From IMG/VR virus record IMGVR_UViG_3300036781_000119, positions 7,315 through 71,314 of that record: 64,000 bases of DNA; one strand, written 5' to 3'. This document shows positions 1-64,000 of the stretch, in pieces. This DNA comes from a virus. Under the pieces are notes generated by a model, which had not been told where the DNA came from, ran no database searches, and was given only the letters and a program-made list of their open reading frames with translations. Both the position numbers and the translations under genes were made by a program. Every line of letters begins with the position of its first letter. Position 1 is the first letter of the stretch.

Positions 1-45
1 TAATGCATAAATTCCCCTTCACCGGCAGCGACCCACCGCTGCCGG
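1..45 (+). promoter_or_regulatory. Early promoter (partial) with TAATGCATAA operator and 5' hairpin
   Basis: TAATGCATAA at 1-10; -10-like TAAATT at 8-13; stem CCGGCAGCG/CGCTGCCGG at 22-45; same architecture as at 2581 and 53894. Confidence 0.65.
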
Positions 46-63
46 ATTTGAAGGAACGCCCCG

Positions 64-261
64 ATGATGCGCATCGCCGAATACCAAGCCATCCTTGCCC
101 TTCGCCTTCTCCCCACCGCTCGCGATGTCGGCGACAACGCGGTGGTCACCGCGCTGGTGAACATCCGGCAGGGCTGGCTTCTCGGCCGGCGCGTCGCCCG
201 CACGGACTGGGCTCTGGCGGATTGCTTTGACGACGCCATGCGCGAAGCCGCCGCAGCCTGA
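64..261 (+). CDS. Hypothetical protein
   Basis: GAAGGA Shine-Dalgarno (SD) upstream; first gene after the promoter. Confidence 0.65.
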   Translation: MMRIAEYQAILALRLLPTARDVGDNAVVTALVNIRQGWLLGRRVARTDWALADCFDDAMREAAAA

Positions 262-308
262 AACGGGCTCCTGCCGCTCTCTACACTCACACCGAAGGGA
301 CACCCAAG

Positions 309-512
309 ATGACCATCGCACCCACGATCGGATCGCCTGCCACGGTGCCGACCAGGACCATCCCACAGCCCGGCAAGGTCGTGGCCGTCCAGCCCGACTA
401 CCTCGTGCTTCAGCTGGCCACCGGCCCCATCGTCATTGCCGCCTACCGCGACGGCGCATGGCGCGAAGATGGCAACCCTGCCGAAGCACCGATCGAATTC
501 ACCACCCACTGA
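309..512 (+). CDS. Hypothetical protein
   Basis: GAAGGGA SD upstream of ATG 309. Confidence 0.65.
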   Translation: MTIAPTIGSPATVPTRTIPQPGKVVAVQPDYLVLQLATGPIVIAAYRDGAWREDGNPAEAPIEFTTH

Positions 513-568
513 ACGCCTGCCGGCCGGGGGATTTCCCCCCGGCCACCCCCACCGAAGGAACAGCCGAC

Positions 569-1264
569 ATGAAGCCCATCAGCAAGAAGCCCCTGAAGCC
601 CGCCAGCGCCCGCAAGCCGATCACCAAGGTGCTGACGCCCAAGCCGACCGCCGCCAAGCTGAAGGCCGGCACCAAGATCAGCGCGCCCGGCCACCCGATC
701 GACGGCGGCAAGATCGTCGCGGTTGCCACCGGGAAGGCGCCCGAGATCGGCGCGAAGGAGTTCAACGACATCAGAAACATTGCCGACAAAACTGCCGACA
801 GGATCTTGGCCAAGCGCACCAAGGCAGCGCCGAAGGCCGCCCAGGCACCCGAGCCCACACCAGCCCCGGTTGCCCCGGCCGCACCGCCGGAAGCCGCCCA
901 GGCCCAGCCTGCCGCACCGCGCGCTACCCTGCGCAGCTTGGCCCAGGCAGTCGTGGACACCGCCGGTCCCGAGGGCACCTTGGCCCATGGCTTGGCGATC
1001 GCCGCCCTGCGCGATTTCCTCGCCGGCAAGCCCAAGGCGGAGCGCGGCCCGGCTCAGCCGACCGAGACCCAGGCCGAGCTGATCGACATCTGCACCCGCC
1101 CCCAGGGTGCCACGGCTCGGGAACTGGCCAACGCGGTCGGCTGGCCCAGCATCGCGGCTCGCACCACCCTGACGAAGATGGCCGACCGCTTCGGCTACAC
1201 CCTGACCGAGAAGCCGAAGGCCGCCGGCCGGGGCATCACCTTCTACATGGAGCGCAACGCCTGA
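569..1264 (+). CDS. Lys/Ala-rich protein with C-terminal DUF3489-like winged HTH
   Basis: Start moved to MKPISKK (GAAGGAA SD); C-terminal LIDICTRPQGATARELANAVGW motif. Confidence 0.7.
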   Translation: MKPISKKPLKPASARKPITKVLTPKPTAAKLKAGTKISAPGHPIDGGKIVAVATGKAPEIGAKEFNDIRNIADKTADRILAKRTKAAPKAAQAPEPTPAPVAPAAPPEAAQAQPAAPRATLRSLAQAVVDTAGPEGTLAHGLAIAALRDFLAGKPKAERGPAQPTETQAELIDICTRPQGATARELANAVGWPSIAARTTLTKMADRFGYTLTEKPKAAGRGITFYMERNA

Positions 1265-2500
1265 TCAGGCTGCCGCCGCTGCCTCACGGGTGGCGGCGGT
1301 TTCGCTGAAGGTGGCGCCCGTCGCCGCAAGAGTCGCCTGCTTTCCGGTGAACCGTTCCCACCGGCGCACAGTCGTGTCGCAGTAGGCGGTGGTGAGCTCC
1401 ACCCCGTGGCATACGCGCCCCGTCATTTCCGCCGCTATGATCGTGCTGCCGCTGCCGCAGAATGGATCCGCGATGGTGCGCGCCATGTCCGTCACTTCAA
1501 TGATCGACGTGAGCAGTTCCACCGGCTTTTCAGTCGCATGCAGGATGTTTCCCGTGCGCTTGCATGTGATCACGTTGCCCTGCGCCTTTTTCGGGTTGAA
1601 GGGCGACTTCACCCGCACCCCGCACATGATGAGCTCGTGCTGCATCCGCCATCCTGCCCCCATGCCCGGCGTGCCCTTGTCCCATACGATCATGTTGCGG
1701 ACACCGAACCCGCTGCTTTCGACCACATCGAACAGGTTGATCCACATGCGCCAATCGGTGAAGGCATAGACCACGCCGGCGTTGAAATTCGGCAGAACCG
1801 CGCGCATGAGCGCCATATATCCGCGCGTGGATAGGGTGTCGTTGGCAATCATAGCGGTGCCGCGCGTGCCTACGCTGCCGGCTGACTTGCCCGCCTCCTG
1901 AAAGCCGCCCGAGCAATAGGGCGGATCTGTCAGGATCATGTCCACCGTGGCGCCGTTTTCTGCGCTGATGCTATCGCCGCAGACGAGTCGATGCTTGTCC
2001 ATTTGCCAGACATCGCCCCGCCGCGTGATGACCGTGGGCAGCGGCTCGGGAACCTCGTCAGGCCCAGCCCGGCCTGTCGTCTTGTCGAGGAACCCGGATA
2101 GCTCGATATCGCTGAAGCCGGTCAGACTGAGGTCGAAGCCCTCCAGCTTCAGGTCGCCGAGCTCCAGCTTCAGCAGATCCGTATCCCAGCCAGATTGCAG
2201 CGCCAGCGCGTTGTCGGCGAGGGTGTAGGCGCGGCGCTGGGCGGGGCTCAGGTGGGCGAGCTCGATCACCGGCACTTCGCCCAGGCCCATCGACAGGGCG
2301 GCTTGCACGCGGGCGTGCCCGGCCAGGATCACGCCATCGCTGCCGATCAGCACGGGGACGGTGAAACCGAACTCGCGGATGGACCGCACCACCGCTTCGA
2401 TCTGCGCGGCGGAATGCGTGCGGGCGTTGCGCGGGTTCGGCTTCAGGTCGCCCGGCGCCATCGGGCGATAGGGCGGCAGGGCGACGGGTTTCTTGGTCAT
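1265..2500 (-). CDS. ParB-N domain fused to N4/N6 DNA methyltransferase (beta class)
   Basis: LKPNPRNARTHS...ILAGHAR ParB-like N-terminus; DPPY catalytic motif precedes DPFCGSGST SAM motif; HATEKPV; start at MTKKPV (GGAG SD). Confidence 0.92.
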   Translation of the reverse strand: MTKKPVALPPYRPMAPGDLKPNPRNARTHSAAQIEAVVRSIREFGFTVPVLIGSDGVILAGHARVQAALSMGLGEVPVIELAHLSPAQRRAYTLADNALALQSGWDTDLLKLELGDLKLEGFDLSLTGFSDIELSGFLDKTTGRAGPDEVPEPLPTVITRRGDVWQMDKHRLVCGDSISAENGATVDMILTDPPYCSGGFQEAGKSAGSVGTRGTAMIANDTLSTRGYMALMRAVLPNFNAGVVYAFTDWRMWINLFDVVESSGFGVRNMIVWDKGTPGMGAGWRMQHELIMCGVRVKSPFNPKKAQGNVITCKRTGNILHATEKPVELLTSIIEVTDMARTIADPFCGSGSTIIAAEMTGRVCHGVELTTAYCDTTVRRWERFTGKQATLAATGATFSETAATREAAAAA

Positions 2501-2580
2501 GTCGGGCTCCGTGGGTGATCGCGGCATGATGCAGCACCGGAGCGCGCGATAAAATATTTACGGAACGCGCGGATTTATCG

Positions 2581-2638
2581 TGGACAGCGCGGCGGTTTAT
2601 GCATAATGTCTGATTACCGGCAGGCGATGGGCCGCCGG
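2581..2638 (+). promoter_or_regulatory. Sigma70-type early promoter with TTATGCATAA operator and 5' hairpin
   Basis: TGGACA(2581)-17 nt-TAATGT(2604); perfect palindrome TTATGCATAA at 2597-2606; CCGGC...GCCGG stem at 2617-2638. Confidence 0.75.
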
Positions 2639-2657
2639 CAGCAAGGATATCCACCCG

Positions 2658-3125
2658 ATGCTCGCACACCCCACCGACAAGCTGGGCTTTGAAATTCAGA
2701 CATGCAGCCGCTGCGGCGGGTCGGGCCATTACAGCTACAACCAGATCAACGGCACCACCTGCTTTGGCTGCGGCGGCACGGGCAAGAAGCACACGAAGCG
2801 CGGCGCGGTGGCCCATGCAGCCTACATCGAAAGCCTGAAGGTCCGCCTGGGCGATCTGAAGGTGGGCGACCTGCTGCGGGTCGAAACCTTCGGCCGCGCC
2901 TACTTCGCCCCGATCGTGGAAATCGGCGCCCCGCACGTCAACGGCTGGAGCGAACGCGACGGCGTGCGCAAGGACTCGGTCGTGATCAACGTCACCACCC
3001 AGCACGCCAAGTATGGCCGCAGCGGGCTGGTCGCCTCGCCCGACTACATGGCGCGCAAGGGCTGGACCGCCGAAGAAAAGGCGCCGCTGATCGCCGCCGC
3101 CCTCCAGCTTCAGGGGGGCGTGTGA
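2658..3125 (+). CDS. Zn-finger protein (CxxCGGxG...CxxCGGxG)
   Basis: CSRCGGSG and CFGCGGTG motifs; AAGGA SD. Confidence 0.8.
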   Translation: MLAHPTDKLGFEIQTCSRCGGSGHYSYNQINGTTCFGCGGTGKKHTKRGAVAHAAYIESLKVRLGDLKVGDLLRVETFGRAYFAPIVEIGAPHVNGWSERDGVRKDSVVINVTTQHAKYGRSGLVASPDYMARKGWTAEEKAPLIAAALQLQGGV

Positions 3126-3379
3126 TGTCCGTCATCCTCCCCACCATCCACATGAACGGCACATCGCGGGCCAGCCTGCTGGGCGACCTGATCGCCGCGA
3201 TCGACGCGCTGCGGCTTGCAGGCGAGGCGGTGGGCCGCACCGTGCCGAACGGCCGGGACTATTACCCCCAGGGGGCGGAAGCCTTCAGGCAGGCCCAGGA
3301 GGCTCACGCCAAGCGGGCGCGCGACATCGACGCGGTGCGCCGGGAACTGAACGAAATCGCAGAAGGGATTGCAACATGA
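3125..3379 (+). CDS. Hypothetical phage protein
   Basis: TGATG coupling; MSVILPTIHMNGTS...PNGRDYYPQG. Confidence 0.75.
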   Translation: MSVILPTIHMNGTSRASLLGDLIAAIDALRLAGEAVGRTVPNGRDYYPQGAEAFRQAQEAHAKRARDIDAVRRELNEIAEGIAT

Positions 3380-3708
3380 TCGACATCAGCAAAGCCGCAC
3401 CCAGGCCGTGGGTATCGGGGCCGACCGGCTCCCGGATGCAGGGCTACGGACAGACCGTGGCCATCGTGCAGCTGGACAACCCGCGCAACCTTATCGCTGG
3501 CGTGTTCGGCGATCAGACCGGCGGGGAGGAAGCCGCCCAGGCAAGCGCCGCCCTGATCGTGCGCGCCGTGAACAGCCATGATCAGCTGGTGGAGCAGCTG
3601 AAGGAACTGGTCAGCTGGACCGAGGGCGTTTGCTACCAGTTCGGCATTGGCGAAGACGCCCTGGCGGGAGCCCGCGCCGCGATCGCCGCTGCGGAGGGCC
3701 GGTCGTGA
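3376..3708 (+). CDS. Hypothetical phage protein
   Basis: ATGA overlap; PRPW...ASAALIVRAVNSHDQLVEQL resembles a common phage motif. Confidence 0.75.
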   Translation: MIDISKAAPRPWVSGPTGSRMQGYGQTVAIVQLDNPRNLIAGVFGDQTGGEEAAQASAALIVRAVNSHDQLVEQLKELVSWTEGVCYQFGIGEDALAGARAAIAAAEGRS

Positions 3709-3833
3709 GCGGGCGCATCCTCGCGCTGCTGGCGTGCGCGTGCCTCGCGCTGGCCGTGGCCATCCCGGCGGCTGTGACCATCGGGGACGCCTTTGGTCGA
3801 GCCGGCGCGACGCTGGGGAGCGCCGCACGATGA
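3705..3833 (+). CDS. Small membrane protein
   Basis: GTGA and ATGA overlaps at the two ends; one hydrophobic helix. Confidence 0.55.
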   Translation: MSGRILALLACACLALAVAIPAAVTIGDAFGRAGATLGSAAR

Positions 3834-4672
3834 CCGGCATCGTTCGCAAGGACTCGATCGAGGAACTGTGCGGCCACCGGGATGCGGCGCTGTCGCTGTA
3901 TGCCCAGGCGTTCGAACTGTTCAAGGCGGCGCGCGCTGCCCATGCCAGGGCGTGCGTCGGCTATCCGCATATCTCGGCGGCGGTGACCGATCCGTTCCGC
4001 TTCATCCGGGCCGAGGATGGCGGCGCGCGGTATGCGGGCGAGGTCCGGCCGCACCTGGACCGCGATATGTGGCGCGCGCTGCTGGTGAACACCAAGCTGG
4101 GCAGCCTGATGGACGAACAGGAGCGGAAGGCATTCGACAAGGGGCTGGAGAACCCGCCCGAGATCTCGGCGGAGACGGTGTTCGCCACCCTGTCGCGGCT
4201 GGCCGCCGAGGGCGATGCGATCTTCCGGCGCGGCATGGTCGAGGCATTCCGCAGCCTGTCCAACGACTACCGATCGCACGACGGGTTCAAGATCGGGCCG
4301 CGCATGGTGGTGCGGCGCGTGGTCGATGTCACCCCGTTTCGGGGCGACAAGGGCAAGCGCAGTTTGTGGGTGCGGCTGTCCACCAGTGGCGAGCAGCGGT
4401 TGCAGGACGTTGACCGGGTGCTGCACATCCTGGATGGGAAGGCGCCACCCGAAAGGCTGCAAGGCATCTGCCAAGCCATGCGCGAGGCCATCCCCAACGA
4501 AGGCATGGGGCCGGGCGAGGCGGAGACGCCCTACATGCGGGTGCGCTATTTCCAGAACGGAAACGGGCACCTTTGGATCCTGCGCGATGATCTGCGCGAG
4601 AAGGCCAACCTGCTGATCGCCGAGCACTACGGCGCGGCGCTGGGCGACAACACCAACCGGAGGGCCGCATGA
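3830..4672 (+). CDS. DUF4942-like protein (stand-alone)
   Basis: LDRDMWRALL...LGSLMD, FRSLSNDYRSHDGFKIG and VRYFQNGNGHLW motifs. Confidence 0.8.
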   Translation: MTGIVRKDSIEELCGHRDAALSLYAQAFELFKAARAAHARACVGYPHISAAVTDPFRFIRAEDGGARYAGEVRPHLDRDMWRALLVNTKLGSLMDEQERKAFDKGLENPPEISAETVFATLSRLAAEGDAIFRRGMVEAFRSLSNDYRSHDGFKIGPRMVVRRVVDVTPFRGDKGKRSLWVRLSTSGEQRLQDVDRVLHILDGKAPPERLQGICQAMREAIPNEGMGPGEAETPYMRVRYFQNGNGHLWILRDDLREKANLLIAEHYGAALGDNTNRRAA

Positions 4673-5190
4673 GCCGAATCGTCTGCCCGTCGTGCTCGAG
4701 GAAATTCGCCAGCGCCGCAGCTGGCCGTGAGCACCAGCGCGCCACCCATGACAATCCGGCCTGGGTGCGCGAACGCGAGGCCAAGGCGCAGGCGGCCGCG
4801 ATATTTCGCTCCGATGCGGCCGATGCGGTCGAGCTCGCCCGCGATGCCAAGCGCACCAGCGTGCCGACATGCCCCAGCTGCGGCAACCTCGCCCGCATGT
4901 CGGTCGGCAAGTGGGGCGTTCGCGCTGACTGCTGCGGGCTCTGGTCATGGAAGGGAAAGCCCTTGGTCGATCGCGAGACGCACGCCGCCCGCATCCATGC
5001 GCACGACGCCTTCGATCGGCTCTGGAAATCCGGGGCGGTGCCGCGCCACCGCTGCTACGCCCGGCTCGCCGCGCTGATGGGGCTGACCCGGGACGAATGC
5101 CACATCGCGCTGATGACCGCCGCGCAGTGCCGGCAGGTGATCGCCTTGGTGAATGCCGGGCGGCTGGCGCTGGCCGAGGTGGCGTCGTGA
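4669..5190 (+). CDS. Zinc-finger protein (C2H2 plus DUF3268-like)
   Basis: CPSCSRKF..H...H; CPSCG; AHDAFDRLWK...YARLAALMGL...CHI. Confidence 0.8.
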   Translation: MSRIVCPSCSRKFASAAAGREHQRATHDNPAWVREREAKAQAAAIFRSDAADAVELARDAKRTSVPTCPSCGNLARMSVGKWGVRADCCGLWSWKGKPLVDRETHAARIHAHDAFDRLWKSGAVPRHRCYARLAALMGLTRDECHIALMTAAQCRQVIALVNAGRLALAEVAS

Positions 5191-5423
5191 TGCCCCGTCG
5201 CCGCGCGCTGCTGCTGGGGAGCGCGAGCTTGGCCCTGGGGACGGTCGATAGGCCCACGCTGACCGTGGCGCCCAGCCGGCGGGTGCCGGTGCTTTGGCAC
5301 CCCAAGCCGGGCGACCGAATCACCTACGGCCGGGAGACATTCTTCGTGCAGGAGGTGCTGAGCGAAAGCACTGTCACGCTGGCGGACAAGCCGCCGTTTC
5401 CGTTCAAGCGAGACGTGCCGTAA
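5190..5423 (+). CDS. Hypothetical protein
   Basis: Coupled start, GAGG SD. Confidence 0.55.
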   Translation: MPRRRALLLGSASLALGTVDRPTLTVAPSRRVPVLWHPKPGDRITYGRETFFVQEVLSESTVTLADKPPFPFKRDVP

Positions 5424-5473
5424 TCCAGCACCACCGCCGCCTAAAGCCTACCCACCCACAATGGAGAACACCG

Positions 5474-6091
5474 ATGGAAAAGCCGAAATTCTTCCAGTTT
5501 CAGATTGGCGATCGCGTCGAGACGATCAAAGACCTGGGCAGCAAGCGGGGCGTGGTGCAAAGCATCATCCGCCGTGAGGGCTACACCGACTGCCCGCGCG
5601 TGCTCTACGCCGATGATTCGTATGGGGACGTCCACCCCGCCAACCTGATCCTGCTGGCGCGGCGCGAGGGCGCGGGCTTTGACATCCACGGCGAGGGCGA
5701 GCCCCAGGACGAGGCAGGCGCCGACATGGAGGACGATGCCGACGAGGCGGCGCGGGCCGCCCAGGCGCAGCGGATCAAGGCCGCCGGCGACGCGCTGCTG
5801 AACAACATCATGGCCCGGTGGCGATCCTTCGGCAGCCCGCGCTCCGCCATCCACGAAGCTGAGAACACCATGTGGGAACTGTGCGTGGCGCTGGACGACG
5901 CGGCCAAGCCACCGGCGCCCGATCCCGTGGACGTGATGGCCGAAGCGCTCTGGCCGTGGTTGCGGAACGCCATGCCGGGTTGCGAGAGGTCAGAGTGGAG
6001 CGCGGTCCAAACGGGATCGGCGGCACACGCAATGGCGCGCAACGCGGCAAAGGCCGCCCTCGCCATCCGTGAGGCCAAGGCCAATGGCTGA
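5474..6091 (+). CDS. Hypothetical protein (N-terminal SH3/KOW-like FQIGDRV)
   Basis: GGAG SD; start at MEKPKFF. Confidence 0.7.
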   Translation: MEKPKFFQFQIGDRVETIKDLGSKRGVVQSIIRREGYTDCPRVLYADDSYGDVHPANLILLARREGAGFDIHGEGEPQDEAGADMEDDADEAARAAQAQRIKAAGDALLNNIMARWRSFGSPRSAIHEAENTMWELCVALDDAAKPPAPDPVDVMAEALWPWLRNAMPGCERSEWSAVQTGSAAHAMARNAAKAALAIREAKANG

Positions 6092-6302
6092 CGGGACAGG
6101 CCTATTCGGCGAAATGCCGGTCAGCGCGTCGATTGAGGATCAGATCGCCGAGGTGAAGCGGGAAATCGCGATGCGCCGCCGGGTCTACGCTGGCCGCGTG
6201 GCGGACGGGAAGATGACCGCCCAGGCAGCGGCGCGGCAGACTGGCGTGATGGAGGCGGTGCTGGCGACGCTGCAATCCGTCCAGAAGGCGAGGCCGGCAT
6301 GA
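6084..6302 (+). CDS. Hypothetical phage protein
   Basis: QIAEVKREIAMRRRVY...GKM motif typical of proteobacterial phages. Confidence 0.75.
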   Translation: MADGTGLFGEMPVSASIEDQIAEVKREIAMRRRVYAGRVADGKMTAQAAARQTGVMEAVLATLQSVQKARPA

Positions 6303-6493
6303 GCACCGCCACACAGCCCGGCCTGTTCGATCCGGTGCCCCAGCCGACATGGCGGCCGCCGAAGGGAGCGGGCGCCTGCACGCGCGACATCAAGGCTGGC
6401 CCAGGCACATGCTGGCACTGGTGGGAGGGCTGCCCCAGCGCCGAGCGACGGGGCTGCTACCTGCTATGGAACAAGCAGCGGAGGCAGACATGA
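6299..6493 (+). CDS. Small Cys-rich protein
   Basis: ATGA overlaps at both ends; 4 Cys. Confidence 0.6.
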   Translation: MSTATQPGLFDPVPQPTWRPPKGAGACTRDIKAGPGTCWHWWEGCPSAERRGCYLLWNKQRRQT

Positions 6494-6675
6494 ACCCGCG
6501 CCGCGATCGCGCCAGCGGCATCACCCGCTGCGCCGTGTGCGACGGCTACATGCGGCGGGTGGAGTCCAGCCGCTTCACCTGCGCTGCGGTGGATTGCCCA
6601 GGCCACGCCACCGGCGGGGTGCTGACCGCCGAGCTCGCCGAGGCCGAGCGCGCAGCGGTGGAGGCACGGCCATGA
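6490..6675 (+). CDS. Small Zn-ribbon protein
   Basis: GGAGG SD; CAVC...CAAVDC. Confidence 0.6.
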   Translation: MNPRRDRASGITRCAVCDGYMRRVESSRFTCAAVDCPGHATGGVLTAELAEAERAAVEARP

Positions 6676-6995
6676 AGCCGATCACGGCAGGAAGGCGCGG
6701 GCGCGGAAAGAAAAACCGGACGCCCGGCTTCACCGTCACGCGATCGGACCTGGAGAGCCTGATCTATGTCTCGTCTCTGCCAGGAATACGCTACGCGGTG
6801 ATCACCAGCGGATTTGCGGGGATCGACAAGCCACCCGAAACCCACTCATGGCCCGTGGCGTGCGCCATGGTGCGGACGCTGCGGGATCAAGCCTTCGCTC
6901 GTCCTGGGCTGTTTCCGGCATTGGTGCAGCAGCGCATGCTGGCATTTCGCGAGCAGATCAACCGTGACGTGCTGGCGGTGGAGGCGCGCCCATGA
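6672..6995 (+). CDS. Hypothetical protein flanked by 21-bp direct repeats
   Basis: ATGA overlaps; GCGGTGGAGGCRCGSCCATGA at both ends. Confidence 0.65.
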   Translation: MKPITAGRRGRGKKNRTPGFTVTRSDLESLIYVSSLPGIRYAVITSGFAGIDKPPETHSWPVACAMVRTLRDQAFARPGLFPALVQQRMLAFREQINRDVLAVEARP

Positions 6996-7261
6996 CCGGC
7001 CCGGTGGAATGGGTTCCGCCCCGGCGGATCACCCACCCGGCGCTGGCGGTGCCATGCGGCCACTGCGGCGCCTACATCGGCAAGGCGTGCACCGACAGCT
7101 ATTCGACCGGCAAGCCGGCCGAGCCCCACGCGATCCGCCACATGATCGCCGAGGCGCACGGGTTCAGGTGGGCAAAGGGGGTCGGCAGTAGCGACCCCCT
7201 TCCCGCGCCACGGCCGCCGGATCAGGACTTGCCGCTGTTCGCTGAGATCTCGGCGACCTGA
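6992..7261 (+). CDS. Zn-finger protein
   Basis: ALAVPCGHCGA...C...HAIR. Confidence 0.7.
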   Translation: MTGPVEWVPPRRITHPALAVPCGHCGAYIGKACTDSYSTGKPAEPHAIRHMIAEAHGFRWAKGVGSSDPLPAPRPPDQDLPLFAEISAT

Positions 7262-7458
7262 TCCGGCGTAACGCGCACGCCGCGCATGCTCGACCCCCGC
7301 GCCGCCCGCGCGTGGCGCCGGATGGCGCGGGCCATGCGATGCCACGTCCACCCCGCCATCGCCGCAGCGTCCGCACAGCGCACCGGCTGCCACGGCATCG
7401 CCAGCTGACGCGCATGCTCGGCCCCCGCGCTGGTGATGGAGCGGAGGGTCAGGGTCAT
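7222..7458 (-). CDS. Hypothetical protein
   Basis: ATGA-coupled to the upstream TGT-like gene; overlaps the end of the convergent gene. Confidence 0.45.
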   Translation of the reverse strand: MTLTLRSITSAGAEHARQLAMPWQPVRCADAAAMAGWTWHRMARAIRRHARAARGSSMRGVRVTPDQVAEISANSGKS

Positions 7459-8192
7459 TCCGGGAGACCGAACAGGACGTCCTGCACCGGCATGGTGGCA
7501 ATGCGCTTGCCGAACCGCGCCGCCTCTCGCCAGTCGTTCCCGTTTCTGCCTTGCTTTCTGGCGCTATACGACCATGCCATCGAATCCGCGGTATGCAGCA
7601 GATCCCGCACGAGGCCGGAACCCAACGCGGTGGTCTTTATGCCGAACCCATGCAACCGCAGATCAGGCCGCGCGCCCTTGATGGCCAGCAGCACATCCTC
7701 GATCGCTGCTTTGTCGCCATTGCGCTTGCAGACACTGCCGACTCCTACCCATGCCCCCCGATCTAAACGAGGGCCGTACGCTTCGATGTGGCGGACGTAA
7801 TCGGATGGGGCGTATCCTTGCAACACGGGCATGATGTAGATGCCTCCAGAGTCGCAATTCAGAAGGTCGTCGTAACGCTCGATCGTCAAGCGCTGGTGCT
7901 CTTCTATCGACAAGCCAGTCTTCGCCAGCATTATCGCCTCGCGCATGTAGTCCTGCGCCACCGCAGCGAGCAGTTTTCCGTTGGTGGCCCATCGCTTGAT
8001 TTGCTCGGCATAGACAGCAACCGGATGGCGATACTGGCCGAACAGTAGCAACTCCATGAATGCGCCGCTGTCCATGATCCATTCGTCTACGACAAAGGGA
8101 CCGACGCGGTTGCGAACCCGGTTGACGGAAATGAATGCAGGCGACACATGCTTGGCATCGGATGGTTGATGTAGGCCATAGAAGAACCGCAT
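7455..8192 (-). CDS. tRNA-guanine transglycosylase-like / DpdA-like deazaguanine DNA insertion enzyme
   Basis: MDSGAF, QDY, MPVLQG, GVGSVC, LHGFG and ADSMAWS motifs in TGT-barrel order; visibly lower GC than its neighbours. Confidence 0.8.
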   Translation of the reverse strand: MRFFYGLHQPSDAKHVSPAFISVNRVRNRVGPFVVDEWIMDSGAFMELLLFGQYRHPVAVYAEQIKRWATNGKLLAAVAQDYMREAIMLAKTGLSIEEHQRLTIERYDDLLNCDSGGIYIMPVLQGYAPSDYVRHIEAYGPRLDRGAWVGVGSVCKRNGDKAAIEDVLLAIKGARPDLRLHGFGIKTTALGSGLVRDLLHTADSMAWSYSARKQGRNGNDWREAARFGKRIATMPVQDVLFGLPE

Positions 8193-8521
8193 CAGCCGGA
8201 CACCAGCGACAGATGGCGCGGCCGCCGGCGCTGGATGTCGAATATATCCCGGCTGGCGAGGTAGGCGCCCAGCGACCGCCGGTCCATCTGGTATTCGCGC
8301 GCCTGCATATACACCAGCACGTTGATGTCGCCGTGCAGCGTCATGCAGGCGAAGTGGCCTTCAGGGTCATAGCCGGTGCGCTGCCAATGCACGCGCAGCC
8401 GGGCAACCTCTGCCCGGTATTTGCCCAGGGCCAGCCCGTCCGCCTGGGCCTTCTCCGTCTGCACGCCATCGGGATCATCCAGGGTGGCGGCCAGCCGGCG
8501 CGATGCGAGCTTGAGCCTCAT
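8192..8521 (-). CDS. Hypothetical protein
   Basis: Translationally coupled at both ends. Confidence 0.65.
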   Translation of the reverse strand: MRLKLASRRLAATLDDPDGVQTEKAQADGLALGKYRAEVARLRVHWQRTGYDPEGHFACMTLHGDINVLVYMQAREYQMDRRSLGAYLASRDIFDIQRRRPRHLSLVSG

Positions 8522-8868
8522 GGCATCGCCCCCGCCCGGCTTTCAGCGCGCAGCCGGGCCGCCAGCACCAGCGGCACGATGCCATGCATCGGCCAGAATT
8601 TCCGCTCGCCGATAGCTTCCACGCCCGTGTCGCCTTGGTGGTGCTCATGGCACAGCGGCACCGTCTCGTCGTCGCCGCTGCGCCGGCCTGCTGCGGCGCT
8701 GGAGCCCAGGCAGCGCAGGTGATGCACCGTCGCCCGCCGGCCGCATCCGGGCACACAGCAGGGCAGGCTGGCGACGTAGGCGAGGTGCCCGGGATCTGTC
8801 ACCCGACGCTGGCGACGCTCGCGCGGGCGGCTGCGCAGCTTGCTGATCGGCAGCGTGTCCGCCTTCAT
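8518..8868 (-). CDS. DUF968/Ref-like HNH-fold Zn nuclease
   Basis: HLAYVASLPCCVPGC...HHLR...DDETVPLCHEHH. Confidence 0.8.
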   Translation of the reverse strand: MKADTLPISKLRSRPRERRQRRVTDPGHLAYVASLPCCVPGCGRRATVHHLRCLGSSAAAGRRSGDDETVPLCHEHHQGDTGVEAIGERKFWPMHGIVPLVLAARLRAESRAGAMP

Positions 8869-9068
8869 GCCGCGCCACCATGGGCAATGAACGCCACCCG
8901 ATCATTCAGCCAGCCGAAGTCTGACGAGGAAGCGCCCGGTCCGTGCAGCTCCCACCCGCCGGTCGCGTATTGCTCCAGGCGCCACATGCCCAGCGGCGGG
9001 AGCCTCCACGGCCGCCACGCCCGCATCGAGGTGCCGAGCGCGGATGTCAGGCACAAGGTCGCCTTCAT
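8865..9068 (-). CDS. Hypothetical protein flanked by 14-bp direct repeats
   Basis: ATGA overlaps; start at MKATLC. Confidence 0.55.
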   Translation of the reverse strand: MKATLCLTSALGTSMRAWRPWRLPPLGMWRLEQYATGGWELHGPGASSSDFGWLNDRVAFIAHGGAA

Positions 9069-9364
9069 GCCGCACGCCCGGTCGGCCGAGGCCCGCACCA
9101 CCGGCACGACTGGCCCCGCTCGTGGCGCAGGCAGCCGCCGCGATCGCGGATCGCCAGCAGGTGCGCCAGCCGCTGGTGTTCGTCCGTGATTTCGATTTCG
9201 CCCAGGTCCATCATCGCGGTGCGCCAGCCGTGATGGTAGCTGCGCGTGTGATTCGGCCCAGGCTCCGGGTCGCCCTTCTTGGCCCCCATATAGCCGGCGT
9301 GAAGTTCCTCCCGGTCGAGCGCGTCGATTTCCTCCACCGTGGTGATCGGCTGGTGCGCACCCAT
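9065..9364 (-). CDS. Hypothetical protein (GY...P...Y..GW motif, C-terminal Cys/His cluster)
   Basis: Coupled at both ends. Confidence 0.65.
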   Translation of the reverse strand: MGAHQPITTVEEIDALDREELHAGYMGAKKGDPEPGPNHTRSYHHGWRTAMMDLGEIEITDEHQRLAHLLAIRDRGGCLRHERGQSCRWCGPRPTGRAA

Positions 9365-10077
9365 CAGCCGAACAGCCCGTGGCGCTTCGCCGCCTGCACG
9401 ATCGGGTTCGCCTCGCGCGCCGCCAGCACATCAGGCGACGCCTGGGGCGCTGGGGCATCAGGTGGCGGCAGGGCGGCCAGCTGGGCAGCCACCGGGGCCG
9501 ACGCCGGCACGTAGGGCATGGCGGCTTGGCTGGCCACCGTGCGCGCCAGCCGCGCCGTCGCTGCGATGCGCTCCCGGTCGTATTCGGTGGGCTCGCGCCG
9601 CGTCGGCTCGGTGTTGCCGGTGATGACGCGCCATGCCGGAAGCGACTCGCGCCTGATCAGCCCCAGCAGGTGCGCGCGGGCGTTGTCGGGGTGAATATGC
9701 TGCGGCGGCGGGTAGAAGTTTTCCGCCTGCCGGTTGTGGAAATAGTTGCACCAGTGCAGGTCCATCCCGGTCAGCCCGTGCGCACCGCCGCCGCCGACCG
9801 CCCGCGTCGCGCGCCGGGTTTGCTGGAAATCCCACCACGCCCGCGCGCGCTGTTCGATCGAATCGAAGCCCGGGAAGAAATCTCCCTTTGCGCACTCGCG
9901 CGCCGACGCGGCGGTGAAGGCACCCGATGGCAAAACCTCAGCCAACGCCTCCGCCATCTGGAGCAGCTTGGCCTTGGTCGGATCCTGCCCGGCCGGGTGG
10001 ACGCACAGGTCGGCCAGCCCCTTCAGCCACGTCGCAATTTCGGCAATCAGCTTTCGGTCAGCCATGGTCGGTTCCAA
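9364..10077 (-). CDS. Hypothetical protein downstream of the replication initiator (possible helicase loader)
   Basis: Position after the initiator; long ORF; start may be MADRKL. Confidence 0.6.
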   Translation of the reverse strand: MEPTMADRKLIAEIATWLKGLADLCVHPAGQDPTKAKLLQMAEALAEVLPSGAFTAASARECAKGDFFPGFDSIEQRARAWWDFQQTRRATRAVGGGGAHGLTGMDLHWCNYFHNRQAENFYPPPQHIHPDNARAHLLGLIRRESLPAWRVITGNTEPTRREPTEYDRERIAATARLARTVASQAAMPYVPASAPVAAQLAALPPPDAPAPQASPDVLAAREANPIVQAAKRHGLFG

Positions 10078-10885
10078 TCATGCGTTGCTGTTCGCGGTAG
10101 GCGTCTAGCTCGCCAAGGGTCAGGGTGCGCTCCGCATCCGACACGTCGGCGAGGTGTTTGCCCTTGGCCAGCCACTTCGCCGGCTCGGGGATGAATTGCG
10201 GGCGGTCGAGTTCGAATGGGTAATTCAGCACCGCATCAAGGATGCGATCGGGGGGCGTGATCTTGATCGCCTTGGCGTAAGCCTTCATGGCTTCCTGCTT
10301 GCCATCCCGCACCATGCGACCGCTCGACAGCCGTTTGGGGAACGCTTGCCAGAATTCTTCGAACGCGACCGCTTTGCCGTTGACGAGGATGGGGGGCTTG
10401 GAAGCCTGTGCAGCGATCTGATCCCCGAACAGCCCCCACGTCGCCGGCTTCGGCGACACTGCCGGCGGCGGCGGATTTGTCGGCGGGAGTTTAATTTCGG
10501 GTTCTATGATGGGTTCACTGGTAGGTTCGGGCGCAGGATACGCACCCTTTTGCGCACTGTCCTGCACCCTTTCTGGCGCTACGTGCACCGTTTCCCGCTT
10601 GACGTGCACCGTTTCCGGCGGCGCCTCAGTGCCGACCTGAAGGCGATACATGCGCGTCAGACGCCTTCCTCCAACGCCCTCAGATACGACCAAGCCGGCG
10701 CGCTCCAAGGCGCGCAGGCTGCCCTGCGCGCTTCTCTCCGACACGCCTGCATCATGGGCTATGGTGCCCACAGCGGGCCAGCATTTGTCGTCATCGTCGG
10801 CGCGGATAGCGAGTGCCAGAAGAACTGCCTTCGTGGGGCCGGACAGCGCGCAAGACAGAGCCCACATGCGAGCGCCATGGCTCAT
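10058..10885 (-). CDS. Replication initiator (N-terminal HTH_36-like)
   Basis: KAVLLALA..ADDDDKCWPAVGTIA...VSERS; C-terminal FEEFWQAFPKR...FIPEPAKWL; internal iterons. Confidence 0.85.
   Translation of the reverse strand: MSHGARMWALSCALSGPTKAVLLALAIRADDDDKCWPAVGTIAHDAGVSERSAQGSLRALERAGLVVSEGVGGRRLTRMYRLQVGTEAPPETVHVKRETVHVAPERVQDSAQKGAYPAPEPTSEPIIEPEIKLPPTNPPPPAVSPKPATWGLFGDQIAAQASKPPILVNGKAVAFEEFWQAFPKRLSSGRMVRDGKQEAMKAYAKAIKITPPDRILDAVLNYPFELDRPQFIPEPAKWLAKGKHLADVSDAERTLTLGELDAYREQQRMIGTDHG
10538..10620. repeat. Iteron array (putative replication origin)
   Basis: Four GCACC(C/G)TTT cores at 10542, 10564, 10585 and 10606 (21-22 bp period); ACGTGCACCGTTTCC occurs exactly twice. Confidence 0.75.
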
Positions 10886-11457
10886 GTCGGCGCTTTCCAT
10901 TGGACCATGTTCGTGGCCTGCGCCCACAGCTCCATGGTGTGCGCCGCATAGGGCTTCGGCCCCCTATCGCGCCCCCATGAACTGGCATCGCCACCAGCTG
11001 CGATCCATCCGTCCGGCTGTAGGTCGATCACGTCCGCCTTGAAACGCGGGACCACGTTGCCCGAAAGCCAGCCTAGGAACGCACGGCTCGGCTGAATCCC
11101 CCCATACTGCGTCCACCATCCAAGCTGACAGCCGCTTCGGGCGCGTCGATCGGGTGCCACGCCAAACAGCATAAGGCCGCGCACGGCGGGGTCCTCGCCT
11201 TCGAACATGCCGTTGGCGGCGCAGGTGTTGTGCATTTTCCGGAACACGTCGCGCGGGAATTCCTGCGCTGGCTTGATTTCGACCAGTGCGCCAAAATCCG
11301 GCAGCAGGAAGTCAGGCGACCACCCGCCGAGGTCGAACGGCTCGTATTCGTGCCGCCACTCCAGGAGGTCGAAGAATGCGGCCCAGCGCGCCTCAAGCCG
11401 GCTGCGATACCGGCGCCCGCGATACGTCGTCGGGATCGCCGCGATGGTATATTCCAT
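10882..11457 (-). CDS. PD-(D/E)XK-family nuclease
   Basis: YRSRLEARWAAFFD...YEP...PDFLLP...VEIKP. Confidence 0.85.
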   Translation of the reverse strand: MEYTIAAIPTTYRGRRYRSRLEARWAAFFDLLEWRHEYEPFDLGGWSPDFLLPDFGALVEIKPAQEFPRDVFRKMHNTCAANGMFEGEDPAVRGLMLFGVAPDRRARSGCQLGWWTQYGGIQPSRAFLGWLSGNVVPRFKADVIDLQPDGWIAAGGDASSWGRDRGPKPYAAHTMELWAQATNMVQWKAPT

Positions 11458-11549
11458 CACGCTGTTTCGCTCAGCGTAATGTCATTGGATCGTGACAGGC
11501 TGGGCTTGTCATCGAACAGGCGCGGCAATACATTGCTATGCGCAGGCAT
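11457..11549 (-). CDS. 30-aa leader ORF, not in the ORF track
   Basis: AAAGGA SD; MPAHSNVLPRLFDDKPSLSRSNDITLSETA; its stop overlaps the next ATG (TGATG). Confidence 0.5.
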   Translation of the reverse strand: MPAHSNVLPRLFDDKPSLSRSNDITLSETA

Positions 11550-11685
11550 CGGCGAGGTCCTTTCGTCTGGTGCGGATACCCCCCGAGGCGTCAACCTCGG
11601 TCAGTCTACAGAGCGCCCGCCACTTGCCCGGCGGGCGTTTCTGCGTTCGGCTACGCTACGCCACCCCCCGGCCGGCTGGCAAGCC

Positions 11686-11916
11686 TCACGGCGCGGCGAA
11701 CAGATCGCGCTGGGAGGCACGCTGCGGCCAGTGGGTGAAGCACCACGCCTGATCCGGCCGCCCGCGCCGCGTGACGATGCCGCCCGGCGCTATCTCGGGC
11801 TCAGCCCCAGGCTTGACCGCGAACGCGGCATCCCCGCACACGCCGCAGATCAGCGGGTCAGGCAAAGAGCCCGTGCTTCTTTCGACCGCTCTTTCGGGCA
11901 CCCTTGCGTCGTCCAT
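11686..11916 (-). CDS. Small Zn-binding protein
   Basis: CGVC...WCFTH; ends QRDLFAAP; AAGG SD before MDDARV. Confidence 0.55.
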   Translation of the reverse strand: MDDARVPERAVERSTGSLPDPLICGVCGDAAFAVKPGAEPEIAPGGIVTRRGRPDQAWCFTHWPQRASQRDLFAAP

Positions 11917-12445
11917 CCTTGTCCAACTCCCCAGCCCGCGACATGCGGTCATATTCCAGCAGCACCAGCGCATCGCCCGCGTTGTGGTCGCGCGGCGCGT
12001 AGCCGAACTCCTTGCACCAAGCCATGACGGCTTCCTTGGCGCGTTCGCTGCCGTCTTGGTTCAGCCGGTTGAACTCGTCGCGCGTGCCGAAGCTGGACCT
12101 GCCCAGCACCGCCGCGCGCACCTTCATTTCGTGCGCCTCCCTCGGCTCGATCTGGTGGTTGTAGGCGGTCAGCTCGGCCACCGCCTGGAGCCCGTTGAGG
12201 GCGCGGCCCGATGTCTGCTGCTGGTCGAATATGGCCATGCACCAGATCAGCCGGCCGGGTCTGTATTTGTCGATCAGCCAGTCAAGCGTGTTTTCCAGTT
12301 CGCTGTAGAGGCGCCCCAGGTGCTTGATTCCACCCAGGATCACCGTGTCATGCGCAGGGCGTGGGCTGCCCTCTACGTTGACAGCCCAGCCCATCAGCCT
12401 GCTGGCCATATCGACCGCCAGCGTGCGCGGCGGCAGGTTGCGCAT
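11858..12445 (-). CDS. RuvC-like Holliday junction resolvase
   Basis: TLAVDMASRLMGWA; AKEAVMAWC...DHNAGDAL. Confidence 0.8.
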   Translation of the reverse strand: MRNLPPRTLAVDMASRLMGWAVNVEGSPRPAHDTVILGGIKHLGRLYSELENTLDWLIDKYRPGRLIWCMAIFDQQQTSGRALNGLQAVAELTAYNHQIEPREAHEMKVRAAVLGRSSFGTRDEFNRLNQDGSERAKEAVMAWCKEFGYAPRDHNAGDALVLLEYDRMSRAGELDKDGRRKGARKSGRKKHGLFA

Positions 12446-12451
12446 GGGCGG

Positions 12452-12697
12452 TCAGACCTTCTCCGCCATATCCACGCCCAGGGCTTCCAGGCGCGCGGCG
12501 GTTTCGGCCAGTCCGTCGTCGGCGATGCGCACGCATATGGCGCGCAGCTGATCGACCAGCGCGCCTTCGCCCAGGTTGATGCGGATATATTCGATCAGGC
12601 TGGCCTTGGGTGCCGCATCCAGGCTCGCCCGCATCACGGCGGCACGCTTGTGGCTTTCGATCAGGTTGGCCGCCCGGGTGATTTCGTCAGGGGTCAT
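12452..12697 (-). CDS. Hypothetical protein
   Basis: AGGAG SD; fits the operon. Confidence 0.7.
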   Translation of the reverse strand: MTPDEITRAANLIESHKRAAVMRASLDAAPKASLIEYIRINLGEGALVDQLRAICVRIADDGLAETAARLEALGVDMAEKV

Positions 12698-12706
12698 GTC
12701 GCGCTC

Positions 12707-13318
12707 CTACGCGCTGCCGGCGGTTTCGCCGATCGTGTCGGCGGTGGGCTCGGGTTCCTCCGCCTTGGCTTTCTTCGGCCGCCCGACCGCGCGCTTGGGT
12801 GGCGGCGTCCTGCCCGATAGCTCGCCGTCAGCCTGAAGCCACCCGCGATCCCAGGAATCCCAGTCGGCGCTGCCCGGTTCGAACAGGGCTTCCTTGTCGC
12901 CGCGCTCCGCCTGCCCGATCCTCGCCTCGTAGCCCAGCGTCATCATGCGGCTGGCCCGCTCCTGGGCGCGCATTTCGTCGGTGACCGGGTCATCCGGGAA
13001 CATCGCGCCCTGGGGCTGATCGGTGGTCGGCCCAGTCCACAGCGGGCGGCCCATCGCGCTGGTGTAGCGGTGGAGCTCGGCCATGTAGTCGTTGTGCTCG
13101 TCCTCGTCGCGATCAATGATCGTGATCGCCTCGTCCAAGATTTCCTTGGAGCCGCCGGAAGCTTTGACGGAGCGGTAGACGCCCGCGATGCGGCCCCGCA
13201 CTTCGGCCGTCTCGGTTTTCAGCTTCAGCATGTCGCGCCTGAGGTCGCGCAGTTCGCTGGCGCGCTTCAGGATTTCGGCTGTGCTGATCTTGTTAGACTT
13301 GTCGAGCCGGTCTGCCAC
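12707..13318 (-). CDS. GapR (DUF2312)-like DNA-binding protein with RMF-like C-terminal motif
   Basis: IAGVYRSVKASG...ILDEAI...ELHRYTSAMG; GYEA...PGSADWDSWDRGW; GRPKK. Confidence 0.65.
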   Translation of the reverse strand: MADRLDKSNKISTAEILKRASELRDLRRDMLKLKTETAEVRGRIAGVYRSVKASGGSKEILDEAITIIDRDEDEHNDYMAELHRYTSAMGRPLWTGPTTDQPQGAMFPDDPVTDEMRAQERASRMMTLGYEARIGQAERGDKEALFEPGSADWDSWDRGWLQADGELSGRTPPPKRAVGRPKKAKAEEPEPTADTIGETAGSA

Positions 13319-13643
13319 GGGGTTTGGTCTCCTTTTTCTGCGTGGTCGCCTTGTTGGCTGCCACGGCGCGCCGCAGCGCGTCAGCGTTGGATTGCCGCAC
13401 CGGCGCCGAACTGGCCAGCGCCGCTTCGGTGACGTGCTTGCGGATTTGGGTCCGCTCGGGCTCGCGCTCGGCCAGCTTCACCAGCCAGACCCACCACGGC
13501 TTCGGAACCGAGTTGCGCAGGTGCCATCCCTGGATTGTGCCAAGGGGGACGAAAACGCCCGAGATCTCGCTGAGAGCGCGGGCGAGGGCGGAACGGTTGG
13601 GCCACAGCGCCAGCAGTTCCGCGTGGGATAGGGGTTGTGCCAT
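13293..13643 (-). CDS. Cro-like HTH regulator
   Basis: ELLALWPNRSALARAL...TIQGWHLRNSVPKPWW; first gene at the divergent promoter. Confidence 0.8.
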   Translation of the reverse strand: MAQPLSHAELLALWPNRSALARALSEISGVFVPLGTIQGWHLRNSVPKPWWVWLVKLAEREPERTQIRKHVTEAALASSAPVRQSNADALRRAVAANKATTQKKETKPRGRPARQV

Positions 13644-13716
13644 GCACCCTATATAAACGACGCATAATGCATAAATCAAGCTTGCACTGCGCCACCGCCG
13701 GGTTTATGCATTAATT
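13644..13716. promoter_or_regulatory. Divergent promoter region with two inverted TAATGCATAA operators
   Basis: AT-rich; TAATGCATAA at 13665-13674 and TTATGCATTA at 13704-13713; back-to-back TTG -35-like hexamers around AAGCTT. Confidence 0.8.
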
Positions 13717-14091
13717 ATGACCCGCGCACCCGCCCCGATGAACCCCCGCCATCAGCAAGCCGCCCGGCCCACCGACGTGCCGGTGCCGGGCTTCTACCGG
13801 GCGCGGCTCGTGAAGCGGGGGCCGTATGTGGCCTGCCGCATCATGCAGATGGATGACGGGTGGCTGCTGCTGGTCGGGGGCGAGCCCACCGAAGCGGCGG
13901 TGCACGTCAACCCCTGGGTGGTGCGCCGGATGGAATCGGTGGCGATGTATGGCGACCCGATCACCGCCGAGACATACGACGCGATGCTGGCCGAAGCTGC
14001 GGCCGCGCCGCCCGGCCACCCGCTGCGCAACCCCACCCAGCCGGTGGACCTGAAGGCCGCCGGCGCCATCATCACCAGGAGGACCACATGA
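13717..14091 (+). CDS. Hypothetical phage protein
   Basis: PVPGFYRARLVKRGPYVACRI motif. Confidence 0.75.
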   Translation: MTRAPAPMNPRHQQAARPTDVPVPGFYRARLVKRGPYVACRIMQMDDGWLLLVGGEPTEAAVHVNPWVVRRMESVAMYGDPITAETYDAMLAEAAAAPPGHPLRNPTQPVDLKAAGAIITRRTT

Positions 14092-14678
14092 CCCGAGGCG
14101 GCATCGGCGACGAAATCTATGCCCTGCTGATCAATTTGGAGCCCCGGCAGCGCAGGACCGCGCTGGAATATGCGCATCAGCGCATGCTGGAGGACAGCCG
14201 CGCGCAGGAAGCGGCGAAGCATGCCGGGCCGAAGCCCACCTTCTGGTGCCTGGACGGCAAGCTGCCGGGCGACGATTTCACCGGCCCCGACCTGGGCGAA
14301 CTGCTGGCCGAGTTCATGGGCCGCGATTTCGAAATCACCGAAGCCGCCGGCATGGCGGTGGTCGACCAGCGGTTTCTGGTGTGGCTGCCGGTCGATGGAT
14401 CGTGGGAGCCCGAGAGCTTTGCCACCCGCGCCGAGGCCGAAGCCTGCGCCGCGCAGTGGAAGGCCGAATCCGCCAATCCTCTGCCCAGGCGCCCCGAGGG
14501 CATGGCGGACGACGAGCGCGCCGCCTTCCTTGCGTGGTGGAAGATGGTGGCGGCCAAGGGCGCATGGGTGGACGAGGCGGCAACCGACAACCTGGACTCT
14601 GCATCCTGGGTGATGCGGTTCCGCGCCAAGATGACGCCCGATCAAGCCTTCACCGACTGCGACCTGATCCCCTTCTGA
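14088..14678 (+). CDS. Hypothetical protein
   Basis: AGGAGG SD, ATGA overlap. Confidence 0.7.
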   Translation: MTRGGIGDEIYALLINLEPRQRRTALEYAHQRMLEDSRAQEAAKHAGPKPTFWCLDGKLPGDDFTGPDLGELLAEFMGRDFEITEAAGMAVVDQRFLVWLPVDGSWEPESFATRAEAEACAAQWKAESANPLPRRPEGMADDERAAFLAWWKMVAAKGAWVDEAATDNLDSASWVMRFRAKMTPDQAFTDCDLIPF

Positions 14679-14689
14679 AAGGACCAACC

Positions 14690-15598
14690 ATGAGCGATAT
14701 CGACGCCGAGCTCGACGCCCGCCTGGGCATGGGCGCGAACAACCCCCCGGTGGAAATCGACCCCGAGCACTTGCTGGTGCTGCCCTATGACGAGATCCCG
14801 GCGCTGCTCGAGCGCAACTACGCGCCGCTGACGGAGCGCAAGGGCGAGCTTCAGGAGCAGCTGAAGGAATGGCTGGCCCAGCACCTTGCACCCAAGCCCC
14901 GGCCGAACGCGGCCGATGTCTATCTGATCGCCGACGATGCAGATCTGGCGCGCAGCAGCGACGTGCTGGCGCAGCTGGACACCTTCACGAAGGACGGCGA
15001 CGACGGCGAGGTGGACGGCACCCGGCGGCGCGTCAAGAAAGGCCCATTCGAAGCTGGCAAGGCGATCGACGCATTCTTCAAGGCGCTGCGCGAACCGCTG
15101 ATGGAACATCGCCAGCGCATCGTCCAGGCGCAGTCGGTCTACCTGGGCGCCAAGCGCGCGCAGCAGGAGGCGGAGGCGCGGGCCGAAGCGGAGCGGCAGC
15201 GCCGCGCTGCTGAGGAAGCCCGGCTGGCCGCCGAGGAAGCCGCCCGCGCCGCGCAATCGGCGGAGGAACCGGACGAAGATGCGATCTTCGCCGCCGAGCT
15301 CGCCGCCGAGGAAGCAGGGCAGGCCGCCGCCGAGGTCGCCGCAGCGCGGCCCGTGGAGGTCGCGTCCACCAAGGTTCAGTCGTCGCTGGGCACCACCACG
15401 TTCCTGAAGGGAACCTGGAAATTCCGGGTGGTCGATATCAAGGCGCTGGCCGCCGCTGTCGCCGCCGGCACCGTGCCCGCCAGCTTCCTGACGACGAACG
15501 ACTCGGTGATCAACGCCAGCATCAAGGGCGCCACGGGCGTGCGGCAGGCGGCGGGCCTGGAAATCTATCAGGAGCAGACCGCCGGGCGCCGTAGGTAA
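14690..15598 (+). CDS. Coiled-coil protein of the recombination module
   Basis: AAAGGA SD; GMGANNPP N-terminus, KGPFEAGKAIDAFF, acidic coil, GLEIYQE C-terminus; directly upstream of recT. Confidence 0.8.
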   Translation: MSDIDAELDARLGMGANNPPVEIDPEHLLVLPYDEIPALLERNYAPLTERKGELQEQLKEWLAQHLAPKPRPNAADVYLIADDADLARSSDVLAQLDTFTKDGDDGEVDGTRRRVKKGPFEAGKAIDAFFKALREPLMEHRQRIVQAQSVYLGAKRAQQEAEARAEAERQRRAAEEARLAAEEAARAAQSAEEPDEDAIFAAELAAEEAGQAAAEVAAARPVEVASTKVQSSLGTTTFLKGTWKFRVVDIKALAAAVAAGTVPASFLTTNDSVINASIKGATGVRQAAGLEIYQEQTAGRRR

Positions 15599-15659
15599 TT
15601 CCCAAGTTCTAAGCTATAATCTGGCCGCTTGCCAAATTCACCCACAAGGAAAGACCATC

Positions 15660-17555
15660 ATGGCCGATCGCACCGAAAGCCTTGCGAGCAAAGAAAACCG
15701 CAGCCGCGAAGGGCTGGTTGCCCTGCTTGCCGCCGTCGAAGCCCGGCGGACGCAATTCCTGGATTTGCTGCCCAGCGAAATCCCGTTTGAGGTGTTCAAG
15801 GACACGTTCAAGCTGGCGATCCAGCAGAACAACCGGCTAATGGACGCCGACCGGGACAGCCTGTTCATCGCCTTGCAGAAGGCCGCGATTGACGGGCTGC
15901 GGCCGGATGGGCGCGAGGGTGCGCTGGTGATCTTCGGCGACGACCAGGAGGATGACGAGGGCAACGTCGTCAAGAGCACGGCGGGGAAGCCCAAGCGGGT
16001 GCAGTGGATGCCCATGATCGCCGGCCTGATCAAGCAGGTGCGGAACACGGGCGAGGTGACCAACGTGCGCGCGGCGGTGATCTATGAGGGCGAGACCTTC
16101 AGCATGTCCGACGAGGATGGCCAGCTGGCCTACAAGCATGAGCGCCGTATGGCGCGGGATTTCGATGATACCGACGAGAAGATTGTCGGCGCCTATGCCG
16201 TGATCCAGTTCAAGGACGGCAGCTGGGATATGGAGCCGATGTCGCGCCGTCAGATTGACCGGGTGCGCGCGGTGTCCAAGGCGAAGAAAGGCCCGTGGCT
16301 GCCGTGGTATAGCGAAATGGCCAAGAAAACCGTCCTGCGCCGGCTGCTGAAGCGGCAGCAGCACGAGGCCGCCAATCGCGCGCTGGCGTCGATCGACCGC
16401 GACGAGTCCATGATCATCGAAGGCGACCTGGACGAAGCGCGGCCGGTGACCGAGCCCGCGCGCCTGCCCACGCCCACCCCCCAGGTGGACATCGGGCTGA
16501 ACCGCCAACCTGCGCAGAATGCGGGCGTCGCCGAGGATCCGGCCGATGCTTCGCTGGGCACGAAGGCGCGCACCGTGAGCGACCCGGTAGCCGGTAGCGG
16601 CGGCGGTGGCGTTTCGGCAGGCGGTGGCACGCCCAGCGGCGGATCGGCGACCGGCCGGACCACGGCCAACACGACGGCCGCCAGCGGCGCGGGCGGGGCT
16701 GGCACTGCCACCACAACCAAGGCGCCCGACAAGCGGGTGGAGCCCGCGAAGGAAACGCCCAAGCCCGAGCCCACCCCTGCCGCACCGGAGCCCTTTGAAC
16801 ACTGGGCGATGGATCAGTCCGGCCAGCCGATTGACGACCATCAGGGCGAACCGCTCGACAGCCCTGAAGCCTTCGCCGCGTGGTTCGAACTGGCCGCCGG
16901 CGTGTGCACCGATATTGACGCGCTGGTGCAGCACAATGCCGACGCGCTGGGCGATGTCGGGGCCGACCCTGCCATGGCCGCCCGCATCCAGGTGGCCGTG
17001 AACACCGCCCGCGCGCGGCTGACCGCCAAGCCTGCCGAGGAAGCCAAGGCCGCCGAGCCGGCCGCGCAGGCCGCCCGGCCATTGCCGCACCCCATGCCGA
17101 TGACGCCGGGAAACAAGCCGCATTATCCGAACTATCTGGCCGAGATTAAGCCGATCATCGACGCCATGGCCACCTTGGACGATCTGAACGCATGGTGGGA
17201 AATCAACCGGCCGGTCAGCGCGGCATCGGCCGCCACCGCCAAGAGGGTGATGGGCTTCCTGTCGGCGCGCCGGGACGCCATAGATGCGGGCGCGCAGGCC
17301 GCCGATCCCGAGCCCGATACTGGCAAGGATGCCGATCTTGTGTGGGCCTTGGCCGCCTGCCGTGACATCGACGGCCAGCGCACCCTCTATGACCTGCAAT
17401 CCTGGGGCAACAATGCCGCCATCCGGGCCAAGATGGCGCGCCTGCTGACGGAGCGGCCTGACCTGCACACGATGGTCAACGAAGCCAGCGCGGCGAAGAT
17501 GAAATTATTCGGTTCCACCGCGACCAAGGCGGAGACGGACGGTAGCGCGCCGTGA
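15660..17555 (+). CDS. recT: RecT-family single-strand annealing protein with long C-terminal extension
   Basis: SLFIALQKAAIDGLRPDGREGALV, GLIKQVRNTG, IVGAYAV, GPWLPWYSEMAKKTVLRRLLK. Confidence 0.92.
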   Translation: MADRTESLASKENRSREGLVALLAAVEARRTQFLDLLPSEIPFEVFKDTFKLAIQQNNRLMDADRDSLFIALQKAAIDGLRPDGREGALVIFGDDQEDDEGNVVKSTAGKPKRVQWMPMIAGLIKQVRNTGEVTNVRAAVIYEGETFSMSDEDGQLAYKHERRMARDFDDTDEKIVGAYAVIQFKDGSWDMEPMSRRQIDRVRAVSKAKKGPWLPWYSEMAKKTVLRRLLKRQQHEAANRALASIDRDESMIIEGDLDEARPVTEPARLPTPTPQVDIGLNRQPAQNAGVAEDPADASLGTKARTVSDPVAGSGGGGVSAGGGTPSGGSATGRTTANTTAASGAGGAGTATTTKAPDKRVEPAKETPKPEPTPAAPEPFEHWAMDQSGQPIDDHQGEPLDSPEAFAAWFELAAGVCTDIDALVQHNADALGDVGADPAMAARIQVAVNTARARLTAKPAEEAKAAEPAAQAARPLPHPMPMTPGNKPHYPNYLAEIKPIIDAMATLDDLNAWWEINRPVSAASAATAKRVMGFLSARRDAIDAGAQAADPEPDTGKDADLVWALAACRDIDGQRTLYDLQSWGNNAAIRAKMARLLTERPDLHTMVNEASAAKMKLFGSTATKAETDGSAP

Positions 17556-17770
17556 GCGGCATCGACCCAGCCGACGAAGCCTTGGCCGCCGAATTCAGGG
17601 CCAAGGTGCTGGCGCTGGAAACAGCCCTGAATTCGGCGGTGGAGAACGCGCAGCTGGCCGGGCTGCGCGCCACCATCACCACCAGCTGGCACGGCACCGG
17701 CATGCAAAGCGTCCACGTCGAAATCACCCCACGATCTGCCTTTGAAAAGGAACTGCTCAATGGACGGTAA
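17552..17770 (+). CDS. Hypothetical protein
   Basis: GTGA overlap. Confidence 0.65.
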   Translation: MSGIDPADEALAAEFRAKVLALETALNSAVENAQLAGLRATITTSWHGTGMQSVHVEITPRSAFEKELLNGR

Positions 17771-18422
17771 CGCCCTGGCCGGGAAGCTGATCCCCGGCAC
17801 CCGCGCCTACATCGACTGCGTGTCCACCGCCGAGCCCACCTACGGGGCGCACGGCCGCGACAAGAAACACCCTATCCGGGTGTCGATCGCCCTGGAGGAA
17901 GGGCGCAAAATCACCGGCCGCCTGAACGTCCAGGTGTGCCCTGAGCCGGGCTGGACGGTGGAGCCGCAGTGGTGCCGCCGCTACGGCGCCAATGCCTCCC
18001 TGGCGCGCGCTGCCGGGATGCCGCCGCGTGATGTGGCCGAGGCCGCCCGCAACCTGCTCGGCACCGCCGAGGTCATCGTGGGCCACTCCATCGCCTTCCA
18101 CACGGGCCTGATCGCCCAGCTGCTGGTCGATGCGGGCGTGGCCGGCGCCTACAACCGGGAAGCCCTGGGGCCGACATTCGACACGATGCAGCAGACTGCC
18201 CAGGACTGCGCGATCGCCGGCACCCGGGGGAAGGGGTTCAAGCCGCCCCGGATGCCGGAAGCCTACCTGCATTTCACCGGGGAACAGCTGCCCGACATCA
18301 GCGACCCGAGCGTGACGTGGTGGCAGGCCGGCTTGCTCCAGCTGACCGCGCTGCGTCGGATCTGGTGGGGCAAGCACCGCTGGGGGCTGGCGCCGGCTAT
18401 TGAAGCCGAGGGGGTGCCGTGA
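17760..18422 (+). CDS. DnaQ/DEDDh exonuclease-like protein with degenerate active site
   Basis: VIVGHSIAFH, TFDTM and FKPPRMPEAYLHFTGE scaffold; most catalytic acids are missing. Confidence 0.7.
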   Translation: MDGNALAGKLIPGTRAYIDCVSTAEPTYGAHGRDKKHPIRVSIALEEGRKITGRLNVQVCPEPGWTVEPQWCRRYGANASLARAAGMPPRDVAEAARNLLGTAEVIVGHSIAFHTGLIAQLLVDAGVAGAYNREALGPTFDTMQQTAQDCAIAGTRGKGFKPPRMPEAYLHFTGEQLPDISDPSVTWWQAGLLQLTALRRIWWGKHRWGLAPAIEAEGVP

Positions 18423-20894
18423 CCGTCGCCGAGTTGCGCAAGGCGCTTGAGGCCCTGCCGGGTCACCTGCCGGTCAAGGGCACCAACGGCATCACGTTCA
18501 CCAGCCTGAACCAGCTGATCGAGGGGCAGGTCTGGTGGAATACCTCGTCAACGCTGCTGCCGATGGACAGGGGCGGCCTGGAGAAGATCGACGCCGCCCT
18601 GCTGGTATTCGACAGCCCGGCCGGCACGGGAACGCGGGCATGAGTGACGATCGTATCCGCAAGATGTTCCGGTTGGCCAAGACGGCGCGTGTGCAAGCCG
18701 ATTCCGCCGAACTCAATCGTCTGCGCGTTACCAACACGCAAATTCGCGACGAGCGGCACCTTGCTATGTCGGAGTTGTCCAAAGCCTCCGCCGAGCTGGC
18801 CCGCCTGCGCGCCGAGGTGGAGCGTCTGAAAGGTGCGCTGCTGCAAATCGAGCGGCGAGATTTGGTGAAAGAGCCCACCGAGAACGGCTATCGGGTGTGC
18901 GCTGGAGTGTTCGGAACCATCGCCCGCGCTGCCCTATCTGCTGGGGAGCCGGGACGGTGAGCGGGGCAAGGTGCGAGCCGGCTGATCCGACGAGGGATGG
19001 GACGCACTGGCTCAGCCACGACATCGGCGGGGACGTGCATCTGCGCCCGTTCTGGTGGGACAGTCGCAGAGCGCAATGGGTTGAAGTCGGCAAAACCTAT
19101 AGCTCTGAGGAAATGACCCGCACTGGATGGGTTTACGAAGCCCCAATCCCCACCCCATCAGCCGTCGCGGCATTGGTCCAGGCGGCGAGGGCGGTTGCCA
19201 AGGCGTTTCCGTTGGGGTGTGAGACGACCACGCAAGACGACGCACTCGAATGTCTCGACGCCGCCCTCGAACCCTTCCCCCAGCAGGAGACGAACGATGG
19301 CAAGTGAGCCGGTGACGCGGTGGGTGGTTTGGCATCCGGTCGAATTGGAGGCGCACGCTGGCGATACCCAGGATGGGGCGTGGTTTGCTGCCCAGTGCGC
19401 TGAGGATGTCGGGAAGCCTGTCCTTGTCGGTAAAGGCTGGACCTGCTCCCCCGTGACGCGGGAGGCGGGGGATGGCGGACGGTGAGGCCAAATCCCTGCG
19501 CGATCTCGGCGAAGCGCGGACAGATATGGAACTGTTCGCGGTTGCCGAAAGCCTGATGGAGCGCGTGCGCGGGCAACAGAACGAAGCCGCGCGGATATCC
19601 AGGCTTTGCCGGGCGGCACAACAGAAGTGCTTGACCGAATATGACCGGGCCAGCCGCGCCCTGATCGGGAGAACCGTATGATGCCCGCTAACCCCGACCT
19701 GACGGCGGCTGCCGTGGAGGCGATGGCGCGGGCGGCGTGGGGCAAATTGTCCATGCCCAGCATGATGGAGGCCGCCCTAACCGCCCTCCTGGCCCTGCTT
19801 CAAGATCGGGGGTGGCGGATCGTGCCCGAAGAGCCGACGCAGGACATGCTTCGGGCCGCAGGGAAGGCCGACGACGCAAGCGCCGTGGGCAACGGGCGCG
19901 ATGCCGGATGCGAGGAGCATTGGGACGCCATGCTCTCCGCCTCCCCGTCCCCGTTCGCTGGGGAGGCCGGGGGTGGAGGGTGAACCGGTCGCGCCGATTT
20001 CGCGAAACGCCGAGGTTGTCGCTTGGTTCTTCCAGACGATGCCGACGACACTCAAGTTTATGCGCCCGCACGTCATTCATCCAGGCACGAGAGCGGCGCT
20101 GGACGAACTGACCGCGGCTGGGCTTTTGGTCGTGACCCGCGATCCACGAGGCCCGATGGAATGGAAGGCAGCGCCGTCGCTGGGCCTGCTGCGCAAGTTC
20201 CGGCATCCCGAGAAGGACGAAGGTTTCCCGCTGACCATTGATGAGGACCCCCCCAATGCCTGACCCCGACACCCTCCTTGCCCTCGCCGCGCGTGCGGAA
20301 GCTGGCGGGGATGCGACGCTCTCGGATGACGTGTGGCGGGCGCTGGGGTGGCAAAATCGTCACGGCTACGGATGGCGGCTGCCTCCGTCTTTTGCGGAAA
20401 AGCGAAGTCTTCCCGACCTGACCCGCAGCATCGACGCGCAGGCGGAGTTGCCGGGGCGGATTTTGCGCGTAGTGCTGGATCAGTTTACTGGCGCTCCATA
20501 TTTCGTGGTCCGCGCAGAAATTCCCTTTGAAGGGATGTCCTACCGCAGCGGCGAAGGCAAAGCTTATACCGAGATTTTGGCCAGACTTGCAGCGAGACTG
20601 CGCGCTATAGCTTCTTCTGTCGAAGAACGATGATGCCGTGGTGCCCCGTCTGTGATGGAAGCGGAAAACATTGGGTCCACTTGCCGCAGCGCGATGATCC
20701 CGACCTGATGGTTGAGACGCATGGGCCATGCCGCGCCAGATGTGACGCCGGATATATCGAAGGAGAACCTGTCGAGATGGACGATCTGGCCACCACTGAA
20801 CCCCTGGCCGCCCTCCTCCGCGCAGCCGCACAGAAGGACGCTCCCAATGCCTGACCCCACGCCAACCCTCGTCGCAGCGGCGGCGGGGAGATGA
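18419..20894 (+). other. Array of small coupled hypothetical genes (18419-18643, 18640-18960, 18957-19307, 19297-19485, 19472-19681, 19678-19983, 19973-20263, 20256-20633, 20630-20854, stub 20847-20894)
   Basis: Chain of ATGA/GTGA overlaps with SD sites; WRIVPEEPTQDML motif in 19678-19983; CPVCDGSG Zn finger in 20630-20854. Confidence 0.7.
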
Positions 20895-20940
20895 CCGATC
20901 CGCACCGCCGCGCCACCCCGCCCGGCCGAGGGGAGAAATA

Positions 20941-21012
20941 GACGGGGCGGCTCCCGACATGCGAGCGCCGCCCCTGCATCCCCGCCCCCTGCCGTTCAGC
21001 AGAGGGGCGGCA
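20941..21012. terminator. Two GC-rich hairpins between convergent operons
   Basis: GGGGCGG..CTC/GAG..CCGCCCC and CCGCCCC.CTGC/GCAG.GGGGCGG stems; no clear U tract. Confidence 0.45.
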
Positions 21013-21025
21013 CGCTGTAGAGCCC

Positions 21026-22576
21026 CTACGCCGCCTTGGCCGGGAATGATCCGTTGATGCTGCGCCAGTTCGCCTCCTGGGGTGCATCCGGGCCGGTATA
21101 GCTGCACCCGGGGCGGATGATCAGATCGGCATTGCCCACGTTCTCGATCTTGCCGCCGTCCGCCGTCTCCTGGCTGTCGAACGCCACGCCGTCGAGCGTC
21201 AGCACCATGCCGATGCCGGCATTGTTGGCGTTCTCCAGCGCGAAGCCGATCAGCTGGTGATTGCCAGCGCCCCGCCCCATCCGCACGGTGCCGCCGACCA
21301 GGGTAGCGATGCCGCCATTTGGCAGGTCCACCACGCTGCCGCCCACATGCCCGTCGTCGGGATTGCCTTCGAAGGTGCTGTCGGTGGCGGTGGTGTGGCC
21401 GAAGCGCGACTTCAGGGCGTGGGTGGCCTTCATGCCGCACGACAGGGCGCAGCTGACCAAGGTCAGCGAACCAAGTTCGGGCGTGTCGCCGCTGGCGTAG
21501 ACGGCATGGCTGAGCCCGTCGCTGTTGCCGCAGTCGTGGACGTTGACGCGGGTCAGCTTGATGTCGCCCGAGAAGGTCAGCAGGCCGTCCTGGCACCCAT
21601 AGATTTCGCAGTCCTCCAGGGTGAAGCTGATCCCGTCGCCCTGCTGGCGCACCGCCGCGCAGTTGCCATCCGGGCCGCTGGCGCCGGTCAGGATCAGGTG
21701 CTTGCCGACGAAGCCGCTCACGGTCGGAACCAGGATCGCCTTGCCGAAGGCCACAGGCAGGCCGGTGGCGTCAAGGATCGTCGCGCCCGGCTGCCCCTGC
21801 ACGGTGATGTTGTGGACGCCACAGGTGCCCACGAATCGCCCGGCAGGCAGCACCAGCGTGCCGCCGGCAGGCGTGCGCTCTACCAGCCCCGCCAGCGTGG
21901 CGGGCGCGGCCGGCTGGCCGTTGATGCTGGCCCCGGTGATCGTGCTGACTTCGGCGGGCGGCGCCGGCGGCTGCACCACCACTTCGGTTTCGCTGACGAC
22001 CATGGGAATGCCCGTGTTGTCCCAGGCGGACGGGCTGTTCGGCGCCGGCTTGGACCCGCGCGCATCCATGGACGGGCCATTGTAGAGCAGGGGCACGAAG
22101 TTGATGCTGCCGCCGTTCCACCAGAGATCCTTCAGGCCGCCGAGCTCGTGCCCGTCCACGACGGTGACGAGGTGCGGCGCGGGGCCGAACTCGCCCTTGA
22201 TCGTGAACACCTGCCCCCGCTCGCCGCCGCTGGCCGCGCTGACCGTGAGCGGCCCAGCGATCGCCTTGCCGTTCATCAGCAGGGCAACGACGTTGTAGGC
22301 TTCCGGCTTGGCATTCGGGTTGCTCGATAGCGTCATCACCAGCGTGTCGCTGCCGACGCCGAGGGTGACCGGATCGCCGGGCTTGGCCACCGGCTTCATC
22401 TTCAGGGGATAGGTGTTCTTGTCCACAGGGACGGTGGGCGGCGCGGGATCTCCACTGATCGGCACATAGGCGCCGCGCGGGTTGATATAGGCGAACTGCT
22501 TGGTGGCTGGATTGTAGACGACGGGCCGCCGGAACGGGTCGGAAAACACGTCGCCGGGGACGGGAAGCTTGGACAT
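21026..22576 (-). CDS. Carbohydrate-binding module plus right-handed beta-helix (putative polysaccharide lyase/depolymerase)
   Basis: TLGVGSDTLVM...FTIKGEFGPAPH CBM-like domain; GGTLVLPAGRF, GKAILV, DGNCAAVR, QDGLL, DGLSHAVY and HALKSR beta-helix motifs. Confidence 0.7.
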   Translation of the reverse strand: MSKLPVPGDVFSDPFRRPVVYNPATKQFAYINPRGAYVPISGDPAPPTVPVDKNTYPLKMKPVAKPGDPVTLGVGSDTLVMTLSSNPNAKPEAYNVVALLMNGKAIAGPLTVSAASGGERGQVFTIKGEFGPAPHLVTVVDGHELGGLKDLWWNGGSINFVPLLYNGPSMDARGSKPAPNSPSAWDNTGIPMVVSETEVVVQPPAPPAEVSTITGASINGQPAAPATLAGLVERTPAGGTLVLPAGRFVGTCGVHNITVQGQPGATILDATGLPVAFGKAILVPTVSGFVGKHLILTGASGPDGNCAAVRQQGDGISFTLEDCEIYGCQDGLLTFSGDIKLTRVNVHDCGNSDGLSHAVYASGDTPELGSLTLVSCALSCGMKATHALKSRFGHTTATDSTFEGNPDDGHVGGSVVDLPNGGIATLVGGTVRMGRGAGNHQLIGFALENANNAGIGMVLTLDGVAFDSQETADGGKIENVGNADLIIRPGCSYTGPDAPQEANWRSINGSFPAKAA

Positions 22577-22590
22577 GGTGGGGAACTCCA

Positions 22591-23112
22591 TCAGTTGAAA
22601 AACGATTGTGCCTGCGCATACATCGACAGGAAGCCGTCGAGCGTGGCCTTGTCGGGCTCGGCCGCAGCATCGCCGCGCACCCACTCCTTGAAGTATGCGC
22701 GCGCCAGATCGGTGGGCGTGGCGATGACCATGTTGGCGATCAGGTGGGTGCGCCCGCCGATGTAGAGCCCCCGAGCGCCGATCCGGTCGCACAGGAAGGC
22801 GAGGCAATCGGCGGGCGTGCGGAAGCTGACGAACCGCCGGCGGAGGCCGGTCTGGTTTTCAGGCAGCACCACCGTGCCTTCAAACCAGTGCGTCAGGTTT
22901 TCCGGCCAGCGCCCCGAATCCGCCTGGACGCCGGCATAGTTGTTGTTCACGCCCGACTGGCCGTTCGCGCTTTCGTTCCGGAAAACTATGTAGGCGGCGC
23001 GCTGGATTTCGACCATTTCCGGCATCGCCCGGATGGCGTCGATCACGTCGGGCATCGTGACCGTGGTGCGGCGGTAGGGGATAACGGCGAGCTCGGGGTA
23101 AGCGTTCTGCAC
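22591..23112 (-). CDS. Putative endolysin (lysozyme fold, GH73/glucosaminidase-like)
   Basis: NESANG...NNNYAGVQAD...E...RRFVSF; located after the holin and lipoprotein genes. Confidence 0.65.
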   Translation of the reverse strand: MQNAYPELAVIPYRRTTVTMPDVIDAIRAMPEMVEIQRAAYIVFRNESANGQSGVNNNYAGVQADSGRWPENLTHWFEGTVVLPENQTGLRRRFVSFRTPADCLAFLCDRIGARGLYIGGRTHLIANMVIATPTDLARAYFKEWVRGDAAAEPDKATLDGFLSMYAQAQSFFN

Positions 23113-23129
23113 CCGGCCGCTATCCCCAG

Positions 23130-23357
23130 CTATTCCCCCTTGGCGGGCGCCTCCGGTGCGGCGGCTTCCTCGGCCACAGCAACCGCGACAGCTGCTTGAA
23201 GGCTGGCGTGCGCCGCCTCCTGGGCCGCGCGCAGGGCGGCCCGCTGTTCGAACGACAGATCACCCTCCAGGGCCGACAGCAGTTCCTTGCCGCTATCGAC
23301 CAGGGCGGGGGCAGCCTGGAGGGCTAGGAGGATGAATTGCAGATAGGCGGGGTTCAT
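23130..23357 (-). CDS. Small amphipathic protein of the lysis cassette
   Basis: AGGAG SD; hydrophobic N-terminus. Confidence 0.7.
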   Translation of the reverse strand: MNPAYLQFILLALQAAPALVDSGKELLSALEGDLSFEQRAALRAAQEAAHASLQAAVAVAVAEEAAAPEAPAKGE

Positions 23358-23367
23358 AGGTGGGCTC

Positions 23368-23724
23368 CTACTTGGTGGGGATCAGCGCGACCATGGCGGC
23401 CAGCGCGGCGGCAGCCTGGGCATAGGTGGTCTGGCCGGCTCGGTATTGCGTGAGCGCGGCATGGGCCACGGTGTCGGCCGCGCCGATCTTCGCCGCCACG
23501 CCGCGATCGCGGCACAGGCCGGTCGGCTGGGGGCACAGCGGCAGATGGACATAGATCGTCGCCGCCGTCTCGGCCGCCTTCAGGCCGCCGGTGAGCGCGT
23601 CCACCGTGTCGGCTGACGGGCTGGCCGTGGCAGCAGCAGGGGTCGCCGTGGCGGAGGTGTCCTTGACGCCACCGCAGGCCGCGAGCGGCAGCAGCAGGGC
23701 GAAGGCGAGGGTGAGGCGCTTCAT
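23368..23724 (-). CDS. Lipoprotein (spanin candidate)
   Basis: MKRLTLAFALLLPLAA|C lipobox; internal Cys pair. Confidence 0.8.
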   Translation of the reverse strand: MKRLTLAFALLLPLAACGGVKDTSATATPAAATASPSADTVDALTGGLKAAETAATIYVHLPLCPQPTGLCRDRGVAAKIGAADTVAHAALTQYRAGQTTYAQAAAALAAMVALIPTK

Positions 23725-23738
23725 GGCGGGATGATCCT

Positions 23739-24209
23739 TTACGTGGGGGATGCGGCTTGCGTCGCCGCGCTGGTGGAGCCGTCAACCGTTTTGGCCGATT
23801 CGACGGCGGTAGTCACGGGCACGGTCGGCACCGCCGGGTCGCCCGCGATGGCATGGCCGACGCCGGCCACGATCTTGGCCGCGATGGTGTCGGCAGAGGG
23901 TGCAATGGCCGTGATGGCGGTGGGCACGGCATCGACAATCCGCTGCACCTGCGCGCGCACGTCGGGGTCGCGGATGGTGATCTGCTGGAGCGGCTTTGTG
24001 CCGGCAGCAAGCTGGGTGACCAGCATGCCCACGCTGGTGCGGATTGCGGTTTCAATGACCGCCTTCTGCTGATCTTCCACGACGATGCCGCGATCCTTCG
24101 CCTTGTTCGCCAGCCATGCCGTGATCGCGCCGGCGGCAGCGGTCAGGATGGCGCCAGCCAGCGCGATCAGCGGGGTGATGATGGGCGTCAGGTCCACGGC
24201 GGTGGTCAC
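23739..24209 (-). CDS. Holin candidate (LL-H-like, single N-terminal TM helix)
   Basis: GTG start; IITPLIALAGAILTAAAGAITAWL then K...IETAI. Confidence 0.65.
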   Translation of the reverse strand: MTTAVDLTPIITPLIALAGAILTAAAGAITAWLANKAKDRGIVVEDQQKAVIETAIRTSVGMLVTQLAAGTKPLQQITIRDPDVRAQVQRIVDAVPTAITAIAPSADTIAAKIVAGVGHAIAGDPAVPTVPVTTAVESAKTVDGSTSAATQAASPT

Positions 24210-24433
24210 AGCATCAGCCAAACGAGCCTCCCCAGTCCAAAAATGAGAATCCACGGCATTAACGCAAGAATGACGGGGACAAATGCCCGCGCCCACATAG
24301 ACTTAGCCATGGCATCCCGCATTGCTGCAAACCCCCGTGGTCTGGCATACGTCCACACCATAGCGCCTGCCCGGTGTAACAACGTGGTGATCCCCTGGGA
24401 AATGACCACCATAGGTTGTCTTTGTCGCCACAT
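24206..24433 (-). CDS. Small membrane peptide (start may be MAKSMW)
   Basis: C-terminal TM helix; stop overlaps the holin GTG. Confidence 0.4.
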   Translation of the reverse strand: MWRQRQPMVVISQGITTLLHRAGAMVWTYARPRGFAAMRDAMAKSMWARAFVPVILALMPWILIFGLGRLVWLML

Positions 24434-24500
24434 TCAGCCTTTGTTCAGCCTACGGAAGCCGGAAACCGCAGGAGCACGGGCACACCCATGGGAGCCCTCA

Positions 24501-24959
24501 TTGAGCGATCCGCCGAAGCCGCCTTCCCTGGCGCACCGCCTGCCCTCCATCCTGGCGCTATGGGAGCCGTTTCTGGTCGAGTGGCTGTTGGTGGCAAATT
24601 CGATCTGGCTGGGGCTTTCCCTACTGGATGGGGACTTCTCAACCACCGCGAAGTCCGCCTCGGCGATCGTGCGCGAGGTGGGGCTTACGCCCCTGACGGC
24701 GGCAGTGCTCGCCTTCTCGGCCGCGTCATTCAAATTGCTCGGTTTGTTCGTCTGCCTGCTGGACGGAGGCAGCCGGGGCGGCATGGTCCTGCGAATGATC
24801 GGGCTGGGGATCGGCGTTTTCATTTGGAGCACGTTGGGCATCGGCTATATGTCCAACGACCAGTGGTTGCCCACTGCCGTGCCAACCCTGTCCTGGGGGC
24901 TCGCGTCCATCGTGATCCTGATTCGCACGCCAGCACTGCCAGGGAACCGTCCGCGATGA
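24501..24959 (+). CDS. Four-TM membrane protein, inverted relative to the late operon
   Basis: GGGAG SD then TTG at 24501; four hydrophobic segments. Confidence 0.7.
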   Translation: MSDPPKPPSLAHRLPSILALWEPFLVEWLLVANSIWLGLSLLDGDFSTTAKSASAIVREVGLTPLTAAVLAFSAASFKLLGLFVCLLDGGSRGGMVLRMIGLGIGVFIWSTLGIGYMSNDQWLPTAVPTLSWGLASIVILIRTPALPGNRPR

Positions 24960-25348
24960 CCCTAAAGCCAGGGTCCACCGGCAGCGAATACGTCTACGAG
25001 ACCCTTGGCGAAATCAAAGCGACCCTGCTTTCCGTCAGCCGGCAGATGGATGGGCTGGCCAATACGATTTCGCGCACCGGGGACAATCTCAGCGGCGAGC
25101 TCCAGGACTTGCGCGACGACGTGGCGGGCGTGGCGCGGCGCGTGGACAAGCTGGAAGCCGACTATGCATCCGTGCGCGGCAGCATGGATATCATGGCGCC
25201 GAAGGTCGAAAGCCTGATCGACCAGCGCAACCGCATCGCCAGCTGGACGATGGGCGCCACGGCCGTGCTGGGCGTGGCTTGGTGGGCGCTGGGCGGTTAC
25301 GTGATCGACGGCGCCAAGGCGCTGGTGAAAGCCTTCACCAGCCACTGA
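24956..25348 (+). CDS. Coiled-coil protein with C-terminal TM anchor (DUF1515/XhlA-like)
   Basis: ATGA overlap; LGEIKATL coiled coil; WTMGATAVLGVAWWALGG TM helix. Confidence 0.75.
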   Translation: MTLKPGSTGSEYVYETLGEIKATLLSVSRQMDGLANTISRTGDNLSGELQDLRDDVAGVARRVDKLEADYASVRGSMDIMAPKVESLIDQRNRIASWTMGATAVLGVAWWALGGYVIDGAKALVKAFTSH

Positions 25349-25624
25349 TCAGATTTTCTTTCTGACGATCCGCTTCTGCACGCCCTTGGCGTCGTATCGC
25401 GTCCACAGCACTTCGGTGAAGCCGACCCGGCGCAACTCGGCGCGGACAGCCGGCCACATCCCAAGGGGCAGGCTTTGGGACGGGCCGGTGACCATGCCCT
25501 TGATGATCGCGAGCCCTTCGTGACCGACCACGGCGACAAAGAAGTCCGGCGGGTCACGGTCTAGGGCGGCGTCATCGTGGTAGAGCCGCAGCGCCCCGCC
25601 GGTAATTTCCAGGTGGGCACGCAA
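25349..25624 (-). CDS. Hypothetical protein
   Basis: GGGG SD, TTG start; fills the gap. Confidence 0.6.
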   Translation of the reverse strand: MRAHLEITGGALRLYHDDAALDRDPPDFFVAVVGHEGLAIIKGMVTGPSQSLPLGMWPAVRAELRRVGFTEVLWTRYDAKGVQKRIVRKKI

Positions 25625-25633
25625 AGTCGCCCC

Positions 25634-28159
25634 CTACCACTGGATGAACAGCGATGCCTGCCGGGTGATTCCCCTGCCCGATCCGGTTTCCCAGGTGATC
25701 GCCGTAACGTAGGTGCGCCCGAGCGTGCCGCCTGTCAGCTTCATCTGGATGCGCGGGCCTGGGTCGATCGCGGGTATGCCGGGCGGCACCATGACGCGCC
25801 GATCGCCGGTATCGACCGCCACGCTGTTGGGCACCACCGCAAGGGGATTGGTGTCACCAGCGAAGGCCGACAGGATCGCCACCGAAGGGTTCACCACGGT
25901 GTCGTCGGGCGGCAGCCATAGCGCCAAGCTGAGCCAGTAATCGTCCGTATCCGTGCCGGCGGCGGGCGACCAGCTTTGCGGCGGGGTGGGGGGCATGTCA
26001 TCCTCGTCAGGGGGGAGCAGAATGGCCCGCACGTCGCGGGGTAGGGATAGGAAGCGGCCCGGCCGGGCGGTGCTGGGCGCAACGTAACTGATGCCGGACA
26101 GGGTGCCATGGCCGCTGGCGGCGCCTTGGGTGGAAGCGGTTGCCGTGCCGGCGCCAGTGAGCGCGCCTGCCCCCGCTGCGGTGCCCACAGCCGACGCCTG
26201 GGCTATGCCTGCGCCGGCCAGCGCGCCCGAGCCGGCAGCCGCGCCCGTCGCATTGACCACGCCGCCAGCGAAGCCAGTCAAGGCACCCGTGCCGGCCGCA
26301 GCACCCGCCGCTGCGGCGACGCCCGCGCCAGCACCCAGGAGAGCCCCGGCGCCGGCCGCAGCGCCCATACCAGCCGCCTGGGCACCACCGACGCCCGCCA
26401 GCACCCCGGCGCCAGATGCGACGCCAGCAGATGCCACGACGGCCGCCCCCGCGCCGGCCAACGCACCCACTCCTGCGGCTGCGCCAGCGGTGGCCTTCTG
26501 CGCCGTGCCCGCGCCAGTAAGCGTCCCGGTCCCGGAAGCGGCACCCACCGCGTCGCTGGTAGAGCTCGGGATCAGGATGACGCTCGCGCCCTGCGCTACG
26601 AAATTCGGCGAGGTGTTCGGCAGCCCGTTGATGTTGACCGGGGTCAGGCCCGACCATGTGACCGGCGGGAAGGTCGCATCGGGCGACAGCGCGTAATAGG
26701 TGCCATCGCCGAAGCTGTAATCCAGGTGGATCATCCATCGGCCATCGGCCCGCTGAACGACGTTGATGCCCTCGTTATCGCCGCCCCAGCCGAACGCGCC
26801 GCCGACGTTGGTCTGAATGCGGGTATAGCCGGAGAACGGACTACTGCTGGCCCATAGATCAATATACCAGGGGTTGCCGCCGACCGCGTTGGTGTTCCAG
26901 ATATAATAAGTGGAACCGACCTTCTGCATGAAGGCGTCGTATACTTTGTTCGGAAGCGAGGTTCCGGTGATCTGCACCGGATTGCTCCAAGTAGTCCACC
27001 CGGCATTGGTCGGGTGCATTTCGTAAGGCGCCATCGTGGCCCAATTATCATTGGATATGCACACGATGATGTGGATCGACCCATCGCTGTCCATGAAGAA
27101 CTGCGGGCCAAAGGTTCGGGCGTTGCTGCCGACCCCGGAGGCCGACGAACAGTCGGGGCTGGCGACGTAGCGCGCCGTCACGCCATCGGCGTCAAGCTTG
27201 TATAGATCCCAGGTGCTTTCGACGCCGCCATTGACGTTGATGCAGGCCGACCAAAAGGTGCCGTTCTGCGCCGTCTCCAGCGAGTTATTAACGAAGTAGA
27301 TGCCGGGGTCGTGGATGATATGGCCGCCGGGGGTGCCGATCGTGTTGACGGGCCGGAACTGGAAATTGATCCCGGTCGTGTCGGTGCCGTTGAACAGGTA
27401 GAGCTGGAACAGCGACGCCGGCGAGGATTCCGGCCCCCGGAAGGCCGACATCAGGTATTGCCCCGGCGTGTTCAATGCCGGCAGCGCCCCCTGGAGGAAC
27501 GGCGGATCGGCCACATAGGTCGGCGATCCAGAGGTCGTTTGCGTGTAGCCGTTCGGGCCAAGGTCGTTGCTGTTGCTGGTCAGCGGCAGATATTCGACCA
27601 GGGCAGTCGGAGAAGCCCGGCTGATGGCGCCGGGCAGCCCGCCCGCCGCGAGATATAGAACCTCAGCATCAAACAGCGTGGTGCGCCCTGTCCAGACGCC
27701 GAGTTGCGAGAACTGACCTCCCGGGGAGACCGTGCCAAAGGCCCCGTAAGGATCCTCCATGATTGATATAGGGGCGCTGCCTGAAGCGGGAGCGCCGCCG
27801 GCCACGCTGTTCTGCCTGACCCCGTCGAGATAGGAATAATAATTCGTCCCGTCGAACCCGAACACGAAGCTATGGAAATTGGTCGTGCCATATCCAGACG
27901 CAGGAAAAGCGGCCGGAAAGATATACCCGCCGCCGCCGTTTAGGATGGTGAAGCTCGCCTTCGCTCCCGCGCCATCATCCCAGGTCATACGGACCCGGTA
28001 GGTGGCGGCCAAATTCTCCCAGGAAAACAGGGCAGAGTCCGGCGCTCCACCCGGATTGTGGGTGGCCTTATAGAGCAACGAGACGAAGAATGCGCCGGTG
28101 GGGCCGGTGATGGTCGGACTGGCAATGCGATCGGATGACGTGTTGGACTGGACAGCCAT
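25634..28159 (-). CDS. Modular virion-associated glycosidase: LamG + GH43-like propeller + Gly/Ala repeats + fibre-adaptor-like domain
   Basis: HSFVFGFDGT..YLDG LamG; HDPGI, FGPQFF, YDAFM and NEGIN propeller motifs; DDYWLSLALWL..DTV...LTGGTLG..Y C-terminus. Confidence 0.7.
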   Translation of the reverse strand: MAVQSNTSSDRIASPTITGPTGAFFVSLLYKATHNPGGAPDSALFSWENLAATYRVRMTWDDGAGAKASFTILNGGGGYIFPAAFPASGYGTTNFHSFVFGFDGTNYYSYLDGVRQNSVAGGAPASGSAPISIMEDPYGAFGTVSPGGQFSQLGVWTGRTTLFDAEVLYLAAGGLPGAISRASPTALVEYLPLTSNSNDLGPNGYTQTTSGSPTYVADPPFLQGALPALNTPGQYLMSAFRGPESSPASLFQLYLFNGTDTTGINFQFRPVNTIGTPGGHIIHDPGIYFVNNSLETAQNGTFWSACINVNGGVESTWDLYKLDADGVTARYVASPDCSSASGVGSNARTFGPQFFMDSDGSIHIIVCISNDNWATMAPYEMHPTNAGWTTWSNPVQITGTSLPNKVYDAFMQKVGSTYYIWNTNAVGGNPWYIDLWASSSPFSGYTRIQTNVGGAFGWGGDNEGINVVQRADGRWMIHLDYSFGDGTYYALSPDATFPPVTWSGLTPVNINGLPNTSPNFVAQGASVILIPSSTSDAVGAASGTGTLTGAGTAQKATAGAAAGVGALAGAGAAVVASAGVASGAGVLAGVGGAQAAGMGAAAGAGALLGAGAGVAAAAGAAAGTGALTGFAGGVVNATGAAAGSGALAGAGIAQASAVGTAAGAGALTGAGTATASTQGAASGHGTLSGISYVAPSTARPGRFLSLPRDVRAILLPPDEDDMPPTPPQSWSPAAGTDTDDYWLSLALWLPPDDTVVNPSVAILSAFAGDTNPLAVVPNSVAVDTGDRRVMVPPGIPAIDPGPRIQMKLTGGTLGRTYVTAITWETGSGRGITRQASLFIQW
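26085..26560 (-). repeat. Coding Gly/Ala repeats (~21-aa period, GxAAGxGALxGxG)
   Basis: About 7-8 degenerate units visible in the translation. Confidence 0.75.
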
Positions 28160-28569
28160 CAGGCCCTCGCCTTCGCTTCCGCCATGCGGCGCCGAATCTC
28201 GGCGGTTTCGGTGGCGATATCGACCCCATCCTTGATCGCGTCCATCACGGCGCCAGACATCGCCTCGCGCACTTCCAAGGCACGCTGCCGGCGTTCCGGC
28301 GGCGCGCTAACCGCGATACCGACCGCATGCGCCAACCGGGGCTTGTTCCGCTCCGCTAGCCATGCGCGCGAGTAGGCGACAGCGCGCTGATCCAGGCCGG
28401 GCAGCTGAAGCCGGGTCAGGTGGATCGTGTGCAACGCCTCGTCATCGCTGGCTGGCTGGGGCATCTTCGGCGCGATATCCCGCCAAAGCCGTCTGGCTGC
28501 GGGAGCGTCGATCTCCACCAAGCATCGGCGGAACTCCGCCCGCGTCGCTTCGGTGCCATGGAACAGCAT
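28159..28569 (-). CDS. Hypothetical protein
   Basis: TGATG coupling to the downstream gene. Confidence 0.7.
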   Translation of the reverse strand: MLFHGTEATRAEFRRCLVEIDAPAARRLWRDIAPKMPQPASDDEALHTIHLTRLQLPGLDQRAVAYSRAWLAERNKPRLAHAVGIAVSAPPERRQRALEVREAMSGAVMDAIKDGVDIATETAEIRRRMAEAKARA

Positions 28570-28573
28570 GGCA

Positions 28574-29002
28574 TCAGTCCAGCGTGGCGGCCGTGGCGGT
28601 GGTGAGAACGGGGGTGATGCCGTTGCCCAGGGTGATGTTCGGTGTCAGCGTGCCCGAGAACAGGATGGGGGTCGCGCCGCCGCCCGTCTTGCCGAACGAC
28701 AGATAAGTGGCGGTGCCGCTGCCGCCGGTGCCGGCCGGGAAGCTGATCGGAGAAACCGGGCTGACGCTGTTGGCCGCGACGGTCCAGCCGCCCGACGTGC
28801 GCGCCACGTTCACCCGGGCATAGGAGGTGTATGCAACCTCACTGGTGGACATATCGCCCGCCTCGCCCGGATCGGCGGTGTGCAGCGCGCAGGCGATGGA
28901 GGACTCGGGCGAGCTCGTCGCGTTGATGGCGTAATTCGCCCATGTCGTGGCGTTGAAGATCAGTTGCAGGAGCGCGTTTTCGGTAGCGTTGCTCAGGCTC
29001 AT
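28574..29002 (-). CDS. Small virion/fibre-associated structural protein
   Basis: ENALLQLIFN...ALHTADPGE...EVAYTSYARV motif common in phage tail modules. Confidence 0.8.
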   Translation of the reverse strand: MSLSNATENALLQLIFNATTWANYAINATSSPESSIACALHTADPGEAGDMSTSEVAYTSYARVNVARTSGGWTVAANSVSPVSPISFPAGTGGSGTATYLSFGKTGGGATPILFSGTLTPNITLGNGITPVLTTATAATLD

Positions 29003-29043
29003 GGCGGGGGGTCCATTCGATCGCTGGCCGGCTTACGGAGCCT

Positions 29044-29076
29044 GCACCATAGAGCCGCCCGGCATGGTTTCTCAAT
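29044..29076 (-). promoter_or_regulatory. Putative internal promoter
   Basis: Minus strand TTGAGA-18 nt-TATGGT in the intergenic gap; similar CACCATAG.GCC.GCCCGG near 24356. Confidence 0.45.
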
Positions 29077-29083
29077 CGAGCGT

Positions 29084-30190
29084 TTAGAGCATCCCTGCGA
29101 CGCCAAGCCCGGCTGGGTTGGGTGCCGGCAGCGCCTGGATCGTGTAGGTGATGATGGCGATGCCCTGGGCGCCGTTGCCGCCATTGCCGCCTGCCGTGCC
29201 GGCCGATCCACCGCCGCCGCCGCCAGCTCCGCCGCCGCCATACAGGCCGCCAGCGCCGCCTATGCCGCCGGTTGATGCTGCGCCGGCCGACCCGCCGCCA
29301 CCGCCGCCGCCGCCGCCTCCGCCAGCGCCCGCGACGGCACCGTTGGAGGTCTGCGTGTAGTCGGCCCCCGCCCCGCCGGTCCCGCCCAGGTTGCCGTTGC
29401 CGGTTACGAGGTTCTCGCCGCCGCCACCACCGCCCAGCGTGCCCGCGCCACCGCTGGCGAGACCACCGCCAGCCCCGGCCGCATTATTGCCGCCCGCGCC
29501 GCCTAGCACGCCCACCGGCGTGGATCCGGTCGCCCCATTGGTCCCGGATGCCCCGCCGCCCGAACCGCCGCCGCCGGCCGCGCCGGTGGCGCTTGTGACC
29601 GAAGCCCCGCCGGTCCCGCCTGCGCCGCGCAAGCCGGCCGCTCCGCCCCCACCAGGGCCGCCATGCAGGGACGCGGCACCGCCTGTCGCGCCGCCCGTGC
29701 CGCCATCAGCTTTGGTCGAGCCCACCGATGCGCTGGCCAGCCCGCCAGCCGCGCCCGTGGTAGTCGTAGCCCCCGCGCCTGCCTTGGCAAGCGCGCCATC
29801 AGCAACCGTGACCGGGGCGCTGTTCGCCGCCACGGCCAGCCATGTGTCGGCACCGTTGCCGCCGCTGGTGTTCGCCGAAGCGCCGCCAGTGCCGCCGGTG
29901 CCGATGCTCAGAAACACGATCTGGTTGAGGGTCAGCGTCGCATCAGCCTGGGTGATCTGCGCGAAGGCCGCGCCGCCGCCGGCGCCCGCGCTGTTCGGGT
30001 TGCCGCCGCGCCGCCCGCCGCCGCCGCCGCCGATCGTGGCCACGGTCCATGGCGCGCCGAAGTCAGCCGGCAGGGAAAGCGTCGATGCGCCCGTGGTGGT
30101 GACGAAGATGGTCCGAGTCTGCGCGGCCGCGCCGTGCGCGCCGAACAGCAGCGCGGAGGCGAGAAGCCCCCGGATCAGGTTTCGGATCAT
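29084..30190 (-). CDS. Glycine-rich (polyglycine-II-type) adhesin with signal peptide
   Basis: ATGA-coupled start MIRNLIRGLLASALLFGAHGAAA|Q; IGGGGGG...GAQGIAIITY. Confidence 0.8.
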   Translation of the reverse strand: MIRNLIRGLLASALLFGAHGAAAQTRTIFVTTTGASTLSLPADFGAPWTVATIGGGGGGRRGGNPNSAGAGGGAAFAQITQADATLTLNQIVFLSIGTGGTGGASANTSGGNGADTWLAVAANSAPVTVADGALAKAGAGATTTTGAAGGLASASVGSTKADGGTGGATGGAASLHGGPGGGGAAGLRGAGGTGGASVTSATGAAGGGGSGGGASGTNGATGSTPVGVLGGAGGNNAAGAGGGLASGGAGTLGGGGGGENLVTGNGNLGGTGGAGADYTQTSNGAVAGAGGGGGGGGGGGSAGAASTGGIGGAGGLYGGGGAGGGGGGSAGTAGGNGGNGAQGIAIITYTIQALPAPNPAGLGVAGML

Positions 30191-31110
30191 TTGTAATGCA
30201 CGTTCACGATGTAGGCGCTGGCCGCAGGTGCGGTGGTGTCGTTGTCGGCGATGCCGGTGGTGACGACATAGGTTATTCCGGTCGAATAGGCGACGCCCAG
30301 GGGCAGCTGGAAAGCCAGCCCGGTGCCGGCGGTGTTGGCCGGGATCATAAACCGGGCCAGGGGCGTGCCCGAGCCCGCAGTGGCAGAGGTCGCATTGTAG
30401 ACCTTGATGTAGGCGATGGTGGCCGAGTTGTTGAAGGCGGTGATGCCGTAGAGCGTGCCGGCCGAGCCCTTCACCACGATGGCGGTGGTGTTGTTCGGGA
30501 TCAGCGTGGACGAGACGCTTGCGGCGGTCGTCACGTCGGTGACGTTGAAGGCATCCGTGCCGGTGGCGACGATGTGCGCGCCCCGCGCCGTGGCCTGCGA
30601 TTCGACAATCTGGCCCGTGGTCACCGTGGGCTGGGTGGTATTGAAAACCGCGCCGGTCTGGACCGGGAAGCCGGATTTCGCCGAGCCCGACGCGATCGAT
30701 CCCACCACCTTGACGCCGAGGTTGCTGCCCGGGAAGCGATACCAGCCCGAACCGCTCCAAACCCAAGAGCCCATCGCGCCCATGTTGGCGCCGGTCACGT
30801 TGTCGGCGAGATTCGACGCGCTGAACTGCGCCACCATGTTGGTGCCATCGGACAGGCCGATCGCGGTTCCCGTCGTCGGGAAGGCCGCGCCATACGTGGA
30901 GCTCGTGCCGCCCCCTCCGCCCCCGCCTCCGCCGGTGGTTGCCAGGGGCGTGGTGGCATCGCAGGGCAGGTAGAGCGACCCGGCGGTGCGGCACAGCAGC
31001 ACGACGCCCGAGGCGGTTTGCGACCGATTCCCCGAGTTGGCGAATTCCTCCGCCTGCGCCGGGAGCGCCAGCAGCAGCGCAAGGAAGGCGAGGCGGATCA
31101 TTTTCGTCAT
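30187..31110 (-). CDS. Virion-associated beta protein with signal peptide
   Basis: ATGA-coupled start MTKMIRLAFLALLLALPAQA|E; C-terminal VKGSAGTLYG...YIKVYNAT domain. Confidence 0.8.
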   Translation of the reverse strand: MTKMIRLAFLALLLALPAQAEEFANSGNRSQTASGVVLLCRTAGSLYLPCDATTPLATTGGGGGGGGGTSSTYGAAFPTTGTAIGLSDGTNMVAQFSASNLADNVTGANMGAMGSWVWSGSGWYRFPGSNLGVKVVGSIASGSAKSGFPVQTGAVFNTTQPTVTTGQIVESQATARGAHIVATGTDAFNVTDVTTAASVSSTLIPNNTTAIVVKGSAGTLYGITAFNNSATIAYIKVYNATSATAGSGTPLARFMIPANTAGTGLAFQLPLGVAYSTGITYVVTTGIADNDTTAPAASAYIVNVHYK

Positions 31111-34100
31111 GGTATGTAGGTTCCCCAAAGGTCGAGCTGGCATGTGACAGGCGTGCCTTGCGCCACGGACAAGCTGAAATACAGCGTTGTGTTCGTGTAG
31201 GCCGACTGGGCGCTGCTGGTCGCCCCCGCGAGGCGCCACGCGGAGTTCGCCGTATTGTTGAGGCTGGTGAAGGCTGCATTTGTCGATACGACCGAGCCGC
31301 CCTTCGCTGTGGCGGTATAGATGCCGCCGGATGCGGTGCTGCCCAGGCCCGAGCACTTGGTCAGGCTGGCCACCTGAAGCGATGCGGTGGTGGCCGTGCT
31401 TCCGAGCAGATAGCGGCCCGCCGGCAGCGTGATGGCCTGATCCGATCCGGCACCCGAAGTCGCTGCGTTCAGGTCCACCGTGGTGGTGGCGATGATGCCG
31501 TAGACGCCCGGCGGAGTGGCAGAAGGCCACGCACTGATCGGCGCGCGCTTCCACGCATTGGTGCCCGTGCACAGATAGAAATAGCTCGCGTCATAGCTGG
31601 CCGTGCCGGTCGAGCACGTATCGGTGGGCGTGCTGGGAACCGTGCCCGGCGCCAGCCGCAAGCCGCCCGCGAGGTAAAGCTTCTGCGGAACCGTGCGCTC
31701 GCCGGTCGGGATGCCGGTGGTGCGCAGCGGCGACGACAGGATGGCCGCCACGCTGGGGGTGACGCCCGACCAATCGAGCGTGTTGTCGAAGTCGTTCACC
31801 GTAAGCACGGGCTCGATGAGCGAGTCCACCACCATGCTTTCGCCGACCACGGGCGTGTAGGTGAAGCTGGCCGACGATCCCTGGAGCGCGGCCACCGTCG
31901 CCGTGCGGGTGCTGCCGACATAGCCGACGATCGTCCGCGCTTCGGTGAAGCTGGTAGTCATCGCCCGCGAGCCGAGCGCCAGGGTGGGCGGGTTCAGGAC
32001 CGAGTAGGTGCCGACGCCCCCGGTGGTGCCCGTCAGCTGCGCGACGATCTTCTGCCCGCCCTTCACGCCGCTACCGGCCAGCACGGCGCCGGGCACAAGC
32101 CGGCCTGGGGTGACGCCATCCATCGCCGTGACGGTCAGCACCCCGCCCGTGTTGAGGGAGGCGGTGAACTTGGCGGGGATCTGAGCTACCAGCGCGCCGC
32201 CATTGTATTTGCTGTTCGTCGCCGAGCCGTTCAGCAGCACCACCGCCGAGGTGGTCGAGCCGGTGTCCGCGCTGGAGTTGAGGCGGTTGTCGGTGCGCGT
32301 GCCGGTGACGAGGTGGCCTGACGCGCCGAAGCCGTTCTCGATGCCGATATAGACATTGTAGCCGGCCTGCACGTTGATGCCGGTGCCCAGCGACGATCCG
32401 TGGATGCCCACCGCGCCCACGGAGATATTGCTGGGGCGCGATGCCCTGCTGGTGCCGTAGATGCCCAGGCCGCTGCCGCCCTGCTGCACCGCGACCAACC
32501 ACAATTGGCCGATGAAAACGCCGGCGATGTCGTCGGTGTCGCCGGGCGACCCGATCATCACGAGATCTCCGACGCCCGCCACGCCCTGCTGTTTCTGTCC
32601 GCGCTCGACGCGCAGGTAGTCCATGATCATGGCCTTGGAACTGCTGACCTGATAGCCGTGGCTGGTCAGCGCGAAGCCTGGGCCGAAGGGGAAGACAATG
32701 TTCCCGTTGTTCACCTGGAGGTTGTTCGTCTTGGCGTTCAGGCCGACCGCATCGAACCACATGGCCGGGCGGCCAGGGATCGGGCCGGTGCCGGCAGTGC
32801 CGCACGAGGTGCAGCGGTAGTCGTTGATCAGGCTCTCGCGCAGGTAGGCGCCGGACGAATTCAGGATGGCGCCGGTGTGGATCAGCGACCCGATGTCGTT
32901 GCCGCTGATGCCGTTGAACAGCATCCCGCCTGCGAGGTCGTAGACCACGAAGCCATCGGGGATGTTGGTCGCGTTGCGGTTGCCGAACAGGGAAATGCCC
33001 TGCGCGCCCGCGCCCAGCGGGTTGGCCGAGAAGATCGTCGTTGGGCCGGCGGGGCTGATGACGCCCGAGGCGCCGAGGCCCGGCGCATAGCCGAAGATGT
33101 GCGCCCCGGTGTAGCCCTGGGTGACCGTGATCTGTGTCTGGCTGCGCCCGTCGCCCAGCAGCATCACCGGCTTGGTCATCACCGGGAGGCCGGTGCCGGT
33201 GATGCCGTAATTGCCCGAGGGGATGCGGATGATCGACCGCTTGCCCGCCGTCTGGAGCGCATTCGCCTGATTGATCGCCCGGGTGAAGGCCGCGTTGTCG
33301 TTGCTGAAATAGACGAAGCGGCCAGCCTTGGCGTAGGTGACATCCAAGGTCGCGCCGCACGCACCGGAAGGCGTGGCGCAATCGGTGGCGGTCGGATCGG
33401 TCGGGGTCACCGTGTAGGAGCCGGTGACGCTGGAATCCACCTGCCGCGCGTCCAGCCGGGCAATCGCCAGGATTATGCCGGTGGCGCCGTTGTCTGCCGT
33501 GACCGGCTCGGATGCGAGGTTGGAGGGCGCGACGGTGTAGAGCCCCCCGTTGAACAGATCCACGCTGACCAGCGCCCCGCCGCTGAACACGGCGGAGGCG
33601 ATGAAGCGCATGCCCGATCCGGTCGTGCCGCGCAGGAAGGTGGCGCCGTCCACGCCGCCCGTGCCGGGGTTGACGACGGTCAGGGCGGGGGTGGTGGCGG
33701 TGTTCGGCGCGACAGCGACAGCAGCGACAGCGAAGCACCCTTGGACGGTGTAGGTGCCACCGGCAATGCACACGGTATCGCCGACCGCATAGTTGCCGGT
33801 GGTGCCGCCTACCTCGACATCGGCGCCGATATTGTAGCTCGTGCCGTTCGTGCTGGCGGTGGCGTTGCCCGATAGATCGACGCAAGAGGTGCTGACCCAG
33901 GCGGTGATCGTGCCCAGGAATGGCGTGCCGCCCAGCCCCAGCATGTCGTTGACTTCGATGGTCTTGCCCGCATCGGCCGGGCCGAAGTTCGCCGATGCGC
34001 TGCACAGGCGGTTTGTGCCGGATGTGATCACGCCATCGGCCTGCGCGATCGCGTCCCGCTTGGCGCCCAGGTCGATCACATTCAGCACGTAGTCGGGGCC

Positions 34101-35567
34101 GATCGTGCCGTCGCCGCTGCCCGTGGTCGATGCCGTCGAGCGGTTCGTCGTGCCGTCCACGTAGAGATTGACGGCAAACGAGGTCGGCCCCGAAACCCGG
34201 CTGGCGATGACCTTGAACACCAGCCGATCGGTGACGCCCATCGCCGCGCCGGCGGTGACGTTGCTGTAGACCGGCAGCACGGCCGGGGCAGTGCCGTTCA
34301 GGGTGGAGGGCAGCGACGTGGCGAGCACGGTTTCGGTGCCGTCGCCCTCGCGCTTGCGGGTTTCGACCACGATGCTGGCGACGCCCGCGCCATCGCTGAC
34401 CGTGGCGTAGAGCTGGTGCACCGGAACGCCGGGCGGATAGGCGTTTGCCCCAGGATCGCCGGGGGCGGTGACGAAGTTGGCGACGGTGAAGGGGCCGGTG
34501 CCGGTCAGCGTGGCCGACAGGGCGGTTTCCGACAGGCCGCTGGCGGCCCGGCTGGCGGTCAGATAGGTGGCGATGCCCGAGGCATCAGGCGCGGCCGACA
34601 GGTAGAGCGTGGTTTCGGGCGGTCCAGTGAGCCCGTAGGCGCTGGACAGGTGCACGCCGCGCCCAGGCGGGCCGCCTATGGCCGTGCTGGAGCCCACGGC
34701 GGCGCTGGCGCCCGGGTTGGCCAGCAGCGTGCCCGCGCTCAGCTGCGGCGCCGCAGCCTGCAAGGCCGCCATCGTCGCCAGCTGGGTGGTGTTCGTGCCA
34801 ACCGAGGCGGTGGGCGCCGTGGGAATGCCCGTGAAGTGGGGCGAGTTCAGCGGCGCGCCGCCGCCCCCGCCGCCGCCATTGGCCAGCACGAAGGCGGTGG
34901 TGGCGATCTGGTCGGTATCCGTGCCCGGATCGGCAGTCGGCGCGGTGGGGACTCCAGTGAGCCCAGGCGAGGCAAGCGGTGCATATCCGGCACCGGCCAC
35001 GAAAGCGGTGGTCGCCAGCTGCGTCGTGTTCGTGCCCGGGGCGGCGGTCGGCGCGGTGGGGGTGCCGCTGAAGGCCGGGCTGTCGATTGGCGCGAAGCCG
35101 GCCACGACATAGCCGGTGACGAAGGCCGTGGTGGCGATTTGCGCGGTGCTGGTGCCCGGCGCAGCCGTGGGGGCGGTAGGCGTGCCGGTAAAGGCTGGGT
35201 CGGCCTTGGGCGCAAAGCTGGTGGCCACGAAGTTGGTGGTGGCGACGGCATTGCTGTTTGTGCCCACAGCCACGGTCGGGCCGGTCAGCGTGCCGGTGAA
35301 GGTGCCCGTCAGGAAGGTGGCCGACGTGCCGGCCAGTGCCCCCGTCAGCGTGCCGCCGGTCAGCGACAGATGCAGCGCGCCGGACGCGGTGATCTGCCCG
35401 ATGATGTAGGTGTTGCTGTTGTTCAGGTCCGCCGCCGCGAGGCAGCCCGGGTGGAACACCCCGCCGGTAAAGTTCGGCTGCGAGCACGCGACGGGAATCG
35501 ACTGCGCGGCCGCCGGCGCCGCGAGACCGATCAGCGCGGCAGCGGCGAGGATCAGGCGGCGGATCAT
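31107..35567 (-). CDS. Large tail fibre/tailspike (fibre repeats + pectate-lyase-like beta-helix) with signal peptide
   Basis: MIRRLILAAAALIGLAAPAAA|Q; SPAFTGTPTAPT repeats; NVIDLGAKRD...NDNAAFTRAI...IPSGNY; YLCTGTNAWKR. Confidence 0.85.
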   Translation of the reverse strand: MIRRLILAAAALIGLAAPAAAQSIPVACSQPNFTGGVFHPGCLAAADLNNSNTYIIGQITASGALHLSLTGGTLTGALAGTSATFLTGTFTGTLTGPTVAVGTNSNAVATTNFVATSFAPKADPAFTGTPTAPTAAPGTSTAQIATTAFVTGYVVAGFAPIDSPAFSGTPTAPTAAPGTNTTQLATTAFVAGAGYAPLASPGLTGVPTAPTADPGTDTDQIATTAFVLANGGGGGGGAPLNSPHFTGIPTAPTASVGTNTTQLATMAALQAAAPQLSAGTLLANPGASAAVGSSTAIGGPPGRGVHLSSAYGLTGPPETTLYLSAAPDASGIATYLTASRAASGLSETALSATLTGTGPFTVANFVTAPGDPGANAYPPGVPVHQLYATVSDGAGVASIVVETRKREGDGTETVLATSLPSTLNGTAPAVLPVYSNVTAGAAMGVTDRLVFKVIASRVSGPTSFAVNLYVDGTTNRSTASTTGSGDGTIGPDYVLNVIDLGAKRDAIAQADGVITSGTNRLCSASANFGPADAGKTIEVNDMLGLGGTPFLGTITAWVSTSCVDLSGNATASTNGTSYNIGADVEVGGTTGNYAVGDTVCIAGGTYTVQGCFAVAAVAVAPNTATTPALTVVNPGTGGVDGATFLRGTTGSGMRFIASAVFSGGALVSVDLFNGGLYTVAPSNLASEPVTADNGATGIILAIARLDARQVDSSVTGSYTVTPTDPTATDCATPSGACGATLDVTYAKAGRFVYFSNDNAAFTRAINQANALQTAGKRSIIRIPSGNYGITGTGLPVMTKPVMLLGDGRSQTQITVTQGYTGAHIFGYAPGLGASGVISPAGPTTIFSANPLGAGAQGISLFGNRNATNIPDGFVVYDLAGGMLFNGISGNDIGSLIHTGAILNSSGAYLRESLINDYRCTSCGTAGTGPIPGRPAMWFDAVGLNAKTNNLQVNNGNIVFPFGPGFALTSHGYQVSSSKAMIMDYLRVERGQKQQGVAGVGDLVMIGSPGDTDDIAGVFIGQLWLVAVQQGGSGLGIYGTSRASRPSNISVGAVGIHGSSLGTGINVQAGYNVYIGIENGFGASGHLVTGTRTDNRLNSSADTGSTTSAVVLLNGSATNSKYNGGALVAQIPAKFTASLNTGGVLTVTAMDGVTPGRLVPGAVLAGSGVKGGQKIVAQLTGTTGGVGTYSVLNPPTLALGSRAMTTSFTEARTIVGYVGSTRTATVAALQGSSASFTYTPVVGESMVVDSLIEPVLTVNDFDNTLDWSGVTPSVAAILSSPLRTTGIPTGERTVPQKLYLAGGLRLAPGTVPSTPTDTCSTGTASYDASYFYLCTGTNAWKRAPISAWPSATPPGVYGIIATTTVDLNAATSGAGSDQAITLPAGRYLLGSTATTASLQVASLTKCSGLGSTASGGIYTATAKGGSVVSTNAAFTSLNNTANSAWRLAGATSSAQSAYTNTTLYFSLSVAQGTPVTCQLDLWGTYIP
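34765..35285 (-). repeat. Tail-fibre repeats (APxxSPxFTGxPTAPTAxxGTNTTQxATTAFV), 4 full and 1 partial
   Basis: Seen in the translation; P2 gpH-type fibre repeat. Confidence 0.85.
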
Positions 35568-36628
35568 GTGGAGTATCCTTCGATGATGATGCGCCCAGGA
35601 CGGCCGGCGCCGCCCGCGAGCGCGCCCGTGTTCTCGTAGGCGATAGAGCCCGAGCCCCCGGAGCCCGCCCCGGTGGCCGCCACGCCCGCGCCGATATCAA
35701 CCGATGATCCGCCAGCGCCCCACATGCTGTCCGCCCCCTTGCCCGAGTAGCCGCCGACCGTGAGGCCAAGCACGACGCCCACCAGCCCGGCATTTCCGGG
35801 GGACAGCATCAGGACGGTAGCCCCCGAGGTCGTGGGCGCGCCGCCGCCACCGCCGGCCGCGCCGTTGCGCGGCGGGGCCGTCAGCAAGCCCACGCTGCCG
35901 CCTTGTCCGCCCAGGCATACAAGGTTGCTGCCGAAGCTCGTATTGCCGCCGTTGCCGCCCACAAGGCCGGTGGCCGGCGTGCCGGCCGCGCCGATGGTGA
36001 TGGTCGTGCCGTTGAAGTTGCCGACCAGGATGATTTCGCCGATCGAACCCGAGCCCGCACCGCCGCCCACCGCCACCTGCCCCGATCCGGTCACCGGGGT
36101 GCCGCCGCCCGCGCCGCCGCCGGCGATCCCACGGATGCGCAGCATGTTCACCCCGAAGGCTTGGGTGTAGGCGATTGAGCCGGGCGTGCCGAAGGATTGC
36201 ACGTCGATCAGCCGCCCCTGGGTCAGATTGAACCAGTTGGTGGGGGTGACATCAGGATCGGCCGCGTTGGCGTCCACCTTCGACAGCCACATGCGCCCGA
36301 GCACGCCGCTTTGCAGCAGCGCATATTGCGGATATCCGCCTATCGACGTGCTGAAGGTGCCATCGCGGAAGATCGGCCCGCCCGCCTTCTGCCACTGTGC
36401 CCATGCGGAAAGCTCATAGAGGATGCCGTTCACGTCCTGGCCGAATGGGGGCACGCCGCCGCCGGCCAGCGGGATCCAGTTGAGCGGCGGAAAACCCGTC
36501 TCCAGGCTGGCCGCGCCGTCGATGATCCCGACCTGAGACGCTTCAGGAATCGGCCGAATGTAGGTGCCCGGCGTGGCATTCTCGCCGAACTTGATGGGAA
36601 AGGATGCGGGGACGTCACCAGAGTCCAT
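35564..36628 (-). CDS. Tail fibre (baseplate-anchored, Gly-rich C-terminus)
   Basis: GAASLETGFPP...GGVPPFGQDVNGIL...IGGYP anchor domain; follows the DUF2612-like gene. Confidence 0.85.
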   Translation of the reverse strand: MDSGDVPASFPIKFGENATPGTYIRPIPEASQVGIIDGAASLETGFPPLNWIPLAGGGVPPFGQDVNGILYELSAWAQWQKAGGPIFRDGTFSTSIGGYPQYALLQSGVLGRMWLSKVDANAADPDVTPTNWFNLTQGRLIDVQSFGTPGSIAYTQAFGVNMLRIRGIAGGGAGGGTPVTGSGQVAVGGGAGSGSIGEIILVGNFNGTTITIGAAGTPATGLVGGNGGNTSFGSNLVCLGGQGGSVGLLTAPPRNGAAGGGGGAPTTSGATVLMLSPGNAGLVGVVLGLTVGGYSGKGADSMWGAGGSSVDIGAGVAATGAGSGGSGSIAYENTGALAGGAGRPGRIIIEGYST

Positions 36629-37197
36629 CAGATTATCTCCACAGTGGACGAGACGCCCGCCGGGCGAGGAAGCACGCCCGAGTTGACGACAATCGAAACT
36701 TCAACCGGGGTGAGGTCGAATTCGAAGTGATAGGTCATGGTCATGTCGTGATTGTCTTTGACGTAGCAGATGCCGCGATCTGGAAAGAGCGTGTTCAGGA
36801 CTGTATTTATGGCCGGCACCGAACAGTCGCAGATATTGGCCAGCGCCTTTGCTATGATCAGCACACGATAGCCGGAATCGGACAGCGCGTAGTTTGCCGT
36901 GGCGCTACCGCCGCCGAAGAATGGCGCCTGATTGAAGCCCATCAGCGACGGGTCGGCGGCTTCCTCGAAACCGAGATATTCGCCCGATGCGATCGACAGC
37001 ACCCGGCCGACGCCGACGATGCGGCCCCACACGTCGAGCCCGAACCCCTGCGCGGTCTGGAGGTTCATAACGAGGTCGAAGAATGCGTCGATGTTCACCT
37101 TGGGGTCGATGTGGTCATTCAGGTTGGCCACCAGCTGCCGCAGCGACGGGCTGTTGGCGTATTGGCTGATGACGGTCTGTTCCGGGTTCTGCATCAC
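36628..37197 (-). CDS. Baseplate protein (DUF2612-like)
   Basis: ISQYANSP...[16 protein letters not shown]. Confidence 0.9.
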
Positions 37198-38618
37198 TCA
37201 ATCACCAGCGACACGTCGAGCGGCGAGACGGTCGGCACCTGATCAATGCGGGTCACCACCACGTCGAGCGACGTATAGGCGGTGATGGCTGTGCTGCCCG
37301 CCGTCTGGCTGGGCTGGATCGTGTAGGTGCCGATGCCCCCAACCGTGCCGCCGGTCTGAAGGGTGATGATGGTGCCCGGCAGAATTCCCGTGCCGCTGAT
37401 AGGCTGCCCCGGGGCCAGCGCACCCGACGACACCGCGCTCACGGTCAGCACCGTGCCAGATATGGAGCCGGTGACCACCGCATTGACCGAATTGCCGCTC
37501 AGGTGGACCGACAAAATCTGCGCCCAGGGACCAAGCGCCAGGATGGGGGCGTAGAAGCGCGAGGCATAGATCGGGAAGCCGATTTGCGCACGCGGGCCGC
37601 CGTCGCCGCCGGCAAAGGCATTGACGATCGCCGCCTGGATCAGCGCCGCCGCATTCGACGGGATGCCGGCATTGTTGCGCAGCCGCACGACAAAGCGCAC
37701 CGTCAGCGGCGTGGGCCGCGTGAAGGTCACGCTGTAGGGCACGCCCGGCAGCGGGTAGCTCGGGCTGGTATCGTAGACCGTAACCGTCGTGTTGCCCTGG
37801 TAGGCGGAGCCGGGGGGCTTCTTGCGCCAGATCGCCGATGCCACATCGAAATCGGTGCCGCCGGACGCCGCCACGAAGATGCTCTTGGGGTCGAGGGTGA
37901 CGCCGCCGGTCACCAGCGGCGAGGCCGTGGGGTTCTCGGTGGTGTAGGCGTCGAGCACGTTGTCTACGGCCAGCACTTCACCTTGGATCGCGCCGAGTAT
38001 GCCCACCGCGTTTTTCGCCACCGATAGGGTGCGGCGGTTTTCGAAGTCGTTCCGGTTCTCCACGACATTGCCCAGCACGCCGTCGAGCGGGTTGGTGATC
38101 GTGTCCCACCCGGCCTGCTGCTGATAGATGCGGGTCAGGGAGCCGGCCGGGCAGGCGATCGGCCCGGTTTCCGTGCACGCGAAATCGAGCGTGATGGTGC
38201 CGGCGCCGCCGATCGTGCCGCCATTGGTCGCCGCGAACAGATCGCCCTGGGTGGACTGCGCCAGCGCACCGGGCGCGATGATGGTCCCGTTCAGCCCGCT
38301 GCACAGCCCCTGCACGACGGTGGGCTCGGCCGGGTTGCGGTAGATGAAGTAGATTTCTGCCAGCGCGTCCTGGTAGCGGCCCTCACTCGTGGCCGGATCG
38401 AACATATTGGTCAGGTAGACAAACTGGTCATTCTTGCGGCCGATGATCACCGCTTCGCTGGTGGCCAGCTGGCCCTGGGGCGTGTCCAGCGCGGGGTTCA
38501 TATCCCCGCCCATGGCTGCATTCCAATCCGCCTGCACGCCCGCGAGGATTTCCGGTTCGCTGGGTGCCACGAAGCCCAGGGGGCCAAACTGCGGCTCGGG
38601 AACGCTGCTGCCGCTCAT
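37194..38618 (-). CDS. Baseplate J-like wedge protein
   Basis: [41 protein letters not shown]. Confidence 0.9.
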
Positions 38619-38648
38619 GCACGCCTCCTGGTGGTGTCGTCGTCCCGG

Positions 38649-39026
38649 CTAGATTACGCCCACCCCTGCCGCCGCTCCAAACCCCGCGATCAGACGGGCG
38701 CCGTCCTGGGTGATCACCTGCACCTGTCCCGATAGCGCCCGGCCGTCCAGCGAATCAAGGAAACACTGCGCAGCCACCACGGTGGGCACGCGCTGCGCGG
38801 CGGAAATGAACTGAGCCTTGACGTATTGCATGGTCGTCTGCTGGCCCAGGATGCCTTCCCAGTAGGGCACGCCCGGCGCGGTATCGAACCACAACTCCCC
38901 TTTGAACAGGCGGATGGCCGAGGCCACGTCCTGCGCCACCTGATAGGGCGCTTCGGCGATCGCGAGGTTGCCCGATGCGTCCAGGCAGATGTCCCACTTG
39001 TCGCGGGTCAGCAGCAGCGTTTTCAT
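38649..39026 (-). CDS. Baseplate wedge/sheath initiator (gp25-like)
   Basis: WDICLDASGNLA...AQDVASAIRLFKGELWFDT..GVPY. Confidence 0.85.
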   Translation of the reverse strand: MKTLLLTRDKWDICLDASGNLAIAEAPYQVAQDVASAIRLFKGELWFDTAPGVPYWEGILGQQTTMQYVKAQFISAAQRVPTVVAAQCFLDSLDGRALSGQVQVITQDGARLIAGFGAAAGVGVI

Positions 39027-39667
39027 CAGGTGCCTCCGGTCGGCGGGTTGACGGGCACCTCGGCGTCGCCGTGGCCATCGTTGCCCTGGGTATGCGTGTG
39101 GGTGGCCACGCCCACCTGTCCGCCGGTGCCATAGCGCGCATAGATGTCGCCGGTCACCCGCATTTCGCCCGTGAGCTCGGCCACCGGCGCCTCGATGCGC
39201 ACCTTGGTGGGGCTGTGCAGCACGATGCCGCCGGGGGTGAAGTGGACATACTGCGTCGGGGCGCCACCCTGCCACACGCCGAAATAGATGGCGTCCTGCA
39301 TGTCGTTCCTGCGCCGCGTGCCGGGGTTCGCCTGCTCGCCGCCAGCGGCCTTCACCGCCGATATGTCGCGATCGCAGAACACCAGCAGCCCCTTGTCGCC
39401 CACCTGGGGGTCGATGATCACCGCGTTGGCGCCGCCCTGGAGCCGGAAATACGGCACGTCCTGGATCTCGCCATGGGGCACGGCCGTGCCGGTGGCGTCC
39501 AGCTGGTTGACGGTCGGGTGCACGGCCACCCTGCCCACGGGGCCGACGCCGCCGCCGGCCACCTTGGTGACGACGCACAGGGTGGCAGAGTTCGCCCGCG
39601 CCAGCACTTCCTGCATGGCCGCCTGCTGGTCGGCCCAGGCGTCCATCTGCTCGCCGAAGGCTGGCAT
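39026..39667 (-). CDS. Baseplate spike (Gp138-like)
   Basis: VPYFRLQGG...IDPQVGDKGL.VFCDRDIS; HTH Fe-binding tip (THTHTQ). Confidence 0.88.
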   Translation of the reverse strand: MPAFGEQMDAWADQQAAMQEVLARANSATLCVVTKVAGGGVGPVGRVAVHPTVNQLDATGTAVPHGEIQDVPYFRLQGGANAVIIDPQVGDKGLLVFCDRDISAVKAAGGEQANPGTRRRNDMQDAIYFGVWQGGAPTQYVHFTPGGIVLHSPTKVRIEAPVAELTGEMRVTGDIYARYGTGGQVGVATHTHTQGNDGHGDAEVPVNPPTGGT

Positions 39668-40569
39668 CAGTTGCGATCCATCACGGAGACTGTGCCCATG
39701 CGGTAAGCCTCGCATTCGGTGAACCACGCACCGTTCGGCTTCTCCGATTCCAGAACGTGCACCACCTTGCGCACCACCCATTCGCCCTGCGCCGGCTGAA
39801 GGTCGGTTTCGACGTTCACCTTGCCCGCGTAGACGATCGACGGGTTGTATTGCATCTTCAAGGCGCACCCCTGCTGGGTGAAGGCGGGATAGGCCAGCAT
39901 GCCCGTGGCGCGGGATATGACCGGGATTTTGGTGTTGCGCGCGCCGCCCTTGGGGAAGATGACCAGGGTGTTTTCGCTCTCCAGCACCTGCCCGTCGATG
40001 TTGGCGTGCTGGATCACCGCCTTGATCTGTTCAAGCAGGGAGCCGGGGAAGTAGCTGGTGGGCAGCATCACGCCCTGCACGCCGTTGTTCTCGAATGCCA
40101 GTCCAGCCTGCTTGGCCAGCCCCGCCAGGATCGTCACCACGTCGATGGGGCCGATATAGCTCAGCGGGATAGACGCAATCCCCGCAAGGTCCACCCCTGA
40201 CCATGCGACGATCGTCACGCCCACGTCGGGCATGGCGTCAGTCTCCACCCACGCCTCGCCCAGCGTGCCCTGAAACACCAGCCCCATGCCGCTGGCATCG
40301 TCGCCTGCCTCGACCCTGATCTTGTCCCGGCGCACGCGCAGGTCCATTAGGCCGATTGTGGATAGCCGGTTCACTAGCGACATGCTCAGCCCGTAAACCC
40401 GCACTTGCGCGCCCGGCATCATGTTCCACCCTTGCACCTGGATGGCCGCAGTGACGCGCAAATCCTCTACGGTCACCGTCTCGTATTCCTTCGGCGGCAA
40501 CTCGGTATCAGGCCCCTTGGCGAATAGGAACGTCAGGGTGATCCGCTTGCGGGTATAGGTGGCGGTCAT
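39667..40569 (-). CDS. Baseplate hub
   Basis: AQVRVYGL, FENNGV and ISRATGMLAYP motifs; position after the tape measure gene. Confidence 0.85.
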   Translation of the reverse strand: MTATYTRKRITLTFLFAKGPDTELPPKEYETVTVEDLRVTAAIQVQGWNMMPGAQVRVYGLSMSLVNRLSTIGLMDLRVRRDKIRVEAGDDASGMGLVFQGTLGEAWVETDAMPDVGVTIVAWSGVDLAGIASIPLSYIGPIDVVTILAGLAKQAGLAFENNGVQGVMLPTSYFPGSLLEQIKAVIQHANIDGQVLESENTLVIFPKGGARNTKIPVISRATGMLAYPAFTQQGCALKMQYNPSIVYAGKVNVETDLQPAQGEWVVRKVVHVLESEKPNGAWFTECEAYRMGTVSVMDRN

Positions 40570-42407
40570 CGGGCACCATAGCTGTTATTCGCCACCTGGG
40601 GCGAGGCGCCGCCCATGGTCCGCTTTACCTCCTGCGCAACCTCAATCGGGCTGCTGGCGCGGGTGTTCACCGTGATGCTGCCCACATTGGTGGTCTGGCT
40701 GGAGTTGTTGTTGGCGACGTTGCCCAAGGGGCCGCTGCCCATCAGCGCGGGATCAATCGGCGGAGGCATCGGGCGCGGCGAAGCGAAGCGGCGCAGGTAG
40801 TTTTCCGATGCTGGCGAATTCAACCGCTTCGCGCGATCTTCGGCGCCCGGGATGCCGAATTCATCCAGCACCACGTTGCCCGCCTGGGTCGCCGTGCGGG
40901 CGTTGCGCAGGCTTTGTCCCGCGCCCGCATGGGTGTTGTTGAGCTCCCATTGCATGAAGGCAAGCTGCTCGCGAAACAGCTGATCCTCGGGGATGGTGGG
41001 ATCGTCCTGCTTGTGCCCATACATGCTGACGAATTTCCTGATGCGCGGCCCGCGCCACTGCCCCATGCCGCGCGCGCCGTCGCCGCCGCCAGCCGGGTTG
41101 TAGGTGCGCGGCCGAAACCCGCTTTCCTCCTTCAGATAGGTCAGGATGCCGGCGGTCTGTTCTTCGCTCCAGCCCTGCGATCGGAAATAGTCGTGCGCAG
41201 TCCGCTCGCGGTCGGTGACGGGGCCTGTCGGCAGGGATGCACCCGATGGCATGGCGCTGCCCGCAGGCCCTCCCGGGGCGCCTGCCCTGGGTGGCGCGGG
41301 AGATCCCGTGATCCAGCCCCAAAACCGCTTCAGCTTGCCCAGGGGGTCGGTGCGGGTTTCCTCCAGCCCTTCGCCCAGCGCCGAGCCCACGCTGGCGGCG
41401 CCTCCCGTGATCGCTTCCTTGATCGCGTCCCGGTTGGCGCGCAGCCATTGCGCCGGGGAGAAGTTCACCACCTCGCGCAGCCACGCCAGAAACTTGGTGA
41501 GCTCGCCCTTGCTGGCGGTCAGCAGCAGCATCGACTCGTCAAGCTCTTTGATCATCTTGGTGACCTGGGGGGCAATCAGCGCGAGCCCTTCGCGCGCTGC
41601 CGATTCCGCCGTGGTCTGCAAGCCGATCAGCGCGCTGTTCAAGTTCTGGAATGTCTTGGCCTGATCCTCGGTCACCGTGCCGCGCGAGGTCTGCGCGGAT
41701 AGCGCCGACCGCACCGCATCCGGGCCTTGCAACAGCAGGTTGCGCATGCCCGGCGGCAGCTGGCCGAGCTCCGCCATGCGCAGGTTGGCCTGGGCCGGGC
41801 TCATGCCCTGCATGACGGTGGCGGCTTCGATCATCACCTCGGTGAAGGTCTTGAAGCCGCCGGTGGATTTTTGCAGGCCGATGTTCAGGCTGGCGAAAAA
41901 CGGGGTGATGCTCGACTGCATCCCCATCTTCATCCGCTCGAATTCCATCGACAGCCGCTCGATCGTGCCGACCGCTTCCTCTCCCGTGCCGCCGCCGAAC
42001 TGCTTGACGGCGCCGGCCCATGCGGAGAGCTCAGCCGTGGTGACGCCGATTCCGCGCGCGAGGTAGCCGGTAGCAGCTGCCGCCGCCATGGTCTGTCCAG
42101 CGAAAGCCTGGAGCCCGCGCCCAGCCAGAAGCACCGCGAACAGCCCCACCGCCTGATTGCGGATTGACGAGAAGAACGTCCCCGCCTGCTTGCCGCGCGA
42201 CTCCAGTTCTATCGCCGTTTCGCGCGCGTCGTTGCGGGTGTCGCGCTGATAGTTCCGGCCAACCTTGCCCGCCTCGTCCACCCGCTTCATGCCAAGGGTG
42301 GCTTCGCCGCTGATGTTCTTCAGGGCGGCCTTGGCCATTTCCAGGCCCTTGGTGAACCCGTCCGTGTTCAGCGCAAGGTTGACGACGAGAGTGTCAATGG
42401 TGGCCAT
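40566..42407 (-). CDS. Tape measure protein with C-terminal tail lysozyme domain
   Basis: MATIDTLVVNLALN; YFRSQGWSEEQTAGI...EESG...GMGQW. Confidence 0.88.
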   Translation of the reverse strand: MATIDTLVVNLALNTDGFTKGLEMAKAALKNISGEATLGMKRVDEAGKVGRNYQRDTRNDARETAIELESRGKQAGTFFSSIRNQAVGLFAVLLAGRGLQAFAGQTMAAAAATGYLARGIGVTTAELSAWAGAVKQFGGGTGEEAVGTIERLSMEFERMKMGMQSSITPFFASLNIGLQKSTGGFKTFTEVMIEAATVMQGMSPAQANLRMAELGQLPPGMRNLLLQGPDAVRSALSAQTSRGTVTEDQAKTFQNLNSALIGLQTTAESAAREGLALIAPQVTKMIKELDESMLLLTASKGELTKFLAWLREVVNFSPAQWLRANRDAIKEAITGGAASVGSALGEGLEETRTDPLGKLKRFWGWITGSPAPPRAGAPGGPAGSAMPSGASLPTGPVTDRERTAHDYFRSQGWSEEQTAGILTYLKEESGFRPRTYNPAGGGDGARGMGQWRGPRIRKFVSMYGHKQDDPTIPEDQLFREQLAFMQWELNNTHAGAGQSLRNARTATQAGNVVLDEFGIPGAEDRAKRLNSPASENYLRRFASPRPMPPPIDPALMGSGPLGNVANNNSSQTTNVGSITVNTRASSPIEVAQEVKRTMGGASPQVANNSYGAR

Positions 42408-42637
42408 CAGCCGTTCCTCCGCTCATTTGCTCGGCGCTGGTTTTCGGCATTCACCGCCGCGATTTCCACCAGCATGTAGAGGTCGCGCGCGCCAAGCACG
42501 GTGGACAGATCGACCAGCGATGTGCCCCCATTTATGGCGACGTGGATGGCGCGGGGGACATTGGCGCACCAAGCCCATTCGACGCGATCACCGCCGCCGC
42601 CGCCAAAGCTGAGAGGGCGACGGCTATCGAAAAACCC
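42407..42637 (-). CDS. -1 frameshift extension of the tail assembly chaperone
   Basis: Slippery G GGT TTT at 42637-42631; the -1 frame stays open to 42407 and its stop overlaps the tape measure ATG. Confidence 0.75.
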   Translation of the reverse strand, partial: GFFDSRRPLSFGGGGGDRVEWAWCANVPRAIHVAINGGTSLVDLSTVLGARDLYMLVEIAAVNAENQRRANERRNG

Positions 42638-43011
42638 AGGTGGAGCTCCATCACCGCCTTCCGCAGTTCGATTCGGGTGCGGACTTCCTCGATATCGCTT
42701 TCGATCAGCGGCCTTGGGTGCGGCCGGGCAGGATCGGGAATCACCTGCACGCATGCCATCATGTCCGCCAGCAGCGGCCGGGCGATGTCGATGGGGATAG
42801 AACCCAGCGTCTTCACGCCAAGAGCGGCGATGCCGGCAAGCCCGTTTTCGTCCATGCCGACTGGGATTTCTACGCCCGATGCCGACAGCGCGGCGAAGGC
42901 GCGATAGGCCCAGTCCTCCGCAGCGGTAGCTGCCATTTCGGTCAGAAAGAACTGCTTGCCCTCGTCTCGCCCGGGCGATTTGACGGTATAGGTTTCGGTG
43001 CGGCGCGCCAT
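42532..43011 (-). CDS. Tail assembly chaperone
   Basis: GRDEGKQFFLTEM...DIEEVRTRIELRK; directly upstream of the tape measure gene. Confidence 0.85.
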   Translation of the reverse strand: MARRTETYTVKSPGRDEGKQFFLTEMAATAAEDWAYRAFAALSASGVEIPVGMDENGLAGIAALGVKTLGSIPIDIARPLLADMMACVQVIPDPARPHPRPLIESDIEEVRTRIELRKAVMELHLGFSIAVALSALAAAAVIASNGLGAPMSPAPSTSP

Positions 43012-43023
43012 GCGTGGGTGTCC

Positions 43024-43326
43024 TTACGGTGGGTCGGTAGCCTCCAGATACACCAGAAGCCATCGGCTGTTCAGCCCGGTGTAATAGGGGTCGTCGGTGC
43101 CCTGGGTGTCGATGAACATCAGATTGCCCCGGAAGGGCAGGTAGCGGCCGCGCACGAGCCGGTTGCGGTCCTGGCAAATCTGGCCGCCGACAATCAGCGC
43201 GTCATCCACGTAGAGGTTCAGGAACATGCCGGTGGACTTCTGGCCGATGTCGATGCGGCACCCCTGCTGGTCGAGCACCACGCGGAAGGTCTGGCTGGGG
43301 AACGCCTGGGTGGGGATGATCAGCAT
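43024..43326 (-). CDS. Small baseplate protein
   Basis: PSQTFRVVLDQQ...YLPFRGNLMFIDTQGTDDP. Confidence 0.8.
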   Translation of the reverse strand: MLIIPTQAFPSQTFRVVLDQQGCRIDIGQKSTGMFLNLYVDDALIVGGQICQDRNRLVRGRYLPFRGNLMFIDTQGTDDPYYTGLNSRWLLVYLEATDPP

Positions 43327-44042
43327 CAGCCCTGCCCCACACCCGATGGCGCTGCCGCAGCCTGCTGCACGGCCGTGCTCGCCGGCGTCGCCTGCACCTG
43401 CCCGCCGTCTACCGTGCCCGCCGCGCCGGGCGCCTTCACGTCGGTATATTTGGCGCTGATCGTCTCGCGCACTTCCTCCATCCAGACATCGACCATCAGC
43501 AGCGTGGCGCCGTGCGCGCCCGATCGGTCATAGTCGAAATGCACGATGTTGCCGTTGGGGTAAGACGCCTCCGGGGTCAGCAGCGTGAACAGGTCCAGGG
43601 ACGCCGCCGCAGCCTTCACCGACGCGAGGAAGGCCGTCCGCTTGCCGGCTTGCGTCATGCCCACCAGGGAGCCCAGGAAGCCCAGGCTGCCCACGCCCGG
43701 GATCACGTCTCCCTCCGTCGCCAGCGTCACCTTGGCCGACCACGGCACCTGGACCTTGTTGTAGGATTCGAAGCTGCCGCGCTCCACGGGGTAATCGCTG
43801 ATGCGATAATCCTGCTTGAACTCGACGCGCATCACATTGGAGCCGGGGAAGGGGTTCTGCCCGCCCTCGTCAACGATGCCCCACTCGGAAGGCAGGAACA
43901 GCCGCAGCACCTGGATGCCATCGGCGACCAGGAGATTGATGGAGCCCAACGACGAAAACGCCCCGGCGCGCTTGACTGGCGGCACGCCGGGGTCGTCGGG
44001 AACGTCGGGGAACTCGGGGACGGGCGTATCAGGCAACGCCAT
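43326..44042 (-). CDS. Baseplate/tube initiator (Dit-like)
   Basis: ISDYPVERGSFESYNKV. Confidence 0.8.
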   Translation of the reverse strand: MALPDTPVPEFPDVPDDPGVPPVKRAGAFSSLGSINLLVADGIQVLRLFLPSEWGIVDEGGQNPFPGSNVMRVEFKQDYRISDYPVERGSFESYNKVQVPWSAKVTLATEGDVIPGVGSLGFLGSLVGMTQAGKRTAFLASVKAAAASLDLFTLLTPEASYPNGNIVHFDYDRSGAHGATLLMVDVWMEEVRETISAKYTDVKAPGAAGTVDGGQVQATPASTAVQQAAAAPSGVGQG

Positions 44043-44051
44043 CGGGCTGCC

Positions 44052-44483
44052 TTACAGGCGGGCGGGAAGCACGCGCTCCCAGGTGATTTCGAACCGGCGC
44101 GGCTGGAGGATCTTCTTCACGTCCGGCATGGGCGGGTAGCTGGTCAGGAAGCCCCGGATCAGCGCAATGGTCGTTCCCACCGCCGGCAGGATGATGTTGC
44201 CGAAGGCCGGGTAAGCCTCGCGCTGCGCCTCCTGGGTCTGCACCCATTCATCGAACAGGAAGTTGGATTCGCTGTCCGCCTGGAGGGTGTAGGTCTGCAC
44301 CTTCTCTGTCGCCACCCAGCCGCCCGACAGGCGCCCGTCAACGCCCATGCGCGTCTCGACGGACTTCACCGCCGCCGTGGCCAGCACGTCGTCTACGTCG
44401 AAGCCGTGCAGCTGGACGGGCACGTTGAAGATGCCCACCACGCCCAGGGTGATGACCGAATTCGCGCCGGTGAGAGTTGCCAT
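44052..44483 (-). CDS. Tail tube protein
   Basis: TLTGANS...MGVDGRLSGG...LQADSES; follows the sheath gene. Confidence 0.85.
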   Translation of the reverse strand: MATLTGANSVITLGVVGIFNVPVQLHGFDVDDVLATAAVKSVETRMGVDGRLSGGWVATEKVQTYTLQADSESNFLFDEWVQTQEAQREAYPAFGNIILPAVGTTIALIRGFLTSYPPMPDVKKILQPRRFEITWERVLPARL

Positions 44484-44495
44484 TTTGCGCGCTCC

Positions 44496-46445
44496 TTACT
44501 GGACGTTGATCGACGTGAGGTCGATCTTCTGCACGCTTTGCCCATCGGTATACCAGAGGGTGCTTGGCGGCGATTCGCGCGCCGCGCGCACCTGGGCGGT
44601 GGCGTCCTTGATCTGGAGCACCCAGCCGACCGTGGACAGCGTGCTGCTGATCTTCACGCCGGCCGCGTTGTTCACCTGCTGGGCCTGTAGCTCGGACAGC
44701 GGCACGCCAGCCCGGATCACCCCGTTGTTCAGGCCGGCGGTGATCGGGTCCATGCAGGCCGCCCGGATCAGCCCATAGCCGTCCTGATTGTAGGGGATGG
44801 ATTTCGTGCCGGTCAGAAGCACCATCAGCGCCAGCTGCAAGGCGTTGTTCAGCCAGATTTGGTTGATGAAGCTGTCGGCCCACTTGAACGAACCGCTGAT
44901 GCTGCCTGGATACATGAACTGGAAGCGGTCGTTGGCCGTGGCCGACGCGCCGTAATAATTGTAGCCGTTGGCGATGAGGTTCTGTGCCTTCTGAAGATCG
45001 GTCACCGCCGGGGTCAGGCCCGACAGCCCCTTGAAGGCGAGGGTGGCGCGGCCGTTCGTCTCGGCGAAATCGACGCTGGCGGCCCAGCCCATGATCATGG
45101 CGTCGTGGTAGAGCGGCGCGCTTGCCGCCGGCTGCCAGTCCAGGATCGTGCCATCGTAGCCGGCCGCGACCAGGGCGTAGCCGTAGCTGCTGGTGGCCGG
45201 CACGGTGACGGTGGGGGCCGCGTCGTTGTCATCCACCGGCACGTAGGCGAACCGCTTATTGCGACCGTTCGTCCACGCGCTGAAGGCCAGCTTCACGCTG
45301 AAGCCGCTGGCATCGGGATCGGTGACGTTGCCGAACAGCGCCCAGTTCTGCGTCGTGTTGGCGACGGCGTTCATCATGCCGGCGGGCGTGTTGGCCGCCG
45401 CGCCCTGGCTCAGCACCGCCCCGGTGGCTTCGGTGAGCCCGAGCGCGGCGGCAGCGGTGTTGCTGGCGAAGGTGATCGTGGAGGCGGGTCCGGTCGTGTC
45501 GGAAATCACCACCAGCCCGCCAGTGATCGAATCGTAGGTGACCACCGGGATGGAGGCGGTCAGCGTGGTGGACGCGGCGGCGGCGTTGCTGCCGACGATG
45601 TAATTGCCGATGCCGCCCGCCGTGCCGCTGGCCTGCGACGCGATGAAGGTATTGGCCGGAATGCTGGTGCCGTCGATCGCCTGACCGACCGCGAGCGTGC
45701 CGCTGGTGATGGCGGTGACCTTCAGGATGTTGCCCGCGACCGTCATGGCGACGCTCGAGAGGGTCTGCGAAATGCTGACCGCATAGGTGCCGATGCCGCC
45801 GGTCGTGCCCGTCAGCTGGCTGGTGATCCGCGTGTTCGCGGTGACGCCGACGCCGGTGATGACGCCTGGGCCGACCACGCCGTAGGCAACCGCCGTCACC
45901 GTCAGCACGGTGCCTGCAAGCGAGCCGGTGAAGCTGGCGCCCTGGGTGCCCGTCACAACCGCCTGGACCGGCCCCAGCAGGCCCAGGGCCGTGCTGATGA
46001 ACTGCGCCATGCTGGACAGCGAGGTCGAATCGGTGAAGTCGATGCCGGCGGTGGTCGTGGTCGTGCCGTTGACGGTGACGGTCAGTTCCGAACCGGCCAG
46101 CGCCTGGATTTCGGCCACGGTCAGGCTGGAGATATCGCCGCCGCGCAGGTAGGCGCCCACCGCCGCCTGATTGAACTGGGCGAACAGGAGATTGCCCGGG
46201 CGCTTATTGCTGTTGGTGAAGCCGCTGAAGTAGACCAGCGCCTTCGCGTATTCCACCGAGGTTGGGCCGAAATAGTCGGCGACGGCATCCGCATCGGCGA
46301 AGCCGGGGACGGCGCCGAGCGGCACGCGGGTGTTCTCCGTCAGAAACAGCCCGTTGAGCGTCAGCTGGCTGCCGCCGCCCGACAGCACGTTGGGCGTGAC
46401 GTTGACGATCTGAGAAGCCGGGATCGAATTGATGGTGGCGCTCAT
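44496..46445 (-). CDS. Tail sheath (DUF3383-like) with inserted beta domains
   Basis: IPASQIVNVTPNVL, NGYNYYG, WADSFINQIWLN, SIPYNQDG, WYTDGQSVQ. Confidence 0.92.
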   Translation of the reverse strand: MSATINSIPASQIVNVTPNVLSGGGSQLTLNGLFLTENTRVPLGAVPGFADADAVADYFGPTSVEYAKALVYFSGFTNSNKRPGNLLFAQFNQAAVGAYLRGGDISSLTVAEIQALAGSELTVTVNGTTTTTAGIDFTDSTSLSSMAQFISTALGLLGPVQAVVTGTQGASFTGSLAGTVLTVTAVAYGVVGPGVITGVGVTANTRITSQLTGTTGGIGTYAVSISQTLSSVAMTVAGNILKVTAITSGTLAVGQAIDGTSIPANTFIASQASGTAGGIGNYIVGSNAAAASTTLTASIPVVTYDSITGGLVVISDTTGPASTITFASNTAAAALGLTEATGAVLSQGAAANTPAGMMNAVANTTQNWALFGNVTDPDASGFSVKLAFSAWTNGRNKRFAYVPVDDNDAAPTVTVPATSSYGYALVAAGYDGTILDWQPAASAPLYHDAMIMGWAASVDFAETNGRATLAFKGLSGLTPAVTDLQKAQNLIANGYNYYGASATANDRFQFMYPGSISGSFKWADSFINQIWLNNALQLALMVLLTGTKSIPYNQDGYGLIRAACMDPITAGLNNGVIRAGVPLSELQAQQVNNAAGVKISSTLSTVGWVLQIKDATAQVRAARESPPSTLWYTDGQSVQKIDLTSINVQ

Positions 46446-46507
46446 GGTGCGGCTCCTGGGAGGTGCGATCGGTTATAGTCAGAAATCCGCAGCCCGCGAA
46501 ATGTCCA

Positions 46508-46535
46508 TTGAGAGGCGTGGACCAATTTGTATAAT
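46508..46535 (+). promoter_or_regulatory. Sigma70 promoter of the HNH gene
   Basis: TTGAGA(46508)-16 nt-TATAAT(46530). Confidence 0.6.
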
Positions 46536-46561
46536 GCCGACTTCAGCACAGGACGGCACGC

Positions 46562-47143
46562 GTGAAGGTCTGCAAGGACTGCCGGGAGACGAAAGAGGCG
46601 ACCCACTTTTCCTCGCACCCGTCCACCAAGGACAGGCTGGCAATCGCCTGCAAGCCATGCCAGCGCGCCCGCAGCGCGGCTTGGTATCAGAAGAACCGAG
46701 AGCGGGTTCTTGAGCGCACGGCGCAATGGGGTCGCGATAATATCGAAAAGCGGCGTGAAATCGGGCGAAAGAGCAACCGGGCTACAATTTCCACCAGAAG
46801 GGCTTGGTATACCGCGAACCCCGACAAGGTGCGCGCGATCGCCCGCGTGACGCGCGCCAAGAATATCGAAAAATGTCGCGCGCGGGTCCGCGTCAACACC
46901 AAGCGGTATCGGGCTCAGCGGCTGCGCAAGCCGGCCAGATGGGCGTGCCTGAAAGCTATCGCAGCGATATATGCGCAAGCCGCCGCCCGATCGCTTGAGA
47001 CGGGAATCCCCCACGACGTTGATCATATCGTCCCGGTGCGCGGCAAAGGCGTTTGCGGTCTGCACTGCGAAAGCAACCTCCAAATTCTTCCCGCTTCCGA
47101 AAATCGGGTTAAGGGCAACCGATTCTGGCCGGATATGTTTTAA
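46562..47143 (+). CDS. HNH homing endonuclease, antisense insertion
   Basis: CKDC...CKPC N-terminus; HDVDHIVP...VCGLHCESNLQIL...N..KGN. Confidence 0.9.
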   Translation: MKVCKDCRETKEATHFSSHPSTKDRLAIACKPCQRARSAAWYQKNRERVLERTAQWGRDNIEKRREIGRKSNRATISTRRAWYTANPDKVRAIARVTRAKNIEKCRARVRVNTKRYRAQRLRKPARWACLKAIAAIYAQAAARSLETGIPHDVDHIVPVRGKGVCGLHCESNLQILPASENRVKGNRFWPDMF

Positions 47144-47865
47144 GGCGGATACCTTTCGTCCACTTCGATCAGGCCAATCTCAACCGCACCAGCAAACTGC
47201 TGCGGCGCTGTCACGGTCAGGTTCGCTTGGAGCACCGCGTCGAGCGTCCAGCGGTTGTCCGTCTGATCCTCGCCCGTGCGGAAGCCCATCTGGTGCGGGT
47301 CGCTGGTGTAGAGCGGCACGACGCCCAGGCCATTCTGCGCCATCAGATCGCACCCGTAGGCGCTGCGCAGCACGGTGCTGATGCGCTGCGCGTAGTCGGG
47401 GCTTTCGGGGCCGTGCGCGTCCAGCTGGATCGTGACCTCGGTGGGCTGCATCATGGCCACGCCCCCGGCAAAGATCAGCCCTTGGGCCACCGTCTGCGCG
47501 GGCGCGATGCGGTAGAGCTCGGCGCCGGGCGGGCCGCCCAGGGCCGCCACGATGCTGCTGTAGGCCGCCACGCCGTCGCCGGCCAGCGCGGTGCCTGCCG
47601 ACACGGCGCCGTCCAGCACGGCCGTGACGGTCAGCACGTCGCCCGTAATCGAGCCCTCCAGCACCGCCTCGCCGTAGCGCGTGACGTTGGTCGCCAGCCG
47701 GATCCGGCTGATGGGGGTCATCACCACGTAGGTGGGGCCGACAGGCGAGGGGACGCGGTTCACCTGCCCCAGCACGATGCCCGCATTGGCGGGGAGGATT
47801 TGCCGCAGCGCGCCGCCGAGCGTGGCGATGATCGCGCTTTCGGTGATGTCCAGCGCCGTTGCCAT
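47140..47865 (-). CDS. Tail terminator/neck protein with inserted beta domain
   Basis: GQVNRVP..RLATN; IQLDAHG; PLYTSDP..RWTLDAVLQAN. Confidence 0.82.
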   Translation of the reverse strand: MATALDITESAIIATLGGALRQILPANAGIVLGQVNRVPSPVGPTYVVMTPISRIRLATNVTRYGEAVLEGSITGDVLTVTAVLDGAVSAGTALAGDGVAAYSSIVAALGGPPGAELYRIAPAQTVAQGLIFAGGVAMMQPTEVTIQLDAHGPESPDYAQRISTVLRSAYGCDLMAQNGLGVVPLYTSDPHQMGFRTGEDQTDNRWTLDAVLQANLTVTAPQQFAGAVEIGLIEVDERYPP

Positions 47866-48299
47866 CAGGGCGTGCCCAGGATGAAAAAGCCCTCGTCAAC
47901 GGGCAGCACAGCCTGGGCCATCTGCTGGGTGACAGCGATCTTGGACCACGCCTCGGGCGTGCCGATGCGCCAGCTCTCCAGCGCGTGCACCACCAGCCAG
48001 AAGTTGCCTTCGGGGTCGATGACGAGATCTCCGCCGCGCTGGTCGGGGCGGATCACGCCGGCCCAGTAGCCGTTCAGGTAGATCGCGCGCCGCACGCCCT
48101 GGATGTTCAGGCTGTCGAGCATTTTCAGTTCGTCATAGGTCAGGCTTTGGATTTGGCACGGCATCACCTCGGGCGTGCCGTAGCGCGGCACCGGGGTGAA
48201 ATCGTCGCGCACATAGACGCCCGCCGACCGCTGAAGCATGCACTCCACCGGCGGGTTGACGGTGCCGATCGCGCCCTGAACGATTTGGTGCAGGTTCAC
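47865..48299 (-). CDS. Head closure protein
   Basis: MNLHQIVQGAIGTVNP...GGDL...WLVVHALESW. Confidence 0.82.
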   Translation of the reverse strand: MNLHQIVQGAIGTVNPPVECMLQRSAGVYVRDDFTPVPRYGTPEVMPCQIQSLTYDELKMLDSLNIQGVRRAIYLNGYWAGVIRPDQRGGDLVIDPEGNFWLVVHALESWRIGTPEAWSKIAVTQQMAQAVLPVDEGFFILGTP

Positions 48300-48302
48300 G
48301 GA

Positions 48303-48863
48303 TCAGCTGACTTGGTAATCGACGCGATTGGCCATCTGCCCGCTCCATACCAGCGGCTTGGTAGAGGCATCGCCGGGGCTTTCGCCCTTCGCCACCCGGC
48401 GCCGAGCCTCCAGCACCATGTCGAAGGTGACAGGCGCGTCCACCTTGCCCTTGCGCATGTGGCGCAGCATCACGGTGACCGGGGACAGCTTGGGCGCTTG
48501 CAGGGCGAAGATCGACGCCTGAACCTGATTCTGGATGTTATATCCGACCTGGGCCAGCGCCATCTTGGCGTCGAAATTCGTATTGACCAGGGCGGTGGCC
48601 ATGTTGTCGCCCCACTCGCCCTTGTGCTTGGCGATGGCCTGCCGAAAGAACGGCCGGGGCGGGATGCCCTTCGCCGGCGCGCCGAATTCCTGGATGGCGG
48701 CCACCATGGGGATGGACGCTCCGCCCGGATATTTCGCGTTTTCGATGAAGCCGACCTGGACGGACTTGGCGTTGGTGATGCGCGCCTGGAGCTCCGTCAG
48801 GTGCGCCACCATCGCTTCGCCACCGGTGAGGGCCGTCGTTCGGTCGATGGTCGCTTCAGCCAT
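48303..48863 (-). CDS. Neck/tail completion protein (HK97 gp10-like)
   Basis: VGFIENAKYP..VAAIQEFG...IPPRPFFR...KPLVWSG. Confidence 0.85.
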   Translation of the reverse strand: MAEATIDRTTALTGGEAMVAHLTELQARITNAKSVQVGFIENAKYPGGASIPMVAAIQEFGAPAKGIPPRPFFRQAIAKHKGEWGDNMATALVNTNFDAKMALAQVGYNIQNQVQASIFALQAPKLSPVTVMLRHMRKGKVDAPVTFDMVLEARRRVAKGESPGDASTKPLVWSGQMANRVDYQVS

Positions 48864-49179
48864 CGGATACGGTTTCCGGTAGATCCATCAGCTTGTCCGC
48901 GATGTAGGTGGACAGGATGGCCGCAGCCGCTTGCAACACTTCCTTGGGCCATTTGCCCGCCATGGTGGCCGCTTGGATGCGCTCGATGCTTCCCCAGCCT
49001 TCAGGAACCGCCGTCAGGTCGGCGCCCATCGCCACCACCGCCTTCATCGCGGCCCGCGCGGCGCGCAGCTTCGCCACGCCATCATCGCCCAGGTCGATGA
49101 TGTGCTGCTGGAGGCCGAAGACTTCCTCTTTCGTGTCCATGCGCTCAAGGCGGAATACCAGCTTGAAACGGTCAGCCAT
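48856..49179 (-). CDS. Hypothetical protein inserted in the neck module
   Basis: Has its own AAAGGA SD. Confidence 0.65.
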   Translation of the reverse strand: MADRFKLVFRLERMDTKEEVFGLQQHIIDLGDDGVAKLRAARAAMKAVVAMGADLTAVPEGWGSIERIQAATMAGKWPKEVLQAAAAILSTYIADKLMDLPETVSDG

Positions 49180-49200
49180 GGTGGGTGTCCTTTGCTCGCA

Positions 49201-49650
49201 CTACCAGCGGCCCCCGCCCCAGGGTCCGAAGCCGTAGCCGTAGCCGCGCCGGAATGGCGGGAACACGCGGGGCGGGGCGGCTACGTATTGAAAGGTCCGG
49301 TATTGCGCCGTCGCCTGCCAGTAGAGCGCGCCGTAGGGGGTCTGGAGGAACCAGCTGGCCGCCTCGGGCGCGGCATAGTCGGAGGATACCGTCACGCTGC
49401 CCTGGGTGGCGCTGCTGATGCGGCCGACCAGCCCGCCGGATGCGCCGGCCTGAAACAGCGTGCCGATGTGGGCGGTCAGGAGGTTGAGCAGGAAGGTGCG
49501 CTCAGGGATCGCCTGCACCCAACTGACATCGGTGTTGTTGAGGATTACCTCGGCGCCCTTGAACCACTCGCCAGCCACGACCGGCCCCTGGGCAGCAAGC
49601 TGCGGGTAGACCAGCGCCCAGGTCGCAAAGTCGAATACGACAACGGCCAT
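49201..49650 (-). CDS. Head-tail adaptor (DUF4054-like)
   Basis: LLTAHI...GRISSATQGSVTVS...WFLQTPYGALYW. Confidence 0.88.
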   Translation of the reverse strand: MAVVVFDFATWALVYPQLAAQGPVVAGEWFKGAEVILNNTDVSWVQAIPERTFLLNLLTAHIGTLFQAGASGGLVGRISSATQGSVTVSSDYAAPEAASWFLQTPYGALYWQATAQYRTFQYVAAPPRVFPPFRRGYGYGFGPWGGGRW

Positions 49651-49665
49651 CCCACCCCGCCCAGC

Positions 49666-50223
49666 CTATGCGGCCGCAGTGTCGCGCACGAGGCCGTATT
49701 TCTTGCCCTCAGCATCAGCGTCAAGCCGCTCATGGCCCGACAGCCGCTCCACGTTCGCCGCCGCCGCGTCGATCACGCGCTGCTTGTTCTCGTGCGCAAA
49801 GATCAGGCCAGCCTTGATCGGCCCCCATTCGGCATAGTCGCGCGTGAACTTGTCCCAAAAGGCTTTCGACACGCCTTCGGTCAGCGCGTAGCCGCCCGAC
49901 ATCTGCGCGCGCGGCGCCTCATTCATCGCGAGGCCACACCCCTTGATGAACACTTCCTTGCCGTTCTGCCGGGCCACCTTGACCAGCCGCGTGCCGCCGC
50001 CCATCACCGGCTCGTATTCGTCAGCCCAGTCGTAGTCCATCAGGCGAAAGCCCGCCGGGTGCTTGCAGGCGACGGTGACGGTCGCTTCGCCGGTGACCGG
50101 CTTGGCCAGCAGGTGCGCCAGCGCGCCCTTGACCAGCGCCGGCCGCTTCTGCCCGGCGGTCGGGGGCGTGGGAAGCCCCCCGACAACCGGGGCTTCGCTC
50201 TCGTCAGTCGGTGACTTGGCCAT
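49666..50223 (-). CDS. Conserved head-module protein
   Basis: TVACKHPAGF...GYALTEGVSKAFW...GLIFA. Confidence 0.75.
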   Translation of the reverse strand: MAKSPTDESEAPVVGGLPTPPTAGQKRPALVKGALAHLLAKPVTGEATVTVACKHPAGFRLMDYDWADEYEPVMGGGTRLVKVARQNGKEVFIKGCGLAMNEAPRAQMSGGYALTEGVSKAFWDKFTRDYAEWGPIKAGLIFAHENKQRVIDAAAANVERLSGHERLDADAEGKKYGLVRDTAAA

Positions 50224-50226
50224 GGA

Positions 50227-51339
50227 TCAGATACCCACCATCGACGCCACGGCATAGGGCTGCATGTAGACCGCGCCCCAGGTGCCTTGGCTGAACTTCT
50301 GCTCATAGCAGGAGAGTCCCGACACGAGCCGGCCGACGCGCAGCTTGGCATTGTAGGCCAGGATGCCCGTCTTCTGCCCGGCCACGTTGTCGGCGAACAG
50401 CTGCATGAAGTTCCCGCCCACGTAGCCGTAGCCGTTCGCCGCCGACTGCGCGCCATACTGCGGCGCGGTGACGATCTTCAGGTTGGGGAAGTTCTCCTTC
50501 AGCAGCGCCTTGACGGTCACGCCATAGATATTGGCGAACAGCAGGGCGACCGACATATTGCTGGAGAGGGCCAGCGTCATCGGCGACTGCATGTCGATGG
50601 TCGAGCCCGACTGCGCCACCAGGATGCCGATCAGCACCATGATGTCGTTATAGACCTCATTCGGGGTCGCGTTCGGCGCGCCGCCGGCGGTGAACCACGT
50701 CACGCCGCCGGCCACCTTGGGGGTGGGGGCGACGGCGGCGGACAGGCCGGGATCGTTGAAGATGCCGTAGTTGGCCAGTCCCGCGATGCCGAAGAAATAG
50801 GCGTTGTTCTGGAAGATGTTCAGCCGCGAGACGGCCGAGCCCTTCTGTTCCGACGCCCAGTTGAGCTTGGCATTGCCGGCCCGCTCCGCCTCCAGGTCGC
50901 CGTATTTGACGATCGCCTGATAGCGGTATGCCTGCCGCTGGGGCCAGTTCGCGTTGACGTTGACCATTCCGTTGTTCGAATAGTCGCCGTAGCTCGACAC
51001 CTCGCCGACGTATTCGATGACGTTGAACATCACCGTGTCGTCGGTCCAGGAACCGCGCGCTTCCTCGCCGAAGATCTCCGCCGCGTTCAGCGGCTGGAAA
51101 ACGATCCGCACTACCTTTGGGTCGATGACCGTGGTCAGGTAGCTGGGGAAGCCGGCGTTGGGCGCGGTGATCAGCTGCGGCTGCGCATCCATCGCCAGCG
51201 CGAAGTTACGCTCCGTGCCGTCGATCAGGTAGCTGTCGGCATGCTCGCCGAAGTCCACGCCGCGCGCGGCAAACATGCCCTGATGCGCGCGGAATAGATC
51301 GCGCGCCTGGGCGGCATTCGTGATCCGAATCGGGTCCAT
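50227..51339 (-). CDS. Major capsid protein (DUF2184-like)
   Basis: AGGAG SD; LAMDAQP, GEVSSYGDYSNNG, YFFGIAGLANYGIFNDP, GTWGAV. Confidence 0.92.
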   Translation of the reverse strand: MDPIRITNAAQARDLFRAHQGMFAARGVDFGEHADSYLIDGTERNFALAMDAQPQLITAPNAGFPSYLTTVIDPKVVRIVFQPLNAAEIFGEEARGSWTDDTVMFNVIEYVGEVSSYGDYSNNGMVNVNANWPQRQAYRYQAIVKYGDLEAERAGNAKLNWASEQKGSAVSRLNIFQNNAYFFGIAGLANYGIFNDPGLSAAVAPTPKVAGGVTWFTAGGAPNATPNEVYNDIMVLIGILVAQSGSTIDMQSPMTLALSSNMSVALLFANIYGVTVKALLKENFPNLKIVTAPQYGAQSAANGYGYVGGNFMQLFADNVAGQKTGILAYNAKLRVGRLVSGLSCYEQKFSQGTWGAVYMQPYAVASMVGI

Positions 51340-51350
51340 GATTTCGCTCC

Positions 51351-52283
51351 TTAACCGTTCGGATGATCCGACATCTTGATGAGTTCGTTTGGACCGCCCG
51401 CGCTCATGGCGATCCACTTGGTTTCGATGTTCCCGGTGGCGCTGATCGTCGTGCTGCTGGCGGTCTGCGTCGGGGTGACGGTGTAGGTGCCCAGGCCGCC
51501 CACCGTGTTGGCGCCCAGCTGGGTGATGCGGGTGCCGGCGGTGACGCCCGAGCCCGACAGCACATCGCCGACGCCGAAGGTGCCGGTCAGCGCGCTGGCG
51601 GCGGTGAAGATGCCGTAGGTTTCGCTGATCGTGGTGCTGGCGACCGTCTGGCTGCCCGGGGTGACGCGATACGTGCCGACGCCGCCCGTGGTGCCGGTCA
51701 GCTGGCCCAGCACCTGGGTGCCGCTGACCACGTTGGTGCCCGACAGGATGCCGCCCGGCACGACGACGCCAGAGCCCACCGCCGTGATGGTCATGATGTC
51801 GTCGGCAATCGAGCCGGTGAAGCTGCCGGTGGCGGCCGCAATCGAGCCGGTGGCCGAAGCCGCCGTAGTGGGCGACGTGCCGGCAGCGGCGAAGCTGATC
51901 GTGCCGTTGTTCAGGTTCGCGAATGCCTTCATGCCGATGGTGACGGCGGCGGCCCCAGTGTTCCGCACCCAAAAATCGCCGCCGTTCATTGCGGTGACTT
52001 CGAAGCCGGCCGGGATCAGCATGGTGGACTGGGCGAGGTAGATCGTCAGCTTCGCCTGACCCTCGCGATGGATGAAGCCCAGCGGCACGCCCGTGCCGAA
52101 GTTGTTCACCGCGTTGGGGTTGGCCGGGTCGCGCCACACGAAGCGGGCGACGGTGACGCCAGCGGCGCCAGCGATCAGCGCACCCACGCCCGCATCGACG
52201 CTGAAGATCGGGTTGGCGCTGGCGAAGTCGCCGTCCACCGCCGGGGCGGGAGCGGCGTAGACCTGGGACTGGAAGCCGGACAC
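51351..52283 (-). CDS. Head decoration/cement protein with inserted beta domains
   Basis: GFQSQV...GDFASANP...GFIHREGQ...GDFW; between the protease and capsid genes. Confidence 0.85.
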   Translation of the reverse strand: MSGFQSQVYAAPAPAVDGDFASANPIFSVDAGVGALIAGAAGVTVARFVWRDPANPNAVNNFGTGVPLGFIHREGQAKLTIYLAQSTMLIPAGFEVTAMNGGDFWVRNTGAAAVTIGMKAFANLNNGTISFAAAGTSPTTAASATGSIAAATGSFTGSIADDIMTITAVGSGVVVPGGILSGTNVVSGTQVLGQLTGTTGGVGTYRVTPGSQTVASTTISETYGIFTAASALTGTFGVGDVLSGSGVTAGTRITQLGANTVGGLGTYTVTPTQTASSTTISATGNIETKWIAMSAGGPNELIKMSDHPNG

Positions 52284-52295
52284 TGGCGTGACTCC

Positions 52296-53786
52296 TTAGT
52301 TCGCCACGCCGAAGCGGGCGGCGCTGGGGAACATCTGATCGAACGTGCTGATGCCGGCCGCATCCATGGCGATCGGCTGGGCCGTGCGCTGGTTCGGCTT
52401 GGGCAGCGCCGCCAGCAGGGCCGGGAAGCCCTCGGGCGGCACCTTGGACACGTCCACGCCGCGCGCCTTGAAGGCGAAGCGGTAGACCGCCTCGGCGCTG
52501 TCCATGGCAAGGTGGTCCATGTTCAGGTCGCCGATGTGCGGGCGCACGGCAATTTCCGCCTCGCGCAGCGCCTTGGCCTGGGCCTTGATCTTGGTTTCGC
52601 TCGCCGCGACGCGCGCAGCGATCGCCGCGTCCATCGCGCCCTTGGTCATCATGGTGGTCTTGTCCTTGGCGAAGGGGGGGGCCTTCTTGCCCTTGCCGTC
52701 CTTGCCGTCCTTGTCGGCATCGGTATCGGCATCCTCGGCGGGGTCGGCCGGGTCCGCCTCGGGCTGGAGCATCGCCTCGACAGCCGCCACGTCGTCGTCG
52801 CTCAGCTTGGTGCGCAGGAATTCCAGCACCTTGGCCATCGGGTCGGCGTCATCGGTGGTTTCTTCCTCGACCGTCTCCGCAACCGGATTCGGATCGACGC
52901 CCTCCTGCATGTCGTCTTCCACCTTGTCCACGACACCTTCCAGGTTGTCGAGCATGGTGGCCACGTCCTCGATGGTGGCGTCCTGGGCCAGCTTACCCTC
53001 GACCGCCTTGCCTAGCGCGACCATCAGTGCCGGGCGCTTGGCCTTCCAATCGGCGGCGGTCTTGATGCCCGCGAACAGGGGGCGAAGATCGACCTTCGCA
53101 TCCTGGGCCAGCTTGGGGCGGATGGCAGCTCCGATCGCGGTTGCCAGGACGAGCGCGCGCCGGTTGAGCCGGGGCACGGGAGGCTTTTTCGCCATGTCGA
53201 ATTCCTTATCTTGTGGCAGCGCGGCATCGCCCACCACTACATCTGCACCAGCACGGCCTTGCTCTACAAGGGCAACGTGGTTCCCCCGGATGTTGCGCAT
53301 CACCCCGTCATAGGCCGCGCCCTCGTATTCGCCGGGGGTCATGTCCGCGTCATACCGATAGGCGGATGACAATTCCCGCTGTTGCCCGCTTTCGATTCTG
53401 CGGATTGCGTCGCCTTCCCAAACAACCAGCGAATTGCCGAGGAAGGGGTGGGAAAATTTTGCGTCGGTGCCGGTGCTGCCCACCACCAGATCGGGCTGGT
53501 GATCGTCCACGGTGACCGGGACGTGCTTGCTGAGGATCGGCAGATTGTTGAAGCTGGCCGCGCCCTTGGCGAGTTCATCCGGGTGGCGGAGCAGGTGGTA
53601 GACCTGATCAGCCTTCAGCCCGAGCCGTTCCCAGTCGGGGATTTCCTCGCCGCGATAGGGGCAGATATTGGCCTTGCTGATATTCGCCACCTTGACGTGC
53701 AGGCGGCCATCCTCGTCGGTGCTGCGCACGCTGTCGCGGTCCATGGCCAGCACGTCGGGCCGGCGGCGGGGGGCTTCAATCAGCAT
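52296..53786 (-). CDS. Prohead protease/scaffold (DUF2213-like)
   Basis: ISKANICPYRGEEIP, RELSSAY, NHVALVEQGRAG; acidic scaffold-like C-terminus. Confidence 0.92.
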   Translation of the reverse strand: MLIEAPRRRPDVLAMDRDSVRSTDEDGRLHVKVANISKANICPYRGEEIPDWERLGLKADQVYHLLRHPDELAKGAASFNNLPILSKHVPVTVDDHQPDLVVGSTGTDAKFSHPFLGNSLVVWEGDAIRRIESGQQRELSSAYRYDADMTPGEYEGAAYDGVMRNIRGNHVALVEQGRAGADVVVGDAALPQDKEFDMAKKPPVPRLNRRALVLATAIGAAIRPKLAQDAKVDLRPLFAGIKTAADWKAKRPALMVALGKAVEGKLAQDATIEDVATMLDNLEGVVDKVEDDMQEGVDPNPVAETVEEETTDDADPMAKVLEFLRTKLSDDDVAAVEAMLQPEADPADPAEDADTDADKDGKDGKGKKAPPFAKDKTTMMTKGAMDAAIAARVAASETKIKAQAKALREAEIAVRPHIGDLNMDHLAMDSAEAVYRFAFKARGVDVSKVPPEGFPALLAALPKPNQRTAQPIAMDAAGISTFDQMFPSAARFGVAN

Positions 53787-53893
53787 GCGGGATGCAGTTT
53801 CCGATCGGCACCGGGGGATTTAGACCGATTTCAGGTGCGGCGACAACAATTCCACGTCGCGCGGTTTAATTGCGCCGGTTCGTGATTAATAAC

Positions 53894-53944
53894 TTGCGCG
53901 CCGGATAATTCATGCATAATGTGCCTTACCGGCAGAGAAGCCGG
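53894..53944 (+). promoter_or_regulatory. Sigma70-type early promoter with operator and 5' hairpin
   Basis: TTGCGC(53894)-17 nt-TAATGT(53917); TCATGCATAA at 53910-53919; CCGGC/GCCGG stem at 53929-53944. Confidence 0.72.
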
Positions 53945-53971
53945 GCAGCAGCAAGCAGGAGACACCCCACG

Positions 53972-56900
53972 ATGGCCGCCACCTTCCGCGTCATGCCCGA
54001 CATGAAGTTCAGCCACAACAGCGCCGAGGCGCTTTACGACATGACCGTCCTGCGCACCCACCGCGATGCCGGATACTGGGAATGCGTGTTTCTGAACGGG
54101 CCGCGCAAGGGCGGCATTTGGGTGCGCAGCGAGATCGACATTCTCGCCGATGTCGTCGCTGACCAGGAAGCGGACGCGACGGTCGCCGCCGAGCGCCGGG
54201 CCGAGCGCGCGCTTTCCCCGGGCTACGCCTCCTGATTCACCCACGAAGGAACCACACACCATGGCACCCGCGATCAAACTGGCATCCGCTGAAGGCCGCA
54301 CTTTCGCCCTCGGCCAAATTGTCTGCGCTCAGGGCGAGATCAATGGCCCAAAATCGACCGGCGAAATCGTCGGCTTCAAGCGTTCGGTGAGTGGGGATTT
54401 CATCGTCGCCAAGATCAAGCTGCATGGCTCTCGCACCATCGTGCGGTCTGTGCTTCAGGACATCGAGCCAGACGAGTTCTTCGCGGGCGTGATAGCCGAA
54501 ATGGAGCGGCGCGGGCTTTCCGGGCGCTTGACCGCCAAGGATGTCAAGGTCGTGAACTTCCTCCGCGCTGGCGGCAAGAGCGCGATCGAATGCGGCGCCG
54601 ATCGCGCCATGTCCTGGATTGCCGACTGAACCACCACCCACGAATAGGACACCGACATGAAGATCACCGACAGGCGGGGGCGCGTGTGGACGCTGATCCC
54701 CACCCTGCGCCAGATCGGCCCCGTGATGGCCGTATGGCAGGGGCCGGGCGTAGGCATCCGCCGCCGCTTCCCTTCCGTCGCCGCCGCCCGCGCCGCGCTC
54801 CTGGGCAGCGTGACGCCATGATGGAGCACGCCCCCCGGCTATCCCAGGCCACCGTCGCCACGCCGCCCGGCAGGCCCTACGTCTGGCGCGTGCGCGGCAT
54901 GTGCCGCGTGAGCGGAACCCGGATCAGCCCGGTGTTCTACACCGCCGACCCGAACCGCCACCGGGCGCTGGCGGATGCCGCGCTGGCCTTCCCGGGGCTG
55001 AACGTGGATGCCGTGATGGCTGCCGCCGCCGTGGTGCTGCCGTGAACACGCTCGAGCGCATCACCCGCCTGGGGCTGACGGTGCCGCGCCTCGCGCGCGC
55101 CCTGGGCACCACGCCGGCGATCCTGCGCGCTGCCTGCCGCGAAGGCACGGTGCCGCCCGAGGTCGATCGTTGGCTGGATGTTTGCTTCACCAGCCGCCCC
55201 AAGGTCGCCTGGGGCAAGCCGAGGGGGCGCCCACGCCTCCCGGATGGCCCGAAACCCCGCGTCTACAAATCCCGCGCCAAACCGAAGGATGCGCCCCGAT
55301 GAGAACGCTAGTATCGCTGGCCGACTGGTTCGGGGCGTTCACCTGCCTTTCGGTGTGCATCGCCATCCTGGGCACGACCTGGATGCAAACGCGCAAGGCC
55401 GCCGCCATGGCGCCCTGGGCCATCGTCCGCGCCTGGATCGTCATGGGCTTCGGCTCGGCCTGCCTCCTATGGGCGGCCGGGCGCGTGGCTGCCGCTGCCC
55501 TGGGGTTCCGGTGATGAGCGGCCATGATCGCCCGCCCCCGCCGATGCAGATATGGGTCACCGGCTGGTGGTGGTCCAAGGAGTTCACTGACGCGGAAGAA
55601 GCGCGCCGCTACTATGACGCGATCGGGCGCCGGCAGAAGATCATCGTCAGCATCGCCGCATTGGTGATGCTCGCAATATGCGCGGCGGCAGAATTCGCCG
55701 CATGGAGATTGCACCCATGACCGATGAGACGGATCGCGCGCAGCGGATGCTCCACCTTTCGGTGATGATCCGCCCCGCCACCGCACACGGGTGGCTTCGG
55801 CGCCGAGATTTGGACAAGCCGGGCCAGTTCGTTTGGGAGAAACCGGACGGCACCTTGGTGGCAGAAAGCCACGATATTACGCCGCGCATCGCAACTATGC
55901 TGCCAAAGAGGCCCACGCCATGACCGATCACATGGACGACGGCCGCCCGGTGGCCGCGCACATCGCCGAGGCGCGGGCGCTGGCCACGCATCTGCCCTGG
56001 TGGTCGCCGAGGCGGTGGCGGGCGTGGTTCGATGTCGCTTTCCCGCCTCCGGTGATGGTGATTCCGCTGACCACGCTGAACATCCCGCCGCCGCCGCCGC
56101 CCCGCCCCGCCTGGAGCCTGACGCCGGCGGAGATTGAGCGGGCGATGTCGCCCATGCGGATCAGGGCCGGCGTCACGCCGGAAATGCTGGCCGCCTTCGC
56201 TCGCGCCAACCACCAGAACCCCACGCTGATCGTGCCCGACAACGCCGCGATGACGCCCTACCTGCCGACCGCCGAGGGCGCCTACTGGACGGTTTGGAAC
56301 CATGGCGACGGTGGGGGCGAAGGGTTCGGCAGCCCTGTGCTGCGCTGGTGGAACCCGAAAGGCAGCAGCGATCCCTACGCCCGCAACCGCGACGGATGCT
56401 GGGAAGGCTGGGGGGACACCCACTACCCCGCCAGCGAATGCCTCGCCATTTCCCCCCGCCTGGAGCCGCCCGAGTGGCCGCCCGCACCGAAGGAACACGA
56501 CCATGGCTGACGCATTCCGCCCGTCCGGCTATTACTGGGTAGGCGCCGAGGGCGCGGACCCCAAGGACGCCTTCATTGCGTGGTGGAGCGCCGACTGGAA
56601 AGAGTGGCGCCTGGATCGCTGGGGCGTGGAGGGGATCCAGTTCCCGCTCGGCTTCACGGTCTACAGCACCGAGCCGATCGAGTTCCCCAAGCCGCCGGCG
56701 CCGGCCGCCGAGCCCGCCCCTGCTGATATCAAGCCCGAGGCGCCCCCGCCCTCCATCCCGCCGCCTGCCGCCGGGCCGAACATGACGCCGGTGGGCCGCT
56801 ACCGGGTCGCCAGCAACGGCATCGAGACGCACCTTCAGCAGCTATGGGAAGGCGACGGCGTGGCACGCTGGCGCCCGGTGCCTGGGTTGGCCGTGGCGAT

Positions 56901-57407
56901 GCTGCCCGATGGGAGCTCGCCCGCATGACGGACATGCCGGGCCATGACGCCCAGGCGGAGTGGAACGCCCTGCTGCGCCGGGCCGACGTGGCGGAAGGCT
57001 TGGTGCTGGACATGCGGCACCGCCTCGCCGCCGCCGAGCTCGACAACCGCATCCTGCAACGCACGCTCGACGGGCATGTGAAGGCGGCCCAGGCGCGGTG
57101 GCATGCGGGGCTGGCCTTCGGGTGGGCGCTGGTGCTGCTGGCGGCCCTGGGCGGCTATCTGGCGGCGCGCTGACCGCTGCTGACGCACGACCGGCCGGGG
57201 ATCATCCCGGCCGCATAGGAGACTGCACCGATGGATGACACCGACGCGCGCTCAATTGCGCTCAACCTTGCCGCCCAGGCATCCCCAGGCGATTCCGCCA
57301 CCTCCATCCTGGAGCGCGCCCACCGCTACTATGCGTTCCTTCTCGGGATCACGGAGACGGAGTTGCGGAAGCGGATGGGTTTGCCCGAGCCGGCAGCGGA
57401 TGCCTAA
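53972..57407 (+). other. Early-type cluster of about 12 small genes inside the head module (53972-54235, 54261-54629, 54657-54821, 54818-55045, 55042-55302, 55299-55514, 55514-55720, 55717-55923, 55920-56510, 56503-56928, 56925-57173, 57231-57407)
   Basis: SD sites (AGGAG, GAAGGA) and ATGA/GTGA overlaps; several TM peptides and Trp/Pro-rich proteins. Confidence 0.75.
55042..55302 (+). CDS. Small HTH protein with AT-hook-like RGRPR
   Basis: LGLTVPRLARALGTT...VPPEVDRWL; KPRGRPR. Confidence 0.6.
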   Translation: MNTLERITRLGLTVPRLARALGTTPAILRAACREGTVPPEVDRWLDVCFTSRPKVAWGKPRGRPRLPDGPKPRVYKSRAKPKDAPR

Positions 57408-58234
57408 AAGCCCTTGATCACCGGCTTGCTGACGCACCGGCAGTTCGGCAGCATCCCGGGCCAGATATACTCGCCGTCGATGAACGCGCCCTTGGCCACG
57501 TCATAGACCAGCTTTTCACGCCCGGCCTTGACGTGGCTGGGGCGCGGCTGCCGACCGCCACCGCTATGCATCCATACCGCCTGAGTGACGCCCATTTCCA
57601 GCTGGCGCGCCCGGGTGATTGTCGCCGTTGCCTTGTTCGCCTGATCCCGCGCGATGAACGCCGCCCGGTTGTGCGCCACGCCCAGCTGCGTCTTCAGCCC
57701 TTCGGTGATCTGGTGCAGATCGTAGCCCGTCTGCACCCCGCGCATCACGATGCCCTGCACCTGGGTCAGATACTGCTGGGGGATGGACTTGATCAGGTCC
57801 ACCTGCGCGCCGATCGACGCTTGCAGCACGTCGTTGACCGGCCGCGACAGCTTGAATTCGACGGTCCAGCCGCCTTCCTTCAGGATGGATTTCAGCACCG
57901 CGTCGCTGCGCGTGGCCATGCTGGTGGTGAACCACGTCGCCAGCTTCGGCGCCATCGCGGCAAAGCGGGCTTCCCAGTGCGATCCCAGGCTGGCGATTTC
58001 GGCGATCAGCCCCTTGGCCGGGCTGCCCGGCTGTTCCTCGCGCCAGCTGTCCGCCGCCATTTCAGGGGGCTTGGCGCGCCACTGGGCGCTGATCCAGTAG
58101 TCGAAGCTGGCCGCCATTTCGTTGATGAGGGCGACCAGCCGCTTGTGGAATTTCGCCTCGACCGCGACGTTGGGGCGGACAGGCTTCAGCACCACGGGCT
58201 TACCCGTGGGGGAGACGAGGCGCCGCTTAGGCAT
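57404..58234 (-). CDS. Minor head protein (MuF/gp7-like)
   Basis: LIKSIPQQYL, RAAFIARDQANK, WMHS...PRPSH, PGMLPNCRC. Confidence 0.92.
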   Translation of the reverse strand: MPKRRLVSPTGKPVVLKPVRPNVAVEAKFHKRLVALINEMAASFDYWISAQWRAKPPEMAADSWREEQPGSPAKGLIAEIASLGSHWEARFAAMAPKLATWFTTSMATRSDAVLKSILKEGGWTVEFKLSRPVNDVLQASIGAQVDLIKSIPQQYLTQVQGIVMRGVQTGYDLHQITEGLKTQLGVAHNRAAFIARDQANKATATITRARQLEMGVTQAVWMHSGGGRQPRPSHVKAGREKLVYDVAKGAFIDGEYIWPGMLPNCRCVSKPVIKGF

Positions 58235-58445
58235 CCTCGCCGTCGTCTGGCTGCTCGCGGGCGGTGGCGATCGCTGCATCATGCTTGGCGTTGTCGGCAT
58301 CTTCCTCGGGCGTGGTCAGGCTGCGGGTGGCGCCCTTGGGCTTGCCCAGCATTTCGATTTCGCCTTCAGCGATGCCGAAGCGCGCCGGGTTGCTGTGCTT
58401 CGGATCGGTGGAGGTCAGCGTGTCGTCGTCGGTGTCGCGGGTCAT
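58227..58445 (-). CDS. Small acidic protein downstream of the portal-ART fusion
   Basis: TAATG coupling, GGAAGG SD; 72 aa. Confidence 0.6.
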   Translation of the reverse strand: MTRDTDDDTLTSTDPKHSNPARFGIAEGEIEMLGKPKGATRSLTTPEEDADNAKHDAAIATAREQPDDGEDA

Positions 58446-61400
58446 TAGGTTTTCCTTCCAAGGTAGGTGCAATGGACAACGTGGGATGTGCCCCCATATT
58501 TATTAACAGATTGCACGACTTTTTCAACCCGGAACATGCTGTTGCTGTCCATCATGATCTCGCGTTCGACCAAATTTTCATTACTCGCCTGCCCCTTCAT
58601 CACCACGCCAGGGGTGCCGGCCGGGATGGTGAAACTCAGCACGGTCTGATCGCCGAAGTCCTTGGCCTTGCTTTCCGAGCGCGACACGCTGGCGAAGTTC
58701 TTGTGCACGAAGGCGCGGCCGACCGCTTCCTGGGGATCGCCAAAGCCTGTCACGGAAGCGAATGGCGAGCTCAGCCCCCGGAACACGGGGGTGTCTGCCG
58801 GCACGAAGCTGTTCTTCATCGCGCCGTGGATCTGGTCGATGTGCTTCTGTGTTGCAGCGCTGGGCTTGGACAGGCCCGACAGCGCCTGATTGATGCTTCC
58901 ATATTCGCCATCGCGGTATGCCGCGATCGCTTCCAACTGCTCGGCCGTATGGCTGGCGTGGGTGTCGTTGGCATAGGCCTGCATGGCCTTGTCCACCGCC
59001 TGCGTCATCGCATCGGTGCTGTTGCCGTAGGCGGCGGTGACCTTGGCGTAGTGGTCGCCCGGGATGTTCTTGGTGCGCGCCTCCAGCCGGGCGGTGACCG
59101 TGCCGCCGCTGGCATCCTCGTATTCGCTTTCGGTGATCGTCGTCTTGTGCGGCGCGACCTTGGCGGCATGGAACACGGCCGCCGATGGCTTGCCGGGCGG
59201 CAGTTTGGCCGTGCTGGGTGGCGTGGCGGGCTTCGGCGGCGGCGGGGCGGGGAGCGCGCCATACTCGGCCTGGACCTTGGCCAGAAAGTCGTTGACGGAC
59301 TTCTGCCCCATGCCCTGGGGGTCGCTGATCGGCTTCAGCGCCGCGAGCGCGGCCTTCTGCTCAGCTTCGGTGGGCTTGTCGAGCGCCGCCTGGATGTCGG
59401 CCGCCTTGCTGTCCACGATCGGCTTGTTCTCGGGCAGCACGTTCGCCCACGCTTCCTTCAGCTTGGTGAATTCCTGCTGGGTGGCCGGGCTCAGCGGCTT
59501 GGCCGGCGGTGGAGGCGGCGGGGCGGCGGCGGGCGCGGGCGGGGCGATGCCGGCCTGTTCCTTCACGGCGCCGGTGAGCTTGTCCAGGTAATCCTTCAGC
59601 GCGCCCTTGGTGTTGGTGTTCAGGAACTCCAGATTCTTGATCTTCACGTCGATGGGATCGTTGCTCGTGTTGATGTAGGCGAGCGCCGATTCCGCCTTCA
59701 CCTTGGACGTGCTGAGCATATCCGAGTCCACCTTCGGCAGATCGGTCAGCGTGACGGGCGCCTTGGCCGGCGCGCCACCTTCCGCCTGCACCGCCGCTGC
59801 CAGCTTGTCGATGTAGGCGTGCAGGCTGAAGGCGAAGGAAGGCGCGGCATTCTTGATCGCCTGGAGGTTGGCGACCTTCAGCGCATCCGACATCCCCGGA
59901 TTGGTGGCGTAGGCATAGGCGTTGTTCGCGATCTTCTGGTAGTCGGGCGACGTGAACTCGCCCGGCTTGGGCAGCCCCCCGGCTTCCGGCGCGATCGGTG
60001 GCGGCGCAGGCGGGGCTGGTGGGGCAGGCGGCGGCGGCGGGGGCTTGGGTGCCGGGGCGGGCGCGTTCAGCCCCTTGGCGCCCTTGCTGCTGATCAGCGG
60101 CGGGGGGTTCTTGCCTGCTTCGGTCAGCCCCTTGTGCGCAAGGCTGACGTGGCCGCCGTGGGCGGTGTTTTGGAACAGGGTAGACGCCGCGCCCGCGATC
60201 TCCCCGGTGGGTATGCCGCCCTTCTGCACAAGGTGCTTGATCAGCGCGGTGGAGGTCGGCGCCTTGCCGCTTTCCTTGGCGGCCTTCAGGTAGTCGGCGA
60301 TGCCCTGGTGCAGCGATTCGCCGCCGGCCACGGTGGTGAACTTGCCGTCAGCGTCGCGCGGGTGGTCGGCTTCAACGTAGGCGTCAAGCGCCGCCCATGC
60401 GTCAAGCGCGAGGTCGGCCGCGCCCCGGCGGAAAGGGAGCACCTTCCCGTCTTCCTCGCCCTCCCCATCGTCCTGCTGGCCCTGCCCTTCGGCGCCGGGC
60501 TCGCCCTCCATGCCCGGCATGCCCATGGGCTCGGGCGGCTCGGGTGGCGGCCCGGTCAGGTCCACGCCAGCGAACATCGGGTCATCGCGTCCCGCCAGCG
60601 ATTTGCGCACGTCGGCGGGCTCGATAACGCCCATGTTCACGTAGACGCCGTAGGTGTCGGCATCGACCTTGCGGGTGTCGGCCGCCTCCTTGTCCGTCTG
60701 CTGCCATAGGGGCACGAAATCGAACGAGATCTCATGGTCAATCTCGCCGAATTCGGAAAGCTGAATCAGGTTCAGCGTGTCGGTCAACGGGTCGCGCAGC
60801 AGATCTTCCTGCTGGGCGTGCACCCAGGCATAGAACGACCGGATTTCGCCATCGCTGGAGGCGTTCAGGCCGCTGGGGGTGATGCCCAGCAGCACCACCA
60901 GCGGAATGCCCCACACGCTGGCCAGATGCTCCTGGGCCTGCGCCTGAAGCGCGTCCAGCGTGCCAAGCGGGGTCGCCATGTTGAAGAAGTCTTCGGTGTC
61001 CTTGTTCAACACCATCGTGCCGCGATTGTCGCGCAAGGCGGTGAACATCGCCACGCGGTTGGCCAGCGACGCCACCCCGATGCCATCGCCCTGGAGCGCC
61101 GAGCTCATGTCCGTCTTGATGCCGGTGTAGGAGAACGACGCCATCAGGTCGGAAACCGACTGGCGAGCCCGCAGCCAGTTGTTTACATACGGCATTCCCA
61201 TCTGGCTTAGGGAAAGGCCGCCGAACGAATAGGCGGGCTTCAGGAGGTCCGGCATTTCGCGGGCCACCAGCGTCACCATGCGGCTGGCATGGATGAGCGC
61301 CGATTGCACAAACCAGCGATTCGGGCGGTAGTAGTCGGCGGCGGTCGGGTCGATCGAATTGTAGTCGTCGGCGAAGGTCCACATCGGTTCGATCACCTGG

Positions 61401-62065
61401 AGCCGGCGCAGACTGCCCTTCTTGACCTTCTTGGGGTCGCGGATCAGCGGCAGCGCCTTTTCGGCTGGGTCGGTGGCGCCCACGTCGTAATAGATGTGCG
61501 CCCGGCCGAAGAACCCGTCCAACTGGATCGCGTTGCGGTAAGCATCGCGCACCCGCAGCCGGCGAAACGCTTCCTCCAGAACCTTGATCTTCTTTGCCTT
61601 GTCATCCTCGCCGATGGCCTTAAGACGGATCCACTTGCGCGTCATTTCCTTGGCGATGATCTCGGCCGGGCGGCGGTATTCGGGGCGCTGCGTCAGCTCG
61701 GCCAGGAAGGGGTATCCCAGCCAGTTCACGTTGTCCCCGTAGGCCATGCCGTAGTCGTTCCACCCGGCACCGGCGGCCCAGCCGGACGCGAGCGCCAACG
61801 CCTCGGCGCTGTCCTGCGCGATCGTCATCGTGCCCTTGGGCACCACGCCGGGCATGGGCTTGGCTGGCGCAAACACGTCCGCGCGCGGCGGCCCCTTGTG
61901 GCGCTTCGGCAGGTGCGCCATCAGCGCATCCATGCTGATCAGGCGGCGGCTGGGCTGCGCCACGGGGGCGCGCACACCCAGGCCCAGGGCGGCGAGCCCG
62001 GCCGGCTTCAGGCGCATGCGGCCCATCTTCAGGGCGCTGGCGGCAGCCAGGGGCACAATGGTCAT
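58445..62065 (-). CDS. Portal protein (DUF1073-like) fused to a C-terminal ADP-ribosyltransferase
   Basis: GYPFLAELTQRPEYR, IHASRM, YSFGGLSLSQ and LLGITPSGLNASSDGEI portal motifs; C-terminal Y..IN..L, FRG, FASVS and EREI ART motifs. Confidence 0.92.
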   Translation of the reverse strand: MTIVPLAAASALKMGRMRLKPAGLAALGLGVRAPVAQPSRRLISMDALMAHLPKRHKGPPRADVFAPAKPMPGVVPKGTMTIAQDSAEALALASGWAAGAGWNDYGMAYGDNVNWLGYPFLAELTQRPEYRRPAEIIAKEMTRKWIRLKAIGEDDKAKKIKVLEEAFRRLRVRDAYRNAIQLDGFFGRAHIYYDVGATDPAEKALPLIRDPKKVKKGSLRRLQVIEPMWTFADDYNSIDPTAADYYRPNRWFVQSALIHASRMVTLVAREMPDLLKPAYSFGGLSLSQMGMPYVNNWLRARQSVSDLMASFSYTGIKTDMSSALQGDGIGVASLANRVAMFTALRDNRGTMVLNKDTEDFFNMATPLGTLDALQAQAQEHLASVWGIPLVVLLGITPSGLNASSDGEIRSFYAWVHAQQEDLLRDPLTDTLNLIQLSEFGEIDHEISFDFVPLWQQTDKEAADTRKVDADTYGVYVNMGVIEPADVRKSLAGRDDPMFAGVDLTGPPPEPPEPMGMPGMEGEPGAEGQGQQDDGEGEEDGKVLPFRRGAADLALDAWAALDAYVEADHPRDADGKFTTVAGGESLHQGIADYLKAAKESGKAPTSTALIKHLVQKGGIPTGEIAGAASTLFQNTAHGGHVSLAHKGLTEAGKNPPPLISSKGAKGLNAPAPAPKPPPPPPAPPAPPAPPPIAPEAGGLPKPGEFTSPDYQKIANNAYAYATNPGMSDALKVANLQAIKNAAPSFAFSLHAYIDKLAAAVQAEGGAPAKAPVTLTDLPKVDSDMLSTSKVKAESALAYINTSNDPIDVKIKNLEFLNTNTKGALKDYLDKLTGAVKEQAGIAPPAPAAAPPPPPPAKPLSPATQQEFTKLKEAWANVLPENKPIVDSKAADIQAALDKPTEAEQKAALAALKPISDPQGMGQKSVNDFLAKVQAEYGALPAPPPPKPATPPSTAKLPPGKPSAAVFHAAKVAPHKTTITESEYEDASGGTVTARLEARTKNIPGDHYAKVTAAYGNSTDAMTQAVDKAMQAYANDTHASHTAEQLEAIAAYRDGEYGSINQALSGLSKPSAATQKHIDQIHGAMKNSFVPADTPVFRGLSSPFASVTGFGDPQEAVGRAFVHKNFASVSRSESKAKDFGDQTVLSFTIPAGTPGVVMKGQASNENLVEREIMMDSNSMFRVEKVVQSVNKYGGTSHVVHCTYLGRKT

Positions 62066-63900
62066 CGGCCGCGCCTCGGGCCGAGCGCCTTCATAAGCGC
62101 GTCCACCTGTCCGGTGGTGACCATCATCGCGGGCCGATCGTTCGGCGCGTAGCGGATCACCACGGCATCGGCGAGGTTCGGCGAGGGCTGTCCATCCGGC
62201 ACTTTGTCCACCACGATTTTCCCCACGGCATTCGAGCTATAGGTCGGTTGCGACAATTCGGCCACCAGCTTGAGCGCCAGCGGCATGGTCGAGTCTATCG
62301 CTATCAGGTCATCGTGCGCCGCGACAACGCCTTCCGTCACCGCCCGGTGCGTCAGCTGGAAGCGGGTGCGCAGCATCCACCACGCCTGCGCCTTGCGGTT
62401 GGAGAAGAAATCCTGGTTCTGCCGGCCGGGCACAAGCTGGCCCTCGGGATCGAACACCGCTTCCGAGCCGCGATAGGCCACCACGTCGATCTGCCGCGCG
62501 CCACGGTCGGCCCGGCGCTGGTTGATCTGCTTGGCGTCGCCGCGCACGCCGGCGCCGATGCCATCAGCATCATACCGAAAGCGGGCGAAGTCGTGCACGT
62601 CGCAGGTTTGGAACACCCGCTCGACGGAATCGAAGATGTCGCTCCCTTTGCCGCTCCATTCATCCACGAAATCCAGCAGCACGCCCCGGCCGCCGGCGGT
62701 GGCGTTCTTATCCCGCCCGGCATCCGCCACGTCGAAGGCCAGCAACCGCTCGCCCGTGATCTGGATGCCCAGCTTGTGGTGCGCGTCCAGCGCGCTCAGC
62801 ACCCAGGCGCGGGGGATCAGGATGCCTTCGACGCTGGCGGTGTAGTCGATGTCCACTTCCTGGGCGACCACGACCGGGCCGTAATCGTCCAGCTGCTTCT
62901 GATACCAGCGATCGTCCTTGCGTGGGTCGGCGCGCCAGTGGGCGGTGAACACCTCCACCTTCCCGCCGAATCGCACCTGGGCGAAGGAGTTCGCCATGCC
63001 GTTGACGCTGCTGATGTCCTGCCGGCTGTTGGTGGTCGCGCTCAGCGCCGCGTCCACGAGCTCGGGCCGCTCCAGGTGGGCGGCTTCGTCCACGAAATAG
63101 ATGCCGACGCGATCGCCGCGCCCGATGTTGTCGCCCGCCTCGCCCGATATATTGGAGCCGGTTTCCGGGAAATTCAGCCGCATGTGGGGCGCGTCGCGGC
63201 TGCGCAGCCACCCGCCCTGGAATTCCGGCGGCAGCAGTTCCATGAACAGCCGCCCCTTGAAAAACAGGGATTTCGGGCTGCCGATCTTGTCCACGTATTC
63301 CTCTTTTCGGGAGCCGAAGCCGATCGCCATGCCGTCGTAGTGCAGGCACAGGGTGCAGGCGAGGGCCATGGCCAGCCACGACATGCCCATGTCCCGGCTC
63401 TTTTCGGTCAAGCCGCGCTCGCGCGCCTGCCACTTGCGCACGCTGTAGCCGATCCACTCGCGCTGCCTGGGAAACAGCAGGAACGGCATGCGCGCAGGCA
63501 AGCCCACCTCGACGTTGCGCGGATCCACCGTCACGCCCCAGTCCTCTATGAATTCGTCGGGGTGGTCGCGGTAATAGAGCTTCAGCGCCGGCAGGCATTC
63601 GGGCATGGACTGCACCAGCGCCAGCCTTTCGGCGCGCAGCTTCATCACGTCGGCGATCAGCGCCAGCTGCACATCTGCCGGGGCGCGCCAGTCAATCTCA
63701 GGCGGGCGCGGCCACAGCGGCAGCAGCGCGGCATCGAACGCGGCGATGGCGGCCGGCTGGTCGGGTGCCGGCGCCCGGAACGCCGCGCTAATTCGGCAGA
63801 GGTCGAGCAGTTCGTCGTCCGACATCGTGCGGACTGAGGCCACGGTCAATCGCTTCAGTTGCCGCTTGGTCAGCGATGGCACGGAGGCGGGCAATGACAT
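62062..63900 (-). CDS. terL: Terminase large subunit
   Basis: EKSRDMGMSW Walker A, YFVDEAAH Walker B, FDVADAGRD nuclease motif, SPNLADA. Confidence 0.95.
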   Translation of the reverse strand: MSLPASVPSLTKRQLKRLTVASVRTMSDDELLDLCRISAAFRAPAPDQPAAIAAFDAALLPLWPRPPEIDWRAPADVQLALIADVMKLRAERLALVQSMPECLPALKLYYRDHPDEFIEDWGVTVDPRNVEVGLPARMPFLLFPRQREWIGYSVRKWQARERGLTEKSRDMGMSWLAMALACTLCLHYDGMAIGFGSRKEEYVDKIGSPKSLFFKGRLFMELLPPEFQGGWLRSRDAPHMRLNFPETGSNISGEAGDNIGRGDRVGIYFVDEAAHLERPELVDAALSATTNSRQDISSVNGMANSFAQVRFGGKVEVFTAHWRADPRKDDRWYQKQLDDYGPVVVAQEVDIDYTASVEGILIPRAWVLSALDAHHKLGIQITGERLLAFDVADAGRDKNATAGGRGVLLDFVDEWSGKGSDIFDSVERVFQTCDVHDFARFRYDADGIGAGVRGDAKQINQRRADRGARQIDVVAYRGSEAVFDPEGQLVPGRQNQDFFSNRKAQAWWMLRTRFQLTHRAVTEGVVAAHDDLIAIDSTMPLALKLVAELSQPTYSSNAVGKIVVDKVPDGQPSPNLADAVVIRYAPNDRPAMMVTTGQVDALMKALGPRRGR

Positions 63901-64000
63901 CGGAGAGCGGGGCAAGTTCGTCGGAATCCTTTGCTTTCCACTCGGGGCCACCAAAGCGCGTCAGCCAGTGGATCAGGCATGACGTGGAGCCGGGTGCATT

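What the first reader, a model, noticed from the sequence alone, without database searches (positions are those of the whole stretch)
29084..35567. Three consecutive tailspike/adhesin genes with Sec-type signal peptides and paired cysteines: possible periplasm-matured virion appendages
Seen: all three ATGA-coupled genes after the canonical tail fibre begin with a basic-hydrophobic-AxA leader: MIRRLILAAAALIGLAAPAAA|Q, MTKMIRLAFLALLLALPAQA|E and MIRNLIRGLLASALLFGAHGAAA|Q. The coupling supports these starts. The 1486-aa protein has phage fibre repeats and a tailspike beta-helix, and its 14 Cys fall into 7 sequential pairs; the 307-aa protein has one pair. Established: tailed-phage virion proteins fold and assemble in the cytoplasm and normally lack signal peptides, and disulfides form in the periplasm. 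Inference: these proteins are exported, oxidised by Dsb and attached to particles only at lysis, or they are secreted to mask receptors or degrade capsule. Either would be an unusual assembly route.
Basis: partly seen in the sequence, partly recalled or inferred. Interest (0 to 1): 0.85.

Follow-up and report, generated by a model that had tools for sequence, protein, structure and literature searches.

The report
Exported, disulfide-bonded phage fibre-like proteins
Three consecutive tail-fibre-like genes of a complete myovirus genome carry genuine-looking secretion leaders, and related leader-bearing, cysteine-paired fibre and spike genes recur in many uncultivated phages, so some phages appear to fold receptor-binding-type proteins outside the cytoplasm.

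Summary
Three ATGA-coupled minus-strand genes (31107-35567, 30187-31110, 29084-30190) follow the tail-fibre gene of a complete 71.3-kb myovirus. Each begins with a basic / hydrophobic / AxA leader.

Comparative data support export and oxidation:
- Orthologues keep the leaders.
- The C-terminal jelly-roll domain of the 307-aa protein defines a large unnamed family: 11,032 representative clusters, with no Pfam, NCBIfam or PDB-sequence match.
- Among 142 family members, leader presence tracks a cysteine pair at two fixed columns (72 with both, 54 with neither).
- Mature cysteine counts are even in 74 of 76 leader-bearing members. 37 of 66 leaderless members have no cysteine.
- In three other complete phage genomes, 19 of 19 proteins in leader runs have even, non-zero cysteine counts.

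Leader-bearing spike, jelly-roll and glycine-rich genes occur together in runs in diverse phages. In one podovirus such a gene fills the tailspike slot.

The fate of the proteins is unresolved. I estimate about 0.42 that they are appendages joining the particle at lysis, and about 0.33 that they are free exported accessory proteins, for which XepA of PBSX is a precedent. The beta-helix claim is only weakly supported. Four searches of the held paper library listed nothing on such proteins.

The parts
35564..36628 (-). Canonical leaderless tail fibre (354 aa). It is the upstream neighbour, and its stop codon overlaps the P0001 start (ATGA).
   Evidence: PHROG tail-fibre families: phrog_12796 at 1.4e-40 for residues 1-132; phrog_863 and phrog_6202 for residues 125-353. 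Weak Gly_rich_2 match, 16.7 bits, below the cut-off of 24.3. Junction read.
31107..35567 (-). P0001, 1486 aa: leader, fibre-repeat shaft, middle region, beta-helix-like region, C-terminal domain. 14 Cys.
35505..35567 (-). P0001 leader, residues 1-21, predicted cleavage AAA|Q.
   Evidence: Read. Conserved in orthologue P0129 (MIRRFILALGALLLSSAAQA|Q). P0125 also starts with a leader.
34758..35270 (-). P0001 phage tail-fibre repeats (SPxFTGxPTAPTAxxGTNTTQLATTAFV type), residues about 100-270.
   Evidence: PHROG tail-fibre families, each with 3-4 matched stretches. Aligns to an internal part (residues 552-842) of the 1586-aa Ralstonia phage phiRSL1 protein P0164.
32298..33422 (-). P0001 beta-helix-like region, residues about 716-1090 (weak support).
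   Evidence: PF12708 at 20.1 bits, below the cut-off of 27. 25% identity to the corresponding region of P0129, which scores 26.2 bits. Low-confidence model and non-significant beta-helix Foldseek rows.
31110..31502 (-). P0001 C-terminal domain, residues 1356-1486, with the conserved Cys1405/Cys1476 pair.
   Evidence: 40% identity to the C-terminus of P0129, with both Cys aligned.
30187..31110 (-). P0002, 307 aa: leader, Cys40/Cys50 loop, poly-Gly, middle region, C-terminal jelly-roll domain.
31051..31110 (-). P0002 leader, residues 1-20, predicted cleavage AQA|E.
   Evidence: Read. Orthologue P0004 has MMRFALTLLMLAASPALA|ED.
30190..30528 (-). P0002 C-terminal beta-sandwich domain, residues 195-307. 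It belongs to a very large unnamed phage family.
   Evidence: pLDDT block means 64-89 for residues 201-307. 11,032 representative clusters at E <= 1e-3. No Pfam, NCBIfam or PDB-sequence match. 52 BFVD viral models at E <= 1e-3.
29084..30190 (-). P0003, 368 aa: leader plus a glycine-rich (Gly_rich_2-type) domain. No Cys.
30122..30190 (-). P0003 leader, residues 1-23, predicted cleavage AAA|Q.
   Evidence: Read. Five of the seven relatives fetched begin directly at the domain without a leader, e.g. 'MAINTVFITTTGAST...' against P0003 '...AAA|QTRTIFVTTTGAST'. Atlas structural alignments start at P0003 residues 21-23 in three of five rows.
28574..29002 (-). Leaderless 142-aa protein downstream, of the Gp80 fibre I type.
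   Evidence: Pfam PF23140 at 41.2 bits, above the cut-off of 27.
25634..28159 (-). Leaderless 841-aa protein downstream, with an Ala/Gly-rich repeat tract and a weak Gp77 fibre-tail-adaptor-like C-terminus.
   Evidence: PF23148 at 19.2 bits, below the cut-off of 27. Sequence read.
23368..23724 (-). The only other leader-bearing gene of the genome: a 118-aa lipoprotein (MKRLTLAFALLLPLAAC...). Its role is unknown; it may belong to the lysis region.
   Evidence: No PHROG match.

Best explanation
Step 1: export and oxidation (probability about 0.85; supported by comparative evidence, not by experiment). The three genes are late genes of a probably virulent myovirus. Their products are taken through the inner membrane by the host Sec system, and the leaders are cut at AxA|Q/E. 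P0001 and P0002 fold in the oxidising periplasm with disulfide bonds.

The three products are:
- P0001: a long fibre or spike, made of shaft repeats, a probable beta-helix and a C-terminal domain.
- P0002: a protein ending in a lectin-like jelly-roll domain.
- P0003: a glycine-rich domain of the kind that forms the distal part of P2-type tail fibres.
The same three kinds of leader-bearing genes occur together in runs in many unrelated uncultivated phages, so they behave as a cassette.

Step 2: fate (inferred; about 0.42 for the whole statement). These proteins are receptor-binding appendages. They wait in the periplasm and meet the otherwise complete particle only when the holin opens the inner membrane. 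This would resemble the last-step attachment of P22 tailspikes or T4 long fibres, but across a compartment boundary.
For: Export and oxidation
- The leaders are textbook in form, and the starts are fixed by ATGA coupling.
- Orthologues keep the leaders while the hydrophobic core diverges faster than the mature N-terminus (P0001/P0129; P0002/P0004; P0125).
- P0002 domain family: of 143 rows, 72 have leader and Cys pair, 54 have neither, 11 have the pair only and 6 have the leader only.
- Mature Cys counts are even in 74 of 76 leader-bearing members and never zero. Among leaderless members, 37 of 66 have none and 14 have one.
- Of 111 further representatives, 99 are leader-like and 97 of those 99 have even counts.
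- P0001, P0125, P0129, P0002 and P0004 have 14, 12, 14, 2 and 4 Cys. The 28/42 and 1405/1476 pairs are conserved between P0001 and P0129.
- In complete phage genomes G002-G004, 19 of 19 leader-run proteins have even, non-zero Cys counts. Leaderless proteins of at least 150 aa split 37 even to 35 odd (72 in all).

Recurring cassette
- 68 of 213 same-strand ORFs within 5 kb of the family gene are leader-like; over all 450 ORFs called in the 20 loci (these 213 included) it is 95.
- Leader plus Gly_rich_2 occurs at L005:12535-13275 (26.2 bits, above the cut-off of 24.3).
- Leader plus beta-helix or endosialidase-like domain plus Peptidase_S74 occurs in L009 and L018.

Appendage role
- The trio lies inside the late structural operon, between the fibre gene and further fibre-type genes, and is translationally coupled.
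- P0001 has full fibre architecture.
- Between sister phages, the N-terminal 171 residues are 63% identical while the beta-helix region is 25% identical, as expected for anchored receptor-binding proteins.
- Leader-bearing and leaderless family members share the same mature N-terminal motif, ADNxxxTxGSG.
- In podovirus G002, the gene after the ejection proteins (the tailspike slot) has tail-protein PHROG hits, a leader and 8 Cys. None of the 9 other structural-region proteins scanned has its best PHROG match to a fibre or spike (one has weak fibre-family rows, E 5e-8 and 6e-5, behind a 2e-24 best match).
- In G003, a 1320-aa leader plus Peptidase_S74 protein follows the structural module.
- In G004, a leader run lies between the head genes and the nozzle gene.
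- G000 has no integrase or rve match, so a lysogenic-conversion role is unlikely.
Against: - No signal-peptide predictor was available. My leader test is a hand-made heuristic with visible false calls (e.g. KSC gp046, P0241), and nothing shows cleavage.
- P0003 has no Cys, so only its leader speaks for export.
- P0002 and P0004 lack the family's usual Cys pair; they carry another pair instead.
- Cys positions are mostly not conserved between P0001 and P0125.

Against the appendage step:
- No cultured phage carries the leader-type proteins, so there are no virion proteomes to consult.
- No precedent for periplasm-matured fibres turned up in four literature searches.
- Mature P0001 starts inside shaft-type repeats that are internal in the phiRSL1 homologue, so no recognisable baseplate-attachment domain is present.
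- Many family members are only a leader plus a 110-aa domain.
- The phage already has a leaderless fibre.
- XepA of PBSX is exported late and is absent from particles (PMC6834076, passages read).
- 'No other fibre in G002/G003' rests on PHROG sensitivity alone.
Confidence: 0.42

Rival explanations
1. Exported, but not virion parts. The three proteins are late accessory proteins that act on the host envelope from the periplasm or after release. They might help lysis or release, as XepA of PBSX is proposed to do. They might cut or bind envelope polysaccharide so that progeny are not trapped, or they might block superinfection.
For: - XepA is a late, exported phage protein built of beta-sandwich (jelly-roll) domains and is not found in mature particles (PMC6834076, passages).
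- One Atlas structural neighbour of the P0002 domain is a cluster named 'XepA domain-containing' (TM 0.89 by query; PF27453 in 11% of members).
- Many family members are only a leader plus the domain, about 140 aa.
- Mature P0001 has no recognisable attachment domain.
- The phage has a leaderless fibre of its own.
- From memory: exported receptor-blocking lipoproteins (Cor, Llp) are encoded beside tail genes.
Against: - There is no sequence link to XepA.
- The trio is not next to a recognised lysis cassette.
- Shaft repeats, a 1486-aa length and, in other phages, Peptidase_S74 chaperone domains are costly for a free enzyme.
- There is no leaderless paralogue of the domain in any of 6 records, which argues against a simple decoy.
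- No similarity was found between P0003's family and the fibre.
- In G002, the tailspike-slot gene itself carries the leader.
Confidence: 0.33
2. The N-terminal segments are uncleaved signal anchors or SAR-like segments. The proteins stay tethered to the inner membrane facing the periplasm and are released when the membrane is depolarised at lysis.
For: - The hydrophobic cores of P0001 (LILAAAALIGLAA) and P0003 (GLLASALLFGA) are rich in Ala, Gly and Ser. SAR domains have that composition (recalled; SAR endolysins are described in PMC6116005, passages).
- The even Cys counts fit any periplasm-facing topology.
Against: - All three have Ala at -3 and -1, and Pro or Gly at -4, which is the signal peptidase I pattern.
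- The core of P0002 is Leu-rich.
- Ala-rich leaders are usual in high-GC hosts (recalled).
- Nothing here tests cleavage.
Confidence: 0.1
3. The proteins are not exported at all. The hydrophobic N-termini are buried structural helices of ordinary cytoplasmic fibres, for example docking or trimerisation segments, and the cysteine pattern is coincidental.
For: - All three N-termini share the opening MIR(x)L, which could suggest a common docking module.
- No experimental data exist.
Against: - The link between leader and Cys pair, and the even Cys counts, hold across hundreds of proteins from phages with 37-68% GC.
- The leader sequences are conserved in character, not in sequence.
- Leaderless relatives begin exactly where the predicted mature proteins begin.
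Confidence: 0.07
4. The trio is bacterial cargo (a moron), such as adhesins used for lysogenic conversion, and is unrelated to the phage's own cycle.
For: - The end of the tail module is a classic moron site (recalled).
- JGI labels one family member 'trimeric autotransporter adhesin' (P0115).
Against: - The genes sit on the same strand as the fibre gene and are ATGA-coupled to it.
- The complete genome has no integrase or rve transposase.
- Atlas neighbours of the P0002 domain are 81-100% viral, and the viral neighbour clusters of P0003 are 67-100% viral, though two of P0003's five structural rows are bacterial clusters.
- Two pattern scans of 185,579 species genomes found no relative.
Confidence: 0.05

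Closest known systems
XepA (PBSX exported protein) and YomS of Bacillus subtilis prophages
   Same: A late phage protein exported beyond the cytoplasmic membrane and built of beta-sandwich (jelly-roll) domains of about 110 aa. It belongs to the prophage lytic cassette (PMC6834076, passages). One Atlas structural neighbour cluster of the P0002 domain bears the XepA name.
   Different: - No sequence similarity.
- XepA is a pentameric dumbbell in a Gram-positive host and is reported absent from particles.
- It has no fibre shaft and no cysteine pattern, and it is not part of a run of leader-bearing spike genes.
- The oligomeric state of P0002 was not tested.
Sec-signal and SAR endolysins (fOg44 Lys44, P1 Lyz)
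   Same: Phage late proteins that use the host Sec system and wait outside the cytoplasm until the holin fires (PMC6116005, passages).
   Different: Those are peptidoglycan hydrolases. The proteins here are fibre-, spike- and lectin-like, and no lytic domain was detected.
Last-step attachment of P22 tailspike and T4 long tail fibres (recalled, not checked in a paper here)
   Same: Receptor-binding proteins fold separately and join an otherwise finished particle. The reaction works by simple mixing.
   Different: Both partners are cytoplasmic, with no leader and no disulfides in the native protein.
P2-type tail fibres with a C-terminal glycine-rich domain (PF12571 + PF21722)
   Same: P0003's fold neighbours and sequence relatives carry PF21722. 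One neighbour cluster combines it with Phage_tail_fib. The window's own fibre has a weak PF21722 match.
   Different: P0003 is the glycine-rich domain alone, behind a leader. P0003 itself has no Pfam match at E <= 0.1, and its family shows no detectable similarity to the neighbouring fibre.
Cor and Llp receptor-blocking lipoproteins of T1/phi80/T5-type phages (recalled)
   Same: Exported phage proteins; Cor is encoded next to tail genes; they act on the phage's own receptor.
   Different: They are small lipoproteins. The three proteins here have no lipobox, are up to 1486 aa long and have fibre architecture.
Signal-peptide genes of unknown function in Porphyromonas gingivalis phages (PMC10367356)
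   Same: Phage genes predicted to use the host general secretion system, with function unknown (passages).
   Different: No link to fibre or spike architecture, gene runs or cysteine pairing is described in the passages I read. Relatedness was not tested.

Membership tests
Sec-type (signal peptidase I) signal peptide | Short, positively charged n-region | tested here: met
   MIRR, MTKMIR, MIRNLIR: two basic residues and no acidic residue in each.
Sec-type (signal peptidase I) signal peptide | Uncharged hydrophobic core of about 7-15 residues | tested here: met
   Best 10-residue Kyte-Doolittle means of 2.72, 3.10 and 2.22. The cores are 10-13 residues long.
Sec-type (signal peptidase I) signal peptide | Small neutral residues at -3 and -1, with a helix breaker before them | tested here: met
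   PAAA|Q, PAQA|E, GAAA|Q. The rule is recalled; no SignalP was on hand.
Sec-type (signal peptidase I) signal peptide | The protein is actually exported and the leader removed | not testable with these tools
   Indirect support only: the leader/Cys covariation and the even Cys counts.
Phage tail fibre | Fibre shaft repeats | tested here: met
   P0001 matches 7 PHROG tail-fibre families, with E from 5.7e-24 to 3.5e-4.
Phage tail fibre | N-terminal domain that attaches to the baseplate or tail | tested here: inconclusive
   Mature P0001 begins in repeats that are internal in P0164. However, the first 171 residues are the best-conserved part against P0129.
Phage tail fibre | Presence in the virion | not testable with these tools
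   There is no cultured relative.
Tailspike / pectate-lyase-like right-handed beta-helix | A family profile match, or a confident beta-helix fold | tested here: inconclusive
   PF12708 at 20.1 bits (P0001) and 26.2 bits (P0129), both below the cut-off of 27. Model pLDDT 43.5. Foldseek best rows at E >= 0.045.
Gly_rich_2 (PF21722), for P0003 | Profile match above the gathering score | tested here: not met
   P0003 has no Pfam match at E <= 0.1. Relatives P0245, P0249, P0250, P0251 and P0254 carry PF21722, and Atlas neighbours carry it in 16-100% of members. P0003 is therefore probably a divergent member, but it is not filed as one.
XepA-like exported lysis-associated proteins | Sequence or profile similarity to XepA/YomS | tested here: not met
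   No PDB-sequence hit with profile A1 at E <= 10. No Pfam hit. Foldseek against the PDB did not list XepA among the rows shown.
XepA-like exported lysis-associated proteins | Pentameric disc assembly | not tested
   No oligomer prediction was run.
Cor/Llp-type exclusion lipoproteins | Lipobox with Cys at +1 | tested here: not met
   No Cys lies at or near the predicted cleavage sites. The only lipobox gene is 23368-23724.
Twin-arginine (Tat) signal | RR motif, a long n-region and a weakly hydrophobic core | tested here: not met
   P0001 has RR, but its n-region is 4 residues and its core is strongly hydrophobic. P0002 and P0003 have no RR. The criteria are recalled.

The most novel reading that the evidence does not exclude
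A widespread but uncultivated set of tailed phages folds its receptor-binding fibres and spikes in the host periplasm. The proteins are Sec-exported and carry disulfide bonds. They are fitted onto cytoplasm-built particles only in the moments between holin firing and cell rupture. That would be a two-compartment assembly route for tailed-phage virions.
Probability: 0.4. Interest if true: 0.9.

Novelty: new variant of a known kind. Interest (0 to 1): 0.72.

Why it matters
Tailed-phage particles are taken to be built wholly in the reducing cytoplasm, and that assumption shapes how receptor-binding proteins are predicted, expressed and engineered.

What this analysis shows:
- A very large, unnamed family of phage proteins exists (about 11,000 clusters at 50% identity).
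- Whole runs of fibre-, spike- and glycine-rich genes carry secretion leaders and paired cysteines.
- In some phages these are the only recognisable receptor-binding candidates.

If they are virion parts, this is a new assembly route. It would also explain why such proteins might misfold when expressed in the cytoplasm.

If they are free exported proteins, they form a large new class of late phage effectors acting on the host envelope.

Either way the question can be tested with simple fusions and non-reducing gels. Annotation pipelines should stop treating leaders on fibre genes as errors.

Tried and rejected
Searches that found nothing or little
- Close relatives in IMG/VR, by single protein: none for P0002 or for baseplate J.
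- Cultured phages, by tblastn: no match for P0001, for P0003 or for a leader-type family member. P0002 matched only the C-terminal 28-32% of proteins in 5 records: Caulobacter phages KSC, Cr30 (two records) and S2B, and virus Rctr197k. The KSC and S2B proteins, the two I translated, have no true leader.
- Bacterial genomes: two pattern scans of genome contigs found no relative. These scans depend on two short patterns each, so they are weak evidence of absence. Leaderless members do occur in Bradyrhizobium elkanii records.

Decoy idea (an exported copy of the virion's own binding domain): rejected for lack of support
- Each of 6 records holds one copy of the jelly-roll domain.
- BLASTP of P0003 against the fibre gave nothing, nor did hhalign of P0003's family against the fibre.

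Fold work
- Only residues 200-307 of P0002 were modelled usefully.
- Foldseek against the PDB gave nothing at E <= 1e-3. The best rows were FlgD, LecB lectins, TNF-like proteins, carbohydrate-binding modules and viral jelly rolls.
- The P0001 C-terminal model was poor.

Other ideas set aside
- Tat export was considered for P0001 and set aside (see the membership test).
- Relatedness of the other loci to this phage: only L025 shares TerL and portal similarity, and the sheath query gave one borderline hit in L017 (4.1e-5). The rest share only the domain.

Literature
- Four searches listed no paper whose title or abstract start concerns Sec-leader tail fibres or spikes; I opened passages of three of the listed papers. 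A fifth search found the XepA paper.
- I read only matched passages of PMC3556154, PMC10367356, PMC6116005 and PMC6834076.
- Supplements were not requested. Supplementary Data 4 of PMC10367356 may list which phage genes carry signal peptides, and I could not see it.

Tools not used: complex prediction, the look-up of sequencing runs, read laying, the listing of cluster members, the RNA tools, and the look-up of encoding contigs (stated closed, not called).

Full report
**Setting.** The window is bases 7315-71314 of a 71,314-base IMG/VR virus record with direct terminal repeats, rated 100% complete. I found an exact 127-base terminal repeat and 67% GC. The minus strand carries one long late operon:
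- large terminase, 62062-63954;
- portal, 58445-62065;
- head morphogenesis protein, 57404-58300;
- protease, 52296-53786;
- major head protein, 50227-52137;
- sheath, 44496-46445;
- tape measure, 40566-42407;
- baseplate hub, 39667-40569;
- baseplate wedge (J-like), 37194-38618;
- a phrog_587 structural protein, 36628-37197;
- a 354-aa tail fibre, 35564-36628.

So the phage is a contractile-tailed phage with a Mu-type head module. No tyrosine integrase and no rve transposase were found in the whole record.

**The observation.** Right after the fibre gene come three genes joined by ATGA overlaps: P0001 (31107-35567, 1486 aa), P0002 (30187-31110, 307 aa) and P0003 (29084-30190, 368 aa).
- Each begins with two basic residues, an uncharged hydrophobic core of 10-13 residues, Pro or Gly at -4, and Ala at -3 and -1. 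This gives predicted mature ends QSIPV, EEFAN and QTRTI.
- Alternative in-frame starts lie 37-50 codons downstream.
- Apart from these three, only a 118-aa lipoprotein (23368-23724) has a convincing leader among about 90 ORFs.
- Three adjacent leader genes among four in 92 arise by chance with p about 0.003.
- P0001 matches seven PHROG tail-fibre families through repeats at residues about 100-270. It has 14 cysteines in seven near-neighbour pairs. P0002 has one pair and P0003 has none.
- The beta-helix is only weakly supported.
- Downstream follow leaderless fibre-type genes: a 142-aa Gp80-type protein (41.2 bits), a 136-aa protein, and an 841-aa protein with a weak Gp77-adaptor-like end.

**Are the leaders real? 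Orthologues.** A sister phage contig of 67,442 bases encodes P0129 and P0004.
- P0129 is 63% identical to P0001 over residues 1-171, including the leader MIRRFILALGALLLSSAAQA|Q and both Cys of the first loop. It is 25% identical over the beta-helix-like part and 40% over the last 130 residues, with both Cys aligned.
- P0004 is 62% identical to P0002 and has the leader MMRFALTLLMLAASPALA|ED.
- P0125 (2074 aa; 42% identity over 80% of P0001) also opens with a leader followed directly by fibre repeats.
- Among the other fibre-repeat proteins found with P0001, leaders are rare: my heuristic flagged 7 of 120 listed, P0001 included and at least one doubtful.

**Are the leaders real? The P0002 domain family.** The last 110 residues of P0002 form a beta-sandwich (pLDDT block means 64-89).
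- The domain has no Pfam, NCBIfam or PDB-sequence match.
- A profile of it finds 11,032 representative clusters at E <= 1e-3 and 5,917 at E <= 1e-10. In all but one of the 150 best rows the domain ends within a few residues of the C-terminus, in proteins of 105-1661 aa.
- Atlas and BFVD neighbours are viral.
- I compared 143 rows: 121 database proteins (one of them P0003, included by mistake), two Caulobacter phage proteins and 20 IMG/VR loci. Leader presence goes with a cysteine pair at two fixed alignment columns: 72 rows have both, 54 have neither, 11 have the pair only and 6 have the leader only.
- Several of the 11 look truncated, wrongly started or missed by the heuristic. The 6 include P0002, P0004, P0005 and P0008, plus two artefacts.
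- After dropping P0003, mature cysteine counts in leader-bearing members are even in 74 of 76 and never zero. Among leaderless members, 37 of 66 have no cysteine and 14 have one.
- In 111 further representatives, 99 are leader-like and 97 of those have even counts. That set leans towards the leader clade, because the profile was built mostly from it.
- Leaderless members begin (MADNIAVTPGSG...) with the motif that follows the cleavage site in leader-bearing ones (...A|ADNAVIVTPGSG...).
- The same holds for P0003. Relatives of about 44% identity start MAINTVFITTTGAST..., while P0003 reads ...AAA|QTRTIFVTTTGAST. Atlas structure alignments start at its residues 21-23 in three of five rows.

This is the pattern expected if a secretion leader was added to proteins that otherwise fold in the cytoplasm, and if the exported forms then acquired disulfides.

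**A recurring cassette.** 21 IMG/VR loci encode the domain; 20 (GC 37-68%) were analysed, L022 being left out of the scripts. In 17 of those 20 my strict leader test flags the family gene (ORFs).
- The gene usually sits in a run of same-strand genes that all open with leaders. 68 of 213 same-strand ORFs within 5 kb are leader-like; over all 450 ORFs called in the 20 loci (these 213 included) it is 95.
- The run members include a leader plus Gly_rich_2 (L005:12535-13275, 26.2 bits, above the cut-off of 24.3). They also include a leader plus beta-helix plus Peptidase_S74 (L009, 817 aa) and a leader plus a weak endosialidase-catalytic match plus Peptidase_S74 (L018, 1320 aa).
- These are the three module types of the window's trio.
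- Apart from L025, these phages share nothing else with the window's phage bar one borderline sheath hit in L017.
- In three complete records (G002, G003, G004), all 19 leader-run proteins have even, non-zero mature cysteine counts of 2-18. Leaderless proteins of at least 150 aa split 37 even (8 of them zero) to 35 odd.

**What are they for?** Two readings remain.

For virion appendages:
- the trio lies inside the structural operon, is translationally coupled, and is flanked by leaderless fibre genes;
- P0001 has full fibre architecture;
- the N-terminus is conserved while the distal part diverges between sister phages;
- G002 is a podovirus with portal, head protein, nozzle (phrog_578) and ejection proteins. 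Its next gene, in the tailspike slot, has tail-protein and tail-collar-fibre PHROG hits, a leader and 8 Cys. None of the nine other structural-region proteins scanned has its best PHROG match to a fibre or spike; the 321-aa adaptor-type protein has weak fibre-family rows (E 5e-8 and 6e-5) behind a 2e-24 best match;
- in G003, the 1320-aa leader plus S74 protein directly follows the structural module;
- in G004, a leader run lies between the head genes and the nozzle gene.

For free exported proteins:
- XepA of PBSX is a late, exported protein built of beta-sandwich domains that is absent from particles (PMC6834076, passages), and one Atlas neighbour cluster bears that name;
- many members are only a leader plus the domain;
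- mature P0001 starts in repeats that are internal in the phiRSL1 protein;
- the phage has its own leaderless fibre.

A simple receptor-masking copy is not supported.

**My commitment.** Export and oxidation: about 0.85. Appendages joined at lysis: about 0.42. Free accessory proteins: about 0.33. Membrane-tethered: about 0.10. Not exported: about 0.07. Cargo: about 0.05.

**Comparison with what is known.** Phage use of the Sec system is known for endolysins (PMC6116005) and for XepA. Signal-peptide genes of unknown function have been noted in Porphyromonas gingivalis phages (PMC10367356). Four searches listed no paper whose title or abstract start concerns leader-bearing fibres or spikes; I opened passages of three listed papers. 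The library lacks most subscription journals, so this is not proof of absence.

**Limits.**
- There was no signal-peptide predictor. My heuristic makes visible errors.
- ORF calling in the loci was crude. Start choice for the 20 locus rows favoured leaders.
- No cultured relative and no expression data exist.

Noticed in passing
window 58445-62065 (-): The 1206-aa portal protein (phrog_146, residues 77-592) carries a C-terminal extension. The extension has weak matches to Alt-like and exoenzyme-type ADP-ribosyltransferases (residues about 1010-1186; E 1.3e-8 and 1.3e-4). It may be a portal-fused enzyme that is injected or packaged.
   Followed up: no
window 25634-28159 (-): The 841-aa leaderless protein contains a tract of about 200 residues made of Ala/Gly-rich near-repeats (GAGALTGAGTA...). 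It ends in a weak Gp77 fibre-tail-adaptor-like segment (19.2 bits). The neighbouring 142-aa protein is Gp80 fibre I-like. These are podophage GP4-type fibre parts in a myovirus.
   Followed up: no
window 44496-46445, 37194-38618 and 47140-47865 (-): The same small domain (phrog_21413) is inserted in three proteins: the sheath (residues 234-297), the baseplate wedge protein (376-453) and a 241-aa protein (65-137). It may be a shared decoration or Ig-like module.
   Followed up: no
window 50227-52137 (-): The major head protein match covers only residues 306-636 of a 636-aa ORF. Either there is a long N-terminal extension (a scaffold-like delta domain) or the listed GTG start is too far upstream.
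   Followed up: no
G004 (L033-L035): record positions 2763-3458 (+), 47827-48189 (-), 49497-49877 (-): Three proteins (231, 120 and 126 aa) of this podovirus open with near-identical twin-arginine-type leaders (..RRKFLVGSLASLFAAPAIVRASSL....RRSLLVGLASSLAAPAIVRTSSL....RRSFITGLGALFIAAPAIVRASSL..). This looks like a phage-encoded family of Tat-leader proteins.
   Followed up: no
L002 (Caulobacter phage KSC) 5521-6306; L004 (phage Cr30) 4389-5300: In cultured Caulobacter phages, the leaderless form of the jelly-roll domain is encoded just upstream of the SAR endolysin and spanin genes (KSC gp046) or of a gene annotated beta-1,4-xylanase (Cr30). This hints at a link with envelope or polysaccharide attack.
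   Followed up: partly
window 23368-23724 (-): A 118-aa lipoprotein (lipobox LAAC) lies about 2 kb downstream of the fibre region. It has no PHROG match. It could be an outer-membrane spanin or an exclusion lipoprotein.
   Followed up: no

Follow-up and report, generated by a model that had tools for sequence, protein, structure and literature searches.

The prohead protease of bacteriophage T4 trims Alt, an Arg-specific ADP-ribosyltransferase (ART) of the R-S-E class that is made as a separate polypeptide and directed to the scaffold core. In passages of PMC5512222 and PMC9503650, Alt is described as a late product that travels in the head and, once injected, modifies the host RNA polymerase. 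Effectors fused to the portal or to the MuF protein have also been reported (Iyer 2017, PMC5512222), and so have head or portal proteins that carry ARTs (Iyer 2022, PMC9503650). In the available passages of these two papers the effectors are predicted to be packaged and injected; the domains named for portals are PBECR, 2H, InPase and NUDIX, whereas Alt/VIP2 ARTs are placed chiefly on MuF, and embedded zincin peptidases are proposed for processing. MuF-VIP2 ART fusions are mentioned for the Microbacterium phages Percival, Goodman and Johann in part of PMC7302621, and for the EFV toxin in a passage of PMC5576092, which also gives 1-2 copies of MuF per SPP1 capsid.

In Pbunavirus portals (gp19 of E217 and Pa193, gp18 of phage shane), the PF06381 part is followed at the C-terminus by an enzyme domain, in this case InPase (E 3e-43). 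According to the structural passages available, residues 97-528 of 765 were modelled for E217 (PMC10329688) and residues 94-528 for Pa193, whose residues 529-765 had no density and whose first 93 residues were missing from LC-MS and "may be cleaved" (PMC11456595). The portal C-terminal domain is not discussed in these parts of the two papers, and its invisibility fits disorder as well as cleavage. For phages of the SPN3US/phiKZ type, part of PMC10052503 describes a prohead protease that removes propeptides at one short acidic-P1 motif, A-x-E, which it uses on the portal, on ejection proteins and on itself.

Results

A single reading frame in the head module

The window, that is, the whole stretch of 64,000 nucleotides analysed here, comes from the complete 71.3-kb genome of an uncultured soil myovirus with terminal repeats and an estimated completeness of 100%. 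A preliminary description had reported one 1206-aa ORF at 58445..62065. This ORF (P0001) is indeed single and intact, starts with ATG and lies on the minus strand; the plus-strand translation of the interval is interrupted by stops. It is the sole portal gene of a head module with the following members.

62062..63954, minus strand: large terminase gene, upstream of the portal (phrog_2, E 1.5e-20); its stop overlaps the portal start
58445..62065, minus strand: portal::cargo ORF P0001, 1206 aa, intact in a second assembly
57404..58300, minus strand: short MuF, 298 aa, downstream of the portal (PF04233 at residues 180-290; phrog_324), with EMAADS at residue 80
52296..53786, minus strand: DUF2213 head-maturation protease with a scaffold-like C-terminal half, 496 aa (PF09979, E 7.2e-49; phrog_2229)
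50227..51339, minus strand: major capsid protein (phrog_264 and translation) whose start is probably the Met at 51339, giving 370 aa, with LAMDA at residue 48

The ATG of the portal::cargo ORF and the TGA of the terminase gene share 4 nt (ATGA). The gene order is TerL, portal::ART, MuF, DUF2213 protease and MCP, followed by the tail sheath and baseplate, and the position of the portal gene between the large terminase and the MuF/head genes is kept in most of 80 IMG/VR loci. The MuF is short, as had been noted. No cultured phage record covers at least 80% of P0001 (0 of 762 matching records).

The preliminary description had asked for confirmation that no stop or frameshift lies near 60400-60500, and none was found in the assembled sequence. 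An independent Logan re-assembly of the one public run with the same DNA, probably the source sample of the record, gave a 71,217-base contig at depth 17.3 that is identical at the contig level to window positions 58000-62500 (0 differences, 0 gaps). GC3 remains coding-like across the portal/cargo junction.

Domain content of the portal::cargo protein

The following features were delineated in the ORF.

61808..61822, minus strand: IAQDS, residues 82-86, an A-x-D near the portal N-terminus and candidate protease site; an alignment of 24 portals shows no variation at A83 and D85
60650..61702, minus strand: portal domain PF06381/DUF1073 (Phage_portal_3), residues 122-472, E 2.2e-82
60431..60553, minus strand: Gly/Pro/acidic (Glu-rich) linker after the portal core, residues 505-545 (widest 505-548), from the sequence
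60338..60421, minus strand: junction module, residues 549-576, a duplicated A-L-D-A, then Y-V-E-A-D-H-P-R-D-A-D-G-K-F (pattern and profile)
60119..60319, minus strand: first cargo domain, residues 583-649, predicted 4-helix (AF2 block, pLDDT 78-91)
59978..60085, minus strand: poly-Pro linker, residues 661-696, predicted disordered (AF2 and sequence)
59777..59947, minus strand: three-helix repeat 1, residues 707-763 (AF2)
59555..59713, minus strand: three-helix repeat 2, residues 785-837 (AF2 block, pLDDT 85-94)
59264..59485, minus strand: 4-helix bundle before the ART, residues 861-934 (AF2), conserved in a 14-sequence alignment
58448..59185, minus strand: ART module, residues 961-1206, a beta-hairpin and helices, then the catalytic core (PF03496, Foldseek and motifs)

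The portal of about 520 aa expected in the N-terminal part and the acidic/Pro linker behind it were both recovered. The PF06381 match scores 277.1 bits (cut-off 33.8) over model positions 5-355 of 357, phrog_146 spans residues 77-592 (E 4.5e-103), and the linker, Gly/Pro/Glu-rich, starts at residue 505. By likeness to gp19 of E217 and Pa193, this portal would form a dodecameric ring at the unique vertex. As in the window, the Pbunavirus portal gene is followed by MuF and by a homologue of the DUF2213-type protease-scaffold; its product differs from P0001 by an identity of about 27% in the portal, by InPase in place of the ART and by a linker without the HPR..G.F peptide.

The helical domains split by poly-Pro linkers of the preliminary description reappear in the AF2 prediction, in which low-confidence Pro-rich stretches (residues 655-700, 838-860 and 936-962) separate the predicted helical domains. 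The domain at residues 583-649 is common to the free-standing cargo proteins in the alignment and gave no Pfam, NCBIfam or fold match. The count of three-helix repeats differs between relatives.

Judged by its sequence and predicted fold, the C-terminal module is an R-S-E ART of the Alt/VIP2 clade with a VIP2/CDTa-like structure. PF03496 matches residues 1033-1187 (E 6.8e-14, 52.1 bits for a cut-off of 23.4), and each motif named beforehand was located once: VFRG at 1094-1097, FASVS at 1124-1128 and EREI at 1167-1170, with R1096, S1126/S1128 and E1167/E1169 as the catalytic residues. All 14 aligned sequences keep the R, the S-x-S, the Q and the E-x-E. The AF2 model of the region (pLDDT 84.8) found CDTa (2wn8) as its best Foldseek match (E 8.5e-11), followed at E values of about 1e-8 to 1e-10 by iota Ia, C2-I, VIP2, C3 and Certhrax; the probability is 1.00 for CDTa, VIP2, iota Ia, C2-I and C3. 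A profile match to Vip2 (9vej, E 1.7e-16) aligns the R, STS and ExE, and phrog_802, "Alt-like", is matched at E 1.3e-8. These toxins share the ART fold and the R, S-T-S, E-x-E signature with P0001, at 13-24% identity over about 200 aligned columns; in P0001 a single ART follows phage-specific helical modules, and the B-component context of binary toxins is absent. Catalytic competence is thus plausible from motifs and model, and a putative arginine specificity is suggested by the E-x-E alone.

The AT-richer 3' end noticed earlier corresponds to the catalytic part (58445-58960; GC 0.585, GC3 0.75), compared with GC 0.66-0.69 and GC3 0.88-0.92 in the remaining ORF and a GC of 0.669 for the window. 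Altogether, P0001 is a true in-frame fusion that joins an R-S-ExE ART of the Alt/VIP2 class to a PF06381 portal.

The same cargo on other carriers

Three other uncultured phages encode a portal+ART architecture, namely P0002 (1109 aa; its cargo is 73% identical to that of P0001), P0014 (1173 aa) and a 921-aa ORF of L007. Of 13 relatives of residues 560-1206, 11 have no portal domain; these free-standing cargo proteins begin with a short helix, followed by the same junction peptide at residues 40-100. The cargo cassette adjoins portal and MuF in 13 IMG/VR loci, and MuF-ART relatives of the window MuF (P0148, P0161 and P0171) share the junction peptide. In a tree built from 23 ART modules, the P0001/P0002 pair is nested within free-standing forms, and the label "portal-fused" needs 3 changes, at least 2 of them forced by well-supported branches. 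At the level of sequence comparison, these data establish the ART cargo as a mobile cassette exchanged between carriers. The survey of DUF1073 portals envisaged in the preliminary description revealed variable C-terminal cargo: PF03496 is carried by 26 of the 119 long PF06381 portals listed, and others bear zeta-toxin, Topo IB, InPase, NUDIX or Acb1 cargo.

The junction peptide and the head protease

The junction of P0001 consists of LALDAW (residues 552-557), AALDAY (558-563) and EADHPRDADGKF (565-576). The short motif already noticed at this place occurs once, as EADHPRDADGKF; the tandem ALDA sites are both present, and the simpler view is that a single junction module has had its upstream half duplicated locally. 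The peptide has the consensus [FW]xExxHPRxxxG[KQR][FW] and precedes cargo modules on portals, MuF, protease and free proteins. With a loose pattern, 81 of 132 proteins gave 96 instances; E stands at -3 in 94/96 and F/W at -5 in 92/96, the H and R (96/96) being fixed by the search pattern itself. The consensus of the whole junction opens with A at -10, D at -8 and A at -7. A profile of the module matched 4473 representative proteins at E<=1e-3, and at least 2 copies were present in 142 of the 150 best matches. In the examples checked, the copies are positioned between Pfam domains. Among 45 long MuF relatives, all four cargo-bearing proteins have the peptide at the MuF-cargo boundary. These observations support the ALDA and HPR..GKF elements as marks of the carrier/cargo boundary. 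A strict pattern is present in only 55 of 121 long portals, so that release cannot everywhere depend on this peptide. The terms HPR, HxR, linker, conserved motif and processing site do not appear in the text of Iyer 2017 (PMC5512222).

The A-x-D-A upstream half of the junction matches five conserved sites of the DUF2213 protease-scaffold. In the window protein, a homologue of the Pa193 gp24 "scaffolding protein" (9b40_G, E 2e-15), these are A-[QM]-D-[AS] at residues 227, 267, 384, 427 and 473, and five A-[QMA]-D-[AS] sites are common to 18 aligned protease-scaffold proteins. A-x-D sites are also found close to the N-terminus of both the portal and the capsid protein, and MuF has a variant. The four head proteins of the window (2331 aa) contain the pattern A[QML]D[AS] 9 times, compared with 0.59 +/- 0.74 in 500 shuffles (maximum 3), a contrast that is inflated because the patterns were defined after being seen. 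The shared A-x-D and [FW]-x-E elements would fit a release of the cargo by the protease. Their presence in scaffold, portal, MCP and cargo junction is analogous to the A-x-E of the SPN3US/phiKZ type; that protease belongs to another family and its sites were mapped experimentally, whereas those of the P0001 phage are candidates read from sequence.

Discussion

We propose that P0001 is both a head component and the carrier of an injected effector, a complete reading whose chances we regard as about even. The N-terminal ~500 residues form the portal. The C-terminus of a portal faces the capsid interior, and in the E217 and Pa193 structures the C-terminal portal barrel reportedly projects into the head; each portal subunit would thus carry its extension of about 660 residues into the interior of the procapsid, and up to 12 copies may be packaged, as the preliminary description supposed. 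The cassette comprises the junction peptide, a small helical domain, variable three-helix repeats on Pro-rich tethers and the Alt/VIP2-class ART. The DUF2213 prohead protease may cut the junction module at the A-x-D-A and/or the [FW]-x-E element, the freed cargo of about 65-70 kDa would leave through the tail with the DNA, and the ART would mono-ADP-ribosylate one or several host proteins, probably on arginine, early in infection. T4 Alt offers a parallel for injection and early host modification, with the difference that the P0001 ART is covalently attached to the portal.

The junction peptide could instead be a packaging or docking tag that binds the scaffold, the capsid interior, DNA or the portal channel, with any release arising from cleavage elsewhere in the linkers or from unfolding and threading. 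This is an improbable interpretation that nevertheless deserves weight, for prohead-protease sites are typically much less conserved than the core [FW]xExxHPRxxxG[KRQ][FW] (E in 94/96), which extends far beyond the phages shown to have a DUF2213 protease. It recurs in 12-18 copies in giant proteins of up to 7334 aa, the most distant of which lack the A-x-D-A half, and its place 40-100 residues from the N-terminus of free-standing cargo resembles a targeting region. However, one tag per module of a single polypeptide would be redundant for packaging and is expected for processing; moreover, the peptide is kept even on cargo that a covalent bond to portal or MuF already anchors, and its upstream half matches the protease-scaffold's own sites.

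We consider it rather less probable that the cargo stays covalently on the mature portal and is never injected, the ART acting late in the producer cell or modifying phage proteins or DNA within the capsid, or the extension being structural around the portal barrel. Cleavage of P0001 is something we infer, the Pbunavirus portal C-termini are simply unseen in the cryo-EM accounts available, and the strict peptide is missing in 66 of 121 long portals. Yet relatives encode the same cargo as a free-standing gene, so that it can function unattached to the portal. In addition, the Acb1 anti-CBASS, Topo IB and zeta-toxin kinase cargo make sense only in the next host, and ejection would have to cope with twelve tethered chains of about 70 kDa at the DNA exit.

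One would also wonder whether the protein is a prophage-borne polymorphic toxin serving inter-bacterial competition rather than host takeover, as proposed for MuF fusions in passages of Jamet 2017 (PMC5576092). A toxin-like ART does end a head protein here, and the lower GC of its catalytic domain looks as if it had been swapped in. We find this idea very unlikely since the 144-nt gap between the ART stop (58445) and MuF (58300) holds no immunity-like ORF (at least 60 aa, coding strand), the record represents a free viral genome bearing terminal repeats, and none of the 67 window ORFs scanned matches an integrase family (7.3 kb of the genome lie outside the window). In those systems the MuF domain lies N-terminal to the toxin on one polypeptide; in the P0001 phage MuF is a separate gene and the toxin is on the portal. 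Finally, that an assembly or sequencing error merged a portal gene with a free-standing ART cargo gene is scarcely credible: relatives do encode the cargo separately and the frame is supported by contigs rather than raw reads, but a second assembler returned the same sequence, GC3 stays at coding level through the junction, and P0002, P0014 and L007, on other contigs, share the fusion with a comparable linker and junction.

The novelty first attributed to a portal-borne cargo was overstated, given the effector-portal fusions described in parts of PMC5512222 and the frequency of PF03496 on long portals; the portal::ART design had been described before and is frequent in metagenomes. Like the polyvalent and head-anchored effectors of Iyer, P0001 places an effector on a head protein, in the late head module of a terminase-portal phage; the processing proposed here involves DUF2213, unlike their embedded zincins. 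In the MuF-VIP2 fusions, too, a VIP2-like ART ends a head protein, there a minor one encoded beside the portal gene; the carrier in P0001 is the portal, presumably a dodecamer, instead of MuF. What our analysis adds is that relatives hold the same ART cargo as a free-standing gene beside portal and MuF, and that a generic junction peptide precedes cargo modules, its A-x-D-A half matching the DUF2213 sites.

Organization of the portal::ART gene and its genome

The protein P0001 joins a portal domain to a C-terminal ADP-ribosyltransferase (ART) through a linker, a short junction and several helical domains. Pfam assigns residues 122-472 to PF06381 (Phage_portal_3, formerly DUF1073; E 2.2e-82) and residues 1033-1187 to PF03496 (ADPrib_exo_Tox; E 6.8e-14), and PHROGs gives the portal family phrog_146 at residues 77-592 and the "Alt-like" ART family phrog_802 at residues 1018-1128. 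The motifs quoted in the preliminary description were each found, with a single occurrence, and the AT-richer 3' end that it reported is also apparent, the catalytic part having a GC content of 0.585 and a GC3 of 0.75 vs 0.66-0.69 and 0.88-0.92 in the remaining ORF. A plus-strand reading of the same interval was ruled out, its translation being interrupted by stops.

Features of the window
62062-63954, minus strand, large terminase (TerL)
58445..62065, minus strand, portal::ART ORF (ATG start, 1206 aa)
57404-58300, minus strand, short minor head protein MuF (298 aa)
52296-53786, minus strand, DUF2213 head-maturation protease with a scaffold-like C-terminal half
50227-51339, minus strand, major capsid protein (MCP; probably 370 aa from the Met at 51339)

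Features of P0001
Residues 552-557, LALDAW
Residues 558-563, AALDAY
Residues 565-576, EADHPRDADGKF
Residues 583-649, four-helix domain predicted by AF2
Residues 661-696, poly-Pro stretch predicted by AF2 to be disordered
Residues 707-763 and 785-837, two three-helix bundles predicted by AF2
Residues 1094-1097, VFRG
Residues 1124-1128, FASVS
Residues 1167-1170, EREI

The TerL stop and the portal::ART start codon share the tetranucleotide ATGA. Neck, sheath, tape-measure and baseplate genes lie on the same strand beyond the MCP gene, so that the phage is a myovirus. Its IMG/VR record counts 71,314 bases, most of them covered by the window, with direct terminal repeats and a completeness estimate of 100%.

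High GC accounts for two spurious long ORFs: a 636-aa GTG-started "capsid" ORF with a false Arg/His-rich N-terminus (50227-52137, minus) and a 1058-aa ORF antisense to the portal gene (57533-60709, plus). The start of the former is probably wrongly placed, the HK97-like part of 370 aa opening at the Met at 51339. The 3.6 kb from MuF to the protease (53800-57400) contain overlapping ORFs on both strands with uncertain gene calls and no Pfam or PHROG match; they may encode further head-internal proteins, or a moron. Elsewhere, a queuine tRNA-ribosyltransferase-like gene (7455-8192, minus; phrog_1279, E 1.3e-65) and a ParB-like::DNA methyltransferase fusion (1265-2527, minus; phrog_498, E 8e-104) hint that the phage may modify DNA. 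An endonuclease VII/HNH-like gene (46562-47143, plus) sits within the neck/tail block on the opposite strand.

The fusion is very probably genuine

The possibility that a missed stop or frameshift had joined two genes was addressed with Logan, an independent assembly of the single public run holding the stretch (a soil metagenome, probably the source sample). The Logan contig (71,217 bases, depth 17.3) is identical across 58000-62500, which rules out a mistake by the original assembler; since contigs were compared, this agreement does not extend to read-level errors. Firmer support comes from other contigs that carry a PF06381 and PF03496 fusion, encoding the database proteins P0002 (1109 aa) and P0014 (1173 aa) and a 921-aa ORF of the viral locus L007, all with a linker and junction comparable to those of P0001. 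Internal initiation at the Met cluster of the linker was rejected as a conserved mechanism: no convincing ribosome-binding site was found, and these Met residues are missing in P0002 and P0014. We hold it as almost certain that P0001 is a genuine fusion bearing an intact ART site.

The ART domain and the middle domains

In an alignment of 14 relatives, the catalytic Arg, the serines of the S-x-S motif, one Gln and both Glu of the E-x-E motif are invariant. The AF2 model of residues 860-1206 (mean pLDDT 84.8) displays successively a four-helix bundle, a Pro-rich disordered stretch and a beta-hairpin/helix region leading into the ART core. With this core, Foldseek retrieved CDTa (2wn8, E 8.5e-11), iota Ia, C2-I, VIP2, C3 and Certhrax, each with a probability of 1.00, and a profile compared with PDB sequences aligned the R, STS and ExE blocks with Vip2 (9vej, E 1.7e-16). 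Given the invariant catalytic residues, the CDTa/VIP2-like predicted fold and the Vip2 alignment, the domain is plausibly an active member of the R-S-E, Alt/VIP2 class. Its presumed specificity for arginine we infer from E-x-E alone.

The model of residues 545-865 (pLDDT 72) contains the junction, predicted at low confidence, and the helical domains listed above. Foldseek gave no match at E<=0.001 for this region, the ESM Atlas no usable match for residues 545-665, and searches of Pfam (E<=10) and NCBIfam (E<=1) nothing over the junction or the middle domains. The number of helical repeats differs among relatives, and the cargo length consequently ranges from about 540 to 1442 aa.

Diverse cargo on one portal family

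The preliminary description had suggested surveying DUF1073 portals for variable C-terminal cargo, and such cargo was indeed seen both among the long portals listed and in IMG/VR loci. From 8000 candidates scored, 711 proteins of 663-2111 aa match the portal part at E<=1e-20. According to the precomputed Pfam column, PF03496 is present in 26 of the 119 portal matches listed besides the query; other cargo among the matches listed comprises Zeta_toxin/AAA_33, Topoisom_I, InPase, ddrB-ParB, NUDIX, RelA_SpoT, PBECR, LPD3, His_Phos_1, RMF and inteins. For the best 80 of 582 confirmed IMG/VR stretches, 71 portal ORFs are complete and 19 of these run at least 120 aa past the core (24/80 when 3'-open ORFs are counted). 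The extensions in these 80 loci include ART, zeta-toxin kinase, His_Phos_1, InPase, NUDIX, ddrB-ParB, LPD3, DUF6098, Topo IB and Acb1. Cultured-phage records gave portal-only matches, none of 762 covering at least 80% of P0001 and none of 814 covering at least 80% of a portal+InPase relative.

Several of these portals deserve mention in their own right. A 648-aa portal at L086:9881-11827, and likewise those of L088 and L090, ends with Acb1 (PF23474, E 9.7e-24), a known anti-CBASS phosphodiesterase, so that a counter-defence protein is here carried by the portal; the L086 protein has no HPR junction peptide. The portal relatives P0046 (829 aa), with a ribosome modulation factor domain (PF04957, precomputed Pfam column), and P0019, with a RelA_SpoT domain, suggest cargo that may be aimed at translation or alarmones. 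Inteins (PF14890, PF13403) are frequent in portal and MuF relatives (e.g. P0031, P0074, P0139-P0147).

Numerous matches from Pseudomonas aeruginosa phages belong to Pbunavirus, at about 27% identity. The gp18 portal of phage shane (765 aa) consists of PF06381 and a C-terminal InPase and is followed by MuF. Its InPase domain (L095:5680-7977, Pseudomonas phage shane MT119368.1, shane_18; PF18823, E 3e-43) belongs to an entry annotated only as "minor head protein-like". According to the accessible text of the two cryo-EM studies, residues 97-528 of 765 were modelled in the E217 portal, the first 65 residues of the E217 capsid protein being invisible (PMC10329688), and residues 94-528 in the Pa193 portal, with residues 529-765 devoid of density and the first 93, absent from LC-MS, described as residues that "may be cleaved" (PMC11456595). 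The Pbunavirus InPase domain corresponds to the 237 portal residues unmodelled in both, as far as those texts go. Our DUF2213 profile matches the Pa193 "scaffolding protein" gp24 (9b40_G, E 2e-15), for which residues 286-326 alone are described as visible in the same portion of the Pa193 report (PMC11456595). These accounts are compatible with a portal trimmed at its N-terminus and with a C-terminal cargo that is either flexible or detached, without deciding the matter.

The cargo as a mobile cassette

Among 8000 candidates scored, 13 relatives of P0001 residues 560-1206 were found, and 11 of them, free-standing proteins of 721-1407 aa, lack a portal domain. Ten of these 11 carry the junction peptide near residues ~40-100, mostly preceded by a short N-terminal helix and followed by the same four-helix domain; the junction pattern was not matched in the remaining one, P0004. 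Querying viral contigs with one ART sequence gave no close relatives; an alignment-based query located the ART cassette in the head module of 13 IMG/VR loci. The usual order there is TerL, portal, an ORF of ~276 aa without Pfam match, ART cargo and NUDIX::DUF2213. Both forms coexist at L007:4586-8963, where portal::ART (921 aa) is followed by a free-standing paralogous ART (544 aa) and then by MuF. In a maximum-likelihood tree of 23 ART modules, every row being kept, the "portal-fused" label requires three changes, at least two of them forced by well-supported branches, and P0001 and P0002 (support 100/100) lie inside a clade (96/95) with 11 free forms. Judged from these sequence comparisons, the cargo is a cassette moving between carriers.

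A junction module shared by several carriers and free-standing cargo

The junction module of P0001 (residues 549-576) lies between portal and cargo. A strict pattern detects its HPR..G.F peptide in 55/121 long portals, and a looser one yields 96 instances in 81 of 132 proteins, with the consensus A(-10) [D/A/Q](-9) D(-8) A(-7) E(-6) [F/W](-5) x E(-3) [S/G/A] [D/K] H-P-R x x [D/N] G [K/Q] F; 94 of the 96 have the Glu at -3. A Gly/Ser run usually comes after the module. The tandem "ALDA" sites singled out in the preliminary description are present, and we now read them as a local duplication of the upstream half of the module.

The module is not confined to portals. Inteins are carried by the majority of 45 long MuF relatives, most of which are thus long because of an intein rather than cargo; cargo occurs in four (three ART, one GNAT). 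All four contain the module, at the MuF/cargo boundary in the ART fusions and at residue 93 in the GNAT fusion. It was also seen ahead of protease domains, on their N-terminal side, and within separate small ORFs. At E<=1e-3, a profile built from 22 junctions matched 4473 representative proteins, and 555 at the stricter E<=1e-10. At least two copies are present in 142 of the best 150 matches (median 3). The two largest proteins, P0182 (7334 aa) and P0183 (5313 aa), have 18 and 16 HMM stretches, and 12 and 15 copies by pattern. In the examples checked, the copies fall between Pfam domains: those of P0186 are at 122, 419, 777, 1038 and 1262, around ART (247-392), NUDIX (658-761) and Topo IB (1301-1534) domains. 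The occurrence of HPR..G.F motifs in phage polyvalent proteins, mentioned in the preliminary description, is borne out by the profile search. The peptide has no Pfam or NCBIfam model and no description in the literature searched; the accessible portions of PMC5512222 make no mention of HPR/HxR, a linker, a conserved motif or a processing site, and those of PMC5576092 none of a motif, cleavage, linker or junction.

A possible link to the head protease

The A-x-D-A element that opens the junction consensus recurs in other head proteins. C-terminal to their protease domain, 18 DUF2213 protease-scaffold proteins have five A-[Q/M/A]-D-[A/S] sites in common (residues 227, 267, 384, 427 and 473 in that of the window). 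In their alignment several columns of these sites are invariant or at least 90% conserved, and His88, Ser140 and His170 are invariant. Near the portal N-terminus, IAQDS occupies residues 82-86, with A83 and D85 invariant in 24 portals; LAMDA is found at MCP residue 48 and a variant, EMAADS, at MuF residue 80. The 71 window ORFs (19,622 aa) contain 12 occurrences of A[QML]D[AS] vs 3.36 +/- 1.9 after shuffling, 9 of them in the four head proteins (2331 aa) vs 0.59 +/- 0.74 (maximum 3 in 500), a narrower A-x-D pattern giving 5 vs 0.71, but these figures overstate the case because the patterns were set after the sites had been seen. Conservation across families is the better argument.

A motif common to scaffold, portal, MCP, MuF and cargo junction looks like a prohead-protease site. 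A parallel can be drawn with SPN3US, whose portal, ejection proteins and protease are all cleaved at a single A-x-E motif according to the accessible part of the report (PMC10052503). Searches of the DUF1073, DUF2213 and Bcep781 literature returned nothing useful on cleavage sites. The candidate cut could follow the Asp of A-x-D or the invariant Glu of [FW]-x-E, and there may be cuts at both. As a separate observation, a single profile of 1119 positions, phrog_30637, has matches in the C-half of the portal, in the junction region and in the DUF2213 protease, which suggests that some isolate phages may encode portal and protease as one polypeptide.

In our opinion, the cargo is in all likelihood carried inside the capsid. 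We lean slightly towards its release by proteolysis at the junction, as the motif comparisons would indicate, and give an even chance to its injection and action on host proteins. More tentatively, the ~25-residue A-x-D-A-x-[FW]-x-E-x-x-H-P-R-x-x-x-G-[KQR]-[FW] could be a general "release header" of capsid-carried effectors, that is, a protease or self-cleavage site that separates modules. Such a header would stand before every cargo module, be it free-standing, attached to a portal, MuF or prohead protease, or part of a chain within a giant polyvalent protein, and the modules would be separated there for injection by the head protease or by self-cleavage.

Biological significance

PBECR, 2H and InPase domains fused to portal and MuF and predicted to be packaged and injected (Iyer et al. 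2017, PMC5512222), ARTs borne by head proteins or portals (Iyer et al. 2022, PMC9503650), MuF-VIP2 fusions in Microbacterium phages (PMC7302621) and VIP2 fusions among MuF toxins (PMC5576092) are described in the accessible parts of these publications, and the portal-ART locus thus belongs to a class already described. Reports on phage 7-7-1 and phi24B (a preprint) had no bearing on portal cargo. The preliminary description was right about the architecture and proposed a plausible mechanism; the fusion is not novel as a class, and by itself is an expected member of it.

This locus nevertheless provides a clean minimal case, with a single carrier, a single junction and a single enzyme, of a portal-cargo design that is widespread in metagenomes and hardly studied at the bench. 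In the Pbunavirus group of E217 and Pa193, used in therapy cocktails, well-studied phages possess an unexamined portal enzyme domain. Head-packaged effectors are the first phage proteins met by the cell and therefore decide how the initial struggle with its transcription and defence systems goes. As a single short junction and a single protease emerge from the comparisons, the release of cargo from portal and MuF is now open to direct experiment. If the release header is real, one peptide would allow the mature termini of injected phage proteins to be predicted by the thousand, and it could be used for loading chosen cargo into capsids.
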